Below are positions 1 through 64,000 of a stretch of DNA of 64,000 nucleotides, in pieces. Where the stretch lies: positions 143,153-207,152 of the forward strand of contig CAZQQT010000004.1 in the NCBI GenBank assembly GCA_964595645.1. The letters are read 5' to 3'. The position numbers were made by a program, and so were the translations under genes. The notes beneath the pieces were generated by a model. The model was given only the letters and a program-made list of their open reading frames with translations, was not told the DNA's origin and did not search any database. Origin of the DNA: an uncultured Thermococci archaeon (GTDB lineage: Archaea; Methanobacteriota_B; Thermococci; Methanofastidiosales; B48-G16). Positions within the stretch are counted from its first letter, which is position 1; each line of letters starts with the position of its first letter.

Positions 1-56
1 AATCGTAGAAGAGAAGTACTATGAAATTCGTTAAAAGCTAAAATATGGTGATGAAT

Positions 57-965
57 ATGAGAATGCTCGTGACAGGAGGCGCAGGGTTCATCGGGAGTAA
101 CCTGGTGGATCTGCTCGTAGAGAAAGGACACGATGTTGTGGTGGTCGACAATCTCCACACCGGAGCGAAAGAGAATATTCGAGAGTTTAAAAAAGATATA
201 GAGCTCATTCACAAGGACTGTGGAGACGTGACATCGGAAGAAGTTGATGAGATTGACGGAATCTTCCATATGGGGATCTACTCTTCTTCCCCAATGTACT
301 GGGAGGATCCCTCGCTCGTTGGGGAAGCAGTCAACGACTTCCTGCACATGCTGGATCTAGCTCGAGAAAAGAACGTGAAGATGGTCTGGGCGTCCAGTTC
401 CTCCATTTACAACGGGAACCCCACGCCGTGGAGAGAGGATATGCCTATTTATGTGAAGGATTACTACACGGAGGCACGGTACTCCATGGAACGGCTCGCT
501 AAACTCCACTACGACTGGCACGGAACGGAGACGATCGCACTCCGGTTCTTCTCCGTGTACGGACCGAAGGAAAAGGCGAAGGGACGGTACGCGAACTTGG
601 TGTCACAGTTCTTATGGAAAATGCAGGAGGGAGATACGCCGGTGATCTACGGCGACGGTACGCAGACACGGGATTTCACGTACGTCGACGATGTCACAGA
701 GGCCATTCTCGCCGCGTTCAATGCGGAAATCGAACACGATATCTTCAATGTCGGCACGGGCGAATGCTACAGTCTTAACAAGCTCGTGGAGATTCTCAAC
801 GAGATACTGGAAACTGATATCACACCAAAGTACGTGGAGAACCCGATAAAGGGATACGTGCAGGAAACACTGACAGACACGACCAAGGCGAAAAAGGAGC
901 TGGGGTTTGAGGCGTCGATAGGGCTGAGAGAAGGGATAGGAAAGTTGGTTGATGAAGGAGAGTAA
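57..965 (+). CDS. NAD-dependent epimerase/dehydratase (extended SDR, nucleotide-sugar)
   Basis: TGGAGFIG Rossmann motif, SSSSIY, YxxxR variant (YTEAR), RFFSVYGP, RDFTYVDD; GGTGA RBS at 47-51 favours ATG 57. Confidence 0.9.
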   Translation: MRMLVTGGAGFIGSNLVDLLVEKGHDVVVVDNLHTGAKENIREFKKDIELIHKDCGDVTSEEVDEIDGIFHMGIYSSSPMYWEDPSLVGEAVNDFLHMLDLAREKNVKMVWASSSSIYNGNPTPWREDMPIYVKDYYTEARYSMERLAKLHYDWHGTETIALRFFSVYGPKEKAKGRYANLVSQFLWKMQEGDTPVIYGDGTQTRDFTYVDDVTEAILAAFNAEIEHDIFNVGTGECYSLNKLVEILNEILETDITPKYVENPIKGYVQETLTDTTKAKKELGFEASIGLREGIGKLVDEGE

Positions 966-967
966 CA

Positions 968-2218
968 ATGAACATCTCAATTATTGGCACAGGTTACGTT
1001 GGGCTCGTGACAGGAGCCTGCCTCGCCAGCCTTGGCCATACCGTGACCTGCGTGGATATCGTACAGGAAAAAGTAGATCGTATCAATAACAAACAGCCAC
1101 CTATTTATGAAGGGGGGCTGGAAGAGATATTACAGGAGACGGTGGGAACAAGGCTGTCAGCCACCACAGACCTCAAAAAAGCGGTACTTAACTCTGACAT
1201 CACATTCATCTGTGTGGGGACGCCCTCAAAGGAAGATGGATCCATCGATTTGATGTATATAAAAAAAGCCGCAAGGCAAATAGGCACGGCCCTCAAAGAG
1301 AAAGAGGAGTACCATCTGGTGGTAGTAAAATCCACCGTTATTCCTGGAACAACAGAAAAAATAAAAGAAATTATAGAAAAATCCTCAGGAAACCAACACT
1401 TCGGCATCTGTATGAACCCCGAGTTTCTTAGGGAGGGAAAAGCAGTCCACGATTTTATGCATCCCGATCGGATTGTAATCGGTGTCGACGAGAAAAAAAG
1501 CGGCGATATGCTCGACAAATTGTACAAAAATTTTTCATGCCCAATCCTCCGCGTTGATATACGAACGGCAGAGATGATAAAGTACACGTCCAACGCGTTT
1601 CTCGCAACGAAAATCTCCTTTATCAATGAGATCGGGAATATCTGTAAGAAATTAGGCATCGACGTGTACGATGTCGCCGAAGGGATGGGGTTAGACACAC
1701 GGATCTCGCCGAAGTTCTTACGGGCGGGCTGTGGGTTTGGCGGCTCGTGTTTTCCCAAGGACGTGAAGGCACTGATTGCCAAAGCGATGGAGCTGACCTA
1801 CGATCCCACGCTCCTCGAAAGTGTGATGAAGGTAAACGAGCGGCAGCCGCTACAAATGATTGAGCTGCTGAAAAATAAGCTAGGAGATGTAGAAAACAAA
1901 AATATCGGCGTACTGGGGCTTGCCTTTAAGCCCGAGAGCGACGATATTAGAGAGTCCCGTGCGATCCCGATCATTCAGGGGCTAATAGAAGAAAACGCGA
2001 ATGTCTACGCGTACGATCCAAAAGCAATGGGACACATGAAGGAACGCTTCCCAGAAGTAAGGTATGAAGACAATGCTCAGTCCGTGATAGACAAAACTGA
2101 GGCCGTGTTACTAGTCACAGCATGGCAGGAGTTTAAAAATCTCAACTATAACAATAAACTGGTGATCGACGGTAGAAAGATTCTCGAAGGAAACAACTAC
2201 GAGGGGATATGTTGGTGA
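968..2218 (+). CDS. ugd: UDP-glucose 6-dehydrogenase
   Basis: IIGTGYVGL, KSTV.PGT, NPEFLREG, catalytic GFGGSCFPKD, GLAFKP..DD.RES. Confidence 0.93.
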   Translation: MNISIIGTGYVGLVTGACLASLGHTVTCVDIVQEKVDRINNKQPPIYEGGLEEILQETVGTRLSATTDLKKAVLNSDITFICVGTPSKEDGSIDLMYIKKAARQIGTALKEKEEYHLVVVKSTVIPGTTEKIKEIIEKSSGNQHFGICMNPEFLREGKAVHDFMHPDRIVIGVDEKKSGDMLDKLYKNFSCPILRVDIRTAEMIKYTSNAFLATKISFINEIGNICKKLGIDVYDVAEGMGLDTRISPKFLRAGCGFGGSCFPKDVKALIAKAMELTYDPTLLESVMKVNERQPLQMIELLKNKLGDVENKNIGVLGLAFKPESDDIRESRAIPIIQGLIEENANVYAYDPKAMGHMKERFPEVRYEDNAQSVIDKTEAVLLVTAWQEFKNLNYNNKLVIDGRKILEGNNYEGICW

Positions 2219-2222
2219 TCAC

Positions 2223-3002
2223 ATGGTGAAGAAAGGAGTAATTCTCGCGGCTGGCGAGGGAACACGGCTGCGGCCTATCACGAAAGCGATTCCGAAGGAG
2301 ATGATTCGAGTCGGAAAAAAACCGACGATAGGGCACGTGGTTGAAGTACTACGGCATGGGGGGGTAGAGGAAGTGTTGGTGATCGTGGGAAGAAAGAAAC
2401 ACGCCATCATCGATTATCTGGGATCAGGGGATGAGTTTGGTATCGATGTGTACTATCGAGTCCAAGAAGAACCGAAGGGTACGGCCCACGCCACTGCCCT
2501 AGCCGAAACGTTCATCGATCACGACGACTTTGCCCTGATCTATGGGGACAACTACATCTCGCCGTACAACGTGATGAAAGAAATTGTTGCTTTTCATAAG
2601 CAAAAAAACGGTGCGGGGACTTTGGTCTTGAACCCTGTCAACGATCCTCGCCGTTTTGGGGTGGTAAACCTCGATGATGAGAACAAAGTACGTGGAATCA
2701 TAGAGAAACCCACCTTGAAAGAGGCCCAACCGTACAAACGGAACGATCACTGGCTGAATATCGCTGGGTTGATGATACTCTCATCCAAGATATTTACGTA
2801 TATACGAAAAGTGGAGCCGGGGAAAAACAACGAACTCTGGCTCACAGACGCCATTGAGCTGATGAGAAAGAATAAAAATGACCTCTACGGCTATATCTAT
2901 AAAGGGAAACGGTACGATATCGGGACCTTTGAGTCGCTGAAAAAAGCTGATGAGCTTGAGTTAGAAAGAAGAAAGGAAAATTCTAAAAACAAGAAAGAAT
3001 AG
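2223..3002 (+). CDS. Sugar-1-phosphate nucleotidyltransferase (RmlA/GalU-like)
   Basis: ILAAGEGTRLRPIT...PK, QEEPKGTAHA, GDN, IIEKP, DIGT. Confidence 0.9.
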   Translation: MVKKGVILAAGEGTRLRPITKAIPKEMIRVGKKPTIGHVVEVLRHGGVEEVLVIVGRKKHAIIDYLGSGDEFGIDVYYRVQEEPKGTAHATALAETFIDHDDFALIYGDNYISPYNVMKEIVAFHKQKNGAGTLVLNPVNDPRRFGVVNLDDENKVRGIIEKPTLKEAQPYKRNDHWLNIAGLMILSSKIFTYIRKVEPGKNNELWLTDAIELMRKNKNDLYGYIYKGKRYDIGTFESLKKADELELERRKENSKNKKE

Positions 3003-3013
3003 GTGCTGAAAAT

Positions 3014-3979
3014 ATGACAACAACACTTGTCACTGGTTCTGCGGGTTTTATTGGGTTCCATGTTGCGAGAGCTTTATTGGAGAAAGACGAACAAGTTGTA
3101 GGGATCGATAATGTAAACGATTATTATTCTCAGAGATTGAAGTGGGATAGGAATTCAATATTGGAAGAATGCAATGAGTACAAGTTTTATCATGAGGATC
3201 TTTGTGATTTGAACAAATTGGAAAATATTTTTGACAAACATAGTATAGATAGGATATGTCATCTCGCTGCGCAGGCAGGCGTACGCTACTCTGTAGAAAA
3301 TCCTCACGCATATCAGAAGTCCAATTTGGAAGGATTTACTAATGTGTTGGAGATGGCAAGATATAGTGATGTAAAGAATTTTGTGTATGCTTCTTCTTCC
3401 TCCGTGTATGGCGGCAATGAAAAGATTCCTTATTCGGTCGAGGATGACGTTACAAAACCTGTCTCGTATTACGCTGCTACAAAGGTTGCGAACGAGGTAA
3501 TGGCTCATTCGTACAGTCATCTGTACGATCTACCCTGCACAGGGCTACGGTTCTTCACTGTCTATGGACCGTGGGGGAGACCAGACATGGCTTTGTTCAA
3601 ATTCACGGACAGGATCGTAAATGGAAAATCCATTGACGTGTACAACTACGGTGATATGAAAAGGGATTTTACCTATATCGACGATATTGTAGAAGGTGTT
3701 ATTTCCTCGCTAAACAAGGCGTTTGATTATGAAATATTTAATCTAGGAAACAATACTCCTATAGATTTGATGGATTTTATTGGAATGTTAGAAGATACAG
3801 TGGGGATGGAAGCTGAGAAGAACATGATGCCGATGCAGCCTGGAGATATGAAGATCACCTACGCCGATATTTCAACATCGCAAGAAAAACTGGGGTATGA
3901 ACCTAAAACTGATTTGAAAGAAGGTACCAAAAAATTTGTAGAGTGGTATATGGATTATTATAACGTAAGGTTGAGGTGA
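3014..3979 (+). CDS. UDP-glucuronate 4-epimerase-like SDR
   Basis: TGSAGFIGFH, HLAAQAGVRYS, YAATK, RFFTVYGPWGRPDMA, typical of the UDP-GlcA 4-epimerase (CapI/WcaG) family. Confidence 0.88.
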   Translation: MTTTLVTGSAGFIGFHVARALLEKDEQVVGIDNVNDYYSQRLKWDRNSILEECNEYKFYHEDLCDLNKLENIFDKHSIDRICHLAAQAGVRYSVENPHAYQKSNLEGFTNVLEMARYSDVKNFVYASSSSVYGGNEKIPYSVEDDVTKPVSYYAATKVANEVMAHSYSHLYDLPCTGLRFFTVYGPWGRPDMALFKFTDRIVNGKSIDVYNYGDMKRDFTYIDDIVEGVISSLNKAFDYEIFNLGNNTPIDLMDFIGMLEDTVGMEAEKNMMPMQPGDMKITYADISTSQEKLGYEPKTDLKEGTKKFVEWYMDYYNVRLR

Positions 3980-3982
3980 AAG

Positions 3983-5256
3983 ATGGTATTAAAAATGAAA
4001 AAGGAAATAGAAAGAGGCGAAGCTACAGTGTGCATAGTTGGGCTGGGCTATGTCGGGTTACCCCTCGCGGAGGCATTCTCCAATCACATAAGAACTATAG
4101 GAATAGATATAGATAAGAATAAGCTAAAAACTATAGAAAAAAATAATAAAAATTTAATCTGTACCTCGGATCCTTCACTGATAAAACAAGCAGATTTTAT
4201 AATTATCACGGTACCAACACCAATAACGCAATCGAAAGAACCGGATTTATCCTATGTAAAATCTGCAGCAACGACGGTAGGAAAAAATCTCAAAAAAGGT
4301 GCAACGGTGGTATTGGAATCGACCGTGTACCCTGGTGTAACTGAAGAAATCGTTGTTCCTATTTTGGAGTGTGAATCGGGACTTGTATGTGGAAAGGACT
4401 TTAAAGTCGGATATTCTCCCGAAAGAATTAACCCTGGCGATGAAGATCATACCTTAGACAAAATTACAAAAATCGTAGCAGGGATCGATGAAGACACAAC
4501 GGAAACGCTAGCTGAACTATATGGGCTGATTACCGATGTCTATAAAGCTAAGGACATTAAAACAGCGGAAGCGGCAAAGGTGATGAGAATATCCAACGAG
4601 AATTGAATATTGCGTTGATGAATGAGTTCTCTCTCATATTCGACAAAATGGGCTTAGATACAGATGCCGTGTTGGATGCTGCAGCGACAAAATGGAATTT
4701 TCATTGATATAGCCCTGGACTTGTAGGAGGGCATTGTATCCCTGTAGATCCGTATTATCTAGTATATAAAGCGAAGGAAATTGATCACCGTCCCCAGCAG
4801 CTGATCCTCGCGGGTCGTTCCATCAACGATAACATACCCAACCACGTGGCGGACATGACTATCAAGGATCTGAACGAAACGGGTAAAGTGATCAAGGATT
4901 CTAAGGTCATCGTGATGGATCTTACCTATAAAGAGAATGTAGCTGATACGAGGAAGTCTCCAGCTAAGGATCTGATAAAAGAGCTGAAGGCCTTCGATAT
5001 CGATGTTTACGGCTACGATCCTCTACTGAGTGGGGAGGAAATCAAAACCTTTGATGTGAAACCCTTGAGCAACATCAATAATCTAGATTTTGATGTGGAC
5101 AGCTTTGTTTTCACTGTTTCACACAATGAGTTCAAAGATATATCAATAAATAACTTGAAAGCTTTGACTAATACTAACCTGTTGCTCATCGATGTACGAG
5201 GAATATTTTCGAAAGATGAGTCTGAAAAAAATGGGTTCATCTATAGAACACTGTAG
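3983..5256 (+). pseudogene. UDP-N-acetylhexosamine 6-dehydrogenase (WbpO/TviB type), disrupted
   Basis: GLGYVGLP, ESTVYPG, SPERINPG. 1-nt deletion at 4584/4585 (gtg at_ gag) shifts the conserved [14 protein letters not shown]; in-frame TGA at 4705-4707 before PGLVGGHCIPVDPYY; frame continues to TAG 5254-5256. Confidence 0.9.
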
Positions 5257-5386
5257 GTACAGAATTACAAATGATCGAAAAGGGTGTATGAAAAAACAGA
5301 CGTAGTTCGTGTACAAACAGCGTCTGTTACCTGACGGCGTTCGTGTATGAATCACCTGACGTCATTCGTAATGAAATTGGGGATAA

Positions 5387-5486
5387 CAAACGCTGTTCGT
5401 ACAAAATATTTGGATGAGTCGATAAGGATTTTTTGATGTCTGGATAAGAAATCAGTTAACGGCAATTGGATTATGAACAGCGTTTG
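5387..5486. repeat. 100-bp segment bounded by 12-bp perfect inverted repeats (MITE-like remnant?)
   Basis: CAAACGCTGTTC 5387-5398 / GAACAGCGTTTG 5475-5486; extends to 15 bp with one mismatch. Confidence 0.4.
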
Positions 5487-5544
5487 GTGGGGTTGGTAAA
5501 CATCCGTCCAATAACTTTAAAAGTTTAAGTCGTTTTCACTATGT

Positions 5545-6990
5545 GTGACTCTTAAGCAAACCGTTAAGGACATAGGCATAATCGGAATCTCAAAGATGCT
5601 ACTTTCAGTAGCAGGGATAATTTTAATCCCTTTTTTGACCAAGATCCTGGGCGAACACGATTATGGTTTGTGGGTACAGGTAAGTGCAACAATAGGCATT
5701 TTAAACCCCATCATCAGAATGGGGTTGCCCTATGCCACTGTGCGCATATTCCCTTCAAAAGATGATATCAAAGAGATCGGTAAGGATTTCTCTGCGATAA
5801 CTTTCCTTGTTCTAACCACTTCTATCTTCGCTTCCACATTGATATTTTTATTCCCTTCAATACTGGCAAATACAATATTTGAAGGACGTATTATAATCGT
5901 ACAAATCCTAGCCGTATTTTTGTTCGTCCGTTCTATGGATGAACTGTTCATAACTGTATTTAGAGCTTTTAGAGAGATGAGAACCTATGCCATTTTGGAA
6001 GTGACCACCAGATATTCCGAAATAGCTCTTGCAGTGTCTTTGGTTATAATGGGTTACGGCCTGATCGGAGCAGTACTCGCATTGGTATTTGTGAGAGGTT
6101 TATTGTTTATTGTTCTCACGATTTTAGTATCAAGAAAGTTAAAATTTACAAGACCTAAATTCTCCAGAACGAAGGAATATCTAAACTTTGGAATACCTCT
6201 AATACCTTCCGATCTTTCAGTATGGTTGGTTAGCACTAGTGATAGACTTCTGATAGGTTTCTTTTTGGGTGCTACCTTTGTTGGTTATTATACTCCTGGC
6301 TACATGTTAGGGATGGCAATACCTGCAATGTTCACTGGAGTTCTCGTTTTTGTTTTAACGCCTGCCTTTTCAGAATATTACGAAAATAATGATTTGTCAA
6401 CTATCTATGTGATAACAAGCTATTCGGTGAAGTTCTTTTTGATTATCTCTTCTCTTTATTTTATAGGTGTACTACTCTTCGGAAGACGTATTCTTGAAAT
6501 ATTTGCAACCCCTGCAATTGCAGAAAACGGTTACATCATAATTATTTTTACATCTATTACGGGTTTCTTTATGGGTATTTACACGCTTTTTTCAAGATAT
6601 ATAATATTAAAAAATCGAACAAAATTAATAGCGAGTTTTTGGATGATCGCAAGTTTCGTGAATATTTCAGGAAATATTTTGTTAATCCCACGCATCGGTA
6701 TAATCGGTGCTGCAATTACAACCGTTATATCCTACTTCATACTGGTTACATTAGCTTTAAACTTTGCATTGAAAAACTTTGATATCACAATAAAACTAGA
6801 TTATATTCCAAAATTGGTTGTTTCTTCTTTTCTTACCTCGATATTCATCTTTTTTTTAATCAATTATCTAACAATAACACCCATATACATCGACATCGTT
6901 TTGGGTTCGGGTTTTTATCTATTATCCGTTTTGATTTTTAAAATATTAAAAAAAGAAGAAATTACTTTCGTTAAGAGTATAATAGGATAA
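5545..6990 (+). CDS. Oligosaccharide flippase (Wzx/MOP superfamily)
   Basis: 481 aa with many TM segments; N-terminal IPFLTKILG..YG motif, DRLLIGFFLG...VGYY, LIPRIGIIGAAITT; TTTAAAAG TATA-like box at 5516-5523 before the GTG start. Confidence 0.88.
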   Translation: MTLKQTVKDIGIIGISKMLLSVAGIILIPFLTKILGEHDYGLWVQVSATIGILNPIIRMGLPYATVRIFPSKDDIKEIGKDFSAITFLVLTTSIFASTLIFLFPSILANTIFEGRIIIVQILAVFLFVRSMDELFITVFRAFREMRTYAILEVTTRYSEIALAVSLVIMGYGLIGAVLALVFVRGLLFIVLTILVSRKLKFTRPKFSRTKEYLNFGIPLIPSDLSVWLVSTSDRLLIGFFLGATFVGYYTPGYMLGMAIPAMFTGVLVFVLTPAFSEYYENNDLSTIYVITSYSVKFFLIISSLYFIGVLLFGRRILEIFATPAIAENGYIIIIFTSITGFFMGIYTLFSRYIILKNRTKLIASFWMIASFVNISGNILLIPRIGIIGAAITTVISYFILVTLALNFALKNFDITIKLDYIPKLVVSSFLTSIFIFFLINYLTITPIYIDIVLGSGFYLLSVLIFKILKKEEITFVKSIIG

Positions 6991-7019
6991 TGAGATAAAT
7001 TCATATCATTTTTTGATAA

Positions 7020-8156
7020 TTAAGCAATCACGTTTTTAAAAATTAAAACTATATCTGATTGGTTTAATACAATAGGATTGTTTTTCAAACGTTCCATATT
7101 TACTCTAGATACAAAATCATCTAATCGAATATTTTCACAAATATTCCCTAAATATGGTTCCAAACCTATCTCGTTCATCATTCGGCCGATGAAGTTTAAT
7201 GCCTCTACAGGAGATGAACCATCCATCAACGAATATAACTCTGATATAATCTCCTGATAATAATCCGTACCCCTTTTGTCTATCAGTTTATCAATATTTT
7301 CTCCATTATACTTCAAAAACTCCTTCATCATTATCGCAACTGCATGCCCATGTGGTATACCACATTTAGAGGTGATTACGTAGGAACATGCATGAGGGGC
7401 TGTAGTCTTTGAGATGTTAATAGCCTTTCCGGAAAGATTAGCTCCCTGTAACATGTTTTTTCTAGCTGCTAAATCATCTGGTTTTTCATACGCTCGGGAT
7501 ATGTTTTCGAGTATCAATTCAATAGCTTTTTTTGCATATTCTTTAGATTCTTCTGTCGAGTTAACACTCCAATATGATTCAATGCCCTGGCATAAAGCAT
7601 CCATGCCTGTACAAGCTGTTTGATACTTAGGTAAAGTTAACGTTAATTTAGGATCCAAGACCACATAATCCGGCAATATATATTCATGAGCAACCGAATA
7701 TTTTTTCCCATCCATGTAAACCACAGCAAAATGCGTAGCCTCGCTACCCGTTCCAGCAGTGGTTGGAACAGCTAGAAAGGGTAACCCGTTGGACTCGATA
7801 CTTTTTTCCTTCAAAACATATTTTTCTGGATTAGACTCTTGGAAAGAAAATATGTTGATCAACTTAGCAACATCAATGGCACTCCCTCCACCTACAGCCA
7901 TAACTAAATCATTATCGTTTTTATTAAATTGTTCTACCCCATTTTTTATCTCTTCAATTTTAGGATTCGAAGAATAATCTGTGAACTCGTCGAATTCAAC
8001 ATCCATCTCATCTTTGATTTTTTCTAACTCCTCTTTAGCTCCATTCATCGAAAAGGATTTTTCACCATGAACTAGAAAAACTTTTTCAGCTTCTAAGTCA
8101 TCCAAAACAACTCTAGTTTTTTCGATTGCTCCATCCTCAAAGAATTCTTTAACCAT
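7020..8156 (-). CDS. Phosphonoacetaldehyde reductase (Fe-containing alcohol dehydrogenase, FomC/PhpC-like)
   Basis: GGGSAIDVAK, PTTAGTGSEAT, DAL.Q.IES, H...Y, HG.A Fe ligands; last gene of the pepM-ppd operon; GGTGA RBS favours ATG 8156. Confidence 0.88.
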   Translation of the reverse strand: MVKEFFEDGAIEKTRVVLDDLEAEKVFLVHGEKSFSMNGAKEELEKIKDEMDVEFDEFTDYSSNPKIEEIKNGVEQFNKNDNDLVMAVGGGSAIDVAKLINIFSFQESNPEKYVLKEKSIESNGLPFLAVPTTAGTGSEATHFAVVYMDGKKYSVAHEYILPDYVVLDPKLTLTLPKYQTACTGMDALCQGIESYWSVNSTEESKEYAKKAIELILENISRAYEKPDDLAARKNMLQGANLSGKAINISKTTAPHACSYVITSKCGIPHGHAVAIMMKEFLKYNGENIDKLIDKRGTDYYQEIISELYSLMDGSSPVEALNFIGRMMNEIGLEPYLGNICENIRLDDFVSRVNMERLKNNPIVLNQSDIVLIFKNVIA

Positions 8157-8157
8157 A

Positions 8158-8868
8158 TCAATCACCTAAAAAACTTTTAGCCTTTTTCAAATCAGGTTCA
8201 GTATCTATCTCCATGCAGAAAAGATCAGAAAAATCAACACTTTGTATCTTTAATTTTTCTTTTTTCAATAAGGGATTCAAAGCGTTTTCAGCGTACACCC
8301 CTTTTTTTCCATCTTCTACAAAACTTTCCATGGACCCCATCCATCTTTTAAAATCTTCATTTTTCAAAAAATAAAATGGCATAAAACCTACTTTTCCATC
8401 TATATCTACACCTATCTCTTTTACAAATCCATCTTCTATACAAGCATTGAAATCTTTTTTTAATGATTCGTCATGATTCACGAGTCCACGGCTATACTTA
8501 TCATCATATAACAGTAAATCTAAAATCCTTTTTTCGAATACTAAATCGCCGTGTAGTAACAAAATATCTTCAGGCCCGATCAATTCCTTTGCCAGATAGA
8601 GAGAATAGATATAATTTGTAGATTTGTATTCTAGATTGTGTACGTATTCGATTTTTAACTCGTTATAAACTTCTTCAACATGTTCTTTTAGTTTATCTTC
8701 AAAGGGTCCTGTTGTTATGACAATCTCCTTGATACCTTTCTCCGAAAGCAATCTTAGCTGCCTAGACAATATAGTTTCATCATTTAATTCCACCATGCAT
8801 TTAGGCTTGTCATCGGTATAGTGCCCCATCCTCTTACCTTCACCTGAATTAAGGATTATAGCCTTCAT
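8158..8868 (-). CDS. Phosphonate/phosphocholine cytidylyltransferase-family NTP transferase (LicC/PntC-like)
   Basis: KAIILNSG.GKRM....PKCM, TNYIYSLY, HGDL, EIDT..DL; located between ppd and the reductase. Confidence 0.82.
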   Translation of the reverse strand: MKAIILNSGEGKRMGHYTDDKPKCMVELNDETILSRQLRLLSEKGIKEIVITTGPFEDKLKEHVEEVYNELKIEYVHNLEYKSTNYIYSLYLAKELIGPEDILLLHGDLVFEKRILDLLLYDDKYSRGLVNHDESLKKDFNACIEDGFVKEIGVDIDGKVGFMPFYFLKNEDFKRWMGSMESFVEDGKKGVYAENALNPLLKKEKLKIQSVDFSDLFCMEIDTEPDLKKAKSFLGD

Positions 8869-8877
8869 GGTCTCACT

Positions 8878-10014
8878 TTAATCCTGCAAAAAATCCATGA
8901 ACATCTCTTTTCTTTCTATCGGTCCGATATCTGGCCTACCTAAATCTTTTCTAGCACCTTTTTTAACTCTAACTTCAAGAAGAGCTGGTCCTTTTGTTTT
9001 CAACAACTCCTTAATTTTCTCATCTACTTCCGATGGAGTGTTAGCTTTCATTACTTTGTTATATCCCGCTCCTTCAGCAATCTTTTGGAAATCTACAACT
9101 GGAGCAGCTGTAGGCTGACCACCTACAGAATCGTGGGCACAGTTATTTAGTATTACATGTTTAAGATTGACTGCATCATTCAAGCTTATTGTAGATAAAA
9201 CTCCCATGTGCATGATCAAAGAACCGTCACCTTCAATGCATATAACCTGTTTATCTTCATTTCTTAAAGCTATCCCTAAAGCTATCTGTGAGGCGTGTCC
9301 CATCGAACCGACCATCAAAAAATCTTTCTCATGTCCTTGGTTCAATCTTCCACGTACTTCGTAAAGCTCCCTAGATATCTTACCTGTGGAAGAAACCACA
9401 AGATTTTCTCCAGTCTTCCATTCAATATTTTTTATAATCTTCTCGATCGCTTCTTCCCTAGTAATATCACAACTGATATTTTCATCCTGTTCTAAAGTAT
9501 ATTCTAAGAAAGTTCCTCTCTTAACAACTAATGCTCGAGGTTTTTTATCGTCTTTCATATCCTTAACAATCTCTTCGACCAAAGCTTTAGCTTCTGATAT
9601 CTTTTCAGGCAAAACAAAGTTGGGTATATCCATAGTATCCAACAGATCTCTAGTGACTTTCCCTTGTTTGATGTGCTGACAGGTATCTTTCTTACCTGGT
9701 TCACCTCTCCATCCTATCATCAAAAGAACAGGTATATTGTACACTTCTTCATCTACCAAAGACAACAGCGGATTAGTAGCATTTCCCATACCAGAATTTT
9801 GCATGTAGACCAGTGGAATTTTTCCTGTGGACAAGTAATACCCCGACGCTACACCAATTGCATTACCTTCATTCGCAGCGATAATATGATTTCCTTTAGA
9901 TACGTTATCTGTGACATAGGCACAAAAACACTTCAGTAATGAATCAGGAACTCCAGTAAAAAACTCTACATCATTATCAATCAATGTAGAGAAAAATTCT
10001 CCAGGATCTAACAT
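8878..10014 (-). CDS. ppd: Phosphonopyruvate decarboxylase
   Basis: FFTGVPDSLLK, ANEGNA, YMQNSG.GN..NPL.SL, FLMVGSMGHASQIALG, ThDP motif GDG...NN, HDSVGGQ. Confidence 0.95.
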   Translation of the reverse strand: MLDPGEFFSTLIDNDVEFFTGVPDSLLKCFCAYVTDNVSKGNHIIAANEGNAIGVASGYYLSTGKIPLVYMQNSGMGNATNPLLSLVDEEVYNIPVLLMIGWRGEPGKKDTCQHIKQGKVTRDLLDTMDIPNFVLPEKISEAKALVEEIVKDMKDDKKPRALVVKRGTFLEYTLEQDENISCDITREEAIEKIIKNIEWKTGENLVVSSTGKISRELYEVRGRLNQGHEKDFLMVGSMGHASQIALGIALRNEDKQVICIEGDGSLIMHMGVLSTISLNDAVNLKHVILNNCAHDSVGGQPTAAPVVDFQKIAEGAGYNKVMKANTPSEVDEKIKELLKTKGPALLEVRVKKGARKDLGRPDIGPIERKEMFMDFLQD

Positions 10015-11316
10015 CTATTTCCCTCCAGGTATAAGAGTTAAGATGTCTCTTATACCCATACAGTACTTTTCGTCTGCTTCCTTAGCTCGATTGTGCTCCA
10101 AGATACTTTCAGCAGCTTTCTTCATAGCTGGATATGCACTACGCAGGAGATGATTGGCATAAATAACCACATTTGCTCCGGCTTCTATCAACTCTTCTTC
10201 GGTTATTTGACAATACGTGGTTGGAACCACGACAACTGGAACCTTATACTCAAAATCTTCATACTCGTCAAAGAACGCTAAGATATCATCTGGATCATCG
10301 TCTTTGCTGTGGATCATTACAGCATCTACACCAGCATCTATGTAAGCCTCAGCCCGCTCCAAGGCATCATCTAATCCAGCATCAAGTATCAAGCTTTCTA
10401 TACGAGCTATTATCATGAAATCATCAGTGACCTGTGCTTTTTTACCTTCTGATATTTTCCTCGTAAAGTTTTCTATAGTATCCTGTTTTTGCTCCACTTC
10501 TGTACCGAATAAGGAATTTCTCTTCAATCCTATCTTATCCTCTATTATCACGGCAGAAACGCCTATTCTCTCTAGGGTTTTAACTGTGTAAACAAAATGT
10601 TCGACTTTACCGCCTGTATCCCCATCCAATATTATCGTTTTGGTCGTAACCTCCAAGATCTCATTAATCGTATTGATCCGTGAAGTTTCATCGACTAACT
10701 CAATGTCAGGTTTTCCTTTCACTGTAGAATCACATAAACTACTTACCCACATCCCATCGAAGCTTTCTATTTTATCCTCTTTAGGGAATTTTGTTTTCTC
10801 GGCTATCAACCCAGTTAATCCGTTATGAGCTTCTATGATGCGAACGATGTCTTTTTTTTCTATAAGCTTTCTAAGCTTCTTCCTTCTTTCATCTGGCGTT
10901 GTTCCCAATTCTTCAATCTTTTCATCCAATTTATCTAGCGAAACATCTTTCGTATATTCAACTTCGACTAGTTCTCCTCCCCATTCCTCTAAAGTTTCTA
11001 TAACTTTTTCCCTAATTTTTTGTTGAGGTCCAGTCTTCCAATCTTCTCCATGGACTACATAATCCGGCTTTAGCTCTTTCAATGTAGGGGTATAATCAAG
11101 TTCTTCTTGCCTAACTACGTTTTCAACGCCTTTGATATTTTCTATCACTTTTTTGCGTTGATCGTACTCTAATAGAGGATAACGCTTATAGCTAGCCATT
11201 ACTTCATCCGTCAAGATTCCTACTGTTACTTCCCCTAACTCCCTAGCCTTTTCTATCACGTTTATGTGGCCATGATGTATTATATCCGTTCCTATCGTAA
11301 GATAGACTTTTTTCAT
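10015..11316 (-). CDS. pepM: Phosphoenolpyruvate mutase with N-terminal cytidylyltransferase domain
   Basis: N-terminal D.IHHGH (HxGH) cytidylyltransferase domain; C-terminal EAHNGL, DGDTGG and the diagnostic EDKxxxxxNS (EDKIGLKRNS). Confidence 0.96.
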   Translation of the reverse strand: MKKVYLTIGTDIIHHGHINVIEKARELGEVTVGILTDEVMASYKRYPLLEYDQRKKVIENIKGVENVVRQEELDYTPTLKELKPDYVVHGEDWKTGPQQKIREKVIETLEEWGGELVEVEYTKDVSLDKLDEKIEELGTTPDERRKKLRKLIEKKDIVRIIEAHNGLTGLIAEKTKFPKEDKIESFDGMWVSSLCDSTVKGKPDIELVDETSRINTINEILEVTTKTIILDGDTGGKVEHFVYTVKTLERIGVSAVIIEDKIGLKRNSLFGTEVEQKQDTIENFTRKISEGKKAQVTDDFMIIARIESLILDAGLDDALERAEAYIDAGVDAVMIHSKDDDPDDILAFFDEYEDFEYKVPVVVVPTTYCQITEEELIEAGANVVIYANHLLRSAYPAMKKAAESILEHNRAKEADEKYCMGIRDILTLIPGGK

Positions 11317-11352
11317 TTTTTACCTCCTTTTATTTAATTAGACTATTACTCT

Positions 11353-12045
11353 CTAATCAATTATTGATTCATCATCTTTATAATAAATATAATCTTTTTT
11401 AGGTGTTTTCCAGTCTTTACCATATCTATATTCGAGATATTCTTCCACAGGACTAGGAATATTGAATTTTATACCGTAAAATTGTATTGTAGATAACTCA
11501 TTAAAATATTTTGCAGGTATTGAGATGAAAATTTTAGATGACAACATATCATGGATTTTATTTAGACTTTTAATCATTTTCCTTCTGATTTCCGGAGAAA
11601 ATTTGGAAAAAAAGTGTCCCATAGCGTTAGTTAGAAAAAAGGGATATCTTATTTTAATAAATTTAGCACTTCTTTTATCTTCAACTAAATGTCTAATATA
11701 ATTAATCATTGGTCCAACATAATAATCATTTACTTTCCAAAAGGTAGTTGCAGTATCATCTTTTTTATCATACAATGTTATATCGATTCTAATATCTTCA
11801 TAATAAATATGTATGTGTTTTGAATAAATAACTAAATAATCACTAGGAAGTTGGTGGAGAGCCTTTTTTACTTCATTATAATTGTCACTCCAACTTCCTA
11901 AGTCAATATCATTATCCCCTTCTATTATCTTTCCATCTCTAACTGCACCAAGTAATGTTCCAGAATCCAACCAGAAACATATATCTTCCTTATCCAAAAG
12001 CGTTCCAATTCTTTTCAAGATTTTTGAAGCTTTTTTTCCTTCCAT
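11353..12045 (-). CDS. LicD-family phospho-substituent transferase
   Basis: FWLDSGTLLGAVRDG...DNDIDL, IDI, P.P.E.YL..RYG..WKTP. Confidence 0.9.
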   Translation of the reverse strand: MEGKKASKILKRIGTLLDKEDICFWLDSGTLLGAVRDGKIIEGDNDIDLGSWSDNYNEVKKALHQLPSDYLVIYSKHIHIYYEDIRIDITLYDKKDDTATTFWKVNDYYVGPMINYIRHLVEDKRSAKFIKIRYPFFLTNAMGHFFSKFSPEIRRKMIKSLNKIHDMLSSKIFISIPAKYFNELSTIQFYGIKFNIPSPVEEYLEYRYGKDWKTPKKDYIYYKDDESIID

Positions 12046-12075
12046 TCTGAATCACGTTATATAGAGGATTTATTA

Positions 12076-13854
12076 TTACGAATTCATTTTTTCAATTTTA
12101 TAGGTGTAATAAAATTCATTGTCGTATACCCTATTTACTGAAGAATCATTATTTAATTTATTATATGTTGTTTCATTAAAAAACCAGTCTTCTTCATAAT
12201 CCGTAAATACTTCATAAAATAATATGCGCGTTACATCAGTATGAGTGATATATCCAGAAAAGTTTTCTCCTACCGTCTCATGTTCCTTATATCCAAAATG
12301 TTGTGGCATTTCTTTTTCTTGTTGGCTTTGAATTCTATCCGGAACAGAATACCTTCCATAAATAAGATGTCCCATCCTTTCTCTATCTGTCCCAAAACTC
12401 CAAATTGATTCATTCCCTTTGCTGTTTTCTAAAAACCATTCTGATCCGACTACTTCTTGCAAAGAAACTTGATTATTAGCCTCTTTGGATATAGAGGAAG
12501 GATGTACACTAAAAACAGAAATCACTATAATAATAAAAATTAAAATAGTCAATATTATTGTTTTGGTCAATCTATTTTGAAAACTAAAGTTTATTATTAT
12601 TGTGCTGATAAATATAGAAAAAAATGTAAACCATTTAAAAAGCCTATAAAAATGTACAAAATCAACAAAAAAATTCATTCCGGACCAAACTACAAAAGTT
12701 AGAAAAGATAAAATAAAAAATCCGGACAGATTTTTATTAAAAAAAACGAAGATAGTACTTTTTCTCTGTTTGACAAGTGTAAATAAGATAATCAATAACG
12801 AAAAAAATAACAGAATCATTTCCAAACCAAATCTAAACATTATTATTTGTATAGCATCTATAACTTTTACATCATACACATTCAAAGCCGCAGTATAGTA
12901 TACTAAAGCAGGATTAATTGCTTCTTCAATAAATAATGAATATAAAGCTTTTCTAAATCCATGTTGTATTGTAGGAAATAAAAAATACCAATTAAACCAG
13001 AGTGAAAATAAAGCTAATACACCTTTATTTGGCAAATTTCTAAATTGGTGTTCGTCACTATATTTCAAAAAACTGCTGTGATAAATATAAAGATCGAAAA
13101 TGATAAGAATTATAAAAATATAAAATGAGGATATTGGATGAGAAAAAATCAAACCAACCATCATTATAAAAAAACAAATTAATGTATTCTTTTTCTTTTT
13201 TTCTCTGTAAATTTTGATTATTAAATATATAAGTAGAGGAAGAAATAAAAAAACCATGTTGTTTGGTTTAATATTCAAATGTACCGCCCCAAAAATCAAG
13301 AGTATTCCTAGTAAGATAGGATACTTTCTGTTTATATCATTAAAACCGTGTTTAAAAAGTATATATATCGAAGATGAAAAAAATATGTAAAAAACAATTG
13401 AAAAGAATTGAAATATTATAGTTACAGGCATCTTTGTTATCAATGCAAAATTTGTGGCAAAGACATGTAATCCGGGGTAGTAATTTTGATCGTGGACGAA
13501 CCCCCTGCCCATTAGATCCTTAATACATCCTATATGAGTTATTATATCTCCTCTACTGTAAATAAAGTAACCTCTAAAAATCGGTAAGGATATAATTAAA
13601 ATATTAATATATAAAATTACTCCAACCCCATACAAAAGATATTTCTTATCATCTGAATGAATAACTACTAATGAACCAAAAATAAGAGAAATTACTATTA
13701 ATAACCAAAAGTAATTTGGAAACGCGGAATATATTGATGGTTCATATGATTCTACTTGGGGTGTAATAATAAGTATAATATCAATTAGTATTGAAGATAT
13801 CAGTGCTAACAAAAGAATGAACCGGATGTGAATAGCTTTTAAATTAATACCCAT
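12076..13854 (-). CDS. Polytopic membrane protein (GT-C/polymerase-like) of the glycan locus
   Basis: 592 aa, many TM segments; GD..TH.G, N.YP.LH, HP motif and C-terminal N.VYDN as in archaeal glycan-cluster membrane proteins. Confidence 0.65.
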   Translation of the reverse strand: MGINLKAIHIRFILLLALISSILIDIILIITPQVESYEPSIYSAFPNYFWLLIVISLIFGSLVVIHSDDKKYLLYGVGVILYINILIISLPIFRGYFIYSRGDIITHIGCIKDLMGRGFVHDQNYYPGLHVFATNFALITKMPVTIIFQFFSIVFYIFFSSSIYILFKHGFNDINRKYPILLGILLIFGAVHLNIKPNNMVFLFLPLLIYLIIKIYREKKKKNTLICFFIMMVGLIFSHPISSFYIFIILIIFDLYIYHSSFLKYSDEHQFRNLPNKGVLALFSLWFNWYFLFPTIQHGFRKALYSLFIEEAINPALVYYTAALNVYDVKVIDAIQIIMFRFGLEMILLFFSLLIILFTLVKQRKSTIFVFFNKNLSGFFILSFLTFVVWSGMNFFVDFVHFYRLFKWFTFFSIFISTIIINFSFQNRLTKTIILTILIFIIIVISVFSVHPSSISKEANNQVSLQEVVGSEWFLENSKGNESIWSFGTDRERMGHLIYGRYSVPDRIQSQQEKEMPQHFGYKEHETVGENFSGYITHTDVTRILFYEVFTDYEEDWFFNETTYNKLNNDSSVNRVYDNEFYYTYKIEKMNS

Positions 13855-13912
13855 ATATACTCCTCAATTTACCAACTTTTTATAACCTTGAAGTTTTATT
13901 TTTAAAACTAAT

Positions 13913-14830
13913 TTATCTAATAAAATCAAACAATTTCTTAAATCGTTCTTTTCTATAATATTCAATCACATCCGGATCATTAATTCTTTCTTCTTGATTT
14001 ATAAATGCTTGGAGATACCCAGAAATATGCCCAATACCATATACAGGTTTAGAAAACATACAAAAGAATATTCTAGCTAATAACATGAGAGGATGATAAT
14101 ATTGAATGTAGGCCCTGTATCCATGAAATTTCCCCATCTCATACATATTTTCAAGTGTAGTATTAGTTTCACGAACCAAACACCCCCAAACATCTTCGAT
14201 GTGAGCAACTTCATAACCATTCATTATAGCTTTAGCATGGATTATATCCGATGATGCATCCGTGATAGGAAAGCCGCCGATTTCATTAAGAAACGATTTC
14301 CTATAAATTCTGATTTCATCAAACGGTTCATCAACTCTATTTTCGCTGCTGTAAATTACTAAATTTTTATCATTTAGAATTCTTTGAGGTTGCTTTAGGG
14401 CTGAAACATCTATACTCTTTTTCAAAGTCATTAAATTTGGACTAGCTATAGCTAAATCTGGTCGTTTCTCCATTTCGTTAATTATTCTTTCAAATGTTTC
14501 ATCATGGAACCTAGCATCCGCATCAGCTTTGGCTAGATATTTAACCCTATTAGAAATTTTTAAGGACTTATCAAATCCTGTGCTTAAAACTTTAGCAAAA
14601 TGTTTTCCGAATGTCCTCTCTGATTTTTCTGACATCCTAAACGAATGTATCCAGCCGTATTCAACACATAATTTTTTTAATAGTTCAGGCGTACTGTCAG
14701 TACTACCGTCGTCTATTATTACCCATGCTTGAGGTTTTTGCGATTGATCTATAACACATTTTGCTAAGTCATTAATGTTTTCTTCTTCATTTTTTACTGG
14801 AGAGATTAAATTATAATCTGGGTTGACCAT
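13913..14830 (-). CDS. Glycosyltransferase family 2
   Basis: ISPVKNEE, IIDDGSTD, DAD. Confidence 0.9.
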   Translation of the reverse strand: MVNPDYNLISPVKNEEENINDLAKCVIDQSQKPQAWVIIDDGSTDSTPELLKKLCVEYGWIHSFRMSEKSERTFGKHFAKVLSTGFDKSLKISNRVKYLAKADADARFHDETFERIINEMEKRPDLAIASPNLMTLKKSIDVSALKQPQRILNDKNLVIYSSENRVDEPFDEIRIYRKSFLNEIGGFPITDASSDIIHAKAIMNGYEVAHIEDVWGCLVRETNTTLENMYEMGKFHGYRAYIQYYHPLMLLARIFFCMFSKPVYGIGHISGYLQAFINQEERINDPDVIEYYRKERFKKLFDFIR

Positions 14831-14831
14831 G

Positions 14832-14990
14832 TTACATACCCCTCTCTAAATTAGATAAATATTTTTTCAACCACTTCACCATTTTGTTCTCAGCGCCTAA
14901 TTTTCTTATTTTTTATTCTCCAATACTGTCTGTTACAGATTCAAAATTTTGAACATCATACATAACCATTCCAATATCCTCTTCTTCCAA
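14832..14990 (-). pseudogene. C-terminal remnant of a second PssE/Cps14G (Alg13-like) gene, fused to the ugd pseudogene
   Basis: Translation LEEEDIGMVMYDVQNFESVTDSIGE*KIRKLGAENKMVKWLKKYLSNLE aligns with the C-terminus of 17739-18209 (LEKENIGVVVYNIENLENVLNKDYKKIRSFNTKNKLISKLNDYIKNIE). Confidence 0.7.
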
Positions 14991-15905
14991 TAAATCAACA
15001 GTATGAAGAGATTGTTCTTCATTGACCTCTAAAACCGAACTCAATATTTTGGCATTAAACCCTAATTCTTCTGCAAAGTTATGTATAGCTTTTACATCTT
15101 TTGGGAAGCAACTACCTCCAAAGCCGGCTCCTGCATTCAAAAAATCTCTGTTGATTCGATGATCTAGGCCTACTCCATCCATCACGTCTATACATCGATT
15201 CCGACTTTTTCGCAAATTCTTGATAACTCATTCGCAAATGATATTTTAGTGGCTAGCAAGGCATTCGAGGCATACTTTATCATCTCTGCAGTCCTTATAT
15301 CGGTCTTAACCACAGGCGCATCGAAATTTTCATAAGCTTTAGAAACCTTATTGACCGTTTTTTCATCCCTTCCTCCTATCACTATCCTATCGAGATTTAA
15401 GAAGTCATCCAATGCAATGCTACCCCTTCCCGTAAAAATTCAGGATTCATACCGAGGCCCAAATCTTCTGCAATCTCTTTCCCGCTCTCTTCTAAAATGG
15501 TAGGACTTTTGTGTCAGTGGTAGTTGGAACTACGGTACTCTTAACACAAATTACATGATAATCATCTTTTTCTGATAAAGCCTTAGAAATATTTTCCGCA
15601 GTCTTTTCTACATCACTGGTATCGATACTACCATCTTGTTTAGAAGGAGTTCCCACACAGATAAAAGTAACATCGGTTTGTTTTATCGCATCTACAGTAT
15701 CCGTCGTAGCTATCATTTTATCTTCATTAACTACTTCTTTCAATAATTTGTCTAGCCCCTCTTCGTATATAGGCGGAACTCCCTGATTGATTTTGTCGAC
15801 TTTTTCTTCATCTATATCTACACAGGTTACTTCATGACCCTTGGATGCAAATCCAGTTCCTGAAACTAATCCTACGTAACCTGTACCTATTATGCTTATT
15901 TTCAT
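14979..15905 (-). pseudogene. ugd: Second UDP-glucose 6-dehydrogenase, frameshifted and truncated
   Basis: Motifs IIGTGYVGL, MNPEFLREG and GFGGSCFPKD are spread over successive frames. 1-nt loss ~15497, 5-bp duplication AATGC at 15411-15420, 1-nt loss ~15190; GLAFKP domain missing. Confidence 0.92.
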
Positions 15906-15919
15906 CCAAAATCACCGTT

Positions 15920-16846
15920 CTAGTCTTTTCTGAAGTATTCTATCGTCTTCTTTAAACCTTTTTCTAATCCTATCTTCGGCTCCCAATCCAACTTTTCTTT
16001 GGCTTTAGTGATATCTGGTTTCCTTCTCTCTGGGTCGTCTTTTGGCTGTTCCTCATAAGTCAGATCACTATCAGTATCGATCAACTCTATTGTCTTCTCG
16101 GCAAGCTCTAAAATGCTGATTTCATGGGGATTACCTAGATTTACAGGAGTGTTTACATCTGCCTTCATCAACATCCAAATCCCCTCGATCAAATCATCAA
16201 TATAACAGAAACTCCTAGTTTGACTGCCATCTCCATGGACTGTAAGATCTTCGTCATTCAGTGCTTGAGTGATAAAGGTGGGAATCACTCTCCCATCATC
16301 GGCTCTCATCCTGGTCCCATAGGTATTAAATATTCTAGCCAACCTAATATCTATATCATGTTTGCGATGGTAAGCCATACATATCGCTTCTCCATAGCGT
16401 TTTGATTCATCATAACATGATCTGAAACCTATCGGATTTACATTACCCCAATAATCTTCTGTCTGAGGATGTACTTCAGGATTGCCGTAAACCTCGCTTG
16501 TAGACGTGAAAAGATACTTCGCATCTTTAGCTTTAGCTAATCCCAAAGTTTTGTGAGTTCCCAATGCGCCGGATTTCAATGTTTTTATTGGATATTCCTT
16601 GTAGAATATGGGTGAAGCTAAACTTGCCAGATGTAAAACCCAATCAACGTCTCCCCCTACATGAATGAAATCAGTAACATCATGTTCATAGAACTGGAAA
16701 TTTTTGTGGTAAAAGAAATCGTTTAAATTTTCATCTCTTCCGCTCACTAAATTGTCTAAACAAACAACTTCGTGGCCTTTATTCAATAAATACTCACATA
16801 AATGACTTCCAATAAAACCAGCTCCTCCGGTTATTACTATCCTCAT
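15920..16846 (-). CDS. UDP-glucuronate decarboxylase (UDP-xylose synthase)
   Basis: [46 protein letters not shown]. Confidence 0.92.
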
Positions 16847-17707
16847 CTAATCACCTCTAAAATAATTATCTTTTATCCATTCTTTCAATTCTTCTCCCAA
16901 TTCTTCTTTGATTGCCAAATCTATCGTTGTTTTGATATAGTCTTTTTTATTTCCAATATCATATCTTGTACCTTCATAGTAATATGCGTACTGCTCATCG
17001 ATTAATCTTAAGGCATCGGTAAGCTGCACGTCTCCTCCTTTCCCAGGACCAACTTCTTCTAGAGCATCAAAAATATTAGGGGTTAATAGATATCTACCTA
17101 AAATAGCTAAATTAGAAGGGGCTTCATCAACTGGCGGTTTTTCTATTAAATCATCGATCTGGTAAACATTATCTTCTCCTTTTTCTCCTGAAATAACTCC
17201 ATATAAGTTTACCTTATCTTCAGGAACTTTCTCAACCGCTGTTATAGATTTTTCATATTTCTGATATAGGTCTATTAACTCTTTAGTACAGTTGGGTCTA
17301 GTAATCGTATCCCCGAGGAGAAGCACAAAGGGATTATCTCCTACATGTTTTTTAGCATATCTAATAGAATCACCTAGTCCTTTAGGTTCCTTTTGTCGGA
17401 CATAGTGTATGTCAGCCATGTTAGAAATCTCTCTTACCCTTTCTAGCATCTTTTCTTTGCCACTCTTTTTGAGATGATTCTCAAGTTCATAGAAAGTATC
17501 AAAGTAATCTTCGATTGAGCGTTTGTGTTTGCCCGTGATTATCAATATATCGTCTAGTCCTGCGGATAATGCTTCGTTTACGACATAGTGCATGACGGGT
17601 CTATCAACGACCGGCAACATCTCTTTTGGTTGACTTTTAGTTGCAGGAAGCAACCGAGTACCCATTCCAGCAGCTGGGATCACAGCTTTAGTTATTTTTC
17701 TTTTCAT
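16847..17707 (-). CDS. galU: UTP--glucose-1-phosphate uridylyltransferase
   Basis: KAVIPAAG.GTRLLPATKSQPKEMLP, IEDYFD, RQKEPKGLG, VQLTDA. Confidence 0.93.
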   Translation of the reverse strand: MKRKITKAVIPAAGMGTRLLPATKSQPKEMLPVVDRPVMHYVVNEALSAGLDDILIITGKHKRSIEDYFDTFYELENHLKKSGKEKMLERVREISNMADIHYVRQKEPKGLGDSIRYAKKHVGDNPFVLLLGDTITRPNCTKELIDLYQKYEKSITAVEKVPEDKVNLYGVISGEKGEDNVYQIDDLIEKPPVDEAPSNLAILGRYLLTPNIFDALEEVGPGKGGDVQLTDALRLIDEQYAYYYEGTRYDIGNKKDYIKTTIDLAIKEELGEELKEWIKDNYFRGD

Positions 17708-17738
17708 CTAATCTCACCTCACTATAAAATACAGTTTT

Positions 17739-18209
17739 TCATTCTATATTTTTAATATAATCATTCAATTTTGAAATTAATTTATTTTTTGTATTAAAAC
17801 TTCTAATTTTTTTATAATCTTTATTTAGAACATTTTCTAGATTTTCTATATTATATACAACCACTCCAATATTTTCTTTTTCTAATTTTTTACTTATTTC
17901 TAATTGGTGATTATCATAGTGTTCATTGTATTTTTTTTGTCTAGGAACAATTATCATTGGCTTATCATAACTGTAAGCTGTAATGATTGTCCCTATACCA
18001 GCGTGACCTATGATAAGTCTCGATTTTTTATATAAATCATTAATTTTTGCATTTGAAGTATATCTAAAAAATCGTGTATGATTTGGTTTATATTTGGTAT
18101 CTCCTATTTGCATAATTATCTTTTCATCTAAATTGGGTTTAATTTCATCTACTTTTTTAATTAATCTACTGAAATCATGAGAACTTCCACCAACAGTTAC
18201 AAAAATCAA
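17739..18209 (-). CDS. PssE/Cps14G (Alg13-like, GT28 C-terminal) glycosyltransferase subunit
   Basis: IFVTVG, F.RL, IGHAG.GT, VPR..Y.EH.DNHQ.E; TTG start overlaps the stop of the upstream gene. Confidence 0.88.
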   Translation of the reverse strand: MIFVTVGGSSHDFSRLIKKVDEIKPNLDEKIIMQIGDTKYKPNHTRFFRYTSNAKINDLYKKSRLIIGHAGIGTIITAYSYDKPMIIVPRQKKYNEHYDNHQLEISKKLEKENIGVVVYNIENLENVLNKDYKKIRSFNTKNKLISKLNDYIKNIE

Positions 18210-18697
18210 ATTACCTTCCCCCAATATTTAGCTTTTTCATATTTTCTTGATAAAGAATCCCACTGGACTAAGAATAAATCACTTATAGGATAGATTAATT
18301 TAGCACCAGGAGATATTCCTTTAACCCGAGTTAAAGATTCTAAATAAATAACTTTTTTACCAAATAATTTTCCGATGTATGATAGACTAATACTTGCAGG
18401 ACCTCCACTACAAAAAATCACGTCAGGTCTTTCTTTATATACTATATACAAGCTCATAATAAAGCTATAAATTTGATATAAAACTAATAATATGAGATAA
18501 AGGTATTTAGACTCCAGGGAGGTAAATACTTCAGAGAAATGTTTTTTTAAATAATATACCTCATTTTCATTTTTAAGTTCTGATGAAACTTCGGAAAATG
18601 CCGTCACAAAAAAAGTCTCTTCATCTTTAAAAGCATCTATAATTTGGTTTGTTTCATCAAGGTGTCCACCTGGACCTACAGAAATACAAATTTTCAT
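18206..18697 (-). CDS. PssD/Cps14F (Alg14-like) glycosyltransferase subunit
   Basis: GGHL.E, RPDVI..G, IYLES.TRV, FLVQW. Confidence 0.88.
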   Translation of the reverse strand: MKICISVGPGGHLDETNQIIDAFKDEETFFVTAFSEVSSELKNENEVYYLKKHFSEVFTSLESKYLYLILLVLYQIYSFIMSLYIVYKERPDVIFCSGGPASISLSYIGKLFGKKVIYLESLTRVKGISPGAKLIYPISDLFLVQWDSLSRKYEKAKYWGKVI

Positions 18698-18982
18698 CTG
18701 AATTTCACTACCATTTGAACATTTTTAAATTATTTAATAATTCCCCATATCTTTAAAATATACAATCTAATAAGGTAATCATTTATCTTATATAATAAAT
18801 TTTAAAATTTTATCTTTGTTGACTTATAATTCGGTTCGATAAAAGCAAGATTTACAAAATATAAAAATTGATTTTGGATAGTTCTGTTTCTAATCTTTTT
18901 TCGCTCAATGGTATCATTTATAAATTATTATTAAAACAAAAATAACTCACTAAATTAGTGGTATGTAATATTGTATCTATCT

Positions 18983-19859
18983 TCACTTAAAGTTATTTTT
19001 TATGGTTATTTTAAGAAATTTTCTTTTTTTTGAAGCAATTATACTAAGTTTATCTCCTAAACCTGTTAAATTCCCAATAAAATTTTCACACCGATAAGAG
19101 ATGAACAGTAATCTATTGCCGATAAAAGAAAGGTAATCATTAGTAGGGGTTTGAATATCTTTAATTTTTAGGTTAGCCCTAGGAAAAAGTTTTTTACAAG
19201 AATTTTTGGTAAAATACCAATAATGTTCATGAGGGGAGTATGCATACCATTTTTTTCCTAAAATTTTCCTAATCGGATTCGAGAAACGGGGAACCTCTAT
19301 ACCTATTATCCCATCTTTTTTCATTAGAGTCCTTCCTATTTTTAGAAATTTAGGAAAGTTTTTCACATGTTCTAAGAAAGCCTTCATTACTACGACATCA
19401 AAATTATGACCTAAATTTTTTTTATCTAGTTTTTCTACATCTCTTACAAATAAATTATTTTTAAGTTCTAATTCATTTTTCCCATACTTTATTTTTGTCT
19501 CATTAAGATCGACTCCCATGGCATAATCCTCTATCTCTAGCCATCTTAACAATCCATCCGTAGCCACAACCTAAATCAATTAATTTTCCTCCCTTTTTAT
19601 ATTTATATATTTGTTTCATTTTTTCTTTAGCATAGATTTTAAATTTTTTTGGATTTAGAGAGGAAGGATTATTATTTGATCTCTCCAAATTTTTTATTTC
19701 TTCCTGCTTTAAACTAAATAGAGTTTGGTTTTTTCTTAATCCACAGCTAGGACATTTTTCGATTACTAATTGCTTATTATTTATTTTTTTAAAAGGCCCT
19801 ATTTTCATATCAAATTTAAATTTCATATTACAGATTGGACATTTTTTAAATCTTATCAT
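18983..19859 (-). pseudogene. Class I SAM-dependent methyltransferase with N-terminal Zn ribbon, frameshifted
   Basis: CPIC...CPSCGL, LIDLGCGYG in one frame; GVDL, FDVV...FLEHV, EVP, H.WYF in the next; frameshift at ~19523 (gga tta t gcc). Confidence 0.85.
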
Positions 19860-19923
19860 TTTTCCACCTTGTGATACTTTTTCGATAGTTGACTTTTATT
19901 ATATTATGGGTAGATAAATAAAA

Positions 19924-21477
19924 TTAGCAATCCATAAATAACTTTATATTTTCCCTAATTTTTTCTTTTTCAGTTTCTTTTATTTCTTTTATATCATATT
20001 TTTCCTTTACAACATCTGATAAAAACTTTCCGTCCATAATTGGAGGAATAGGTATTTTCATTAATACTAATATTGTTGGGGCAAGATCTATTAATTTTGC
20101 ATTATCGATAACTTTTCCTTCACGAATCCCATCGCCTTCTATAATAAATATCCCAAAGGGATCTGCATTATGATCTCCTGTTTTATAAGGCATATCAACT
20201 CTTTCTGTAACAATATCAGTATGAAAATTTGGATTAATTTTAAATTTTTTATTAGGTAAAGGAATTAAATCAGGTAATGTATCTTTATAAGGTCCTTTAA
20301 ATAACTCCTTTTTAGTGTGAATTTCTTTAAAAACAGAGTTCCCTTTGTATTCATATTGTAAGAGTTCTTTTTTTAACTTTTTAATTAGATTTTCATAATT
20401 ATTCTTGCTATTATTATAGTTAAAATAAATCCCCCAACGAGAACCGTAAAATAATGTCTTATTTTTATTTACTCTTTTGAAAATTGCGTTTTCATTCATA
20501 GCTTCACTTTTTATTTTTTCAGGAACTAATGATCTTATGAAATCAAAATTTTTAGTTAAATTTATTCCTTTTGAATAAATGAAATTCTTCATTTGAGTTG
20601 AAAAATTATTTTTTGTTTCAAGATACCCCTTCCTTTTTAACCAAGTATTAATATGAAAATATTTATTTGATCTTCCATGAAAACCATGGTCTGACATAAT
20701 TATAGTTATATCAGGGCCCATGGCGTCACGTAATTTTTCGATTTTCTCGTCTATTTTTTCCAAGAAATTATTTATTTCTTTTTTTTCATCCCAAAAAATA
20801 TGTTGAATCACATCCAATTCTTTAAAATTAACAATAAAAAAATCAAGATTATTCTTTTTTATTAATTTATTACTTAACTCAGCTCTTTTTTTGAGAACAT
20901 TATATAGTTTATTTTTAACAATTTCTTTATTTACACCTTTTTCAGGCAACACCCCTAATTTTCCATTGAATTCTACATCAATTTTATATCCATTTTTATT
21001 AAGATATTTTTTTAACTCTTTAGGATAAGTATATTCAGAACTGTGACTAGGTGAAAGGAATCCGGAAATTAGAAATCCATTAACTTCCTCTGGGGGAAAT
21101 GTTACTGGTACGTTTACCACCCCTACCTTAAAACCATAGTCAGAAAGTATTTTCCAGAGGGAATCGGGTGTTACAAAAGATGCATTTGCTGTTTTATTTT
21201 CCATTTTAAAGGTTTCATCTTTTTTTGTTAAACTATTTAACGCGAAAATACCCAATTTTCCTGCATTGGTTCCAGTGAAAAATGTGGGCCATGAATAAAT
21301 CGAAAGTGGTGGGATGACACTTTTTAATTTTCCATGGACACCTTTTTTTACTAATTTTGAAATATTAGGTATACCTTTTTTCCTTTTTTCCAACAAGGGT
21401 TTTAGAATTTTAAATGTAGCTCCGTCTAAACCAATTACTAGTATTCTAGGATTTTCAATTTTCTTATCTTTTGACAT
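19924..21477 (-). CDS. Alkaline phosphatase superfamily protein (type I phosphodiesterase/NPP-like)
   Basis: VIGLDGAT, S..PP.S..W.TF.TG, D..QH, SDHGF, TGDH, DLAPTIL; GGTGA RBS favours ATG 21477. Confidence 0.88.
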   Translation of the reverse strand: MSKDKKIENPRILVIGLDGATFKILKPLLEKRKKGIPNISKLVKKGVHGKLKSVIPPLSIYSWPTFFTGTNAGKLGIFALNSLTKKDETFKMENKTANASFVTPDSLWKILSDYGFKVGVVNVPVTFPPEEVNGFLISGFLSPSHSSEYTYPKELKKYLNKNGYKIDVEFNGKLGVLPEKGVNKEIVKNKLYNVLKKRAELSNKLIKKNNLDFFIVNFKELDVIQHIFWDEKKEINNFLEKIDEKIEKLRDAMGPDITIIMSDHGFHGRSNKYFHINTWLKRKGYLETKNNFSTQMKNFIYSKGINLTKNFDFIRSLVPEKIKSEAMNENAIFKRVNKNKTLFYGSRWGIYFNYNNSKNNYENLIKKLKKELLQYEYKGNSVFKEIHTKKELFKGPYKDTLPDLIPLPNKKFKINPNFHTDIVTERVDMPYKTGDHNADPFGIFIIEGDGIREGKVIDNAKLIDLAPTILVLMKIPIPPIMDGKFLSDVVKEKYDIKEIKETEKEKIRENIKLFMDC

Positions 21478-21509
21478 ATTATTCACCATATAATTTGTTA
21501 AATATCATA

Positions 21510-22946
21510 TCATTTTATAAACAATTGTTTTAAAAAAGAACGTAATCCTTTAATATTCCTTATAAATTCTGATGGACGTTTTATAGATTGAATAAATTTG
21601 TAAGCAATATATTTGGGACTTGTATGATAATGAATATATGCTTTTTTCTGTAACTCTCTTATTTCAGAAGGATTTAGATTCCCTTGATTAAGAGTAGTAA
21701 TATAGTGACCCTCCTCAGTAAGCCATTCAGAATAATCTTCCGTTTTTAAATTACCTTCTTTTTTAGCTTTTTTATAATCATCTGTCCGGGGGTATACCAT
21801 CAATGGATAAAATTGTGCTGTATCTGGGAATAATTCCTTAGCATATTCAACGGTGTTTTTTATTGACTCTTCTGTATCGTCAAATAATCCAATTATAAAG
21901 CATCCATTAATTAATAAACCAATCTCCCTAGCTTTATTCATAAATTTTTCCGCTTTGTTAGTTGTGATTCCCTTTCTAATATTTTTCAAAGATTCTTTTG
22001 AGGGGGTTTCAAATCCTACACATGCCAATCTACACCCCGCCTTTTTCATCTTCTCCATTAATTTAGGATCCGTATTAACCCTCAAATTACATGACCATGG
22101 TAAATTAATATTATTTTCTATTTTTTTTTCACAAAATTCCATAGCAGTATCTTTTTCTAAACCAAATGTATCATCCTCGATCATGACTTCATTTATTTCA
22201 GGCATTTCCTCTTCAATGAATTCAAATTCTTTAATTACATTTTCAGGACTCCTTGTTCTATATGAATTTTTAAAGGGTATATTACAAAAAGAACAATTAT
22301 ATTTACAACCTCTTGCAGTTAATATAGTAACCTGAGGATATCCTACAGAGGCGTAAAAATAATTTTCAGGATTTAGGTGTTTTTTATATACTTTAGAAAC
22401 AAAAGGTAATTCATCTAAATCTTTAATCATTTCTCTTTCACCAGTGTTAATTACCTCCCCATCTTTTTTAAATGCGAGTCCTTTAATTTCTCTAAAATTC
22501 TTATTTTGATTATTTAATGATTCTGCTAAATCTTTTACTGTATAATCATATTCCCCTGAACAAATTGAATCCACTGCGTCATTAAAATTTAATGTCCACT
22601 CTGGTTTAGCTGTAGGATGTGTTCCAACCATATTAATATGGATATCGGGATTGTTTTTCTTGATTTGCTTAGCAAATCTCAAATCATTTTTTATGCTTGG
22701 TGTACTAGTATCCATAATAATTAATTTAGGGTCAATAGATTTTATTTCTTTTAGAGTTCTTTTATGGTCCCTTTTTTCTGCTATGGGGTCTATTAAAAAC
22801 TCATCAAATCCCGCTTTATCTAAAACTCCTGTCGCATATGCTAGATAATATGGATAATATACGGTACCACCAAATGATACTCCAGGAGATCTACTTTGTC
22901 TAGAAAAATTTTCTTTAAATGGAGGATTTAGCAATAAAACTTTCAT
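21510..22946 (-). CDS. B12-binding domain radical SAM protein
   Basis: N-terminal VLLLNPP...YP..LAY B12 domain, G.H.T, GEY; RGCKYNCSFC (CxxxCxxC); DDTF, G.ET. Confidence 0.9.
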   Translation of the reverse strand: MKVLLLNPPFKENFSRQSRSPGVSFGGTVYYPYYLAYATGVLDKAGFDEFLIDPIAEKRDHKRTLKEIKSIDPKLIIMDTSTPSIKNDLRFAKQIKKNNPDIHINMVGTHPTAKPEWTLNFNDAVDSICSGEYDYTVKDLAESLNNQNKNFREIKGLAFKKDGEVINTGEREMIKDLDELPFVSKVYKKHLNPENYFYASVGYPQVTILTARGCKYNCSFCNIPFKNSYRTRSPENVIKEFEFIEEEMPEINEVMIEDDTFGLEKDTAMEFCEKKIENNINLPWSCNLRVNTDPKLMEKMKKAGCRLACVGFETPSKESLKNIRKGITTNKAEKFMNKAREIGLLINGCFIIGLFDDTEESIKNTVEYAKELFPDTAQFYPLMVYPRTDDYKKAKKEGNLKTEDYSEWLTEEGHYITTLNQGNLNPSEIRELQKKAYIHYHTSPKYIAYKFIQSIKRPSEFIRNIKGLRSFLKQLFIK

Positions 22947-23950
22947 TGTTTATCACCTACATAAGATATAACCCCTATTATCGCCCCAAAAAAACCGCTT
23001 ATTGACCTAATTGAAGCAAATAATGGGGCAAGAAAAAGCATTTTTCTTTCAAATTTATATGAAAATAAACCGTATGGAATATTTGAGAGATATAAAGTAA
23101 AAATAAAAACTAATGGTATATATGATAAATAAAATAGTCCAACAAAGCTTAATAAGAAGAATCCTACTAAGAAAAATTGTAATTGTGGTTCTAACCCGCT
23201 ATAAGAATCTCCAGCTAATGCTTTTGATTTGTTTTCAAAATATACAGGTACTCTCCAAAAACCTCTATAAAATTGTTGTTTCAAATATTTTAAAAAAGAT
23301 TCAGGATGAAAATGATATGCAAATGTTTTTCCTGTAAAATATATTTTATAATTATTATTACTCAATTTATAAGAAAAATCAAAATCTTCCCCACTTGCAG
23401 TTTTGTATGAGGTATCAAATCCATCCATTTCTTTGAATGTTTCTTTTTTTATTGAGAAAGAATAAGTGCCTACAGAATCTGTTATTTTACCTCTAATATT
23501 AGAATGACGTTTTTTTGTTTCATAATCAATATATCTTGCAATTAAAGACTTCTTATTTTTTATTTCGTAACCACAATGTGCGCCAATAATATTATTTTGT
23601 TCATCAATGGGATCTATCATTTCTTTAACCCAGTTATTTGGTAAAATACAATCAGCATCTGTAAAAAGGAGTATATCACCATTTGCATGTTTAGCTCCTT
23701 TATTTCTAGCACTTGCTGGACCCATATTTTTTTGTTTTGCAATAGGTATAGTAAGTTTACTTTTGTCCCTAAAATTTTTAATTTTTGATATTGAATCATC
23801 TGTTGAACCATCATCAACTATAATGACTTCAAAATTTTTATAGGTTTGTTTTTCTAAACTTTTTAAATTTTCAATTATTGTTTTAGAGGCATTATACATA
23901 GGTATAATAATACTAACTCTATATTTTGACATTTTATCTTTGTTTCTCAT
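22943..23950 (-). CDS. Glycosyltransferase family 2 with C-terminal TM helices
   Basis: SIIIP.YN, DDGSTD, GPASARN.G, FTDAD, GEDFD. Confidence 0.9.
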   Translation of the reverse strand: MRNKDKMSKYRVSIIIPMYNASKTIIENLKSLEKQTYKNFEVIIVDDGSTDDSISKIKNFRDKSKLTIPIAKQKNMGPASARNKGAKHANGDILLFTDADCILPNNWVKEMIDPIDEQNNIIGAHCGYEIKNKKSLIARYIDYETKKRHSNIRGKITDSVGTYSFSIKKETFKEMDGFDTSYKTASGEDFDFSYKLSNNNYKIYFTGKTFAYHFHPESFLKYLKQQFYRGFWRVPVYFENKSKALAGDSYSGLEPQLQFFLVGFFLLSFVGLFYLSYIPLVFIFTLYLSNIPYGLFSYKFERKMLFLAPLFASIRSISGFFGAIIGVISYVGDKQ

Positions 23951-24182
23951 AAATCTAACACTCCTAAAATATTTAATTTAACACTTAAAAATTGATGTGT
24001 AACAATCGGGATATAGATTATCTGAATCAGCATTCCACAGATAAATAATACTTTCATTTTCTTTATTACTCATTTTCCATCTTCCAAAACTCATTGAATA
24101 CAAAACTGCTCTTAATTCACCATCTTACAGAGCTCACCTATATCGCTTTAGGGGGGACAACGATCCCTAAAACTCTCCACTT

Positions 24183-24285
24183 CCTCACCACAACCCACCC
24201 ACATTTCGCGAAGGACGGCAGTTATCTGCTATCCTTTGCACGCGAAATCCGGCAGGTGAGGTTTCTACAAGACAACAATCACCTG
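24183..24285. other. Intergenic nested inverted-repeat (hairpin) element
   Basis: ATTTCGCG 24203-10/CGCGAAAT 24241-48 enclosing AAGGA/TCCTT and GCAG/CTGC; CCTCACC 24183-89/GGTGAGG 24255-61; alternative stem CAGGTGA 24253-59/TCACCTG 24279-85. Confidence 0.5.
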
Positions 24286-24365
24286 TTGCGTTTGCGATAT
24301 TTTTTTAACTTTTCCGACCAATTCTTCAACATCTCATCCTTGTGATTACACTCATCGGCCATTCT

Positions 24366-25143
24366 TTAAAGATATTTTCTGATCTCTTCGCTCACAACTT
24401 CATCAAACACAAAATCAAATTCAGGTCCTTCATCCATCTGATGTTTAAGAGAGTTCTCCCAGCTGTTTTGATAATCTTCCTTTCTTTGGATAAACGCTTC
24501 TAGGTCTATCTCTACACCTTTGAATTCGCTTTTTTTCCTTCAACACTTCCCTCACAATCTCTCTATCAATTTTTTCATGCATCTTCCAAACATCATATAG
24601 ATCTCTAGGCCTGGTCCTTTCAAATAAGGATCTAATTTTTTCTGCTATTATTTCTTCAAGTGGATAACATCTTACCTTTTTATCGAAGTTATCAGGGCAG
24701 TTATGGAGGATTCTCCTTGATTCAGGACTAAGAACAATCTTTTCCTTATCAGGACGTGTCAGATCAATTTTGATCTTTAAAGGACTTCCAGTACTTCTCA
24801 AAATCCTGAAATAAACTTCGATTTTAAATCCGTTTTTAACTTCTTCTAATTTCAAATCTTCTTCAAAACGAATCCCATATTCTCTTACGGTCCTTTCAAT
24901 AGCTTCTTTAATCAACGCCTCTAAACTCTCTTCTCTAAATTCTTTTACCATGGTAAAATCAAGGTCATCAGAAAATCTGTAATCATCAAAATATACCTTT
25001 TTTATACCAGTTCCGCCTTTCAGGAGCATATCATCGTTAGCGAAGTTCTTGAGAAACCAGCTCTGGGCATAGTCTCTTTCGATAGTACTAGCGGGCACCC
25101 CATTTTTCCTCGCTCTCTTTTTGATCTCACCGTCCCGGATCAT
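24366..25143 (-). pseudogene. AbiEii nucleotidyltransferase toxin (type IV TA), frameshifted near C-terminus
   Basis: IERDY, LKGGT, RFSDDLDF, EK.RSL.ER.RPRDLYD. An extra A in the A7 run (24530-24536) diverts from the native tail EFKGVEID...WENSLKHQ...EIRKYL* (TAA 24366-68). Confidence 0.82.
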
Positions 25144-25145
25144 CT

Positions 25146-25898
25146 TCAAGCCTTCAATTCATTTTCATCAACATTAATGATCAATCGCCATTTCGAATTT
25201 CTATCTCCTTTGTCAGGCATAGTGGGATCCAACTTAAGATAATTTCTCGTATCTACAGCGGGGATATCGATGTTCACGCCATGAAGATCACACAGATATC
25301 CGAACCGTCTCCAAACACCGGTATTACCAATTCTATCTATATAATCCAATATCTTTCCATCATCGAAATCCTCGGACCTAACCACCTTAGCCACCTCAAC
25401 AATCCCACCGCAGTACTTAAGTTTATCTAAACAATCAACGATAGTTTTCTCCTTGTCTGTTATATTCACTTGTTCATCGCCAGACCAGAAAGTCTCTTTC
25501 CCGAAGAATTTTTCTTTCTTCAACTTGACTATCTTAAAATTCACGCCGAATATCTTCTTCTCTCTCCATCTCTCCCTCGAGGTGGTTTGAACGAATACTA
25601 TTGTAGGTATCTGTTCCGTGAAACCGTGATAGTTGAGAGCACTCCAATAACCTACACAGTACGGTTCGGCCAATGCAGAAGCCAAAACGAATTCGTCTAA
25701 AGTATATTCCCCTTTTTCACTTCCCACGAGTATAAGCATGTACTTTCCTTTTTCGATCCTTTCGATCCAGCCCTTTTTTTCTAGTCTAGAAAGTATAACA
25801 CGCAAACTCTCTCTTTTTAGTTCCGACGCTTCCAAAGCTTCATCAACGGTGAATGTTTGACCCTTCTGAGCTAATTTATCTAGTAAACTTTTTCTCAT
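25146..25898 (-). CDS. AbiEi antitoxin/transcriptional regulator (type IV TA)
   Basis: wHTH N-terminus (L.RL.KKGWI.RIEKGKY), YWSALNYHG.TEQ.P, DKEKTIVDCL. Confidence 0.9.
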   Translation of the reverse strand: MRKSLLDKLAQKGQTFTVDEALEASELKRESLRVILSRLEKKGWIERIEKGKYMLILVGSEKGEYTLDEFVLASALAEPYCVGYWSALNYHGFTEQIPTIVFVQTTSRERWREKKIFGVNFKIVKLKKEKFFGKETFWSGDEQVNITDKEKTIVDCLDKLKYCGGIVEVAKVVRSEDFDDGKILDYIDRIGNTGVWRRFGYLCDLHGVNIDIPAVDTRNYLKLDPTMPDKGDRNSKWRLIINVDENELKA

Positions 25899-25913
25899 TT
25901 AAACACACTAATC

Positions 25914-25929
25914 TTAACATTTTTGTTAA
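25914..25929. promoter_or_regulatory. Palindromic operator candidate for AbiEi
   Basis: TTAACA-TTTT-TGTTAA 16-31 bp upstream of the abiEi ATG; AbiEi proteins are known to autorepress through promoter inverted repeats. Confidence 0.5.
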
Positions 25930-26440
25930 TTATCGTGTATATTACTAAGAAAACATCCGACTATAAGATTTTTACTTATCATCTTCACGGAAATCTCTTT
26001 GAATTCAAAACTTCTTACCATGTTAAAAACTTCTTAAAATTATCTTTACCTTTTAAATCTCTAATCCCAAAAACTCCTTAAAACCTCTTAAACACTTCTC
26101 CATCTTTAACCTCTTTCAATAAATCTTAAATTTTTACAGCCCCCCATCTACCCCCCATCGGCCCTATTCTCATCGCTGTTCGCTCGATCCAAACCGACGG
26201 GTGTTTCGCGGAATTTTTTTCACGTTTCGTCCTTTGGAGGAATCTGGGTGTTATTTAAAACATTTTACCCCTTTCCCTCCCAAAACCCCCCAAAATCTCG
26301 CAATCCTCCCTTCAAAACCACCGTCTTTCGCCCGCAACAAACGTTCGTTATCTCCCACTCCAGAGCTACGATCTCATAGACCCAACAGCCAACAGCCTCT
26401 CCCGCTCCAACAAACGTTAAATCTCCGCAAAGGCCCTTTG

Positions 26441-27109
26441 TTATCCCCTAAATTTCCGCAAACGACGTTTGATAATCCTTCCGTAAAACACGTTTTGTCC
26501 CGAGTGTCTACGACCGAGGGATGAAATCCCACAGGTACCACACGCCCTTTGCGAGAACAAAAAAACAGAGCAGTTCACCAACAAAAGATATCGATCTCCG
26601 ATCTTGAAATCCAAAATGTTATAACTCAATTTACCTTCCCGCCTCCATGAAATATCCTGACTACGGAAAGAAGGAAAAATACTGGAATCATACTCAAATC
26701 CTAGCTGAGAGAGTTTTTCGACGTCTTCCTTACAGATAACTCCTTTAGGAGACCTATATCCTTTCGGTTTTTCTCCAAAGAAACGTTTATATTCTGTGTA
26801 ACTTTTAGTAATCTCTTCAGAGGATACAGCATCATTTCTATGGCTGTATGAATGAAGTTCAAACTCGACGGTATCTAATCCAATATTTTTGAGTACTTCA
26901 GGATCCTTTTCGAGTATTTCTCCTTGGACAAATACAGTGAGTGGAAGATTTCTTTCTTTGAAGAAGTTTTTTAACTGTAATAGGTAAGAAAATCCCTCTT
27001 TATATTTTTTTGGTAGAAGGTCAGCGTGATCATATTCGAGATCAAGTGTCAAACAGACTGATTTTTCCTTTATAACATCTTTTGGATTGATAGTTCTGAT
27101 GTCTTTCAT
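26441..27109 (-). pseudogene. Polysaccharide deacetylase (CE4/NodB-like), C-terminally truncated
   Basis: LTLDLE, TVFV.GE, ELHSYSH, GYRSP, YDSS; after ~26660 the frame runs into non-homologous-looking sequence. Confidence 0.7.
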
Positions 27110-27136
27110 GCAATCCACGAACTTTTAGATATTGGC

Positions 27137-27469
27137 CTATTCCTCTTCATCTAATTCATCTAACGCTTCCTTCCGTACAAGTTCAGTGATCGTTTTGTCC
27201 ATTTTTTTGATTGAAATATAGAGTTTTATGGTCATCAACAACGCGGAAGTTGCGATAATGGCCACCACTGCATCAAAGGGCCTGTAGAATCCAAGTCGTG
27301 TCAATATATAATTCGCACTCTCAGGTACCAGGACGATAGTCCATAACGAGGCAATCACGATGGAAAAAAAGAGCGTGACACTATCGAATCCCTCTCGTCT
27401 AAGGTAGGTGCAGAGGTAGAGCGTGAGAAAAAACAGGACAATTCCCCCGAAGATCTGTTCGATCATCAT
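27137..27469 (-). CDS. DUF2304-family small membrane protein
   Basis: 3 TM, LG..RP.D, C-terminal I..LVR..AL; typical partner of DPM1-like GT2. Confidence 0.8.
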   Translation of the reverse strand: MMIEQIFGGIVLFFLTLYLCTYLRREGFDSVTLFFSIVIASLWTIVLVPESANYILTRLGFYRPFDAVVAIIATSALLMTIKLYISIKKMDKTITELVRKEALDELDEEE

Positions 27470-28134
27470 TGGATGACACCTTTCAACAACATATCGATCA
27501 TGATCTTGAATCCCGCAATTACCGTGGTTCCTGAGACTTCCTTGGGGTAGACCGCATCCACAGGTACCTCCTCCATGGTAAGATCGTGATCGTGTGCTTC
27601 CTTCAGTATCTCGGTGCAGATGGCGTAGCTATCGAGATCGAAGTCGATCGTCTCCAATGCTTTTCTATCGTAGGCACGGAATCCACACTGGGTGTCCGTG
27701 GACTTAATCCCAAAGAATACTCGTCCGAGGACATTCAGCCCCCAGTTCCCCACACGTTTCACCAACGGCATCTCGTTATTATCTCCGAGCGTTCTGGAGC
27801 CGATAACTACATCTGCGTGATTCTCTTTGAGGCACTGCAAAAATCGTGGAATATCGCAAGGATCGTGCTGACTATCACTGTCAAGCGTGATCACTACCTC
27901 AGCATTGTTTCTTAACGCTACCAGCACTCCTGTTTTTGTGGTAGCACCCACACCTCGATTCACATAGTGACGTAAGACATAATCTGCGCCTGCATTTTTC
28001 GCCGCATCGTACGTGTTGTCGGCACTCCCATCGTCCACCACCACAACTCTGTCCACGTACTGGCGCGTTTCTTCCACTACTTTTCCCACGGTACTTTCCG
28101 TATTGTACGCGGGGATTACCGCATAGACACTCAT
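27466..28134 (-). CDS. Dolichol-phosphate hexose synthase-like GT2
   Basis: VIPAYN, VVDDGS.D, NRG.G, LDSD.QHDP, GSR, DTQCGFR; GGTGG RBS before ATG 28134. Confidence 0.9.
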   Translation of the reverse strand: MSVYAVIPAYNTESTVGKVVEETRQYVDRVVVVDDGSADNTYDAAKNAGADYVLRHYVNRGVGATTKTGVLVALRNNAEVVITLDSDSQHDPCDIPRFLQCLKENHADVVIGSRTLGDNNEMPLVKRVGNWGLNVLGRVFFGIKSTDTQCGFRAYDRKALETIDFDLDSYAICTEILKEAHDHDLTMEEVPVDAVYPKEVSGTTVIAGFKIMIDMLLKGVIQ

Positions 28135-28233
28135 TACTCCACCTTTTATATTTTCTTCTACCCTACTCAAGTAACATCTCTTTTTCCTGAGAGATTCCAA
28201 AAATTTTATATTGTTTTCCTCGAAGGAAGTGAT

Positions 28234-30060
28234 ATGAAAAAATGGGGATACCTTCTTGTGATCCTCCTCGTGAGCATAACATTCAAGTACACCATCATGG
28301 AGAGTGTTCACACTCTCCCATGCAGTGATGTGTATTTTTATTTAGATACGTCAAATGAACTTATTGCCTCTGGAGAAATACCCCGAGGAATCCACCCAAC
28401 ATTCCACATTTTTCTCAGTGAACTCTCACTCGTTTCCGGCGTGGACCTCATTCCATTTTTCTTTTACTTTGCACCTGTACTCAACGCCATCTTGATTCTC
28501 GCCGTGTTCGTCGCAGGATCCAGGCTGTACAATGAAAACGTCGGACTGTTCTCGGCGTTTTTTGCTGCCATCACGCCGATTATTTTCGTGCGGCACTCGC
28601 AGTTGATCGCGGAAAATCTTGTTATTCCGTTGTTTGTGTTATATTTTCTCTACCTTTGGAAGTTACTGGAGAAATGTGATGTTCGGTATGCAATAATTGT
28701 GATTTTTTCCTTTCTCGGGATGTTCTACGCACACGATCTCACCGGAGGTCTCGCCATCCTCCTCTCACTCGTTTTCATCCCTTTGAGACTCGCATTACGA
28801 AGGCGGTACATCGCGTCCGTTGGAAGCGTTGTTGTTGGAATTGCCGTATTACTGATGATCTTCGTCCTCCCCATGGAACGCCTCCCGGAGTTCAAGGAGT
28901 ACTACATTCCGCTGTACGAAATGGTGAAGGAGTACTTCGCATCGTTTTCCTACGGGACCGATACACTCATGCCGGTGAGAGTGTACGATCTCCTCCTCCC
29001 TACAGCGGCCGTCGGCATCCTCGGTCTCGGTGTAGTATGGCGGTATAAAAACATCGGATGGGTACTCTTCCTGTGCGGATCGCTTTTCTTCATGACGCAG
29101 GCGTACCGTATGGGCTTCAACTTCCTGCCGCATCGATTCGTCGTGTACCTCGCCATCCCGCTCGCCATCTTAGCGGGAATGTTCCTCGTGTGGATGTATA
29201 AAAAGATCAAAAGGAAAACACTGGCAGTGAGTATTATCTCGGTGATCCTCGGCGTCTCATTACTCTACGCTGTTTCGTACGACTTCCACTACACCGTGTT
29301 CGTCTCGGACAAGGATTTTGAGAGTCTCAGATGGGCACGCCACCACTGCGACGGCGAGATTCTCTCGTACTCCACCATCAAAAAGCATAAAGAGAAGTTC
29401 GAGGCCATCTCCAACACAGATGTCGAGTTCAAAAACCAATTGTTCCAGACCGGAAGCATCGATTTTAAACTACTCCAGATCGTCTCGGAGTGTTTCTCCA
29501 TCCCCATCACCGGTACCGCGTCGTCCGACACAATCTACTACGTGGGAGAACAAATAAAGAACGACAACTTCATCCGACTGAACAGGAGGGACAGGACGCA
29601 CACCTCGCTCGCTATTGTCCGCACGTTCTGGGGTGAGCCAGACACCGTGATTATCGCCGACGCGGTGGAGTACGAGCAGGGCGTCCAGTGGAGCATGACC
29701 TACCATCTCCCCGTAATCCTCTACGCCAAGGAAAACTATGAAGTGGTCATGGAATCCATCGAGTCGTGGCGTCCCCACGTGATCCTCGCCTCCGAGATCC
29801 CGGAACTCGCCCACGTGTTCGAGCTGAAGGGGATTCCGTACTCCACCACACCCACGGCACACCACACGTACCCGCCGAAGGAGGGAGTTGCGCTCTACTA
29901 CAACGAGTACGACATCCACGGGCTCCTCGAACACACATCACGGTACCTCTACCTCTCGCAGGAAGCGACAGAGGATTACCCCGATCTCGCCTCGCGGCTG
30001 CATACCACCAGCCTCAACAAATTCCACACGTCGGGAGTCTCCGCGTTTTACCTCAAATAA
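28234..30060 (+). CDS. Polytopic membrane protein, GT-C fold-like (lipid-phosphate-sugar-dependent transferase)
   Basis: D.Y.Y in first loop, HP.FH, E.L, H, RF..YL; ~11 TM plus soluble C-terminal domain; divergent from the DPM1-like gene. Confidence 0.6.
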   Translation: MKKWGYLLVILLVSITFKYTIMESVHTLPCSDVYFYLDTSNELIASGEIPRGIHPTFHIFLSELSLVSGVDLIPFFFYFAPVLNAILILAVFVAGSRLYNENVGLFSAFFAAITPIIFVRHSQLIAENLVIPLFVLYFLYLWKLLEKCDVRYAIIVIFSFLGMFYAHDLTGGLAILLSLVFIPLRLALRRRYIASVGSVVVGIAVLLMIFVLPMERLPEFKEYYIPLYEMVKEYFASFSYGTDTLMPVRVYDLLLPTAAVGILGLGVVWRYKNIGWVLFLCGSLFFMTQAYRMGFNFLPHRFVVYLAIPLAILAGMFLVWMYKKIKRKTLAVSIISVILGVSLLYAVSYDFHYTVFVSDKDFESLRWARHHCDGEILSYSTIKKHKEKFEAISNTDVEFKNQLFQTGSIDFKLLQIVSECFSIPITGTASSDTIYYVGEQIKNDNFIRLNRRDRTHTSLAIVRTFWGEPDTVIIADAVEYEQGVQWSMTYHLPVILYAKENYEVVMESIESWRPHVILASEIPELAHVFELKGIPYSTTPTAHHTYPPKEGVALYYNEYDIHGLLEHTSRYLYLSQEATEDYPDLASRLHTTSLNKFHTSGVSAFYLK

Positions 30061-30197
30061 TATACTGTGCTACCCCTACTGTAGTAGTAAAATGCAAATA
30101 ATGAGATACACGAATAGTATGCACACATCTTTGTTGAAAAGGTGTCCACCAATTGAAAAATAATATTCGTCCGATTTATTTTCACAATGCACTGTCC

Positions 30198-30497
30198 CTA
30201 CACCATGCGGAGAAGTTCCTCTGATTTCTTCCGCAGTTCTTTCGCTGATTCCGGTCCCTTCTGTATCGGGATGTCATTTTCTCTTAACCGTGTTTTCATT
30301 CTCTCGTAGGACAGTCCAGCGATCTCTGCTGCTTTGCCGAGGCTTATTCTACCATCCTTATAGAGCTCCATTACAATTTTCTCTCTGAACTCTTTGTTCG
30401 CAGCGAGAAACATATTCACAGCATCGCGTAATACAACATCTTTATCATAGCCAATTTTTTCCGATGCTTTCAGGATGTCCTCTACATCTGTTTCCAT
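30198..30497 (-). CDS. UPF0175-family antitoxin (orphan)
   Basis: ELYKDGRISLGKAAEIAGLS signature; no PIN/DUF3368 partner downstream. Confidence 0.8.
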   Translation of the reverse strand: METDVEDILKASEKIGYDKDVVLRDAVNMFLAANKEFREKIVMELYKDGRISLGKAAEIAGLSYERMKTRLRENDIPIQKGPESAKELRKKSEELLRMV

Positions 30498-30642
30498 AAT
30501 GGTCCACCGTTGTCTTCTGTCTATTTTTTGGTATGTAATAGTTTCCTTCCGCATTTTTCTCCATGAATAAGAAACCACGTCACCTTCCTTTTGTGGAAGA
30601 TGGTACGTTCACTCCTCTCTTGTCTTCTGAATAAAATGAATT

Positions 30643-30906
30643 CTACAACAACTTCGAAAAATCATCATATACATGCGTTCTATGTCCGATGAACAGCACC
30701 AGTATTCTATCAGCCTCGTGATCTATCTCATAGATAACCCTGTAATCTCCAGCTCGCTGTTTCCAGAACGACGAATGTGTTAAATGTGTGCCTCGTTTTT
30801 CTGGGAGTGTTTTGAGCTCTTTGATGTTGTTCTTAATTCTGTTTTCGATTGTGGGATCGCAGGAGTTGAGAAATGCCTTTGGATGGAGGAGTATTCTGTA
30901 TGTCAT
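30643..30906 (-). CDS. RelE/ParE-family toxin
   Basis: Y.I.L...A, I..L, R.GDYRVIYEI, GHR..VY. Confidence 0.85.
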   Translation of the reverse strand: MTYRILLHPKAFLNSCDPTIENRIKNNIKELKTLPEKRGTHLTHSSFWKQRAGDYRVIYEIDHEADRILVLFIGHRTHVYDDFSKLL

Positions 30907-31121
30907 TTGCGCTCAAATGGAATGAGTATTTCAGGGGTTTCTTTTGCTTCCCTGCTTCGATCGGTCAGCATCCTGTAGAACTCACGAGTTTTTTCTCGTT
31001 CCTGATGCAACGCGATCATCGTTCTGATCGCCTCGCTCCTACTTTTAAATTTACCCTTTCTCACCTGCTCATCGATTTCTTTGACCGTGTCTTCTGACAG
31101 TCTCAGCTGGACCTGGACCAT
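30903..31121 (-). CDS. Ribbon-helix-helix antitoxin (CopG/RelB-like)
   Basis: VQVQLRL...V..ID..V..G.F.SRSEAIR; ATGA overlap with the toxin. Confidence 0.85.
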   Translation of the reverse strand: MVQVQLRLSEDTVKEIDEQVRKGKFKSRSEAIRTMIALHQEREKTREFYRMLTDRSREAKETPEILIPFERK

Positions 31122-31130
31122 TCACTCACC

Positions 31131-31148
31131 GTAAACATAATCGTTTAC
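31131..31148. promoter_or_regulatory. Palindromic operator candidate for the RHH antitoxin
   Basis: GTAAAC-N6-GTTTAC between the TATA-like box (TTTATAAC on minus, ~31153-31160) and the RBS. Confidence 0.55.
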
Positions 31149-31346
31149 AACAGTTATAAAGGGTGCGATCGAGATTGCTATGACACAATACCCCTTGTAT
31201 CCGTAAAAGTAAATCCTAAATACCACGCGCTCATTCGGGTAGCTTGTTGTTTTTTCTCAAAATAGTGAGAACCTCTGGAATATTACCTTTTACATACCCA
31301 GATAATAGGCACGATCACTTCGATACATTTCAAAAGGTATCGATGC

Positions 31347-32183
31347 TTATTCCTTTCCTCTCACCGTCACCCAGAGGTGGAGATCCCGGTACTGCTCCCC
31401 GCCTTTGTACAGGAGGAACTGCAGCTTCATCTCTTCACCTGTAATGGTAGGCGTAATCTCCACACGATGCTCCCATTTCTCCTCGTGTGAGAGGGTGAGC
31501 TTCTCTTCGTAGAGCGTTTCACCTTTCAGGACAACGTCGATCCGATACTGCGCCACCGCATGCTCCCTGTTGACCACGCCGATAATCAGCTCTTTCGACT
31601 CGCCGAGCGTGTACTCCGTGGGGTAGTCCGCCGCTTTTCCCCCGGGACCCAGAATGTAGAACTCGGTGAACCGTTCTCCTACCTTCGGCGTGACAATCAC
31701 GTAGACGAGCATCCCCACCGCCGCAACGATCGAGATCACCAGGATCACGGAGAGCGCCTTGTCAAGCCGGGACCCCGAAAACAGTCCGGTATCCTTCGGG
31801 AATGACACCACAAACCGTTCCTCCTCGGGAAGCATCTTTCTCCTAAGGAACGCACCAATGAGACAGATAACCGTGAACAACGAGATACTCACGAGGATCG
31901 GGTTCAACCGGATGCCCCACGGCGTGTAGTTCAGCCCCAGCCCGATCAAGGGCACAACAGCAATGGACAGTCCCAACGACAACGCGAGCCGCTCGATCCC
32001 ATCGATATCATCCTTCCGCGGGAACAACACAGCTATCAGCGCGTACCCCGGAAAAAATAAAATGAAGAGTAGCCCGAAGACGGTACGGATGGCACCGAGA
32101 TCGTAGTACACCGAGACAACGGTCACCACTACAGCCACGAACGAAAGGAACAGGTCTCTGGAGTGTGCCATACCTTCACTCAC
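31347..32183 (-). CDS. DUF1616 membrane protein
   Basis: PGYAL...LFP, ERLALS.GLSIA..PL.GL.LN.TPWG, FTEFYILG..GKA..YP. Confidence 0.88.
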   Translation of the reverse strand: MSEGMAHSRDLFLSFVAVVVTVVSVYYDLGAIRTVFGLLFILFFPGYALIAVLFPRKDDIDGIERLALSLGLSIAVVPLIGLGLNYTPWGIRLNPILVSISLFTVICLIGAFLRRKMLPEEERFVVSFPKDTGLFSGSRLDKALSVILVISIVAAVGMLVYVIVTPKVGERFTEFYILGPGGKAADYPTEYTLGESKELIIGVVNREHAVAQYRIDVVLKGETLYEEKLTLSHEEKWEHRVEITPTITGEEMKLQFLLYKGGEQYRDLHLWVTVRGKE

Positions 32184-32545
32184 AACACTTTCTTAATAAA
32201 CTTTGTTCCCACGCGCACGTACTTCTGCACCGCCTCGATAAAGATCTCCCGTTGTTCCTCGTAGGTGTGGACGTAGTGATCGGCGATCTCCCGGCTTTCC
32301 AGCTCCTTCATGACCAGCCGTTTCTGCACCTGCGTAATCTTCGGTTTCCGTCGGTTCTCAAGAATTCTCGAGAGCTGTGCCAGACAGTTCTGGAAGTATC
32401 CAATCTTTTTTCCCCGTTTTCCTTCCGCTGTGAACACCAACCCACAAGTTGTGCAGTAGTACCGTCTTCTCGTGGTGGTCGGTTCTTCCTCCTCTCTCGG
32501 AGCCCATACACGATCCTGCGGATCACATCGCTCATGACTGCACAT
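32180..32545 (-). CDS. Small Zn-ribbon-containing hypothetical protein
   Basis: C.H...C and CTTCG; GTGA overlap with the DUF1616 gene. Confidence 0.65.
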   Translation of the reverse strand: MCSHERCDPQDRVWAPREEEEPTTTRRRYYCTTCGLVFTAEGKRGKKIGYFQNCLAQLSRILENRRKPKITQVQKRLVMKELESREIADHYVHTYEEQREIFIEAVQKYVRVGTKFIKKVL

Positions 32546-32826
32546 GATACCATCCTCTACCGAAACCCTACCCTCCTCTCATCCTGTGCGTCAATTAAGG
32601 CGGGGCTTCCTCTATTCACTCTTGCTTATATTGTAGGTGTCAAAGGTAAAAAAGATATACCATTACACATTTAAAAAGGTTTCGGATTAAGATAAATAAA
32701 AATGATTGAATGAAAAAATAGTCTTTAAAAACTGGAAAATATCATTAACTGAGGAGTTATTAACACGCGGATTGTGCCAATTTATGTTAAGAAAGCTTTA
32801 AATATAAGATTGTACCACTTACTAGC

Positions 32827-34305
32827 ATGGAAAAAAAGCCACCGCTGTTTCTGTTCCTTTTTTTCACGTTGTGCGTCGTGAGCGTCAGCGCCGCCTGGCC
32901 CATGTTCCGCCACGATCTCCAGCACACCGGTCACACCGCTGACGAGATACCCGATGAACTTGAGCTCGCATGGACGTACGACACCGGGAGCAGCATTCAC
33001 TCGTCTCCTGCCGTCGCCGATAGAAAGGTCTACTTCGGATCGGAAGATCACCATGTGTACTGTCTTGACGCCGTGACGGGAGAACTCCTGTGGACGTACG
33101 AAACAGATGGCCGCGTAAGATCTTCACCTACAGTCATCGACGGCAGAGTGTACATCGGATCGTACGATCACTCTCTTTACTGTCTGGACGCACGTACAGG
33201 AATGTTGTTATGGACATACAAAACAGACGGGTGGGTTGGATCCTCTCCTGCAATTTACCATGAAAACCTCTACATCGGATCGTACGACTACCACGTCTAC
33301 TCCCTCAACATCCACACCCAAATCCCACGATGGCAGTACACCACAGGGAGTTACGTGAGATCCTCGCCGGCATTTTACCACGGAAAGATCTACATCGGAT
33401 CCTACGACTACAAGGTGTACTGTCTCGATGCAGCCACTGGAGAACAGGTGTGGAGCTACAACACCGGTTACTGGATAGGATCGTCCCCCACAGTCGCCAA
33501 CGGAAAGGTCTACATCGGATCCCACAACGGACAGCTCTACTGCCTGGACGCGGCCACAGGATCCCTCCGGTGGAAGTACAAAATGCAGTATGTGGACTCC
33601 TCTCCCGCCGTCGCCGATGGAAAGGTGTACGTGGGATCCCAGGATCACTCCCTCTACTGCCTCGAGGCACAGACCGGGAGGAAGGTATGGCAGTACACAA
33701 CAAACGGGAAGATCACCTCGTCTCCTGCCGTCGCCGATAGAAAGGTCTATTTTGGATCGGAAGATCACCATGTGTACTGTCTCAACGCAGACACGGGTGA
33801 GTTACTGTGGAACTACGAGACAGGCGGTGAAATCCACAGTTCTCCCGCCGTCGCCGATGGAAGGCTCTACGTGGGATCCTCCGACGGGAAACTCTACTGT
33901 TTCAGGGAAAAGAGAGCAACGCTCATAGTGGAGTCCATCCCAGTGGCATTGGTTTATATCAACGAGAAGTACATGGGTACCACACCGCTCACGGTAGCGT
34001 TGGAGAAAGGAACGTACACCGTACAACTGAAAAAAGAGTCCTACAAATCATATACCCAATCCATCGAACTACGCCCGGGAGAAAACAAGCAAATCTCTGT
34101 GAGTCTCACCGAAATCCCGAAGCCTTCAGTCTCACAACCTACCACCCCGCCCAGTAACACGATCTCGCCCCATGTATCACCTCAAGAACACAACATAATT
34201 CTTTATGCCTGTGTTCTCGGTGCGCTCATCGTGATGATATCCCTCGCGTTCTATTTCCTAAAGAAAAAGAAAAACCAGTTCTCGTTCTTCGAAGAGAGGA
34301 AGTAA
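32827..34305 (+). CDS. Cell-surface PQQ-like 8-bladed beta-propeller with PEGA domain and C-terminal anchor
   Basis: Signal peptide, WPMFRHD, eight ~40-aa SSP(A/T)...Y.GS.D..YCL...TG...W repeats, PEGA (VYIN..Y.G.TP), Pro/Ser/Thr linker, TM plus KKKK. Confidence 0.9.
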   Translation: MEKKPPLFLFLFFTLCVVSVSAAWPMFRHDLQHTGHTADEIPDELELAWTYDTGSSIHSSPAVADRKVYFGSEDHHVYCLDAVTGELLWTYETDGRVRSSPTVIDGRVYIGSYDHSLYCLDARTGMLLWTYKTDGWVGSSPAIYHENLYIGSYDYHVYSLNIHTQIPRWQYTTGSYVRSSPAFYHGKIYIGSYDYKVYCLDAATGEQVWSYNTGYWIGSSPTVANGKVYIGSHNGQLYCLDAATGSLRWKYKMQYVDSSPAVADGKVYVGSQDHSLYCLEAQTGRKVWQYTTNGKITSSPAVADRKVYFGSEDHHVYCLNADTGELLWNYETGGEIHSSPAVADGRLYVGSSDGKLYCFREKRATLIVESIPVALVYINEKYMGTTPLTVALEKGTYTVQLKKESYKSYTQSIELRPGENKQISVSLTEIPKPSVSQPTTPPSNTISPHVSPQEHNIILYACVLGALIVMISLAFYFLKKKKNQFSFFEERK

Positions 34306-34428
34306 TTTGTCTGTCCAAAACCTTGGAATCAGTTTTTCAGTGTTTTAGTTGATAAAGAAGGTCTTGTAAGAATATACCAACAAATATGAAAATAATTCAG
34401 ATTGATATCATCAAATCCGTTTCACCTA

Positions 34429-34809
34429 CTTGGTTGCATAATTCGTTCTGACGATCTATTCCTCTACCTCTTTTCTTCTACAACTCCCTCAAAAACTGAC
34501 AGTAGTGAAAGTACTGTCATTTGATCACAAACTCGTATTTGGTGATTTATTGACTCCAATTTCTCGTCATAGGTTAGGTTGGTTTGGAGGGTTTAAAACA
34601 GTTACTCACCACAGATCGACATAGTGTCGGAGACCTATGTCCAGTTGTAGCGAGTTACTGAAGAAGTTATCTCAATAAACGCTCACATGATGTCATGTGA
34701 GCTTCCTGCAACGTGGCACAGTTTCACTGTGCCCTTCGGACACAGCCCTACCTGTATCCGTAAGTTCTGCCTGTGTAGGTTTCTGTTTTCGGTGATTTAT
34801 GCAACACAG
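34429..34809. mobile_element. Possible MITE/IS remnant with terminal inverted repeats and internal hairpins
   Basis: CTTGGTTGCATAATTC (34429) vs reverse complement CTGTGTTGCATAAATC (ending 34809); five internal stems; no substantial ORF. Confidence 0.4.
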
Positions 34810-34867
34810 CACAAAAAAGGCAAAATATTTAAAAACAAAAAACAAAGAGAGTGTATAGAGAATTAAT

Positions 34868-35308
34868 ATGAAAAGAGCATCGATAACAAGAATAACGGGA
34901 CTGGAAAAGAGGCTTTTAGAGTGTCTGAATGAGCAGACACATGTAAAACTCGCCTATCTCTTTGGTTCAAGAGCAGAAGGAAAAGAAGGGAAATTAAGCG
35001 ATATAGATATAGCAGTCTTGCTGGATGAATCATTGAGTAAGAAGGAAAGGGTTGATCTACAACTAAAACTGATATCCACGTTAACACGCACCCTGAAAAT
35101 GGAGTGGGTTGACCTGATTGTAATGAATGATGCCCCGCTCTCACTCAATTATGAAATAATAAAGGCAAATCATCCGTTACTTGTGAGAGATAAAGAGGAG
35201 AAGATAGATTTTGAGCATAAAATACTATCCAGATACCTCGATAGGAGGTACTATGAAAAGAAGTGGACATCCGAGTTCCTGAAAAAGGTCGCTGAAAGAG
35301 GGATTTAG
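34868..35308 (+). CDS. MntA-type minimal nucleotidyltransferase antitoxin (type VII TA)
   Basis: AYLFGSRA.G....SDIDIAV, VDL..N.AP.L. Confidence 0.9.
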   Translation: MKRASITRITGLEKRLLECLNEQTHVKLAYLFGSRAEGKEGKLSDIDIAVLLDESLSKKERVDLQLKLISTLTRTLKMEWVDLIVMNDAPLSLNYEIIKANHPLLVRDKEEKIDFEHKILSRYLDRRYYEKKWTSEFLKKVAERGI

Positions 35309-35309
35309 A

Positions 35310-35732
35310 ATGGATGAAAAAGAGAAAGTCGCCAGAAAGATTAAGAACATGAAGAAATACGTTGATTTTTTGAGGTCATATAAATCGATAACAAAGGAAA
35401 GATTGGAAGAAGACTATCAGCTAAGGTCTGCTATCGAACGAAATCTTCATCTTGCTATCGAATCTGCCTTAGACATTGGGGGAATCATCATTTCAGCAGA
35501 AGATTTTGAAAAGCCAGAGGATTACAGGAGTGTTATACTGATACTTGGAAAACATGAAGTTATTCCACACGATTTTGCAGAAAAATTTGCTGAAGCGGCA
35601 AAACTTAGAAATATTTTGGTTCACATGTATGCTGAAGTTGATACAGAGGTTATTTATGAAATATTGCAAAACAATCTCGGAGACTTTGATGAGTTTGCAA
35701 AGTTCATAGCAAAACATTTGAAGGGAAATTAA
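35310..35732 (+). CDS. HepT/DUF86 HEPN ribonuclease toxin
   Basis: A.ER.L..AIE...DI, P..Y, RNILVHMY (Rx4HxY). Confidence 0.9.
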   Translation: MDEKEKVARKIKNMKKYVDFLRSYKSITKERLEEDYQLRSAIERNLHLAIESALDIGGIIISAEDFEKPEDYRSVILILGKHEVIPHDFAEKFAEAAKLRNILVHMYAEVDTEVIYEILQNNLGDFDEFAKFIAKHLKGN

Positions 35733-35749
35733 CATTGGGGGAGCACTAA

Positions 35750-35774
35750 ATCGCAGAAGCGTTGGTTCTGTGAT
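35750..35774 (+). terminator. Stem-loop downstream of the HEPN gene
   Basis: ATCGCAGAA/TTCTGTGAT 9-bp stem (one G-U) 18 nt after the stop. Confidence 0.3.
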
Positions 35775-35880
35775 CTGATCACAAAGCCTATGTCTTTGTA
35801 ATTTAATAAGAAACAAGATAGAGACTCCAAAAGATCTTATAACTACATCTTGTATTATGAAAAAACATGGGTGAGCAAAA

Positions 35881-36096
35881 ATGAGTGATACACAAATTCT
35901 TAAAGAGCATTTAGATCGCATGACACAGGAGTTGGAACAAATAAAAAAAATTGTCATACGATTAGAAGAGAGAGATAAAGAAAAGACCGAGGAGGCATGG
36001 GTTGATCTGATGAAGGCATCCAAGGAGATTTCACGGCGTTGGGAAGGTGTTTCTGCCGTAAATGAGATCAAAAACCAAAGGGAGAAGAAATGGTGA
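35881..36096 (+). CDS. Putative VapB-type antitoxin
   Basis: 71 aa, coiled-coil, C-terminal SAV.EI..QR; overlaps a PIN start. Confidence 0.7.
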   Translation: MSDTQILKEHLDRMTQELEQIKKIVIRLEERDKEKTEEAWVDLMKASKEISRRWEGVSAVNEIKNQREKKW

Positions 36097-36179
36097 AATA
36101 TATCACTCTGGATAGCTCTGTTATTGTCGCAACTTTAAGAGAACAAGAAGAAAATCATGAAATGTGCAAAAGTTTTTAA
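36090..36179 (+). pseudogene. VapC/PIN toxin, truncated after 29 aa
   Basis: MVKYITLDSSVIVA...E..HE PIN N-terminus, ending in TAA that lies inside the next module's TATA box (AAAAGTTTTTAAG). Confidence 0.75.
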
Positions 36180-36214
36180 GCAATAACAAAGAAGAAGATA
36201 GCAGGTGTGAATGT

Positions 36215-36394
36215 ATGGATATCTCAGAAATCGAAAAAAGGTTGTATAAAGTTGATAATGATCTCAATGAAATAATAAAGATGGTGAGAGAGCTAAAAAA
36301 ACCTGAAGCTAATGTGGTAGAGGGAGCGTGGGGATACGACGTTGACAGCTGTGGATTTGTAAGAGAGTTGAGACAAACAAAAAGGATTATATGA
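36215..36394 (+). CDS. Putative VapB-type antitoxin
   Basis: 59 aa, G.W...DS..FVRELR; AGGTG RBS; ATGA overlap with the PIN gene. Confidence 0.7.
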   Translation: MDISEIEKRLYKVDNDLNEIIKMVRELKKPEANVVEGAWGYDVDSCGFVRELRQTKRII

Positions 36395-36804
36395 TGTTCA
36401 TTGATACGTCTATTTTCGTCGATGTGTGACGATCCACACAAGTAGAACCATCCAAATCATTGTTCAAAAGTATACATGCAGGGGATGAGGGATTTGCTTC
36501 TGTAATTACAGTTGCAGAACTTAGTGTAGGAGCACACCGATCTCCACGAGAGGATGCACTGGAAAAGACTTTCAAACTGTTATCCCTTGTCCCTGTATGT
36601 GATCTGACTGCCGAAATAGCATCAAAAGGAGGGAGGATCTATGGCATGCTGGCAGAGAGGGGAAAGGAAGTAGAACTCAATGATTGTCTCATTGCCGCTA
36701 CATTTCTCTCCCTCGACATTCGCAAAGTAGTCACGAGAGACATCGATCATTTCTCCAGAATAGATACTATCGAAGTAGTAACTCCAGAGGATTTGGGGTT
36801 CTAA
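36391..36804 (+). pseudogene. VapC/PIN toxin with nonsense mutation
   Basis: MMFIDTSIFVDV then in-frame TGA 36427-29; continues SVITVAEL, D.LIAAT, VT.D..HF. Confidence 0.85.
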
Positions 36805-36936
36805 TCGGTATAAAATAGTAATTTTTTCATACGTCACAGAGAAAATCTTTCACAGGAGGTAGTGGAAACCATAGTCCATCTATGCCTGCGGAAGATACAC
36901 TTACTTTACTCACGTGAAAAAAAGAAAAAAAGAGGC

Positions 36937-37270
36937 CTACATCTTCGCAATGAAAAAGCAGTATGCACCTGCGAGGATGAGGAAAATACCGATGGCTCCC
37001 TCAAAGACGATTTTGAGTTCCTCCCATTCATCATCGAGCTCTCAACCAACACAGCTCATTCCATGTGGAGAATAGATCTATAAAACTGTCGATGATCTGA
37101 GCATGGCCCAGCGAAGCGGAGGAGTCAGTAGTTTTTGGCCTGCGGCAACACGAAGAACGCAATGGCGAACATGGTAAGAGGGCCCAGTACACCTTCTTTC
37201 GCAATGACCTCCACACCGTGGTCTCCTTGCAGATCCTCCGTTACCGGTGTACCATGCACATTCCACAGAA
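36937..37270 (-). pseudogene. Degraded membrane-protein gene remnant (CcdA/DsbD-like C-terminus?)
   Basis: Fragments in different frames: VIAKEGVLGPLTMFAIAFF, SLGHA.II, ELKIVFEGAIGIFLILAGAYCFFIAKM*, followed by an oligo-T tract. Confidence 0.4.
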
Positions 37271-37312
37271 TGAGACGAAAGTAATTTAAAGTTTTTAATA
37301 AGAGAGTAGGGT

Positions 37313-37513
37313 ATGCCAAAGATCATCAAGGTCATCTACGAGGATGGGGTCTTCAAGCCCGTTGAAAAGGTCGAGCTGAAAGAAAAAAGTAATTACAAAA
37401 TTATAATAAAAGATGACATAGAAACCCTTAGAGGAAAATACGGCAGAGGTAAAAAGGTCAACATAGAGGAACTTAGAGATGAAATGTATGATAGAAGATC
37501 CCATATTCGTTGA
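37313..37513 (+). CDS. AF2212/DUF104-family antitoxin
   Basis: MPKIIKVIYEDGVFKP..KVEL; TTTTTAAT TATA box ~25 bp upstream (leaderless). Confidence 0.88.
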   Translation: MPKIIKVIYEDGVFKPVEKVELKEKSNYKIIIKDDIETLRGKYGRGKKVNIEELRDEMYDRRSHIR

Positions 37514-37946
37514 TAGTTCAATATTTTTATCATTTTTCATAGATGGTGTAGATGCTTTTGAGAACCTAAAGAAGTATAACCTTGTCACCTCGACAAATGT
37601 TATTGAAGAAGTTACATATATTCTTATTAAAGAACGATCAAAAATTATTTCGGGAATCGAAAAACACTATGACTTGTTAAAATACTTGAGAAAAAATCCA
37701 GACTTCGTTAAGGATGTATCAAAAGAAGTTATTTCCGACATTTCTGCAGTAACAGAAGGATACGATGTGGATGTCTTATCTCCAGCATCATCTATACTAA
37801 TGTATAAGATGATAGAAGAATGGGGTATACTTCCAAACGACGCGTTAATCGCAGCCACATGTAAATACTACGGAATAAAGAATATAGCAACACTTGACGA
37901 AGATTTCAAAAGAGTAGATTTCCTAAAAATAGTTGAAATTGAATGA
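37488..37946 (+). CDS. VapC/PIN toxin (intact)
   Basis: IFVDSS, V.EE, LPNDALIAATC, IAT.D.DF. Confidence 0.88.
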   Translation: MIEDPIFVDSSIFLSFFIDGVDAFENLKKYNLVTSTNVIEEVTYILIKERSKIISGIEKHYDLLKYLRKNPDFVKDVSKEVISDISAVTEGYDVDVLSPASSILMYKMIEEWGILPNDALIAATCKYYGIKNIATLDEDFKRVDFLKIVEIE

Positions 37947-38149
37947 ATTTCCTGCAAGAGGAGTCTGAGAAAACGAGAAATGAGCTGGGAAACAAAATAG
38001 ACAAGATGGGAGAAAAGGTTGACAACGTCGGCGAAAAAACAGAGTTACTCCGGGTAGATCTGAGAGAGTACATAGAGTCAAATTTTAAACGGGTGTACGA
38101 AGAAATCGCAGAGATTAAGCAGGCATTGAAGAAAGATGGCATAATGTAG
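37943..38149 (+). CDS. Small coiled-coil protein (possibly a C-terminal remnant)
   Basis: 68 aa, heptad repeats KIDKMGE/KVDNVGE; ATGA overlap with the PIN gene. Confidence 0.45.
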   Translation: MNFLQEESEKTRNELGNKIDKMGEKVDNVGEKTELLRVDLREYIESNFKRVYEEIAEIKQALKKDGIM

Positions 38150-38281
38150 TTGTATACCATCGCTTTTCATGTAGCTATGTTATACATGTGCAGTGAACAG
38201 GTGGTATGTGGAATATTCCCTGCAAATAACATTTTTGTTAATCTAGAGTGGGCAAACCATTCATTGTGAATTGCATAGAAC

Positions 38282-39037
38282 TCACTCTATATCGAACCCA
38301 TGCTCCGTCAACGTTTCGACTACCTCTTTTTTTACGTGGTGGTACGGTGGAGGGTTCACCACGAGAACTCCCAGATCACGTACCCACTCAGATTCAGTGA
38401 TCGTGAGAGAGATCCGTGGAGGATGGCCGACTGTCTCCATTTTTCGTTCAACCAACGTTTTTTGTGGCGTGATATCCTGGCGCAGCAGAAACCACACATC
38501 GTACAGATCTCTCCCCTTCTCTCTCATGCTCAGAGCCCGTAATTTTTCGGCAAGTACCTCCTCCTTCTGGAGACCCAACACATTCACTACCCTCGCCTCC
38601 GGATACTCAAAAAACAGTCGAACCCATGTCGGCTCGAGGAACACATCCCCTCGTTTCGATGCCTCAATATTTAATGTTCCCACCGATCTTTTCGAACCAT
38701 CAAAAAGAGGTCCCCGGTATCGCAGCCGCCCTGAAAATGACAGATCATCCGAGTCTATTCTATCGATGGATGCTTCAACACCGTATGAGTGTAGCGTGGA
38801 AGCAGCATCTTTCAACTGTTCTATCACATCGCCCTCTTCACATATCGTAAATTCGAGATCCTCCGAAAATCGATCTAACCCGTACGCGTGTTTTAAAAAC
38901 GTTCCCCCTTTAAACACGAGGAAATCCGCTCTTTTGTACAGTTCTTTCAAAAACAATGACTGGATATAGTCCTGTTCGAGTATATGCAATGGTAATTCGT
39001 TTCCATGTATTTCTCTTAACTGTCTTCTCGTGATCAT
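38282..39037 (-). CDS. AbiEii nucleotidyltransferase toxin (type IV TA)
   Basis: LEQDY, FKGGT, RFSEDLEF, AEK.RA...R..GRDLYD. Confidence 0.9.
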   Translation of the reverse strand: MITRRQLREIHGNELPLHILEQDYIQSLFLKELYKRADFLVFKGGTFLKHAYGLDRFSEDLEFTICEEGDVIEQLKDAASTLHSYGVEASIDRIDSDDLSFSGRLRYRGPLFDGSKRSVGTLNIEASKRGDVFLEPTWVRLFFEYPEARVVNVLGLQKEEVLAEKLRALSMREKGRDLYDVWFLLRQDITPQKTLVERKMETVGHPPRISLTITESEWVRDLGVLVVNPPPYHHVKKEVVETLTEHGFDIE

Positions 39038-39768
39038 CGTCCCCTCCTATTCACATAGAGTTTCCACTCAGCGTTCAGGTTAGACTTCTCCCTGTTCGGA
39101 TCCAGTGTCGTATACGTCGTGATGATCTTTTTGATCTCCTCTTTTTCAAATTTCACGCCCCTTGTATCTAAAAGATACCCTATGCGAGAGGCAATAGCCG
39201 AACTATCCGTTTTTTTACAGTAACCGATTAATTTTTCTGTATTCAGATCATCTGAGATCGCATCGTATATCCGTGATACTCCTCCTGAATACTCTAGATG
39301 TCTCACACAATCGATTAAAGTCTTTTCTTTATCGGACACTACTACTTTCCCGTGCCTCTCATATCCAAAAAAGAATTCTTTTTTGACTGTCACATACCGT
39401 ATATCCTGTCCCTGCAGTTCTATCGGTCTTTTTCTCCTTGTCGTAACAAGAAAAACAGTTCTCGGCACTTGTTCTGTCATGTCGTGATAGTGCAAGGCGC
39501 TCCAAAACGCAATATAGGAAGGGATGAATATCTCGGGGACGATCTCGTAGATATCCATCTCGTTCCACACATCCGTCAAAATGTATTTTCCCCTCTCAAT
39601 TCTCTGTATCAATCCCTTACCCTTCATGCTTTCAAGTATTCGGTACGTGTTCTCTTGAGAGATTTTTAGGAATCTCCGTATATCTTGTGGTGCAAAAACA
39701 ACCATGTCCCTTGATTTGGTTTCGGATATCACCTGAGATTCCCGTTTTGATACGCTCACACTTTTCAT
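39034..39768 (-). CDS. AbiEi antitoxin (type IV TA)
   Basis: KGLIQRIERGKY, YIAFWSALHYH..TEQ.P, DKEKTLIDC. Confidence 0.9.
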   Translation of the reverse strand: MKSVSVSKRESQVISETKSRDMVVFAPQDIRRFLKISQENTYRILESMKGKGLIQRIERGKYILTDVWNEMDIYEIVPEIFIPSYIAFWSALHYHDMTEQVPRTVFLVTTRRKRPIELQGQDIRYVTVKKEFFFGYERHGKVVVSDKEKTLIDCVRHLEYSGGVSRIYDAISDDLNTEKLIGYCKKTDSSAIASRIGYLLDTRGVKFEKEEIKKIITTYTTLDPNREKSNLNAEWKLYVNRRGR

Positions 39769-39797
39769 GTAACTAAGTTATACATTTACTATATAAA
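39767..39797 (-). promoter_or_regulatory. Leaderless promoter and palindromic operator of abiE-2
   Basis: TTTATATA (minus, 39790-97) ~25 bp before ATG; TAACT-A-AGTTA flanked by ATGTA/TACAT over the start site. Confidence 0.5.
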
Positions 39798-39887
39798 AAG
39801 ATTACGTAAAATATAGATGACGAACCATGCCCCTCGGCGTTCACACCTGAATAAAAATCCTTATCGTTCAATGTGAAGATCACATAA

Positions 39888-40189
39888 AGAAACTGCTGGG
39901 AAATAGTATTGCCATCATCAATAGCTTGAGTTTAAAGAATAAAGAAGGAATACGTAGAGCTATGGAACCATGGGATAAGTTTTTATTGTAAAATAGTGGT
40001 GGTGAGAAAAAGTGATTGAAATTCCCGGAAGATCTCAGATGGATACTCAAAAAAGAAGAAAATGTGAGATTCGTAGAATCTGTCGTAGTTCAAAGACTAT
40101 GTGAGATAAAAGTGGGGGATCTACTTACAGAAAAGAGTGAATTGAAAGAAAAGGATATCGATCAACTCGATCATCTCGTAAAAAAAGAA
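39888..40189 (+). repeat. 302-bp exact direct repeat, copy 1
   Basis: Base-by-base identical to 42467-42768. Confidence 0.95.
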
Positions 40190-40219
40190 CTGCACAAGAG
40201 GATACGTGGAACGGAATGA
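40016..40219 (+). CDS. Putative antitoxin of a PIN module (copy 1)
   Basis: 67 aa, P..L, KSEL.E.D...L...VK; ATGA overlap with the PIN gene. Confidence 0.7.
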   Translation: MKFPEDLRWILKKEENVRFVESVVVQRLCEIKVGDLLTEKSELKEKDIDQLDHLVKKELHKRIRGTE

Positions 40220-40503
40220 GATTTGTCATCGACACAAACATTCTATTCTCTGCAATAATCAAAAAGTCCATCACGAGAAATATTATTCTTAGTGATGTAT
40301 TCGATCTATATGTCCCGGAATACCTCTTTGAAGAAATAAACAACAATAGGAAGATAATTTTGGAAAAAGCGAGAATGGAAGAAGAACCCTTCCTTGCCTT
40401 GCTCACATTGTTTCAAAAACATGTGCGAATAGTGAGAAAAAAAGACTACCAATGTAAAATTCCTCGAGCTGAAAAAACGATGAGAAAGGTAGTAGAAAAT
40501 TAG
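40216..40503 (+). pseudogene. PIN-domain toxin, C-terminally truncated
   Basis: FVIDTNILFSA, P.Y..EE; stops before the D..D.PF.ALA catalytic segment present in the paralog at 40786-41234. Confidence 0.7.
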
Positions 40504-40785
40504 TGACAAAGAACATCGATGAACGCTCACAGGAAATCGATGAGATCTTACACGACACACCACATGAAGAAGACCCGTTACACGTTATTCATGAGTTTTT
40601 TGTCAGGAACATCCACATTTTTATCTCAATAGGAATGCTGTTATTACCCTCCTGTAGTAGTAATGTGCAACGGTAATGACTAGAAACAACTACTTCTATT
40701 GTTGTGATCCAGCGATGGGCCCCATTCTCTATCATCGCAGAGAAAAACCAATGCAGAGAATATAGAATTTCATCGCGCAAGAGTT

Positions 40786-41234
40786 TTACTTCCATTCGTC
40801 ACATGCGTTCACGATCTCTTTCGTTGTATATACCTTACTTGTTTCCTGTTGTGTAAAATGTGTATCATCCGACCATAATGGACAGTGTAACGCTAATGCC
40901 AGAGCCAAGAAGGGTGTATCCTTTGCATCAACATCCTTCATTATCGTATACGCATCTCGGATTTTATGGGCGTACAATTCGGAAGGGATGATGTGAACGG
41001 GTTCGAGTATCACTTTTAACATATACTCAAAACTTTGTTTTGCAACGTTTTCTCCCTTTTGGAGAGTATATAGCTTTTGTACTCCTGTATCTCTCTTAAT
41101 CCATCCTCTGGATAGTAAATATCCAATGAATCCGATCTCAATAATCGTCCTGTAAAAGAATTGTCCTTGAGCAACGCGGATATCAAGACATTGGTATCAA
41201 CTACAACTCGTATTTCTTCTTTGTCTCTTTCCAT
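40786..41234 (-). pseudogene. PIN-domain toxin, frameshifted
   Basis: VVVDTNVLISAL in one frame; DAKDTPFLALAL, WSDD.HF in the next; 1-nt loss at ~41034-41036 (aac aaa _gt ttt gag). Confidence 0.85.
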
Positions 41235-41410
41235 ACCTTCTCCCTTACCCCATCCAACGCGTCTAATTCGTCCTCTTCTAATGAAAGCTCTTCCTTACAT
41301 CTTTCAAAGAGGACCCACTTCACCTCTTCTTCTCTCACCAGTTCATCGATCTTCTTTTTGAGAAGTGATGATGGGATGTCTTTTGGAATCTTTACGGTAA
41401 TTTCACTCAT
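41201..41410 (-). CDS. Putative antitoxin
   Basis: MSEITVKIP.DI N-terminal strand, acidic tail; overlaps the PIN start. Confidence 0.7.
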   Translation of the reverse strand: MSEITVKIPKDIPSSLLKKKIDELVREEEVKWVLFERCKEELSLEEDELDALDGVREKVWKETKKKYEL

Positions 41411-41471
41411 GACAATCTTTTCTGTTGCTTTCTATTAAAATCTTTCTATTTTCCTTGGATGTACAGAGGTA

Positions 41472-41729
41472 TTATTTGTATGCTTTTTTTCTTGGCAACA
41501 CAGCAAAAACTACAATTGTATGATTCTTCTGGAGTTCAAAGAGAACTCTATATTTTCCGACTCTCAACCGATAATACTGTTTGTATCCTTTTAATTTCTT
41601 TATGTCCAGTCGTGGAGAAAATCCTTCTTTAAGTTTTACTAACTTTTCCTTTATGCGCTTATGCACGTCTGGATCTACATCATCTAATTGTTTTTGTGCT
41701 TTTCTTTCCAAAAATACTTTATAGTTCAT
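41472..41729 (-). CDS. RelE-family toxin
   Basis: YKV...A.K.L, IKKLKG....YRLRVGKYRVLF, R..AY. Confidence 0.9.
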   Translation of the reverse strand: MNYKVFLERKAQKQLDDVDPDVHKRIKEKLVKLKEGFSPRLDIKKLKGYKQYYRLRVGKYRVLFELQKNHTIVVFAVLPRKKAYK

Positions 41730-41892
41730 TTAATTCAATTGTTCCAGTTTTTTTTCTTCTCTCGTAACCTTCTATCTCCTTTATTTCATCTTCTTCAGGT
41801 TCTTCTATTCCTATCAGTCGTGAATCTACTACATTTTCAATTTTTTCTAGCATAAGCTTCATTTCTTCCATTTCTTTTGTTATTTCTTTCAT
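41719..41892 (-). CDS. Antitoxin partner of RelE (57 aa, not in the ORF track)
   Basis: MKEITKEMEEMKLMLEKIENVVDSRLIGIEEPEEDEIKEIEGYERRKKTGTIELNEL; AGGTGA RBS; overlaps relE start. Confidence 0.8.
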   Translation of the reverse strand: MKEITKEMEEMKLMLEKIENVVDSRLIGIEEPEEDEIKEIEGYERRKKTGTIELNEL

Positions 41893-41970
41893 TATTTCAC
41901 CTATTTTTATTACGTAAGATGTATCTAAATTATATAAATCTTTCCACCGTGCTGTGATGTAAAGAAGGAC

Positions 41971-42168
41971 TCATCGTTCATTCACCATCTGAAGGTACTT
42001 TTTTCGAGTTACCTTCACATTCTTTGCATTCAGCATGAAACTATCAACTAACACTGCCTGTTGCTCGCTCCACACCTCGTTGGGTACGCGTTTCACCCAG
42101 TCGGCATAGTAGTGGATGAATTTCAGTCGTTCCTGCAGGTTTTGTTCTTTATCAAACTTCAATTCCAT
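41971..42168 (-). CDS. Small hypothetical protein paired with a nucleotidyltransferase
   Basis: N..ERL.FI.YYA.WVK..PN..WS.QQA..VDS; GGTGA RBS; overlaps the upstream NTase remnant. Confidence 0.7.
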   Translation of the reverse strand: MELKFDKEQNLQERLKFIHYYADWVKRVPNEVWSEQQAVLVDSFMLNAKNVKVTRKKYLQMVNER

Positions 42169-42385
42169 ACTTCTCACCGCTCACATGCAGTTCTTCCATG
42201 AACTTCCTGAGCAGATTGTGATCTGCATGTTCCTTAAAAATATCCCAGAGATACACGGCATCTTCTATATCTTTTTTGCTACCTAAATACAGTTTATACG
42301 GTATTTGTAACTCTATTGGAGAAATATATATACTTTTTTTGTCTATGGTAACTTTCAATCTATTGTCGATACTATATTTATCCAT
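42152..42385 (-). pseudogene. C-terminal remnant of a nucleotidyltransferase-like gene
   Basis: ISPIELQIPYKLYLGS.KDIEDA motif; the N-terminal catalytic part is absent. Confidence 0.6.
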
Positions 42386-42466
42386 GAGGACAGGCTTTTG
42401 GCACGCCCTATAGCTGATGAGATGATCTTGAAAATGTAAGTGTGGAGGAACATGGTATAACAATAG

Positions 42467-42768
42467 AGAAACTGCTGGGAAATAGTATTGCCATCATCAA
42501 TAGCTTGAGTTTAAAGAATAAAGAAGGAATACGTAGAGCTATGGAACCATGGGATAAGTTTTTATTGTAAAATAGTGGTGGTGAGAAAAAGTGATTGAAA
42601 TTCCCGGAAGATCTCAGATGGATACTCAAAAAAGAAGAAAATGTGAGATTCGTAGAATCTGTCGTAGTTCAAAGACTATGTGAGATAAAAGTGGGGGATC
42701 TACTTACAGAAAAGAGTGAATTGAAAGAAAAGGATATCGATCAACTCGATCATCTCGTAAAAAAAGAA
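42467..42768 (+). repeat. 302-bp exact direct repeat, copy 2
   Basis: Identical to 39888-40189 (offset 2579 bp). Confidence 0.95.
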
Positions 42769-42828
42769 TTGTACAAGCGAATAGAGGTAGTTTATGAAGA
42801 TGGGGGTTTAAACCCCTCAAAAGAGTGA
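42595..42828 (+). CDS. Putative antitoxin (copy 2), no toxin downstream
   Basis: First 59 aa identical to 40016-40219; different C-terminus. Confidence 0.65.
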   Translation: MKFPEDLRWILKKEENVRFVESVVVQRLCEIKVGDLLTEKSELKEKDIDQLDHLVKKELYKRIEVVYEDGGLNPSKE

Positions 42829-42917
42829 GTTTTCCTGAAAAAAACCAGGGGTGAGGTAACATTGGGGGGAAAATTTGTTATAGACCTTTTTGCCAAAAAA
42901 GATAAGAAAAGAGTTGA

Positions 42918-43178
42918 GCAGAGTCTGATATCGATCTGTTGGTGATAGGCGACGTGAGTGTAGAGGAATTAGTAGATCTCTCCTTTCCAATATTACTAAA
43001 ATATGGTGAATTTATCTCAGCAGGAGATATGAAAAAAAAGCAGTTTGAGTTCTTAGCGAGAGAAAAATATTCATTTGTAAAAAACATTGTGAAGGAAGGT
43101 GTGGTGTTGTATGAAAGAGTGGAAAAAACATCTGAAGAGGGCAGAAGAGAAGTGAAGATCAGCAAAAATTTTATTTGA
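42918..43178 (+). pseudogene. Minimal nucleotidyltransferase remnant (N-terminus lost)
   Basis: ESDIDLLVIG...F.KN..KEG..LY; the GS motif is absent. Confidence 0.7.
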
Positions 43179-43479
43179 GAATGATATGGTCGCCGACTCT
43201 ACAAATGAGGCTTACTACACCATGTTTCATGCTGCAAAGGCGTTACTCGCATTAAAAAACATTTATCCAAAAACACATCAGGGTGTGGTTTACAGTCTGT
43301 CACCGAAGGACTCATCGAGGAACTGTAAGCAAAGAGTTTAACAAAGGCAGAAATCAAGCGTGAAAAAGCAGAATAGCAACAGTTACTACGAGCTGTCTAA
43401 AGAAGAGGCAGAAACCATTGTGGACGACGCTGAGAAATTTTTAGAGAGAATCACAGGAGCAACAAAGGAAATGGAATAA
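43111..43479 (+). pseudogene. HEPN (UPF0332-type) gene, multiply disrupted
   Basis: RAEEK*RSA (TGA 43153-55), AYY.MFHAAKALL, KTH.G; further stops/frameshifts; tail A..IV..AE.FL.RI. Confidence 0.85.
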
Positions 43480-43544
43480 CTTTCAGTTACTCGAACTGCT
43501 GACCTCACCGGAAGAAATTTATTTCCTCACTACTACTCTTTTCT

Positions 43545-43898
43545 ATGAGAAGAACATACGTAGTCCAGAAACACGATGCATCCCAGCTCCACTACGATCT
43601 CAGACTGGAAAAGGATGGCGTCCTGAAAAGCTGGGCTGTTCCTAAGGGAATTCCCCAGAAGAAAGGCGTGAAACGCCTCGCCATTGCAGTGGACGATCAT
43701 GCCCTCGAGTACGCAACCTTCGAAGGTACCATCGAAGAGGGCTACGGCGCGGGCACGGTGGAAATCTGGGACAAGGGCGAGTACGAGGAAGAAGAATGGG
43801 GGGACAAGAAGATCGTGATCACTCTCCACGGTGACAAGATCACCGGTGAGTACGCGCTGATCAAAACAAGCTTCGGATGGCTCATCTTCAAGAAGTGA
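43545..43898 (+). CDS. Stand-alone LigD 3'-phosphoesterase (PE) domain protein
   Basis: VVQKH.A..LHYDLRLE..GVL.SWAVPKG, RLA..V.DH..Y..FEG.I..GYGAG.V.IWD.G. Confidence 0.92.
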   Translation: MRRTYVVQKHDASQLHYDLRLEKDGVLKSWAVPKGIPQKKGVKRLAIAVDDHALEYATFEGTIEEGYGAGTVEIWDKGEYEEEEWGDKKIVITLHGDKITGEYALIKTSFGWLIFKK

Positions 43899-43937
43899 AC
43901 GTTTTTATACAGCGACGCCCAATATCTGTGTGATACT

Positions 43938-44327
43938 ATGGTAGTGAAGATCAGTATCTACACGGAGGCCACCGGGAAGGTGGAGGGGGTTCTCACGGAG
44001 GATCAGAGCCCACAGACCGTCGAGGCCATCATCAACGCCCTCCCCATTGAATCCGCCGCACAGCGATGGGGCGACGAGGTCTACTTCACCACGCCCGTCA
44101 CTGCGGAGGAAGAAGATCCTGTCTCCACCGTGGAGAAGGGCACCATCGCCTTCTGGCCTGCCGGGAACGCAATCTGCATTTTCTGGGGCCCCACACCGAT
44201 GAGCCCCTCACCCGACGAGATCCGTCCTGCGAGTCCTGTCAACCTCATTGGAACGATCACCGGCGACCCCTCCGTGTTCTCAAATGTCGATGCGGGAACA
44301 ACAATACGGATAGAACGCGTAGAATGA
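43938..44327 (+). CDS. Cyclophilin-like fold protein (DUF369-like)
   Basis: P.TV.AI..LP, WGDEVYF, G.IAFWP.G.AICIF.G.TP, PASPVN. Confidence 0.85.
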   Translation: MVVKISIYTEATGKVEGVLTEDQSPQTVEAIINALPIESAAQRWGDEVYFTTPVTAEEEDPVSTVEKGTIAFWPAGNAICIFWGPTPMSPSPDEIRPASPVNLIGTITGDPSVFSNVDAGTTIRIERVE

Positions 44328-44410
44328 GCGAAAAACTCCTCTGTTCCCTTGGGAATCAAAGCTTGCAAAAAATTTAAATAGATAAAACGTGTAGTATGAG
44401 GTGTGATATC

Positions 44411-44638
44411 ATGACAGTCGCATATATCCTCTGTGTGGCAGAGGTAGGGAAGGAGAAAGCGGTGCAGACAAAACTCAAAGAGTTTGAGGAGGTAAAGGAG
44501 GTCTATGTCGTGTACGGCGAATATGATCTCGTGGTAAAAATAGAAATACCCGATCTGAAGCAACTAGACGCATTCATCACAGACAAAATCCGAGGAATCG
44601 AGCATATCGAAATGACATCAACGATGATAGCGTTGTAA
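44411..44638 (+). CDS. Lrp/AsnC ligand-binding (RAM) domain protein
   Basis: AYIL...E.GKE, V.E...VYGEYD, IR.I..I..T.T. Confidence 0.9.
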   Translation: MTVAYILCVAEVGKEKAVQTKLKEFEEVKEVYVVYGEYDLVVKIEIPDLKQLDAFITDKIRGIEHIEMTSTMIAL

Positions 44639-44640
44639 GA

Positions 44641-44658
44641 CTTCTTTTTCGTTTTTTT
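44641..44658 (+). terminator. Oligo-T archaeal terminator
   Basis: CTTCTTTTTCGTTTTTTT immediately after the stop codon. Confidence 0.5.
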
Positions 44659-44718
44659 CCAAAATGAAAAAACGCAAAATTTAAAAAGCGAGGATGTAAT
44701 CCTATTCTTGGTGTTGCA

Positions 44719-45696
44719 ATGGAAAGAAAAAAATATGCGGTAATCGGCGTCTCTCTTACTGTAATCATCGTACTGGCAGGACTGGTGTATGGATCGAGCA
44801 CGGCATTTGCCACATCAGGATCACCAAAAAAGACCTACTTCGAGTTCGGAGAGACATCGCTCGCAGTTAACGCGTACGAAGGAACGTACAAGGAGTTACG
44901 CGGGCTCGTGGGACGCGCGGAGGAAGTCACCGTGTACCACACAGGAAATAAGGACGTCGCAACCTACCTCGAAACTGTCGACTACAGTATACACGCCGAA
45001 CAACTCGGGTTTCTCGATAAGCTGATGATCGCGTTCCATCACAAGGGGACTGCGGACAACCCCGTGGTACTCGTCGAACAGGGCGATCTTTCGATCACAG
45101 TAGTACGAGAGAACGTCTTCATCGTCAGAACGCCCAGTCTGGACGTACTCAAGCAGGTGTTCTCCTACAGTACAGAACATGCCTACGACTTCAGCGCAGA
45201 ACCCTTCACGATCAAAATCCCCTTCAACCTCCAAAATGAGAAGTTTAGTTTACCTGCCTTCGCAGGCATCAACCAAGAAACGCTACGAGAAAATAACAAC
45301 ATGATATTTAGCATGCTACGAGCGCCACTTATCAACCCGGAGATACAGAATCTGTACCTTATCCACACACCATGGGAGACATCGGGTGAGGAGAACAGAT
45401 CGCTGACAAAGGGTGTCGCGTACATCTCCCGAGTTATCGGTCAGATTCGCCCCGAGATGGTGGATGAAAAAACGTATATTATTACGGATCTCACCACACT
45501 AGACAAACTCATGCTCTACATGGAAATCATCGGCACAAAAGAAGTTCCCGTATACTGTATACGAACCCAGGTGGACAACGCAAACCAGGACGGGATCTAC
45601 ATGCCCCGGGAGGGGTTTGTGTATCTTGAAGTCGAGAACCATGAGAATATTGAGAAGTACAGCATGGGTCTGGCCACCATCCTCGGAGGAAGTTGA
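44719..45696 (+). CDS. Membrane-anchored/secreted hypothetical protein with an internal two-fold repeat
   Basis: N-terminal TM; L..LDKLM.......GT...PV occurs twice; first gene of a three-gene operon. Confidence 0.7.
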   Translation: MERKKYAVIGVSLTVIIVLAGLVYGSSTAFATSGSPKKTYFEFGETSLAVNAYEGTYKELRGLVGRAEEVTVYHTGNKDVATYLETVDYSIHAEQLGFLDKLMIAFHHKGTADNPVVLVEQGDLSITVVRENVFIVRTPSLDVLKQVFSYSTEHAYDFSAEPFTIKIPFNLQNEKFSLPAFAGINQETLRENNNMIFSMLRAPLINPEIQNLYLIHTPWETSGEENRSLTKGVAYISRVIGQIRPEMVDEKTYIITDLTTLDKLMLYMEIIGTKEVPVYCIRTQVDNANQDGIYMPREGFVYLEVENHENIEKYSMGLATILGGS

Positions 45697-46484
45697 TGCG
45701 GATTAAATTTTTAGATATCGTCATCCTTCTCCTAATTACACTCTCTCTTTTTTCATATTTCTTACAGTACGGCACATACGAACAGAAAGAACGATTGGAG
45801 TACTCTGGATCACAGATTTTTAAAGCGGTGAAAGATTTTGAAAACTACACGAGCAAGGGGTTCGCTTACCACGTCACCGTCACCGGGAGGGTAAACATGG
45901 ACGACTCCCCCGTGGAGATCACCGGTATTGTCACCGAGACGGGGAGGGGAAACTTCGTACTCAAAACGCCCCAGGGAAACCAGTATACCGTAGGGGGTGT
46001 CATGAGCTACGAGGAGGATATCGCCGCGAAAACCATGGTGATGACCGTTGAAAACAAATCCACCGTGTTCTACGAGGCAACACCAGTAGAAACAACCAGT
46101 TTTGAGGCGCTGTACTCCTATGTGACGGAAACATCGTCGTTCATGGAGTACAAAGGGATCTACGATATCGCCATCTCCGGCGAGTTCACCATTATCCCGG
46201 GGGAGGAGGCATTCGCTCCGCGAATCAACGATACACTCACACATCACATCATCGCCTGTAAGGGGATCCATCTCGATGGACACACCCTCACACTGGTCCA
46301 ATGCAGTATCGACGAGCTACAATCCCTCGCAGCACTCCTGTCATCGGAAAAAATTTATACCGGGGATTTCTGGGTTGTTATCCGCACAGAAGAAGAAATC
46401 GAAGAGCTGGAAAAGTATGCTATCAAGCGTGAGGACGACGACACCCCCGCGATATATAAGGATTCCATCCATATCAGGTTATAA
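45696..46484 (+). CDS. Membrane-anchored hypothetical protein
   Basis: N-terminal TM (LDIVILLLITLS), soluble beta-rich remainder; TGATG coupling. Confidence 0.7.
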   Translation: MRIKFLDIVILLLITLSLFSYFLQYGTYEQKERLEYSGSQIFKAVKDFENYTSKGFAYHVTVTGRVNMDDSPVEITGIVTETGRGNFVLKTPQGNQYTVGGVMSYEEDIAAKTMVMTVENKSTVFYEATPVETTSFEALYSYVTETSSFMEYKGIYDIAISGEFTIIPGEEAFAPRINDTLTHHIIACKGIHLDGHTLTLVQCSIDELQSLAALLSSEKIYTGDFWVVIRTEEEIEELEKYAIKREDDDTPAIYKDSIHIRL

Positions 46485-46485
46485 C

Positions 46486-48114
46486 ATGATTGAGGAGTAT
46501 TTTGAGCAATTAGCTGCGCGCATCCGTCATTCATACACGAAGAGTAAATTCTCCCGTATCGGAGATCGTTTTTTCTCGTGGGTCACATCGTTTCCGCCGT
46601 TACGATACGTTGGATCGCGCGACATCCCGACAAAATACTTCCACCCCCTCATCTTCGTAGTCTTGTTCCTCGTGTTCTTGGGACTCTCCGACAGCCCACT
46701 GTCTTCGTACGGAACACTAACCGTGTTCCTGGGACTCGGCGCATTTATCCTTGGCACGGTGGTGCGATTTCGTGAGATACGTCTTCCAGAGAAGCTCTTT
46801 TACCCTCTTGTCATCGCTTTTTTTGCGTGTATGGCACTGATGTCCTTCGACTGGAGCATCTTCTCAAAGCTCGGCCTCATTCCCTTCACACTGATCTATT
46901 TCTCTCAAAAACGGTACTCCTTTGAAATTTACTTGACATCCTTCATTGTGTTCATACTCCTCTTCTTCAGAGTAGGCTACTGGGCGATTACCGTCCCCTA
47001 CGTTTTTGTCTCGCTCATTTTCATGGCACGGTCGCTGAAGTACAATGAACAGTACCACATGGAAAAACTGAAACACTCCCTGCTCCTCTTCGCCTTCCTC
47101 CTCCCCTTCAGCCAGTACCCCTCCATCGTCCCCTTCATTCTCACCTTCTGGATCTTCCTCTTCATCTACTACCTCGTCACCCTCGTAGTTGTGGGGAGCC
47201 ATGGGACTCTCCACGACATCATCACGGGGAACCTCTGGACGCTGACCGTCCTCCTCATTGGTATCGGCACGCTGTACTGGGCGCTCGATCTGCTCGCCTA
47301 CGGGGGGATCCCTCTCCTGCAGCCGCTGGGACGGGGGACACTCAACCCCTGGTACACCATGGCCGCCCACCTCCTCCCCCTCGGCACGATCCTTCTCGTC
47401 TCGCTCACCGGCATCGAGATGGAGAACACCCGGGCGCGGTGCGTCTCGTTGGTGTTCGTCACCGTGGCACTGCTCACCATGGCCGCTCTGGGGTACAGGA
47501 CACAGATCGCGTTGATCGTCCTCGGCGTGCTCATTGCCGCCGGGTTCACTAAATTAGTTACATTAGAAGAGATCACCGTCCTCGGCGGTCTCGGTGCCGC
47601 TGGACTCATCGCGATGACCGCGTTGCGGAACATCATCCTGCAGACAACGATCTCGGTGATAGACGCTGTGCGGTACAGAATCGGTCTCACACTCACCAGC
47701 TACGATATTCTCGCAGATCTCGGTGGAATCAAGGGATTCACCCACGGATTTGTCCATATGGCCTCGTACCCACCACTGGCAAACCTGATGCCAGGCATCG
47801 CCTACTCTCCCAGACGGTACATCGGTGTGATCGTGGGTGCGGAGAACGTCTCCATCACCTCAACGATTATGGGCCCCCTCGTTATCGACTTCGGAATTCT
47901 CGGTGTGGTTGCCGGGATGTTCTTTCTAGGATACCTCCTCTCAAAGACGCACAGACTCATTGAAAAGACAGATGGAAGAGAGAAGGCCCTGTTCATTGGC
48001 CTCTACGCGGTGCTCCTCGGGTACACCATCACCGGCATAGAAACGGGCCTTGTGGACTTTGAGGTGCTGCTCGTCTTCTTCCTGAGCTTTCTCTACGTCC
48101 TCTACCGGGATTAA
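46486..48114 (+). CDS. Oligosaccharide repeat-unit polymerase (Wzy-like) family membrane protein
   Basis: Many TM; GGIPL, GYRT, R...T...YD, SIT.T..G....DFG..G motifs. Confidence 0.75.
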   Translation: MIEEYFEQLAARIRHSYTKSKFSRIGDRFFSWVTSFPPLRYVGSRDIPTKYFHPLIFVVLFLVFLGLSDSPLSSYGTLTVFLGLGAFILGTVVRFREIRLPEKLFYPLVIAFFACMALMSFDWSIFSKLGLIPFTLIYFSQKRYSFEIYLTSFIVFILLFFRVGYWAITVPYVFVSLIFMARSLKYNEQYHMEKLKHSLLLFAFLLPFSQYPSIVPFILTFWIFLFIYYLVTLVVVGSHGTLHDIITGNLWTLTVLLIGIGTLYWALDLLAYGGIPLLQPLGRGTLNPWYTMAAHLLPLGTILLVSLTGIEMENTRARCVSLVFVTVALLTMAALGYRTQIALIVLGVLIAAGFTKLVTLEEITVLGGLGAAGLIAMTALRNIILQTTISVIDAVRYRIGLTLTSYDILADLGGIKGFTHGFVHMASYPPLANLMPGIAYSPRRYIGVIVGAENVSITSTIMGPLVIDFGILGVVAGMFFLGYLLSKTHRLIEKTDGREKALFIGLYAVLLGYTITGIETGLVDFEVLLVFFLSFLYVLYRD

Positions 48115-48884
48115 GACTCGTCTCCCGCAGGAACGACCTCGAGATGGATCTCCCGTTCGTCCATCACAAACTCCTTCCAGAGGAGCTCCACCGTCAGCAC
48201 ATACTCCACGCGGGTGCTGCCAGGGGCGAGATCGCTGGTGAGATAAAAAGTCTTTCTGATCTCCTCGTTGTACAGGAGCGACTCATCGATATGGTAGACG
48301 TACAGTCCATCGATTTCTTCGATGCCCTCTCTGTCCACGGTGTAGTACTTGTATCCCGAGGTGAACTGGATGGTGAGGTTCTCAATGCCGATCTTTTCTT
48401 TGTTCTTCACAGCCACTGAGATATACTTCGTCGACTTCGCGCCAACTTTCATCTCGCTGGGCGTAATCTCCTGTATCACGACCTCAGGTTTTTTCACGGT
48501 GATCGCCACATCCTTGGTCGTTCGTTCCTCCGACTGCACCACGATGGTGAGTATTACCTCCTGTGCGGTCTTTTCCACATTTTTGGCGCGTATTTCTGTG
48601 GTAAAACTGCCCGCACCGCCGGCATCGAGCGTCTCGGTGAAGGTGGCATTTGTATCTACGTACTGTGATTCTATGGAGATGTCACACGTCCTCTGCTCCT
48701 CTGTGGTGTTTCGCACCGTGAACGTGAGTGTTCCCGCCTCCCCCACGAGGATCTCCTTGGGCGTTTCCTGTACCGTGATTTCCATCTCGCTCTCTTTCGT
48801 CATGGTCGTATACACGTAGTACGCTCCAATCACGAGGCAGATGAGGATGACAGCGTAAAAATACTGCCGAAGTTTTTCGTTCAT
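48111..48884 (-). CDS. Membrane-anchored Ig-like (CARDB-like) protein
   Basis: N-terminal TM, two beta-sandwich-like units (T.TV.N; V.VKN). Confidence 0.6.
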   Translation of the reverse strand: MNEKLRQYFYAVILICLVIGAYYVYTTMTKESEMEITVQETPKEILVGEAGTLTFTVRNTTEEQRTCDISIESQYVDTNATFTETLDAGGAGSFTTEIRAKNVEKTAQEVILTIVVQSEERTTKDVAITVKKPEVVIQEITPSEMKVGAKSTKYISVAVKNKEKIGIENLTIQFTSGYKYYTVDREGIEEIDGLYVYHIDESLLYNEEIRKTFYLTSDLAPGSTRVEYVLTVELLWKEFVMDEREIHLEVVPAGDES

Positions 48885-48891
48885 GGAAGTA

Positions 48892-49491
48892 CTACCTGGT
48901 GAGCATATTTAAATCTTTATGTCCCACGGACATGATGTAGAGAGGATCAAGAACGATATCCAGCACTTCTCTCACCCGTTCATCGTTGAAGGCGCCCACG
49001 GCCACAGTACCGAGTCCCAGTGCCTCACACGCGAGGTACACGTTCTGTCCCACATGGCCCACCTCCATGTGCACATACCGTGCACCCCGATCACCGTACC
49101 GATCGGTGGTCCGTTCGAAATCAGCGGCGATGATGAGGTTCAGCGGTGCTACCTCGATGAATCGCTGGGTTAACGCTGCGTCGCAGAGCTCCTCTCGGAG
49201 ATCATCATCATTGATACACTCTAATCGATGCTCGATGTGCTCGTAGGAGTAGAATCCCGTCTCAACACCATTCACTTCTCCCACCAGCACGAATAGTTCC
49301 AGTGGGTACCTCGCCCCGGCAGAGGGGACCGTTCTCCTGAACTGGGATTTCCCTATGGATGCCCAGAGCAGAGCCGAAAGATCGGTAAGTTCCAGCGGTG
49401 TGTCGGTGAACTTCCTGATCGAGCGTCTCCCATACAGCAGTTCCTCGATATCTCCTTCGAGATGTGGATCGGGAAGATCAATTCGTTTCAT
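48892..49491 (-). CDS. SagB/ThcOx-family nitroreductase-like dehydrogenase
   Basis: RRSIR.F, RTVPSAGARYPLE, Y..RG.RY..ME.GH..QN.YL, GAF.D. Confidence 0.9.
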   Translation of the reverse strand: MKRIDLPDPHLEGDIEELLYGRRSIRKFTDTPLELTDLSALLWASIGKSQFRRTVPSAGARYPLELFVLVGEVNGVETGFYSYEHIEHRLECINDDDLREELCDAALTQRFIEVAPLNLIIAADFERTTDRYGDRGARYVHMEVGHVGQNVYLACEALGLGTVAVGAFNDERVREVLDIVLDPLYIMSVGHKDLNMLTR

Positions 49492-49565
49492 ACTGTATAT
49501 CGCAACACGGATCATTATAAATCTTTCACAAGAATGTTTTTATTGGGGGGGTGGTACTATATACT

Positions 49566-50318
49566 ATGGAGTACGTGAAGACAGGAATCAAGACGCTGGA
49601 TACTCTCCTCCCCAATGGTATTCCCCGGGACAACTTCATCGGTCTTTTTGGTGAGGGAGGTACCGGTAAATCAGTGATTCTCTACGAGATATTCTACAAC
49701 CGCCTTGCCACGGGAGAACCGGGCATCTACATCTGTCTTGAGGATATCCCACCATCCATCATGCGCCATATGGAAAATTTCGGATGGGATATCTCACAGT
49801 TTACGGGGTGTTTTAAGTTTCTGGACTGCTACTCCTTTAGAATGGGAGCCAGAAAATCCTCCGAAATCGCTGAGATAGTACGGCAGCCCTCGGATCTCGA
49901 CTCGTTAACGGATGCACTTTTTGACATGATGGACGAGCTGAATATGGAGGAAACGGGGATCGTCGTGGTGGACTCGCTGACTGAGTTGATGATCACCTCC
50001 AACGTTCCCGAAATGGTGGATATGGTGAAGGACTGGAGAGCCAAGGGGCCGAAGGCAAAGAGTGTGACCTTTATCTCCTCCGTTCATTACGGACTTGATA
50101 TCTATAAAAATGTCGTGGAAACCTTTGATTACATTATGGATGGATTAATTGACCTCAGATACGATCCAGGGGGCATGAAAAAGGGTTACCTCCTCAAAGA
50201 GCTGCGAATCCGAAAAATGAAAGGAACGGTCCATAAAACAAACTGGACACCATTTGAAATAACAGGGGGGGGAATGAAAACGATTGAAACGGACGAGAAA
50301 GATCCAGAAAAACGGTGA
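49566..50318 (+). CDS. RAD55/KaiC-like single-domain ATPase
   Basis: KTGI..LD.LL..G, Walker A GEGGTGKS, VVDSLT, DG.IDL, IRKMKG. Confidence 0.88.
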   Translation: MEYVKTGIKTLDTLLPNGIPRDNFIGLFGEGGTGKSVILYEIFYNRLATGEPGIYICLEDIPPSIMRHMENFGWDISQFTGCFKFLDCYSFRMGARKSSEIAEIVRQPSDLDSLTDALFDMMDELNMEETGIVVVDSLTELMITSNVPEMVDMVKDWRAKGPKAKSVTFISSVHYGLDIYKNVVETFDYIMDGLIDLRYDPGGMKKGYLLKELRIRKMKGTVHKTNWTPFEITGGGMKTIETDEKDPEKR

Positions 50319-50326
50319 GAATCCCT

Positions 50327-51076
50327 TCACGGCTCTTCTGCGAGGTTGTTCCACATATACTCGAAGTTCTCCCGTACCCATTCAATACATTTCTCATTCT
50401 TTGTAACAATCACCGCATCCCAGCCGGGCGTATTGTTGGTGGTGCGGAAGCCGAAGAGTGAGAATTTGTCATCGACGTACTGGAGCCCCATATAATGGTG
50501 GGGATCCTCAATCACTTTTATTTCAACATCAGCAAGTTTTGTTGCAATTTTTAAAAATATATTACTTTTTTCGTATCCTTCTTTGGAGAGGAGGACACGA
50601 CTTTTTAATCTCTGTTTTAATGCTGTAATTGAGTGCATTAGACCGGGTCTAGATAACAAAGGTGCGGACACACCAATTTCTCTTTTTTCTGCATATGTCT
50701 GTATTTCAAGTCCCTTTGCAATGATATCACTAAATCGATTTGCAAAATCTGGTTTTCCGATGAGTGAGAAATCATCGGCTATCATAAATTTCTTGAGAAG
50801 CTCATCCGGCATGACCGAAGGAATTCGTGTCCTGAAAAACTCAAAGAGATCTGTTCGTGTCGTTATCTTCTTATAGGCCTCTTGTTTCCCCAGTGCCACG
50901 ATTTTTCCGAGAAGCGTGAGTGCATAACTTTCATTTTTATTGGAGAATATGAGCCCATTTTCTTCCATTTCTTGTAGTGTTGGACGAATCCTTTCTTCAT
51001 CCACTTCTTTTTTCAGCTTATTGAACTTCAGTTCGCGGTGTGAGAGGGCATGCAGGATCTTTTCATTCATGGTCAT
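50327..51076 (-). CDS. Winged-HTH/DUF1724-like transcriptional regulator (paralog B)
   Basis: N-terminal wHTH (L.EM...GLI....Y.LT..G), IP..L, C-terminal W..E.FEY.W. Confidence 0.75.
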   Translation of the reverse strand: MTMNEKILHALSHRELKFNKLKKEVDEERIRPTLQEMEENGLIFSNKNESYALTLLGKIVALGKQEAYKKITTRTDLFEFFRTRIPSVMPDELLKKFMIADDFSLIGKPDFANRFSDIIAKGLEIQTYAEKREIGVSAPLLSRPGLMHSITALKQRLKSRVLLSKEGYEKSNIFLKIATKLADVEIKVIEDPHHYMGLQYVDDKFSLFGFRTTNNTPGWDAVIVTKNEKCIEWVRENFEYMWNNLAEEP

Positions 51077-51204
51077 ACCTCTCTAAGAAGTCAGTATTAT
51101 AATATCCCTTTGTGTTTAAAAAGTTTAGTATTTTCTTTTTAGCCCGTAAGTTAGTAAACCTTTTTATTTGCTTATAAAAAATCTTTTCAAGAGTATTCAA
51201 GCTT

Positions 51205-51957
51205 TCAGTCTTTTGGCTTTCTTGCCAGAGTGTTCCACATATACTCGAAGTTCTCCTGTACCCACGAGATACTCTCTTTGTTTTCGGTATGTATAAGTGC
51301 GTCCCACCCGGGGACCTCCTTCACATTGTGGAATCCAAAAATACAGTGTGGTTCATTGGTGCATACCATCCCCATATAGTGGTAAATATCCTTTATCACT
51401 TTTACTTTAAATTTCGTGACCTTTTCAGCTACTTTTAGAAAATTACTATTTTCTTCATACGCTTTTTTGGAGATAATAGCTCTTGTTCTCGTTCTTTTTA
51501 GGAAAGTTCCCAACATGTGAAATGTTCCAGGCTTAAACAATGATGGGGTTGAGACACACATCTCTTCTGTTGCATACGGCTGTATACTAAGCGCTTTACT
51601 CGTGAGTTCTTTCTGTCGTTCTACCATATCCGGTTTTCCGATGAGTGAGAAGTCATCAGCTACACAAAACTTCGTGAGAAGCTTATCGGGCATGACCGAA
51701 GGAATTCGGGTCCGGAAAAACTCAAAGAGATCCTCTCGTTCTGCTATCTCTTCATACACATCGTGTTTGTCCAGTGCGACGATTTTTCCGAGGAGCGTGA
51801 GTGCGTATTTTTCATTGTTATTGACAAAAATGAGGCCGTCATCTTCCATCTCGTGGAGGGATCGGAGAATTTTTTCCGCTTCTGCGTCCTTCTTAAGTTC
51901 GTTGATGCTCATCTCTCGAGAGGAGAGGTCATGCAGGATTTTTTCGTTCATGGTCAT
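51205..51957 (-). CDS. Winged-HTH/DUF1724-like transcriptional regulator (paralog A)
   Basis: Colinear paralog of 50327-51076; ATGA overlap with the UbiA gene. Confidence 0.75.
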   Translation of the reverse strand: MTMNEKILHDLSSREMSINELKKDAEAEKILRSLHEMEDDGLIFVNNNEKYALTLLGKIVALDKHDVYEEIAEREDLFEFFRTRIPSVMPDKLLTKFCVADDFSLIGKPDMVERQKELTSKALSIQPYATEEMCVSTPSLFKPGTFHMLGTFLKRTRTRAIISKKAYEENSNFLKVAEKVTKFKVKVIKDIYHYMGMVCTNEPHCIFGFHNVKEVPGWDALIHTENKESISWVQENFEYMWNTLARKPKD

Positions 51958-52838
51958 ACACTTCCTATAATGACTGCTACTATATATAGTGACATCCCCA
52001 TAAGAAGTTTTTCATTGCCCTGTCTACCTTCTTCAGGATCGAAGTGTATGAGAAATTTTCCATACACCATCAGAATCAACGCCACGACAATACCGCTCAA
52101 GATTGCATATGCGATATTGAAGTCTTGCGTGAAAACAGAGAGGAGAATTATCAGTGCTGCCAGTAGTCCCATGATCAAGGAGATAGTAAATGTGTTTTTA
52201 AGTCCTATTCTTGCAGGCAACGTTTTCACTCCAACAGCCTTTTCACCTTCTACATCATGAACGTCTGCGAGCATTTGGGAACATGCTGCTATCAAAAAAA
52301 GTACTGAGATGACCTCCCATGATGCTGACCCAACTGCCCAGCCTTGAAAAGCAACTGATCCTCCTAGAAACGCTGTGGGAAGTGCAAGTCCCACAGTAAA
52401 ATTCTTCAGTATTCCTCTTTTTCTCATCCGTATAGGTGGAATAGAGTAAATGATAGTTAAAAAAAGCCCGAAAAGGGCCACAATTATTAGAGGGATCTCT
52501 TTCACTTCGCTAAGGAGAGGTATAAGGACTATTAGCACAAACGCAAGTATATAATGGCCGATAACAGATTTTTTCGCTTCTTCGGGAGTAAGATCACCGG
52601 CAGGGAGAGGTGCATTCGGTCTAGCGATTTTATCTATTCTCCTATCAAAATAATCGTTTACAGGATGCGCAGTAATGAGTATTGCCCAAAATAGGAAACC
52701 TACTGCCAAAAAGGAATAAATTTGTATTATTTCACCTTGAGTAGCAACCATTGCACCTGCACAAGCGCTCAAAAAGGCCATAATGGCATATTGCGGACGT
52801 GACAACCACACATACGCCATAAATTTCTCTTTGTCCAT
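51954..52838 (-). CDS. UbiA-superfamily prenyltransferase
   Basis: RP, NDYFD..ID (Asp motif 1), YS.PP.R, D..D.EGE (motif 2), TLP..IG; ~9 TM; TATA-like box ~30 bp upstream of ATG 52838. Confidence 0.88.
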   Translation of the reverse strand: MDKEKFMAYVWLSRPQYAIMAFLSACAGAMVATQGEIIQIYSFLAVGFLFWAILITAHPVNDYFDRRIDKIARPNAPLPAGDLTPEEAKKSVIGHYILAFVLIVLIPLLSEVKEIPLIIVALFGLFLTIIYSIPPIRMRKRGILKNFTVGLALPTAFLGGSVAFQGWAVGSASWEVISVLFLIAACSQMLADVHDVEGEKAVGVKTLPARIGLKNTFTISLIMGLLAALIILLSVFTQDFNIAYAILSGIVVALILMVYGKFLIHFDPEEGRQGNEKLLMGMSLYIVAVIIGSV

Positions 52839-53004
52839 ATAAACATCTCGACATATTAGTGAAAGCTTAATATTTAAAGTTTTCGGTATTGTTCTATAGA
52901 AGTAACACACCCTACACGACCCGCAAATCGCGACATATGCCATCCATTTCCCTTTTTCATCGCCTATACAAAACCTTATAAACCTCATCATATAGTTCCT
53001 TTCG

Positions 53005-54249
53005 ATGAAAAAAGATGTGGCGAAACATAAACTGAGGAAAATGTTAGAAAGACTCTCCGAGTATCGAGGGAGAAATACAGAACTCGTCTCGCTCTACATT
53101 CCAGCAGGGTATCCCATGCCAAAGGTTTCTCAACTGCTCACAGATGAAGCCAGCACGGCAGCGAACATCAAGTCAAAATCAACACGAAAAAACGTACTCG
53201 CCGCACTTGAAAAAATATCACAACATCTGAAACTGTATAATCAGACGCCCGAGAACGGGCTTGTCATTTTTTGTGGAAACGTCTCCCCACGGCAGGGGAC
53301 TCCTGATTATGAACTTTTTTCACTGGAACCTCCTGAACCGATCTCCACACGGCTCTACCGGTGTGATCAGGAGTTTGTGCTCGATCCGCTGAAGGAGCTG
53401 GTAGAAGAAAAGGATATTTACGGACTGCTCATTATGGAGCGAAATGAGGCCACCATCGGAAAGCTTAAAGGAAAAAGGGTGGAGCAGCTCGATCACATGA
53501 CCTCGGGAGTCCCAGGAAAAACACGAGCCGGTGGACAGTCCGCCGCCCGGTTTGAACGATTACGAGAGCAAGCTGATCACGAGTTCAGAGTGAGGGTAGG
53601 AAAACACTTCAACAACCTCTTTCTTGACAAACTCGATGATCTAAAGGGTATCCTTGTAGGAGGTCCCGGATTGACCAAAGAGAAGTTCTTAAAAGGTGAT
53701 TTTCTGGATTACAGGCTTCAAGAGAAGGTGATCAACGCCTTCGATACCGTTTACACAGAGGAGTACGGACTGAGAGAACTGGTGGATAAAGCCTCCGACA
53801 CCCTTCAGAAACTGGACGTAATGAGGGAGAAAAAGATCATGCAAAAATTCTTTGAAAAATTGAAAAATGAGGATAGAATGGTGGCCTACGGTGAAGAAGA
53901 AGTGACACAGGCACTGACACTTGGTGCCGTGGAAGATCTTCTCCTCTCCGAAGCCTTGAACCTATGGAAGGTCACCCTTTCCTGTTCCTGCGGTTACGAG
54001 GAATCCATGACTAAAACAGAGAAAGAGGTAGAGGAACTGGAAGAGAATCTCTCGAATATGCCGTGTCCAGAGTGCAACAACGCACAGGTAGAGATTGCAG
54101 AAAAAAAAGAACTGGAAGATGAACTCTCGGCAATGGCCGATAACATCGGTGCGGAGGTCCACTTTATTTCAACAGAGACCGAAGAGGGAACGCAACTCTA
54201 CGAAGCGTTTGGAGGAATTGCAGCTGTTCTCCGATTTCAAATAAGGTGA
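53005..54249 (+). CDS. prf1: Archaeal peptide chain release factor aRF1
   Basis: TELVSLYIP, ANIKS, YRCD, GGQSAARF, Zn-ribbon insert, AFGGIAA.LRF. Confidence 0.97.
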   Translation: MKKDVAKHKLRKMLERLSEYRGRNTELVSLYIPAGYPMPKVSQLLTDEASTAANIKSKSTRKNVLAALEKISQHLKLYNQTPENGLVIFCGNVSPRQGTPDYELFSLEPPEPISTRLYRCDQEFVLDPLKELVEEKDIYGLLIMERNEATIGKLKGKRVEQLDHMTSGVPGKTRAGGQSAARFERLREQADHEFRVRVGKHFNNLFLDKLDDLKGILVGGPGLTKEKFLKGDFLDYRLQEKVINAFDTVYTEEYGLRELVDKASDTLQKLDVMREKKIMQKFFEKLKNEDRMVAYGEEEVTQALTLGAVEDLLLSEALNLWKVTLSCSCGYEESMTKTEKEVEELEENLSNMPCPECNNAQVEIAEKKELEDELSAMADNIGAEVHFISTETEEGTQLYEAFGGIAAVLRFQIR

Positions 54250-56009
54250 AAAAAATGTATAACGACGCTAAAAACCTTCTCCAGCCGATTGTCGGAGAGA
54301 GAGAAATCGTATTTTCTGATACACCCGATCCAGCCATGGGGGACTTCTCAACGACGATAGCCTTTGATCTCGCAGATGAATGGAAAAGCAATCCAAAAAA
54401 GATCGCTGAAGAGATTATATCCAAGGTAGACATAAAAAAGGCACGATACATCAAAGAAATAAAAAATATAGGGCCGTACATCAACTTTTTTGTGGATTAC
54501 AATACGTTTGGAGAAGATCTCCTGAAACAAATCCACCATGAAGAATGGGGAATAGAAAAAAAGGATGAAAAGGTGATCATCGAACACACCTCCACCAACC
54601 CCAACAAACCCCTCCATATGGGTCATCTCCGCAACGCCATCCTCGGTGACACACTGGCCAGGATTCACCGGTTTCTCGGATACCCCACCGAGGTCCAGAA
54701 CTATATCGACGATCTCGGCATCCAAGTGGCAAAAACGCTCTGGGGGTACAACAACCTCGAGATACATGAGGATAAAAAATTCGATCACCTGCTGGGAGAC
54801 ACGTACGTTCGCGTCGAAGATATCAAAACTGACGAAATGGAACAGGAAATACGAGAATTAAATAAAAAAATGGAGGAAGATGCCTCTATCTCACGACCCT
54901 TCGTGGAGAAATGTTTGCAGGCACAGCTGGAGACACTCGCAACACTTCACATCGGGTACGACGTCCTCATCTTCGAAAGTGATCTCATCCAGTCCGGGAT
55001 CTTTGCAGACGCGTATGAGAAGATACAGGAGAGCAGCGGAATTGTGCTGGAGCAAACGGGGCCGAATCAGGGGTGCCTTGTGATGAAACTCGGTGATGTT
55101 TTCCCGCAGATGAAAAATCCGGATAAAATACTGATACGGTCCGACGGCACCGCCACCTACACCGGGAAAGATATCGCATACCACCTCTGGAAGTACGGAT
55201 TGGTGGAAAAGAATATGCAGTACCGCAGCTGGGACACGCTCTTCCTCTCCTCCCCTGAGGGAGAAAAGAAGACATTCGGCCATGGGGATATTGTCATCAA
55301 TGTCATCGGTGTCGAGCAGACGTACCCCCAGGAGATAGTGAAACGCTCATTAGAACTTTTGGGGTACACGATCCAAGCTGAAAACTTCTACCATCTCTCT
55401 TACGAACATGTCTCCCTCCCTGAGGAGAAGTTCTCGGGGAGAAAGGGCACGTGGCGAGGATATACCGGTGACGAGCTCCTTGCGGAGGCTGTGACAAAAG
55501 CGAAGGAGGAGGTAGAATCCAGAAGACCTGAACTTTCGGAAAAGAAAAAGGAGCGTATTGCCACGGCTGTTGCATCGGGTGCTGTGAGGTACAACATCGT
55601 CAAGTACGCACCGGAAAAGAAGATCATCTTCAGATGGGAGGACGCGTTGAACCTCGAGGGTGATTCCTCCCCGTACATCCAGTACGCGCACGCACGATGC
55701 TGCGGTATCCTGGAAAAGGCGGAACTCACAGACTTCGATCCTGATTTCACGGATCGGGAAGAACAGGAGCTGATCACAACGCTCTATAAATTTACTATCG
55801 AGATAGAGAGAGCTTGTGATCTCAAAAAGCCTCATCTCCTTGCAAAATATCTCAATACGCTTGCCACCGCATTCAACTCTTTTTATAACTCAGTGAAGGT
55901 CCTGGAATCGGAGAAAGAAGCCCAGAGATTGGCAGTGGTAAAAGCTGTTCAGGTCACGCTCAAGACAGGGTTATCCCTCCTTGGAATCGAGGCCTTGGAA
56001 GAGATGTGA
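54246..56009 (+). CDS. argS: Arginine--tRNA ligase
   Basis: GD.S, GPYINF, EHTSTNPNKPLHMGHLRN, RSDGT..Y, FSGRKG, YIQYAHAR, FY..V. Confidence 0.96.
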   Translation: MKKMYNDAKNLLQPIVGEREIVFSDTPDPAMGDFSTTIAFDLADEWKSNPKKIAEEIISKVDIKKARYIKEIKNIGPYINFFVDYNTFGEDLLKQIHHEEWGIEKKDEKVIIEHTSTNPNKPLHMGHLRNAILGDTLARIHRFLGYPTEVQNYIDDLGIQVAKTLWGYNNLEIHEDKKFDHLLGDTYVRVEDIKTDEMEQEIRELNKKMEEDASISRPFVEKCLQAQLETLATLHIGYDVLIFESDLIQSGIFADAYEKIQESSGIVLEQTGPNQGCLVMKLGDVFPQMKNPDKILIRSDGTATYTGKDIAYHLWKYGLVEKNMQYRSWDTLFLSSPEGEKKTFGHGDIVINVIGVEQTYPQEIVKRSLELLGYTIQAENFYHLSYEHVSLPEEKFSGRKGTWRGYTGDELLAEAVTKAKEEVESRRPELSEKKKERIATAVASGAVRYNIVKYAPEKKIIFRWEDALNLEGDSSPYIQYAHARCCGILEKAELTDFDPDFTDREEQELITTLYKFTIEIERACDLKKPHLLAKYLNTLATAFNSFYNSVKVLESEKEAQRLAVVKAVQVTLKTGLSLLGIEALEEM

Positions 56010-56168
56010 TCACGTCTTATACTGTTCCTTCTCCTTTCCTTTTCCTGGAACGCAGTTTTTGCAGACTCCCATATTCAGTCGGTAGCATGATGGACAGACC
56101 GTTTTTCCGCAGAGAATACACGTCCGCGTAATTTCAGTATGTTTCCTACATATTTCGCACTGCGTCAC
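56010..56168 (-). CDS. 52-aa Zn-finger protein with four CxxC pairs (not in the ORF track)
   Basis: MTQCEICRKHTEITRTCILCGKTVCPSCYRLNMGVCKNCVPGKGKEKEQYKT; GGAGGTG RBS; GTGA overlap with the carS stop. Confidence 0.8.
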   Translation of the reverse strand: MTQCEICRKHTEITRTCILCGKTVCPSCYRLNMGVCKNCVPGKGKEKEQYKT

Positions 56169-56662
56169 CACGGCACCTCCTTCAGTTTCAGTTTGTACCC
56201 CATATAATTTGTGGAAAAATGAAGAATCGGTGTGATAATCATCAACATCACAACAAGCTCCACAGTAAGATCTAAAAGAGGATACGAAAGAATCAACGCA
56301 CCAACTACGAAATCCAATTGATCCAGAAAAGGTAACGGTGATCCGCGTTTCATCCGTACTCTCCTCTTAAAAAAACTTTCAACGAGATCGCCCACGATCG
56401 CACCGAAAGACAACAAAAATCCCAGTTTCAGCGAGAACGGGAGAGTATACTGTGAAAAGAATGACTGTATCACGCAGATAAGGGTACCAAAACACGTGCC
56501 GGCAACTGCCCCCCGTATCGTCACCCCATCACCGAGAAGTCGTCGACCGTCGAGAAATAACCGGTGAAAGTCCAACGGCTTCCCACCGCCGAAGGTGCAC
56601 GCAGTGATATTCGCAATGTACGCAGGGAGGATTAGCCATACCGCACGTATAACCTCATTCAT
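56165..56662 (-). CDS. carS: CDP-archaeol synthase
   Basis: PAYIAN, GG.P.D....DG.R.LG.G.T..G, GDL..SF.KRR, DQLDF, K.VPW. Confidence 0.93.
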   Translation of the reverse strand: MNEVIRAVWLILPAYIANITACTFGGGKPLDFHRLFLDGRRLLGDGVTIRGAVAGTCFGTLICVIQSFFSQYTLPFSLKLGFLLSFGAIVGDLVESFFKRRVRMKRGSPLPFLDQLDFVVGALILSYPLLDLTVELVVMLMIITPILHFSTNYMGYKLKLKEVPW

Positions 56663-56738
56663 AGGAGTACATGGAATCAGGGTTTTATAAAGCTTTACGT
56701 GCACAAAGATTTAAAATACCAGTATGTACAGTAGATTT

Positions 56739-58049
56739 ATGAGTCTTTTCGGTACATCGGGAATCAGAGGAATCGTGAACAGGGACATCACCCCCCAGCT
56801 CGCATTGAAGGTAGGTATGGCAGTTGGAAGTGATATAGATGGCACTGTGGTGGTAGGACGTGATACGAGAACATCATCCCCTTCTCTTAGAGATGCTGTG
56901 GTCGCGGGGATTGCCTCGTGTGGAACGAACGTGTACGATATCGGCGTTGCACCGACACCCACCACCGGCATTGCGATACACACCACTGATGCTGCAGCAG
57001 GGATCACTATCACCGCATCCCACAACCCCCCAGAGTACAACGGGATAAAGTTGTGGGACGACCGCGGCGTTGCCTTCGCGGAAGAAGAGAAACGCATCGA
57101 AGACCTTATCCGTACTGAGAATTTTTCGCTTCAAAAATGGGACGCTATCGGTGCTGTGACCTATGGGCATGAGGAAGCACTACCGCAACATAAAAGAGCA
57201 ATTATCGACCATAGTACAATAGAAGAACACCATACCGTCGTCGTGGACTGCGGCAATGGTGCGGGGTCTGTCCTCTCTCCTTACGTTTTCGGGGCATGTG
57301 GAGCAACAGTCACCTCGCTCAACGCCCATCCCAGTGGGCAGTTTTCCAGGGGACTGGAGCCGAACAGAGAAAACCTTGAAACACTACGAGCCACGGTGAA
57401 GCATGGAGGTGCCGATCTCGGCATTGCACACGACGGTGACGCCGATAGAGTTGGTGTCATCGATGAGCATGGTGAGTACGTCGACTACGACGTGATCCTC
57501 GCGCTCATGGCATCGTACATCCTCGAAAGAGGAGATGTGTTTGTGACCACGGTGGACGCCTCCATGAAAATCGATCGCTACCTGGAAGAGTATGGAATCT
57601 CCGTGGAGCGAACGAGAGTTGGCGATGTCGCTGTGGCCAAAAAGGTCAACGAAATGGGTACATCATTTGGCGGAGAACCCTCAGGTACGTGGATATTCCC
57701 GGAGTTTCAGATGACCCCCGACGGTATCTACTCAGGAGTGAAGGTCCTGGAGATGCACGAGCAGTGGGATGAAATCCATAAGCTCAAAAAAGAAGTACCA
57801 TACTACGAGATACTGCGGGACAAAATCCCGTGCAAAAATGCAGAGAAGGAGACCACAATGAAGGTAATCGAGGAGAATCTGAATACCTATGATCACGTGA
57901 ACGATATCGATGGAGTTCGGGTCACGCTGGACGATGCGTGGTTCCTCATTCGTCCTTCAGGAACGGAGCCGTATATTAGAATTACCTGTGAGGCAAAAAC
58001 AAAAAAAGAGGCAAAAAAAGTAATGAAAGAGTGTAAAGCGTTGTTTTGA
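56739..58049 (+). CDS. glmM: Phosphoglucosamine mutase/phosphohexomutase
   Basis: LFGTSGIRG, GRDTR, TASHNP, DGDADR, GGEPSG, RPSGTEP. Confidence 0.9.
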   Translation: MSLFGTSGIRGIVNRDITPQLALKVGMAVGSDIDGTVVVGRDTRTSSPSLRDAVVAGIASCGTNVYDIGVAPTPTTGIAIHTTDAAAGITITASHNPPEYNGIKLWDDRGVAFAEEEKRIEDLIRTENFSLQKWDAIGAVTYGHEEALPQHKRAIIDHSTIEEHHTVVVDCGNGAGSVLSPYVFGACGATVTSLNAHPSGQFSRGLEPNRENLETLRATVKHGGADLGIAHDGDADRVGVIDEHGEYVDYDVILALMASYILERGDVFVTTVDASMKIDRYLEEYGISVERTRVGDVAVAKKVNEMGTSFGGEPSGTWIFPEFQMTPDGIYSGVKVLEMHEQWDEIHKLKKEVPYYEILRDKIPCKNAEKETTMKVIEENLNTYDHVNDIDGVRVTLDDAWFLIRPSGTEPYIRITCEAKTKKEAKKVMKECKALF

Positions 58050-58108
58050 GCTTACTTTCAATATGCTGCAAAGAGCTATTTTGGCATGCTAGAAACGCGT
58101 ACCGATCC

Positions 58109-59899
58109 TCATTTTGGAAATATAAGCGTGAAAGTGGTCCCTTTTCCTTCTTCTGTCTCCACTATAATACTTCCTCCATGTGCCTTCACAATCTTTTTCA
58201 CGATAGAAAGACCGAATCCAGATCCATCTGTAGAGTACCCCATATCAAAAATGCTATTGATATGTTCTTCCGGGATGCCTCTCCCATTATCTTTCACGAA
58301 AATTATGGATCTGTCTTTTCTATGTTCAGCGGTTACTTCCATACGTGTAGCTTCTCCATGGGTGACCGCGTTCTCTATAAGGTTATGAAAGAGTTCTCTC
58401 AATCGTTGCGGATCGCCTCGTATTATGAGAAGATCTCCTCGTTCGATCTCGACATCATATCGCTCTTTCATGCCCTCCACAAGCTCGTTGAGATCGATCT
58501 CCTCGGGTTCTCCTATTGTTTTCTCCATATCGGCGAGTTTAAGCTGCTGTGTCACAAAATTTTCCATTTTCTCTGCGATGTCAATAATTTTTTCCACGTT
58601 GTTCTTCGCTGTTTCCTCTTTTTTGAGTGAAAGCTGTGCCCTGTTCTTGATTGTGCCAATGTAATTTTTTAGATCATGGGCGACAGTGTGGGCAAAATCT
58701 GAGAGTTCTTCCTTCTGCTTTTTAAGGTTCTCCTCTGCTTTTTTACGTCCAGTAATATCCACCACGCTCCCCACAATAGCAGGTTCTCCGTTATACTCCA
58801 CAAGTGACGGTGTGAGTTGAACCCAGATGGAGCTACCGTCCTTCCGCAACGCCTGTAGTTCATGTCGGTGGGGAAGTCCAGAAATATTTCCTGTTAACGC
58901 CTGTTCCGTCCAGCTTTCAATTTCTTCTCTGTAATCAGGATGAACCAACTCCAAAAAGTCCAAGTCTTGCAACTCTTCACGGCTGTACCCGGTTATCTTT
59001 ACAAGTCCTTTATTCACTACCTTGAACCCTCCGTCCTGGAACATGTACACCCCATGAGAAGATCGTTCTGATAATACTCGATGCTCTTTTTCGCTCTCCT
59101 TCAATCTTTCCTCTATCCTTTTTCGTTCGGTAATATCGTTAAAGAGGAGAACTGCTCCAGTAAATTCATTCTCTTCTACCAACGGTACACCCTTCAGGAT
59201 GAGATACCTTGATTCTCCACCAGGAATAGCGAACGATAACTCTGTAGCCACTTTTTTACCTTTTTTAAGCCTCTCAAAAAAGTGGGATTTAATACCCGTT
59301 TCTTCCACAAATGGGATGGACTGGATCCTTTCCCAGCTTGCATCGTACGCTTTCTCAAGGGGAAATCCTAAAATTCGGTGCATTTCAGGATTGACATACT
59401 CGATCTCCATCTCTTTATTCACATGGAGGATGCCAGTGGGTGCATTTTCCAAAAGCTTTTTGTTAAATTCGGAGAGTGAATGGTACAAATCTTCTGCTTC
59501 CTTTAATCTCCTTTTTATCTCTTCTCGCTCAATTGCATGGCGGATCGCTCGAGAAAGCAGTGGTCCCCTAATTTCATCTTTCACAAGGTAGTCCTGTGCA
59601 CCCTTTCTAACCATATGTAAAGCTGTATCTTCATCTTTAAGTCCTGTCAAAACTATCACCGGTGCATCAGTTCCCTCTAATACACAGTCCAGAGTATTGA
59701 TTCCTTCACTATCTGGAAGACCGAGATCAAGCAGAATTGCATCTGGGGCGTTCTGATTGAGGTATTGGCGTGCTTCCCCCAAACTCTCCACGTGATCCAG
59801 ATCAAAGATGTCCCTGGCTTCCGCTAACATCTCCTGGATCAACCGTACATCGCCAGGATTATCTTCCACGAGCAGTAATTTTATTGCCTCTTGATACAT
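58109..59899 (-). CDS. Hybrid sensor kinase REC-PAS-PAS-HisKA-HATPase
   Basis: LLVEDN, LLDLGLPD, GAQDYLVK; two PAS domains (DITERK/DITGRK); AHDLKN, NL.ENA, DNG.G, GFGL, G.G. Confidence 0.92.
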   Translation of the reverse strand: MYQEAIKLLLVEDNPGDVRLIQEMLAEARDIFDLDHVESLGEARQYLNQNAPDAILLDLGLPDSEGINTLDCVLEGTDAPVIVLTGLKDEDTALHMVRKGAQDYLVKDEIRGPLLSRAIRHAIEREEIKRRLKEAEDLYHSLSEFNKKLLENAPTGILHVNKEMEIEYVNPEMHRILGFPLEKAYDASWERIQSIPFVEETGIKSHFFERLKKGKKVATELSFAIPGGESRYLILKGVPLVEENEFTGAVLLFNDITERKRIEERLKESEKEHRVLSERSSHGVYMFQDGGFKVVNKGLVKITGYSREELQDLDFLELVHPDYREEIESWTEQALTGNISGLPHRHELQALRKDGSSIWVQLTPSLVEYNGEPAIVGSVVDITGRKKAEENLKKQKEELSDFAHTVAHDLKNYIGTIKNRAQLSLKKEETAKNNVEKIIDIAEKMENFVTQQLKLADMEKTIGEPEEIDLNELVEGMKERYDVEIERGDLLIIRGDPQRLRELFHNLIENAVTHGEATRMEVTAEHRKDRSIIFVKDNGRGIPEEHINSIFDMGYSTDGSGFGLSIVKKIVKAHGGSIIVETEEGKGTTFTLIFPK

Positions 59900-59909
59900 T
59901 TTCCACCCC

Positions 59910-60356
59910 TCATTCTCCATTAGGTGGTAGTTTGACGATAGTAAACCAGAAATCCTCAATACTTTTTACTACTTTCTCAAACTGCGTCATATCAATCGGT
60001 TTGGTAACGTAGCAGTTTGCATGGTGGTTATAAGTTTCCAGTACATCTTCCTCGGCCTCAGAGACCGTGAGAATGACTACAGGTATCCTCTTCAGATCGC
60101 TGTCACTTTTAATCTCCTCTAGAACCTCCCTCCCATCCTTCTTTGGTAGATTCAGGTCCAAAAGGATGAGATCGGGTCTCGGTTTATCAGTAAACTTATC
60201 TCGGTTATAAAGAAAGTTCATTGCTTCTTCGCCATCTCTCACCACATGAATGGTGTTTCTAATTTTAGATTCTTTGAGTACTTCCTTAGCAAGTCGTACA
60301 TCTCCAGGATTGTCTTCAACTAAGAGTATCTCTATAGCGTTTCCTTTTATATTCAC
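59910..60356 (-). CDS. Single-domain response regulator (Rcp1-like)
   Basis: [43 protein letters not shown]. Confidence 0.93.
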
Positions 60357-62680
60357 GTATTTTCACCTCCTCTTGTTGGTATGGTAAAATAAAACGTGGA
60401 ACCTTTGCCTTCTTCCGATTCCACCCAAATTCTTCCTCCATGACGTTCCACAATTCGCTTACAGATGGCAAGACCGATTCCTGTTTTATCGTGTTTGTCT
60501 CTAGTATGGAGGCGTTTGTAAATCTGAAAGATTTTATCCGTATACTTAGGATTGATACCAATACCATTATCCTTCACCGAGAACTCCCACTCATCTTCCT
60601 GTCTTTCTGCATTTATTTGGATTTTTGGTGTTTCCTCACTTCTGTACTCTATGGCATTGTCCAAGAGGTTTTGGAACAGTCGGACCAGCTGGTCCTTATC
60701 AGCATATACCCCGGGTAATGATTCATAAGTTACCTTTGCATTGTTCTCATTGATAAGAAACGTTAGATTACTCATTGCCTCTTCCAGAGCTTTTTCAGCC
60801 TCGACGAGCTCTGGTTCCTTTCCTCTCGTTTGCACTCGAGAGTAGGTAAGTAATCCATTGATCATTTTCTGCATTCTGGTTGCACCAGCTGATGCATAAC
60901 GGATGAACTCTTTCGCATCCTCATCTAGGGTATCCTTATATCGCTTTTCCAAAAGTTGTGTATAGCTTGCCACCATTCGCAACGGTTCCTGGAGATCGTG
61001 AGAAGCAATGTATGCAAACTGTTCTAATTCTTTGTTGGAGCGTGCTAGTTCTCTTATTACTTTCTTCAATTCTTCCTGCACCTTTTTCCGCTCAGTAATA
61101 TCACGAAAAGATGACATCATAGCGATTGGATTTCCTTCACTGTCTTTTACAACGCTGGCTGTGGATTCAGCGTGGAAGGTGGAGCCGTCTTTCTTTTGGG
61201 CTATGAGTTCGCCGGACCAACTCCCGCTCTCCTCGAGTGTTTTCATGACTTTTTCAGCTTTTTCCTGGTTTGCCCAAAACTCGGTGGCATGCTTTCCAAG
61301 AATCTCCTCTTCATCTTGATAGCCCCATAATTCAAGGAAGGAAGGATTTACGTCATTCAAAAGACCCTTCATATCAGAAATGGCAATTCCACTCAACGCT
61401 GAGTGGATTGCAAGATCTTTCATTCGAAGCGCTTTCTCCGCTTTTTTTCGCTCGGTCACCTCTCGCTCTAACTCATCGCGTGAAGCAGTGACTGCTTTTA
61501 AACTTTCAATCATTTTGTTGAAAGCAGTTGAGAGATCGCCAATCTCATCATTCCTATCAATGTCGATTTTGTGTTCAAGATTTCCTTTACCGATTATTTC
61601 TGTTTCGTTTGTTAATTTTTTAAGCGGGGTTGCGATGGTGCGGGAAATGAAAAAAGCAGTAAGAATACCTCCTACTATCAAAATAATAGAAGCAAAAATG
61701 ATGTTGTCCCTCAATGCGAAAGCGGGCGCTAATACCTCCTCTACATCATGTTTCACCACAAGAATCCATGGTAGTTCTTTAAGGTCTCTATATCCCTTTG
61801 AATGTGCATAGGAGAACAGTTTTTCTCTTTTTCCTTCCTCCGCGATAAAGAATCCTGTGTCGCCCTTTATTTTATTAAAAAAATATTTTTCAGATATATC
61901 CTCTAAAAATTGGAATGTTTCTGTCGCATAAATTAACTTTCCGTCCTCTGAGATTAACTCAATCTCTGTTGTCTCGCGTTTTCCTGTTGTAGTAATCTCA
62001 GCCTTTCGTAAAAGTTCTCTAGATGAAACTACACCTTTTATTATCCCGATGAACTTTCCACTCTCATCATGAATACTCGCCCCCACAGTAATCACATATG
62101 CTCCAGCACTTTCATCATACTCAATATTACTCACATACAACCCGTTTTCTCGTACAGTCTGCCACCATTCTTCGTCATCCTGTCGGTAATCAGAGGTTTT
62201 TTGCGTCTGAGCGATATTCGCACCATACTTATTCGTGACAAAAACTTCCAAAAAAATCCTGTGACCGTATTTATTTTCATAAAACTCAATAAATTCTTCT
62301 TTCAACGTATCAGACAAATTATTGCTGATTAACTCTTGCATGAATGGAGTTATTTCATTCTCGGGTACGGAACACCATTCCCGATCCCGTTGATTAATCC
62401 ATCCCTGTATATCATCTAATTTTTCAAACTCTTTATTTGATTTCAAAACAGCTTCTCGAAGCGGCAAACTGTTAGAATGTACTTGAACTTTCTCTAAGTT
62501 GTTATAAATATTTCGGTTTACAGTTTTCAGTATCTCCTCGGCCAAAAAAATAGTATTTTTACCGGCAGATTCCTGTAAGGATTTCTTGTTTTCACTCACT
62601 GAAAAAAAGGATAGTGCAACAATCAGCAGGATAACTACCAAAAATCCCGCAATTAATTTTGTGCTTATGGTTATCCTCAT
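60353..62680 (-). CDS. Membrane sensor histidine kinase (Cache-HAMP-PAS-HisKA-HATPase, Cph1-like core)
   Basis: 2 TM; extracellular Cache (TN.YGAN.AQT.KTSDY.Q.DE.WWQ), HAMP (DEIG.L...FN.M), [21 protein letters not shown]. Confidence 0.92.
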
Positions 62681-62681
62681 C

Positions 62682-63845
62682 TTACCACCAATACTCAAGC
62701 TCACCATTCACGATCCGGGCAGGATGCAGTGGAATGGGTATATCATGCTCTCCTTCTTTAACATCAATAGCCCCAAAAACTCCATTATATGCAAATCCTT
62801 CTTCCATCAATCTTTTAAAACTCTCACGAGAAATTTCTTCATCTTCTAAAAGACCTGCCAACATCTTTATAAAATCATAGCCATTCGCCGCATAGTGATT
62901 GAAAGGTTTACCGTATTTGTCCTCGTACGTATCTTTTACCTTTTGGGCAAAGAGAAAATCCGGATTGTAAATGATAGGTGCGGCCACATGGGCTCCATTC
63001 GCCTCCGGCATATTTCTGATAGTAGGAAAGGTAGCAACGCTCGATGTAAGGACAGTACCATTAAAATTTTCTTCCTGCAATTGCTTAAATATTGTAACGA
63101 GATGAGGACTGAATCCAACAACATAGATTGCCTCTGTCTCGTTTAATTCGGCAATGTACTCTTTGAAATTGCTTTCACCTGATTCAAAAGATACACCTTG
63201 GACTGTTCCACCAGTTTTTTGAAACTCTTCTTTGAGTAATTCAAAGACTGATGTGCCATATTCATCATGTAGATACAGTATACCCAATTCCTTAACCTTC
63301 ATTTCTTGTAAAATTACTAGGATGGGTCTCACTTCTGCACTTGCCGATGTGTAATATTTGAAAACCCATTCTTTTTGCTCTGTAAGTTTTGGTGTCGAGG
63401 CTACCAATCCAACAAGCGGAACTTGATTTTTCTCAGCCAGCGGGGCTAAAGCCGTGGAGACGGAGCTTAAGGTTGAAATGTATAGAACAGGATGAACTTC
63501 ACTCTCTATTTCCTTAAAGGCCTTTTTACCTTCTTGTGTATCTGTTTTCACATCTTCAATGATCAGTTCTATCTTTCTTCCATTTATTCCTCCCCATTTA
63601 TTAACTTCGTCAACAGCCAACAGCATTCCGTCTCGTACTTCCTTTCCTGAGTATGACCCAGCTCCAGTAATCGAGAGAATTGCGCCTATCTTAATCGTCT
63701 CTTCCTCGCTTCGTATAATGAGATATAGGATTCCTGCACAAATAAGCGCTATTACTAGGAGAACTGCGGTGATTTGGTAACTCCACTTCAATTTTTTTTC
63801 ACTTTTCTCATCTGCCTCATTCGTTTTCTTTCGGCTTTTCTTCAT
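62682..63845 (-). CDS. LivJ-type (PBP1) solute-binding protein, membrane anchored
   Basis: TM, IKIGAIL..TG....G.....G..LA..E.N..GG..G..IE..IED, D.YG, A..YD. Confidence 0.88.
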   Translation of the reverse strand: MKKSRKKTNEADEKSEKKLKWSYQITAVLLVIALICAGILYLIIRSEEETIKIGAILSITGAGSYSGKEVRDGMLLAVDEVNKWGGINGRKIELIIEDVKTDTQEGKKAFKEIESEVHPVLYISTLSSVSTALAPLAEKNQVPLVGLVASTPKLTEQKEWVFKYYTSASAEVRPILVILQEMKVKELGILYLHDEYGTSVFELLKEEFQKTGGTVQGVSFESGESNFKEYIAELNETEAIYVVGFSPHLVTIFKQLQEENFNGTVLTSSVATFPTIRNMPEANGAHVAAPIIYNPDFLFAQKVKDTYEDKYGKPFNHYAANGYDFIKMLAGLLEDEEISRESFKRLMEEGFAYNGVFGAIDVKEGEHDIPIPLHPARIVNGELEYWW

Positions 63846-64000
63846 TTATACCCGTTCTCCAAAAATTAAGCAGTTATACTCTTCTTTTTTTGTACTTATT
63901 ATTAATTATTATGCATATCAAGCTTTATAATTCTTTTGTCAGTATGGGTTTGGCACTAAATTCTCATCACCTCTTTCACAACTAACAGGGCGTTATACAA

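Follow-up and report, generated by a model that had tools for sequence, protein, structure and literature searches.

What would an uncultured, anaerobe-type archaeon make with genes for carbon–phosphorus bond formation set inside a surface-glycan locus? The window considered here, the whole stretch of 64,000 nucleotides that was analysed, belongs to a microbial mat archaeon of the class Thermococci (Theionarchaea/Methanofastidiosa-like). A first-pass annotation had proposed that the host decorates its surface glycan with 2-hydroxyethylphosphonate (HEP). Our main reading, to which we give a probability of about two in three, is that a horizontally acquired phosphonyl-tailoring cassette takes PEP to HEP and on to CMP-HEP, from which LicD would transfer the phosphonate onto a lipid-linked glycan for flipping by Wzx.

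A compact cassette in a low-GC glycan island

The cassette occupies positions 7020-12045 of the window and consists of five intact, closely packed genes on the minus strand, located exactly where the first-pass annotation had placed them. Spacing between them is -8, 9, 0, and 36 bp: the gene for an Fe-type alcohol dehydrogenase (Fe-ADH) overlaps that for a nucleotidyltransferase (NTP transferase) by 8 bp, and the start of the phosphonopyruvate decarboxylase (Ppd) abuts the stop of the PEP mutase (PepM). The same order, LicD-PepM-Ppd-NTP-FeADH, recurs in related contigs (L007/L030 and L027).

The surroundings form a low-GC surface-glycan island in an archaeal genome, and domain searches recovered the flanking gene types noted previously: a Wzx flippase, GT2 glycosyltransferases, epimerases, UDP-glucose dehydrogenases (UGDH), and NTP transferases. 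The Wzx-type flippase (Polysacc_synt; 5545-6990, plus strand; PF01943 and PF13440; 10 TM-like segments by hydropathy) converges with the Fe-ADH gene across a 29-bp gap. On the other side, 30 bp upstream of LicD, lies a membrane protein with ~12 TM segments by hydropathy (12076-13854, minus strand; weak DUF6541 match, PF20176, 32 bits), possibly a glycan polymerase or GT-C-like enzyme judging by its context; its counterpart was not found in related contig L007. A GT2 glycosyltransferase (13913-14830, minus strand; PF00535) heads the same-strand gene run. The genes downstream of related HEP cassettes were GT2, Wzx, DegT, FdtA, Wzy, LicD or TagF-like; an MpnS-like gene was not among them in any case.

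Archaeal origin of the DNA was borne out by both expected markers, aRF1 (53005-54249) and CarS (56165-56704, minus strand; 198 bits). The read-level check covered window positions 1-20000, that is, the cassette and the left flank of the island. In two runs, positions 1799-20000 fall on one contig of 23.2 kb whose depth equals that of the neighbouring contig; because two assemblies bridge cassette and left flank at matching depth, the cassette is not chimeric.

Predicted synthesis and activation of HEP

The first step would be carried out by a Fom1-type cytidylyltransferase-PepM fusion (10015-11316, minus strand; PF01467 and PF13714), in which an N-terminal cytidylyltransferase (~residues 1-136) precedes the PEP mutase (~residues 145-431). 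The PepM half scores 398 bits against the NCBIfam equivalog TIGR02320 (cut-off 320), matches the PepM structures 5unc and 1m1b with E-values between 1e-42 and 1e-40, and carries the previously reported EDKIGLKRNS at residue 259 of the fusion, in agreement with the EDKxxxxxNS motif of PEP mutases. It is predicted to convert PEP to phosphonopyruvate. Ppd, a ThDP enzyme (8878-10014, minus strand), reaches 479 bits on the equivalog TIGR03297 (cut-off 313) and has the ThDP motif GDG...NN at residue 262; it would decarboxylate phosphonopyruvate to phosphonoacetaldehyde, pulling the unfavourable mutase step. We rejected a role as sulfopyruvate decarboxylase in coenzyme M synthesis, from which Ppd is distinct, the ComD/ComE models remaining below cut-off. 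Both assignments draw on equivalog-level homology together with motifs.

Reduction of phosphonoacetaldehyde to HEP is attributed to the group III (Fe/Zn-type) alcohol dehydrogenase (7020-8165, minus strand; PF00465 and PF25137). By HMM alone this protein is generic, at 170 bits on the PsrA equivalog model (cut-off 424). Relatives with at least 36% identity adjoin Ppd/PepM in 33 of 40 informative loci, versus 0 of 9 for relatives below 36%, and a biosynthetic role is known for PhpC-type enzymes whose genes cluster with pepM (PMC13576164). Group III membership, cofactor and metal residues (GGGS at 92; D189, Q193, H258, H272), and pepM/ppd clustering all correspond to the PhpC/FomC type, and a phosphonoacetaldehyde reductase of that type is what we predict. 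Glutamine at the first metal-ligand position was considered as a possible defect and rejected, being common to all 80 relatives and PDB 6jko.

Two enzymes are candidates for joining HEP and CTP into CMP-HEP, singly or together, a duplication that the first-pass annotation had missed. One is the PepM-fused domain (PF01467 at residues 11-104), whose N-terminal position, HxGH motif (HHGH at residue 14), and likeness to the Fom1 CyTase domain (PDB 5x3d, E 1.6e-45 over residues 4-136) identify it by close homology as a predicted Fom1-like HEP cytidylyltransferase; the Fom1 CyTase forms CMP-HEP (cited in PMC6697681). The other is the NTP transferase, a free-standing LicC/PntC-like enzyme (8158-8868, minus strand; PF12804/PF00483, 45.8 bits for PF12804). 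Its sole PDB relative is LicC (1jyk, E 7.5e-12), with PntC structures 6PD1/6PD2 falling short of E 1e-5, and its motif GEGKR-x8-PK comes near the consensus GxG(T/S)Rx4-8PK, Lys replacing Thr/Ser. It is probably a second phosphonate cytidylyltransferase. For reduction and cytidylylation alike, the case is built from close homology and gene-neighbourhood statistics.

Proposed attachment to the glycan

The LicD-family phosphotransferase (11353-12045, minus strand) scores 48.8 bits on PF04991 (cut-off 22.6), is soluble (no TM segments by hydropathy), and is the single LicD in the genome. In its AlphaFold model (pLDDT 88.6), all of the top 10 Foldseek hits are FKRP, over the full length and with TM scores of 0.53-0.55; D46 and D48 of the DxD motif are invariant in 41 homologues. 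The Pfam gathering score, the FKRP-like nucleotidyltransferase fold, and the conserved DxD together place it in the LicD/fukutin type. We predict that it works at the cytoplasmic face, where it would move HEP from CMP-HEP to a hydroxyl group on a lipid-linked glycan and release CMP, and that the adjacent Wzx would flip the decorated glycan to the cell surface as N-glycan, S-layer glycan or exopolysaccharide. Here we infer the donor only from operon position, and the acceptor and final glycan location likewise by inference; we found no LicD assay with a CMP-phosphonate donor in the published literature. The originally proposed HEP-glycan gained in-silico support at every step, while the certainty given to the donor and acceptor of LicD was overstated.

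The company that LicD keeps allows a different view, which we hold to be unlikely: that the LicC-like enzyme works with LicD as a pair of their own to attach a non-phosphonate group, such as a CDP-activated alcohol phosphate, with CMP-HEP passing to another destination through a transferase that has gone unrecognised, or being placed on a lipid. Among the related HEP loci, every one in which LicD was observed also has the free LicC-like gene, as in the classical LicC/LicD arrangement. Many HEP cassettes have neither gene, so those must use another CMP-HEP transferase, and FKRP, the closest solved relative of LicD, is a CDP-ribitol phosphotransferase. Against such a pair, the LicC-like gene sits between Ppd and Fe-ADH both here, where it is the gene overlapped by Fe-ADH, and in most related loci, and PntC enzymes of the LicC-like family favour phosphonates (PMC6697681). 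Moreover, the genome (99.96% complete) yielded no choline kinase, for which reason the phosphocholine route was rejected, and its two CDP-alcohol phosphatidyltransferases are both on other contigs.

More doubtful still is an extension of phosphonate attachment itself, in which the LicC-like enzyme and LicD constitute an obligate two-gene attachment module on a Fom1/Fom2/FomC-type HEP core, leaving the fused Fom1-like domain a separate job (a second acceptor or pathway pull). If true, there would be two CMP-phosphonate streams, or HEP repeats through the free hydroxyl; the latter would give an anaerobic archaeon a phosphonate polymer resembling teichoic acid.

Origin and distribution of the cassette

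Across 133 genomes of the class Thermococci, PepM occurs in one, that of the cassette host, and the nearest named kin in a quick SH-aLRT tree are Halanaerobiales, which makes horizontal acquisition of the cassette probable. This aspect of the locus was missing from the first-pass annotation. A DNA-level synteny search of five close relatives turned up nothing corresponding to window ~1-30.6 kb. GC3 of the cassette genes is 0.20-0.35, for the most part lower than the genome's 8th percentile.

Such very low GC3 and uniqueness in the class would also suit a recently acquired passenger, silent or decaying and without phenotype, as would the finding that no RNA run is listed as containing the stretch. 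At least three genes of the island are broken, namely one UGDH pseudogene, another UGDH-like gene that is in fragments, and a methyltransferase that is split, so some decay is under way around the cassette. Within it, in contrast, all five ORFs are intact with catalytic motifs kept, and relatives from other metagenomes keep the gene order, with sequence conservation of 46-89%, implying that the clade is under purifying selection. We accordingly regard a passenger as improbable, and favour the functional tailoring cassette.

Given that PepM is unique to the host among the class genomes, the statement that such chemistry is uncharacterised in this lineage holds. Its novelty was nevertheless overstated, since 23.6% of Ppm proteins are fused to PF01467 and HEP-type neighbourhoods make up 8.5% (PMC6697681, PMC8942020). 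The HEP module is widespread and already catalogued in bacteria: this is the first such gene set for the class, and one common elsewhere.

Alternative branches and end products

For the MpnS/HepD branch, a domain search of the ORFs in window 1-26 kb gave no cupin/dioxygenase domain, and since no MpnS-like gene was seen there, the pathway would probably end at HEP. A 435-aa ORF following Fe-ADH in the marine locus L056 was tried as MpnS and rejected, being Wzx-like and without a PDB relative. O2 is required by none of the enzyme types in the cassette, in line with the O2-independent HEP route proposed earlier.

It is very unlikely that CMP-HEP is an intermediate towards a fosfomycin-like small molecule. 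A Fom1/Fom2/FomC-like trio is present, and a B12-binding radical SAM enzyme (21510-22946) lies 9.5 kb away on the same strand, where it might stand in for Fom3. That enzyme, however, is HpnJ-like (369 bits) with 24-29% identity to the PepM-adjacent radical SAM enzymes of L009 and L047, and was rejected as a Fom3 analogue; genes like HppE/Fom4 or FomD did not turn up, and the rest of the locus is all glycan genes. Equally remote is 2-aminoethylphosphonate (AEP) made by an unlinked aminotransferase: the window lacks an AEP transaminase, as already noted in the first pass, the best genome-wide profile scores stay below threshold, at 155 bits against a cut-off of 401 and at 192 bits against one of 361 (AepZ model, for a class-V aminotransferase of contig C6), and come from another contig, and the operon carries its own dedicated reductase instead.

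Relation to known phosphonate systems

All three early enzymes of Streptomyces fosfomycin synthesis have counterparts here, namely Fom1 (CyTase-PepM), Fom2 (Ppd), and FomC (Fe-ADH), with CMP-HEP as predicted product. The archaeal locus differs in having no Fom3/Fom4/FomD, and instead LicD and a second, LicC-like cytidylyltransferase; as these lie inside a glycan locus, the product would be a surface decoration rather than an antibiotic. The bacterial Pnt pathway (Ppm-Ppd-AEPT-PntC with a LicD-like protein; Rice et al. 2019, PMC6697681) shares C-P synthesis, LicC-like CMP activation, and a LicD-like gene near glycan genes, but proceeds by transamination to AEP, whereas the archaeal host would use Fe-ADH reduction to HEP. 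Polysaccharide-esterified HEP, the end product predicted here, is known from Glycomyces and Stackebrandtia phosphonoglycans (cited in PMC8942020, PMC13576164); these actinomycetes represent another phylum with another gene neighbourhood. Among archaea, the methylphosphonate of Nitrosopumilus maritimus is the one phosphonate whose product has been isolated (PMC8942020). Its PepM-Ppd-ADH-MpnS pathway has the first three steps to HEP in common with ours, which has cytidylylation and LicD in place of MpnS and a Halanaerobiales-like PepM of a different clade.

The cassette leaves the known picture of phosphonate biosynthesis unchanged. Because it includes LicD, the attachment enzyme that is usually missing can be named, and the compact five-gene set is a handy one for in vitro work on LicD with CMP-phosphonates and on coexisting cytidylyltransferases. 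It points to the passage of a glycan-tailoring module of bacterial (Halanaerobiales-like) type into archaea within a mat community, and brings predicted phosphonate surface chemistry to an anaerobic, uncultured lineage of a class in which none of the other genomes compared has a PEP mutase.

Cassette genes and their glycan-locus surroundings

In exact agreement with the positions claimed by the first-pass annotation, our ORF list contains five minus-strand genes: an Fe-type alcohol dehydrogenase (Fe-ADH; 7020–8165; PF00465/PF25137), a MobA-like NTP transferase (8158–8868; PF12804/PF00483), a phosphonopyruvate decarboxylase (Ppd; 8878–10014; TIGR03297, 479 bits, cut-off 313), a PF01467 cytidylyltransferase fused to PEP mutase (PepM; 10015–11316; TIGR02320, 398 bits, cut-off 320), and a LicD-family protein (11353–12045; PF04991). 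In coordinate order, the intergenic gaps are −8, 9, 0, and 36 bp. The fusion carries an HxGH motif (HHGH) at residue 14 and the previously quoted EDKIGLKRNS motif at residue 259; sulfopyruvate decarboxylase models (NCBIfam) scored under their cut-offs on the Ppd ORF. For PepM and Ppd, the scores amount to equivalog-level assignments, and both proteins carry their motifs.

The claimed surface-glycan setting and archaeal background were likewise identified. A Wzx flippase (5545–6990) adjoins the cassette, surrounded by several GT2s, epimerases/dehydratases, UDP-glucose dehydrogenases (UGDHs), sugar nucleotidyltransferases, and an Alg13/Alg14-like pair, and both archaeal markers, aRF1 (53005–54249) and CarS (56165–56704), are real. 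A UGDH pseudogene (14913–15905, minus strand), with residues 1–302 spread over several frames and the C-terminal domain missing, abuts the GT2 heading the cassette run; on the opposite side, a distantly related second UGDH-like gene (3983–5256, plus strand) is also in two pieces, and the two share no DNA similarity. These broken genes may be recombination scars around the 5545–14830 block. A SAM methyltransferase (18983–19859, minus strand) looks frameshift-split: the ORF at 19503–19859, with a Cys-rich N-terminus, ends in the SAM motif IDLGCGYG and overlaps an ORF at 18983–19567 holding the remaining domain.

Predicted enzyme functions and route to the surface

Over its whole length, the N-terminal domain of the fusion matched PDB 5x3d (E = 1.6e−45), the cytidylyltransferase domain of Fom1, which is cited as the CMP-2-hydroxyethylphosphonate (CMP-HEP)-making enzyme (PMC6697681). 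Because HMMs alone left the Fe-ADH generic (PsrA model, 170 bits, cut-off 424), we surveyed the neighbourhoods of 80 metagenomic relatives, counting those whose upstream sequence extends for 1.5 kb or more. Ppd or PepM adjoined the relative in 33 of 40 loci at ≥36% identity and in 0 of 9 below 36%, a descriptive count, since the loci are related to one another. This assigns the Fe-ADH to a clade associated with phosphonate clusters. It carries a GGGS motif, D189, H258, and H272, and at position 193 it has Gln rather than the His of 1vhd, as do all 80 relatives and PDB 6jko. PhpC-type enzymes are reversible, the biosynthetic ones being marked by clustering with pepM (PMC13576164).

The sole PDB relative of the free NTP transferase was LicC, and its signature, GEGKR-x8-PK, is near consensus. 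The best structural matches of the LicD model, which was predicted with confidence (pLDDT 88.6), were all to FKRP, the CDP-ribitol ribitol-phosphate transferase, across the full query length; both aspartates of the DxD motif (D46 and D48) are unchanged across 41 homologues. A free LicC-like gene, usually located between Ppd and Fe-ADH, was present in every related HEP-type locus with LicD, and no LicD was found among the ~27 related loci lacking one. In the well-flanked subset (n = 18), three loci had both genes, three LicC-like only, 12 neither, and none LicD only, small numbers that include several near-duplicate loci. This pattern suggests that the two travel as a donor-maker/transferase pair, like LicC and LicD. 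In some HEP cassettes, a TagF-like CDP-glycerol-type phosphotransferase (PF04464, 300 bits; downstream of Fe-ADH in related loci L042, L046, and L065) replaces or accompanies LicD and is a candidate second class of phosphonate transferase.

No membrane segments were found in LicD, either cytidylyltransferase, or the ADH, which places the predicted phosphonate chemistry in the cytoplasm, before the adjacent Wzx flips the glycan. N-glycosylation is a possible route to the surface, given two STT3/AglB homologues encoded at other sites in the genome. The original observation is real, and the mechanism put forward with it, in which HEP would be made, CMP-activated, and attached by LicD, is the best one, the donor used by LicD being predicted from its operon position.

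Alternative branches were weighed against this mechanism. As the first-pass annotation had noted for the window, an AEP (2-aminoethylphosphonate) transaminase was absent, here genome-wide at the cut-offs: the best PhnW and AepZ scores (155 versus 401 bits and 192 versus 361, respectively) fell on another contig. A phosphocholine Lic pathway is counted against by the absence of any choline kinase in the genome; the cassette LicD is the genome's only one, and its two CDP-alcohol phosphatidyltransferases are unlinked to the cassette. Downstream of related HEP cassettes we observed GT2s, Wzx, DegT, FdtA, Wzy, and LicD or TagF-like transferases, and no MpnS-like gene.

A B12-binding radical SAM enzyme (21510–22946, minus strand; HpnJ-like, TIGR03471, 369 bits, below cut-off) lies 9.5 kb from the cassette, in one same-strand glycan gene run with a GT2 (22943–23950) and a cytoplasmic PF01663 phosphodiesterase/AlkP-family protein (19924–21489). 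Nothing was found linking it to phosphonate, and it shares only 24–29% identity with the PepM-adjacent radical SAM genes of L009 (a Nanoarchaeota MAG) and L047. PF01663 relatives (27–28% identity) also occur near PepM in L009 and in L007, a MAG labelled Thermoplasmata.

Contiguity, host, and origin of the cassette

The window is the final 64 kb of a 207-kb contig from a 1.97-Mb, 99.96% complete genome. All its sampled words were present in two runs from two samples of one microbial-mat study; the assembly may itself derive from these runs, so they do not count as wholly independent. When each run is assembled by itself, window 1799–20000 is spanned without differences by one 23.2-kb contig (33.4x and 63.8x), and the adjoining 12.6-kb contig, running in from upstream, has the same between-sample ratio (34.4x and 66.5x). 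This unbroken span and matching depth ratio make a chimeric join at the cassette very unlikely. Separately, a lower-depth contig in both runs (10x and 26x, versus 33x and 64x) skips 448 bp (17899–18348) inside the Alg13/Alg14-like pair, which would be a deletion in a minority strain variant.

The nearest aRF1 relatives were from uncultured "Euryarchaeota" MAGs (72–73%), followed by Methanofastidiosa and Theionarchaea MAGs (57–60%), and Pyrococcus and Thermococcus (52–55%). Against a genome mean GC of 0.432 (SD 0.031 per 5 kb), window ~6.8–26.8 kb has values of 0.28–0.35, reached by only 2.6% of 5-kb windows. GC3 is 0.30–0.35 (3rd–8th percentile) for PepM, Ppd, NTP transferase, and Fe-ADH, and 0.20–0.25 (below the 1st percentile) for LicD, a membrane protein, and a GT2. 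Window ~1–30.6 kb had no DNA-level counterpart in one same-genus or four same-family genomes, so the whole glycan locus is variable and the cassette one module in it. An AbiEii/AbiEi toxin–antitoxin pair (24445–25898, minus strand) lies close to the right edge of the low-GC island; a second (38282–39768, minus strand) has 81% DNA identity to the same-genus genome. Short sequences at ~34420–35805 occur in many copies (85–97% identity) at or near contig ends of that genome, and resemble a dispersed repeat or a mobile element at which assemblies break.

The nearest PepM proteins were unnamed metagenome sequences (80–89%) and that of L007 (87%), followed by Halanaerobium and Natroniella (76%) and other Bacillota (~70%). 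In a quick, midpoint-rooted tree with SH-aLRT support only, the first-named sequences formed a clade with the window (support 99), nested in a Halanaerobiales group (96), while those of Nanoarchaeota, Woesearchaeota, and Heimdallarchaeota fell in a separate clade. The simplest reading is acquisition from a Halanaerobiales-like donor, independently of the other archaeal cases, with a direction of transfer that we infer; the cassette is a probable bacterial import. LicD is more divergent (≤46% to anything), which fits a mosaic locus.

Comparison with known systems

Of all Ppm (PepM) proteins, 23.6% are PF01467–Ppm fusions, and the presence of LicD-like genes beside phosphonate clusters has been noted (PMC6697681). 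HEP-type neighbourhoods represent 8.5% of 434 surveyed, 12 of the survey's neighbourhoods being archaeal, and isolated products are confined to the Nitrosopumilus methylphosphonate adduct and the Stackebrandtia HEP polysaccharide (PMC8942020). Related loci L007/L030 and L027 share the gene order of the cassette, and Woesearchaeota, Nanoarchaeota, and Heimdallarchaeota MAGs likewise carry PF01467–PepM cassettes. The AEP-type cluster of the Nanoarchaeota MAG L009 (6299–12791) comprises a B12 radical SAM enzyme, a free PF01467 cytidylyltransferase, a cytidylyltransferase–PepM fusion, and Ppd, together with a LicC-like NTP transferase and a transaminase scoring above the AepZ cut-off (446 bits); in all, this one cluster contains three nucleotidyltransferase domains.

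Across 133 species genomes from the class, 99 of which are of high quality, only the host has PepM, consistent with the earlier suggestion that the system is uncharacterised in this lineage. The pathway itself is not new, but this is the first PepM seen in its class.
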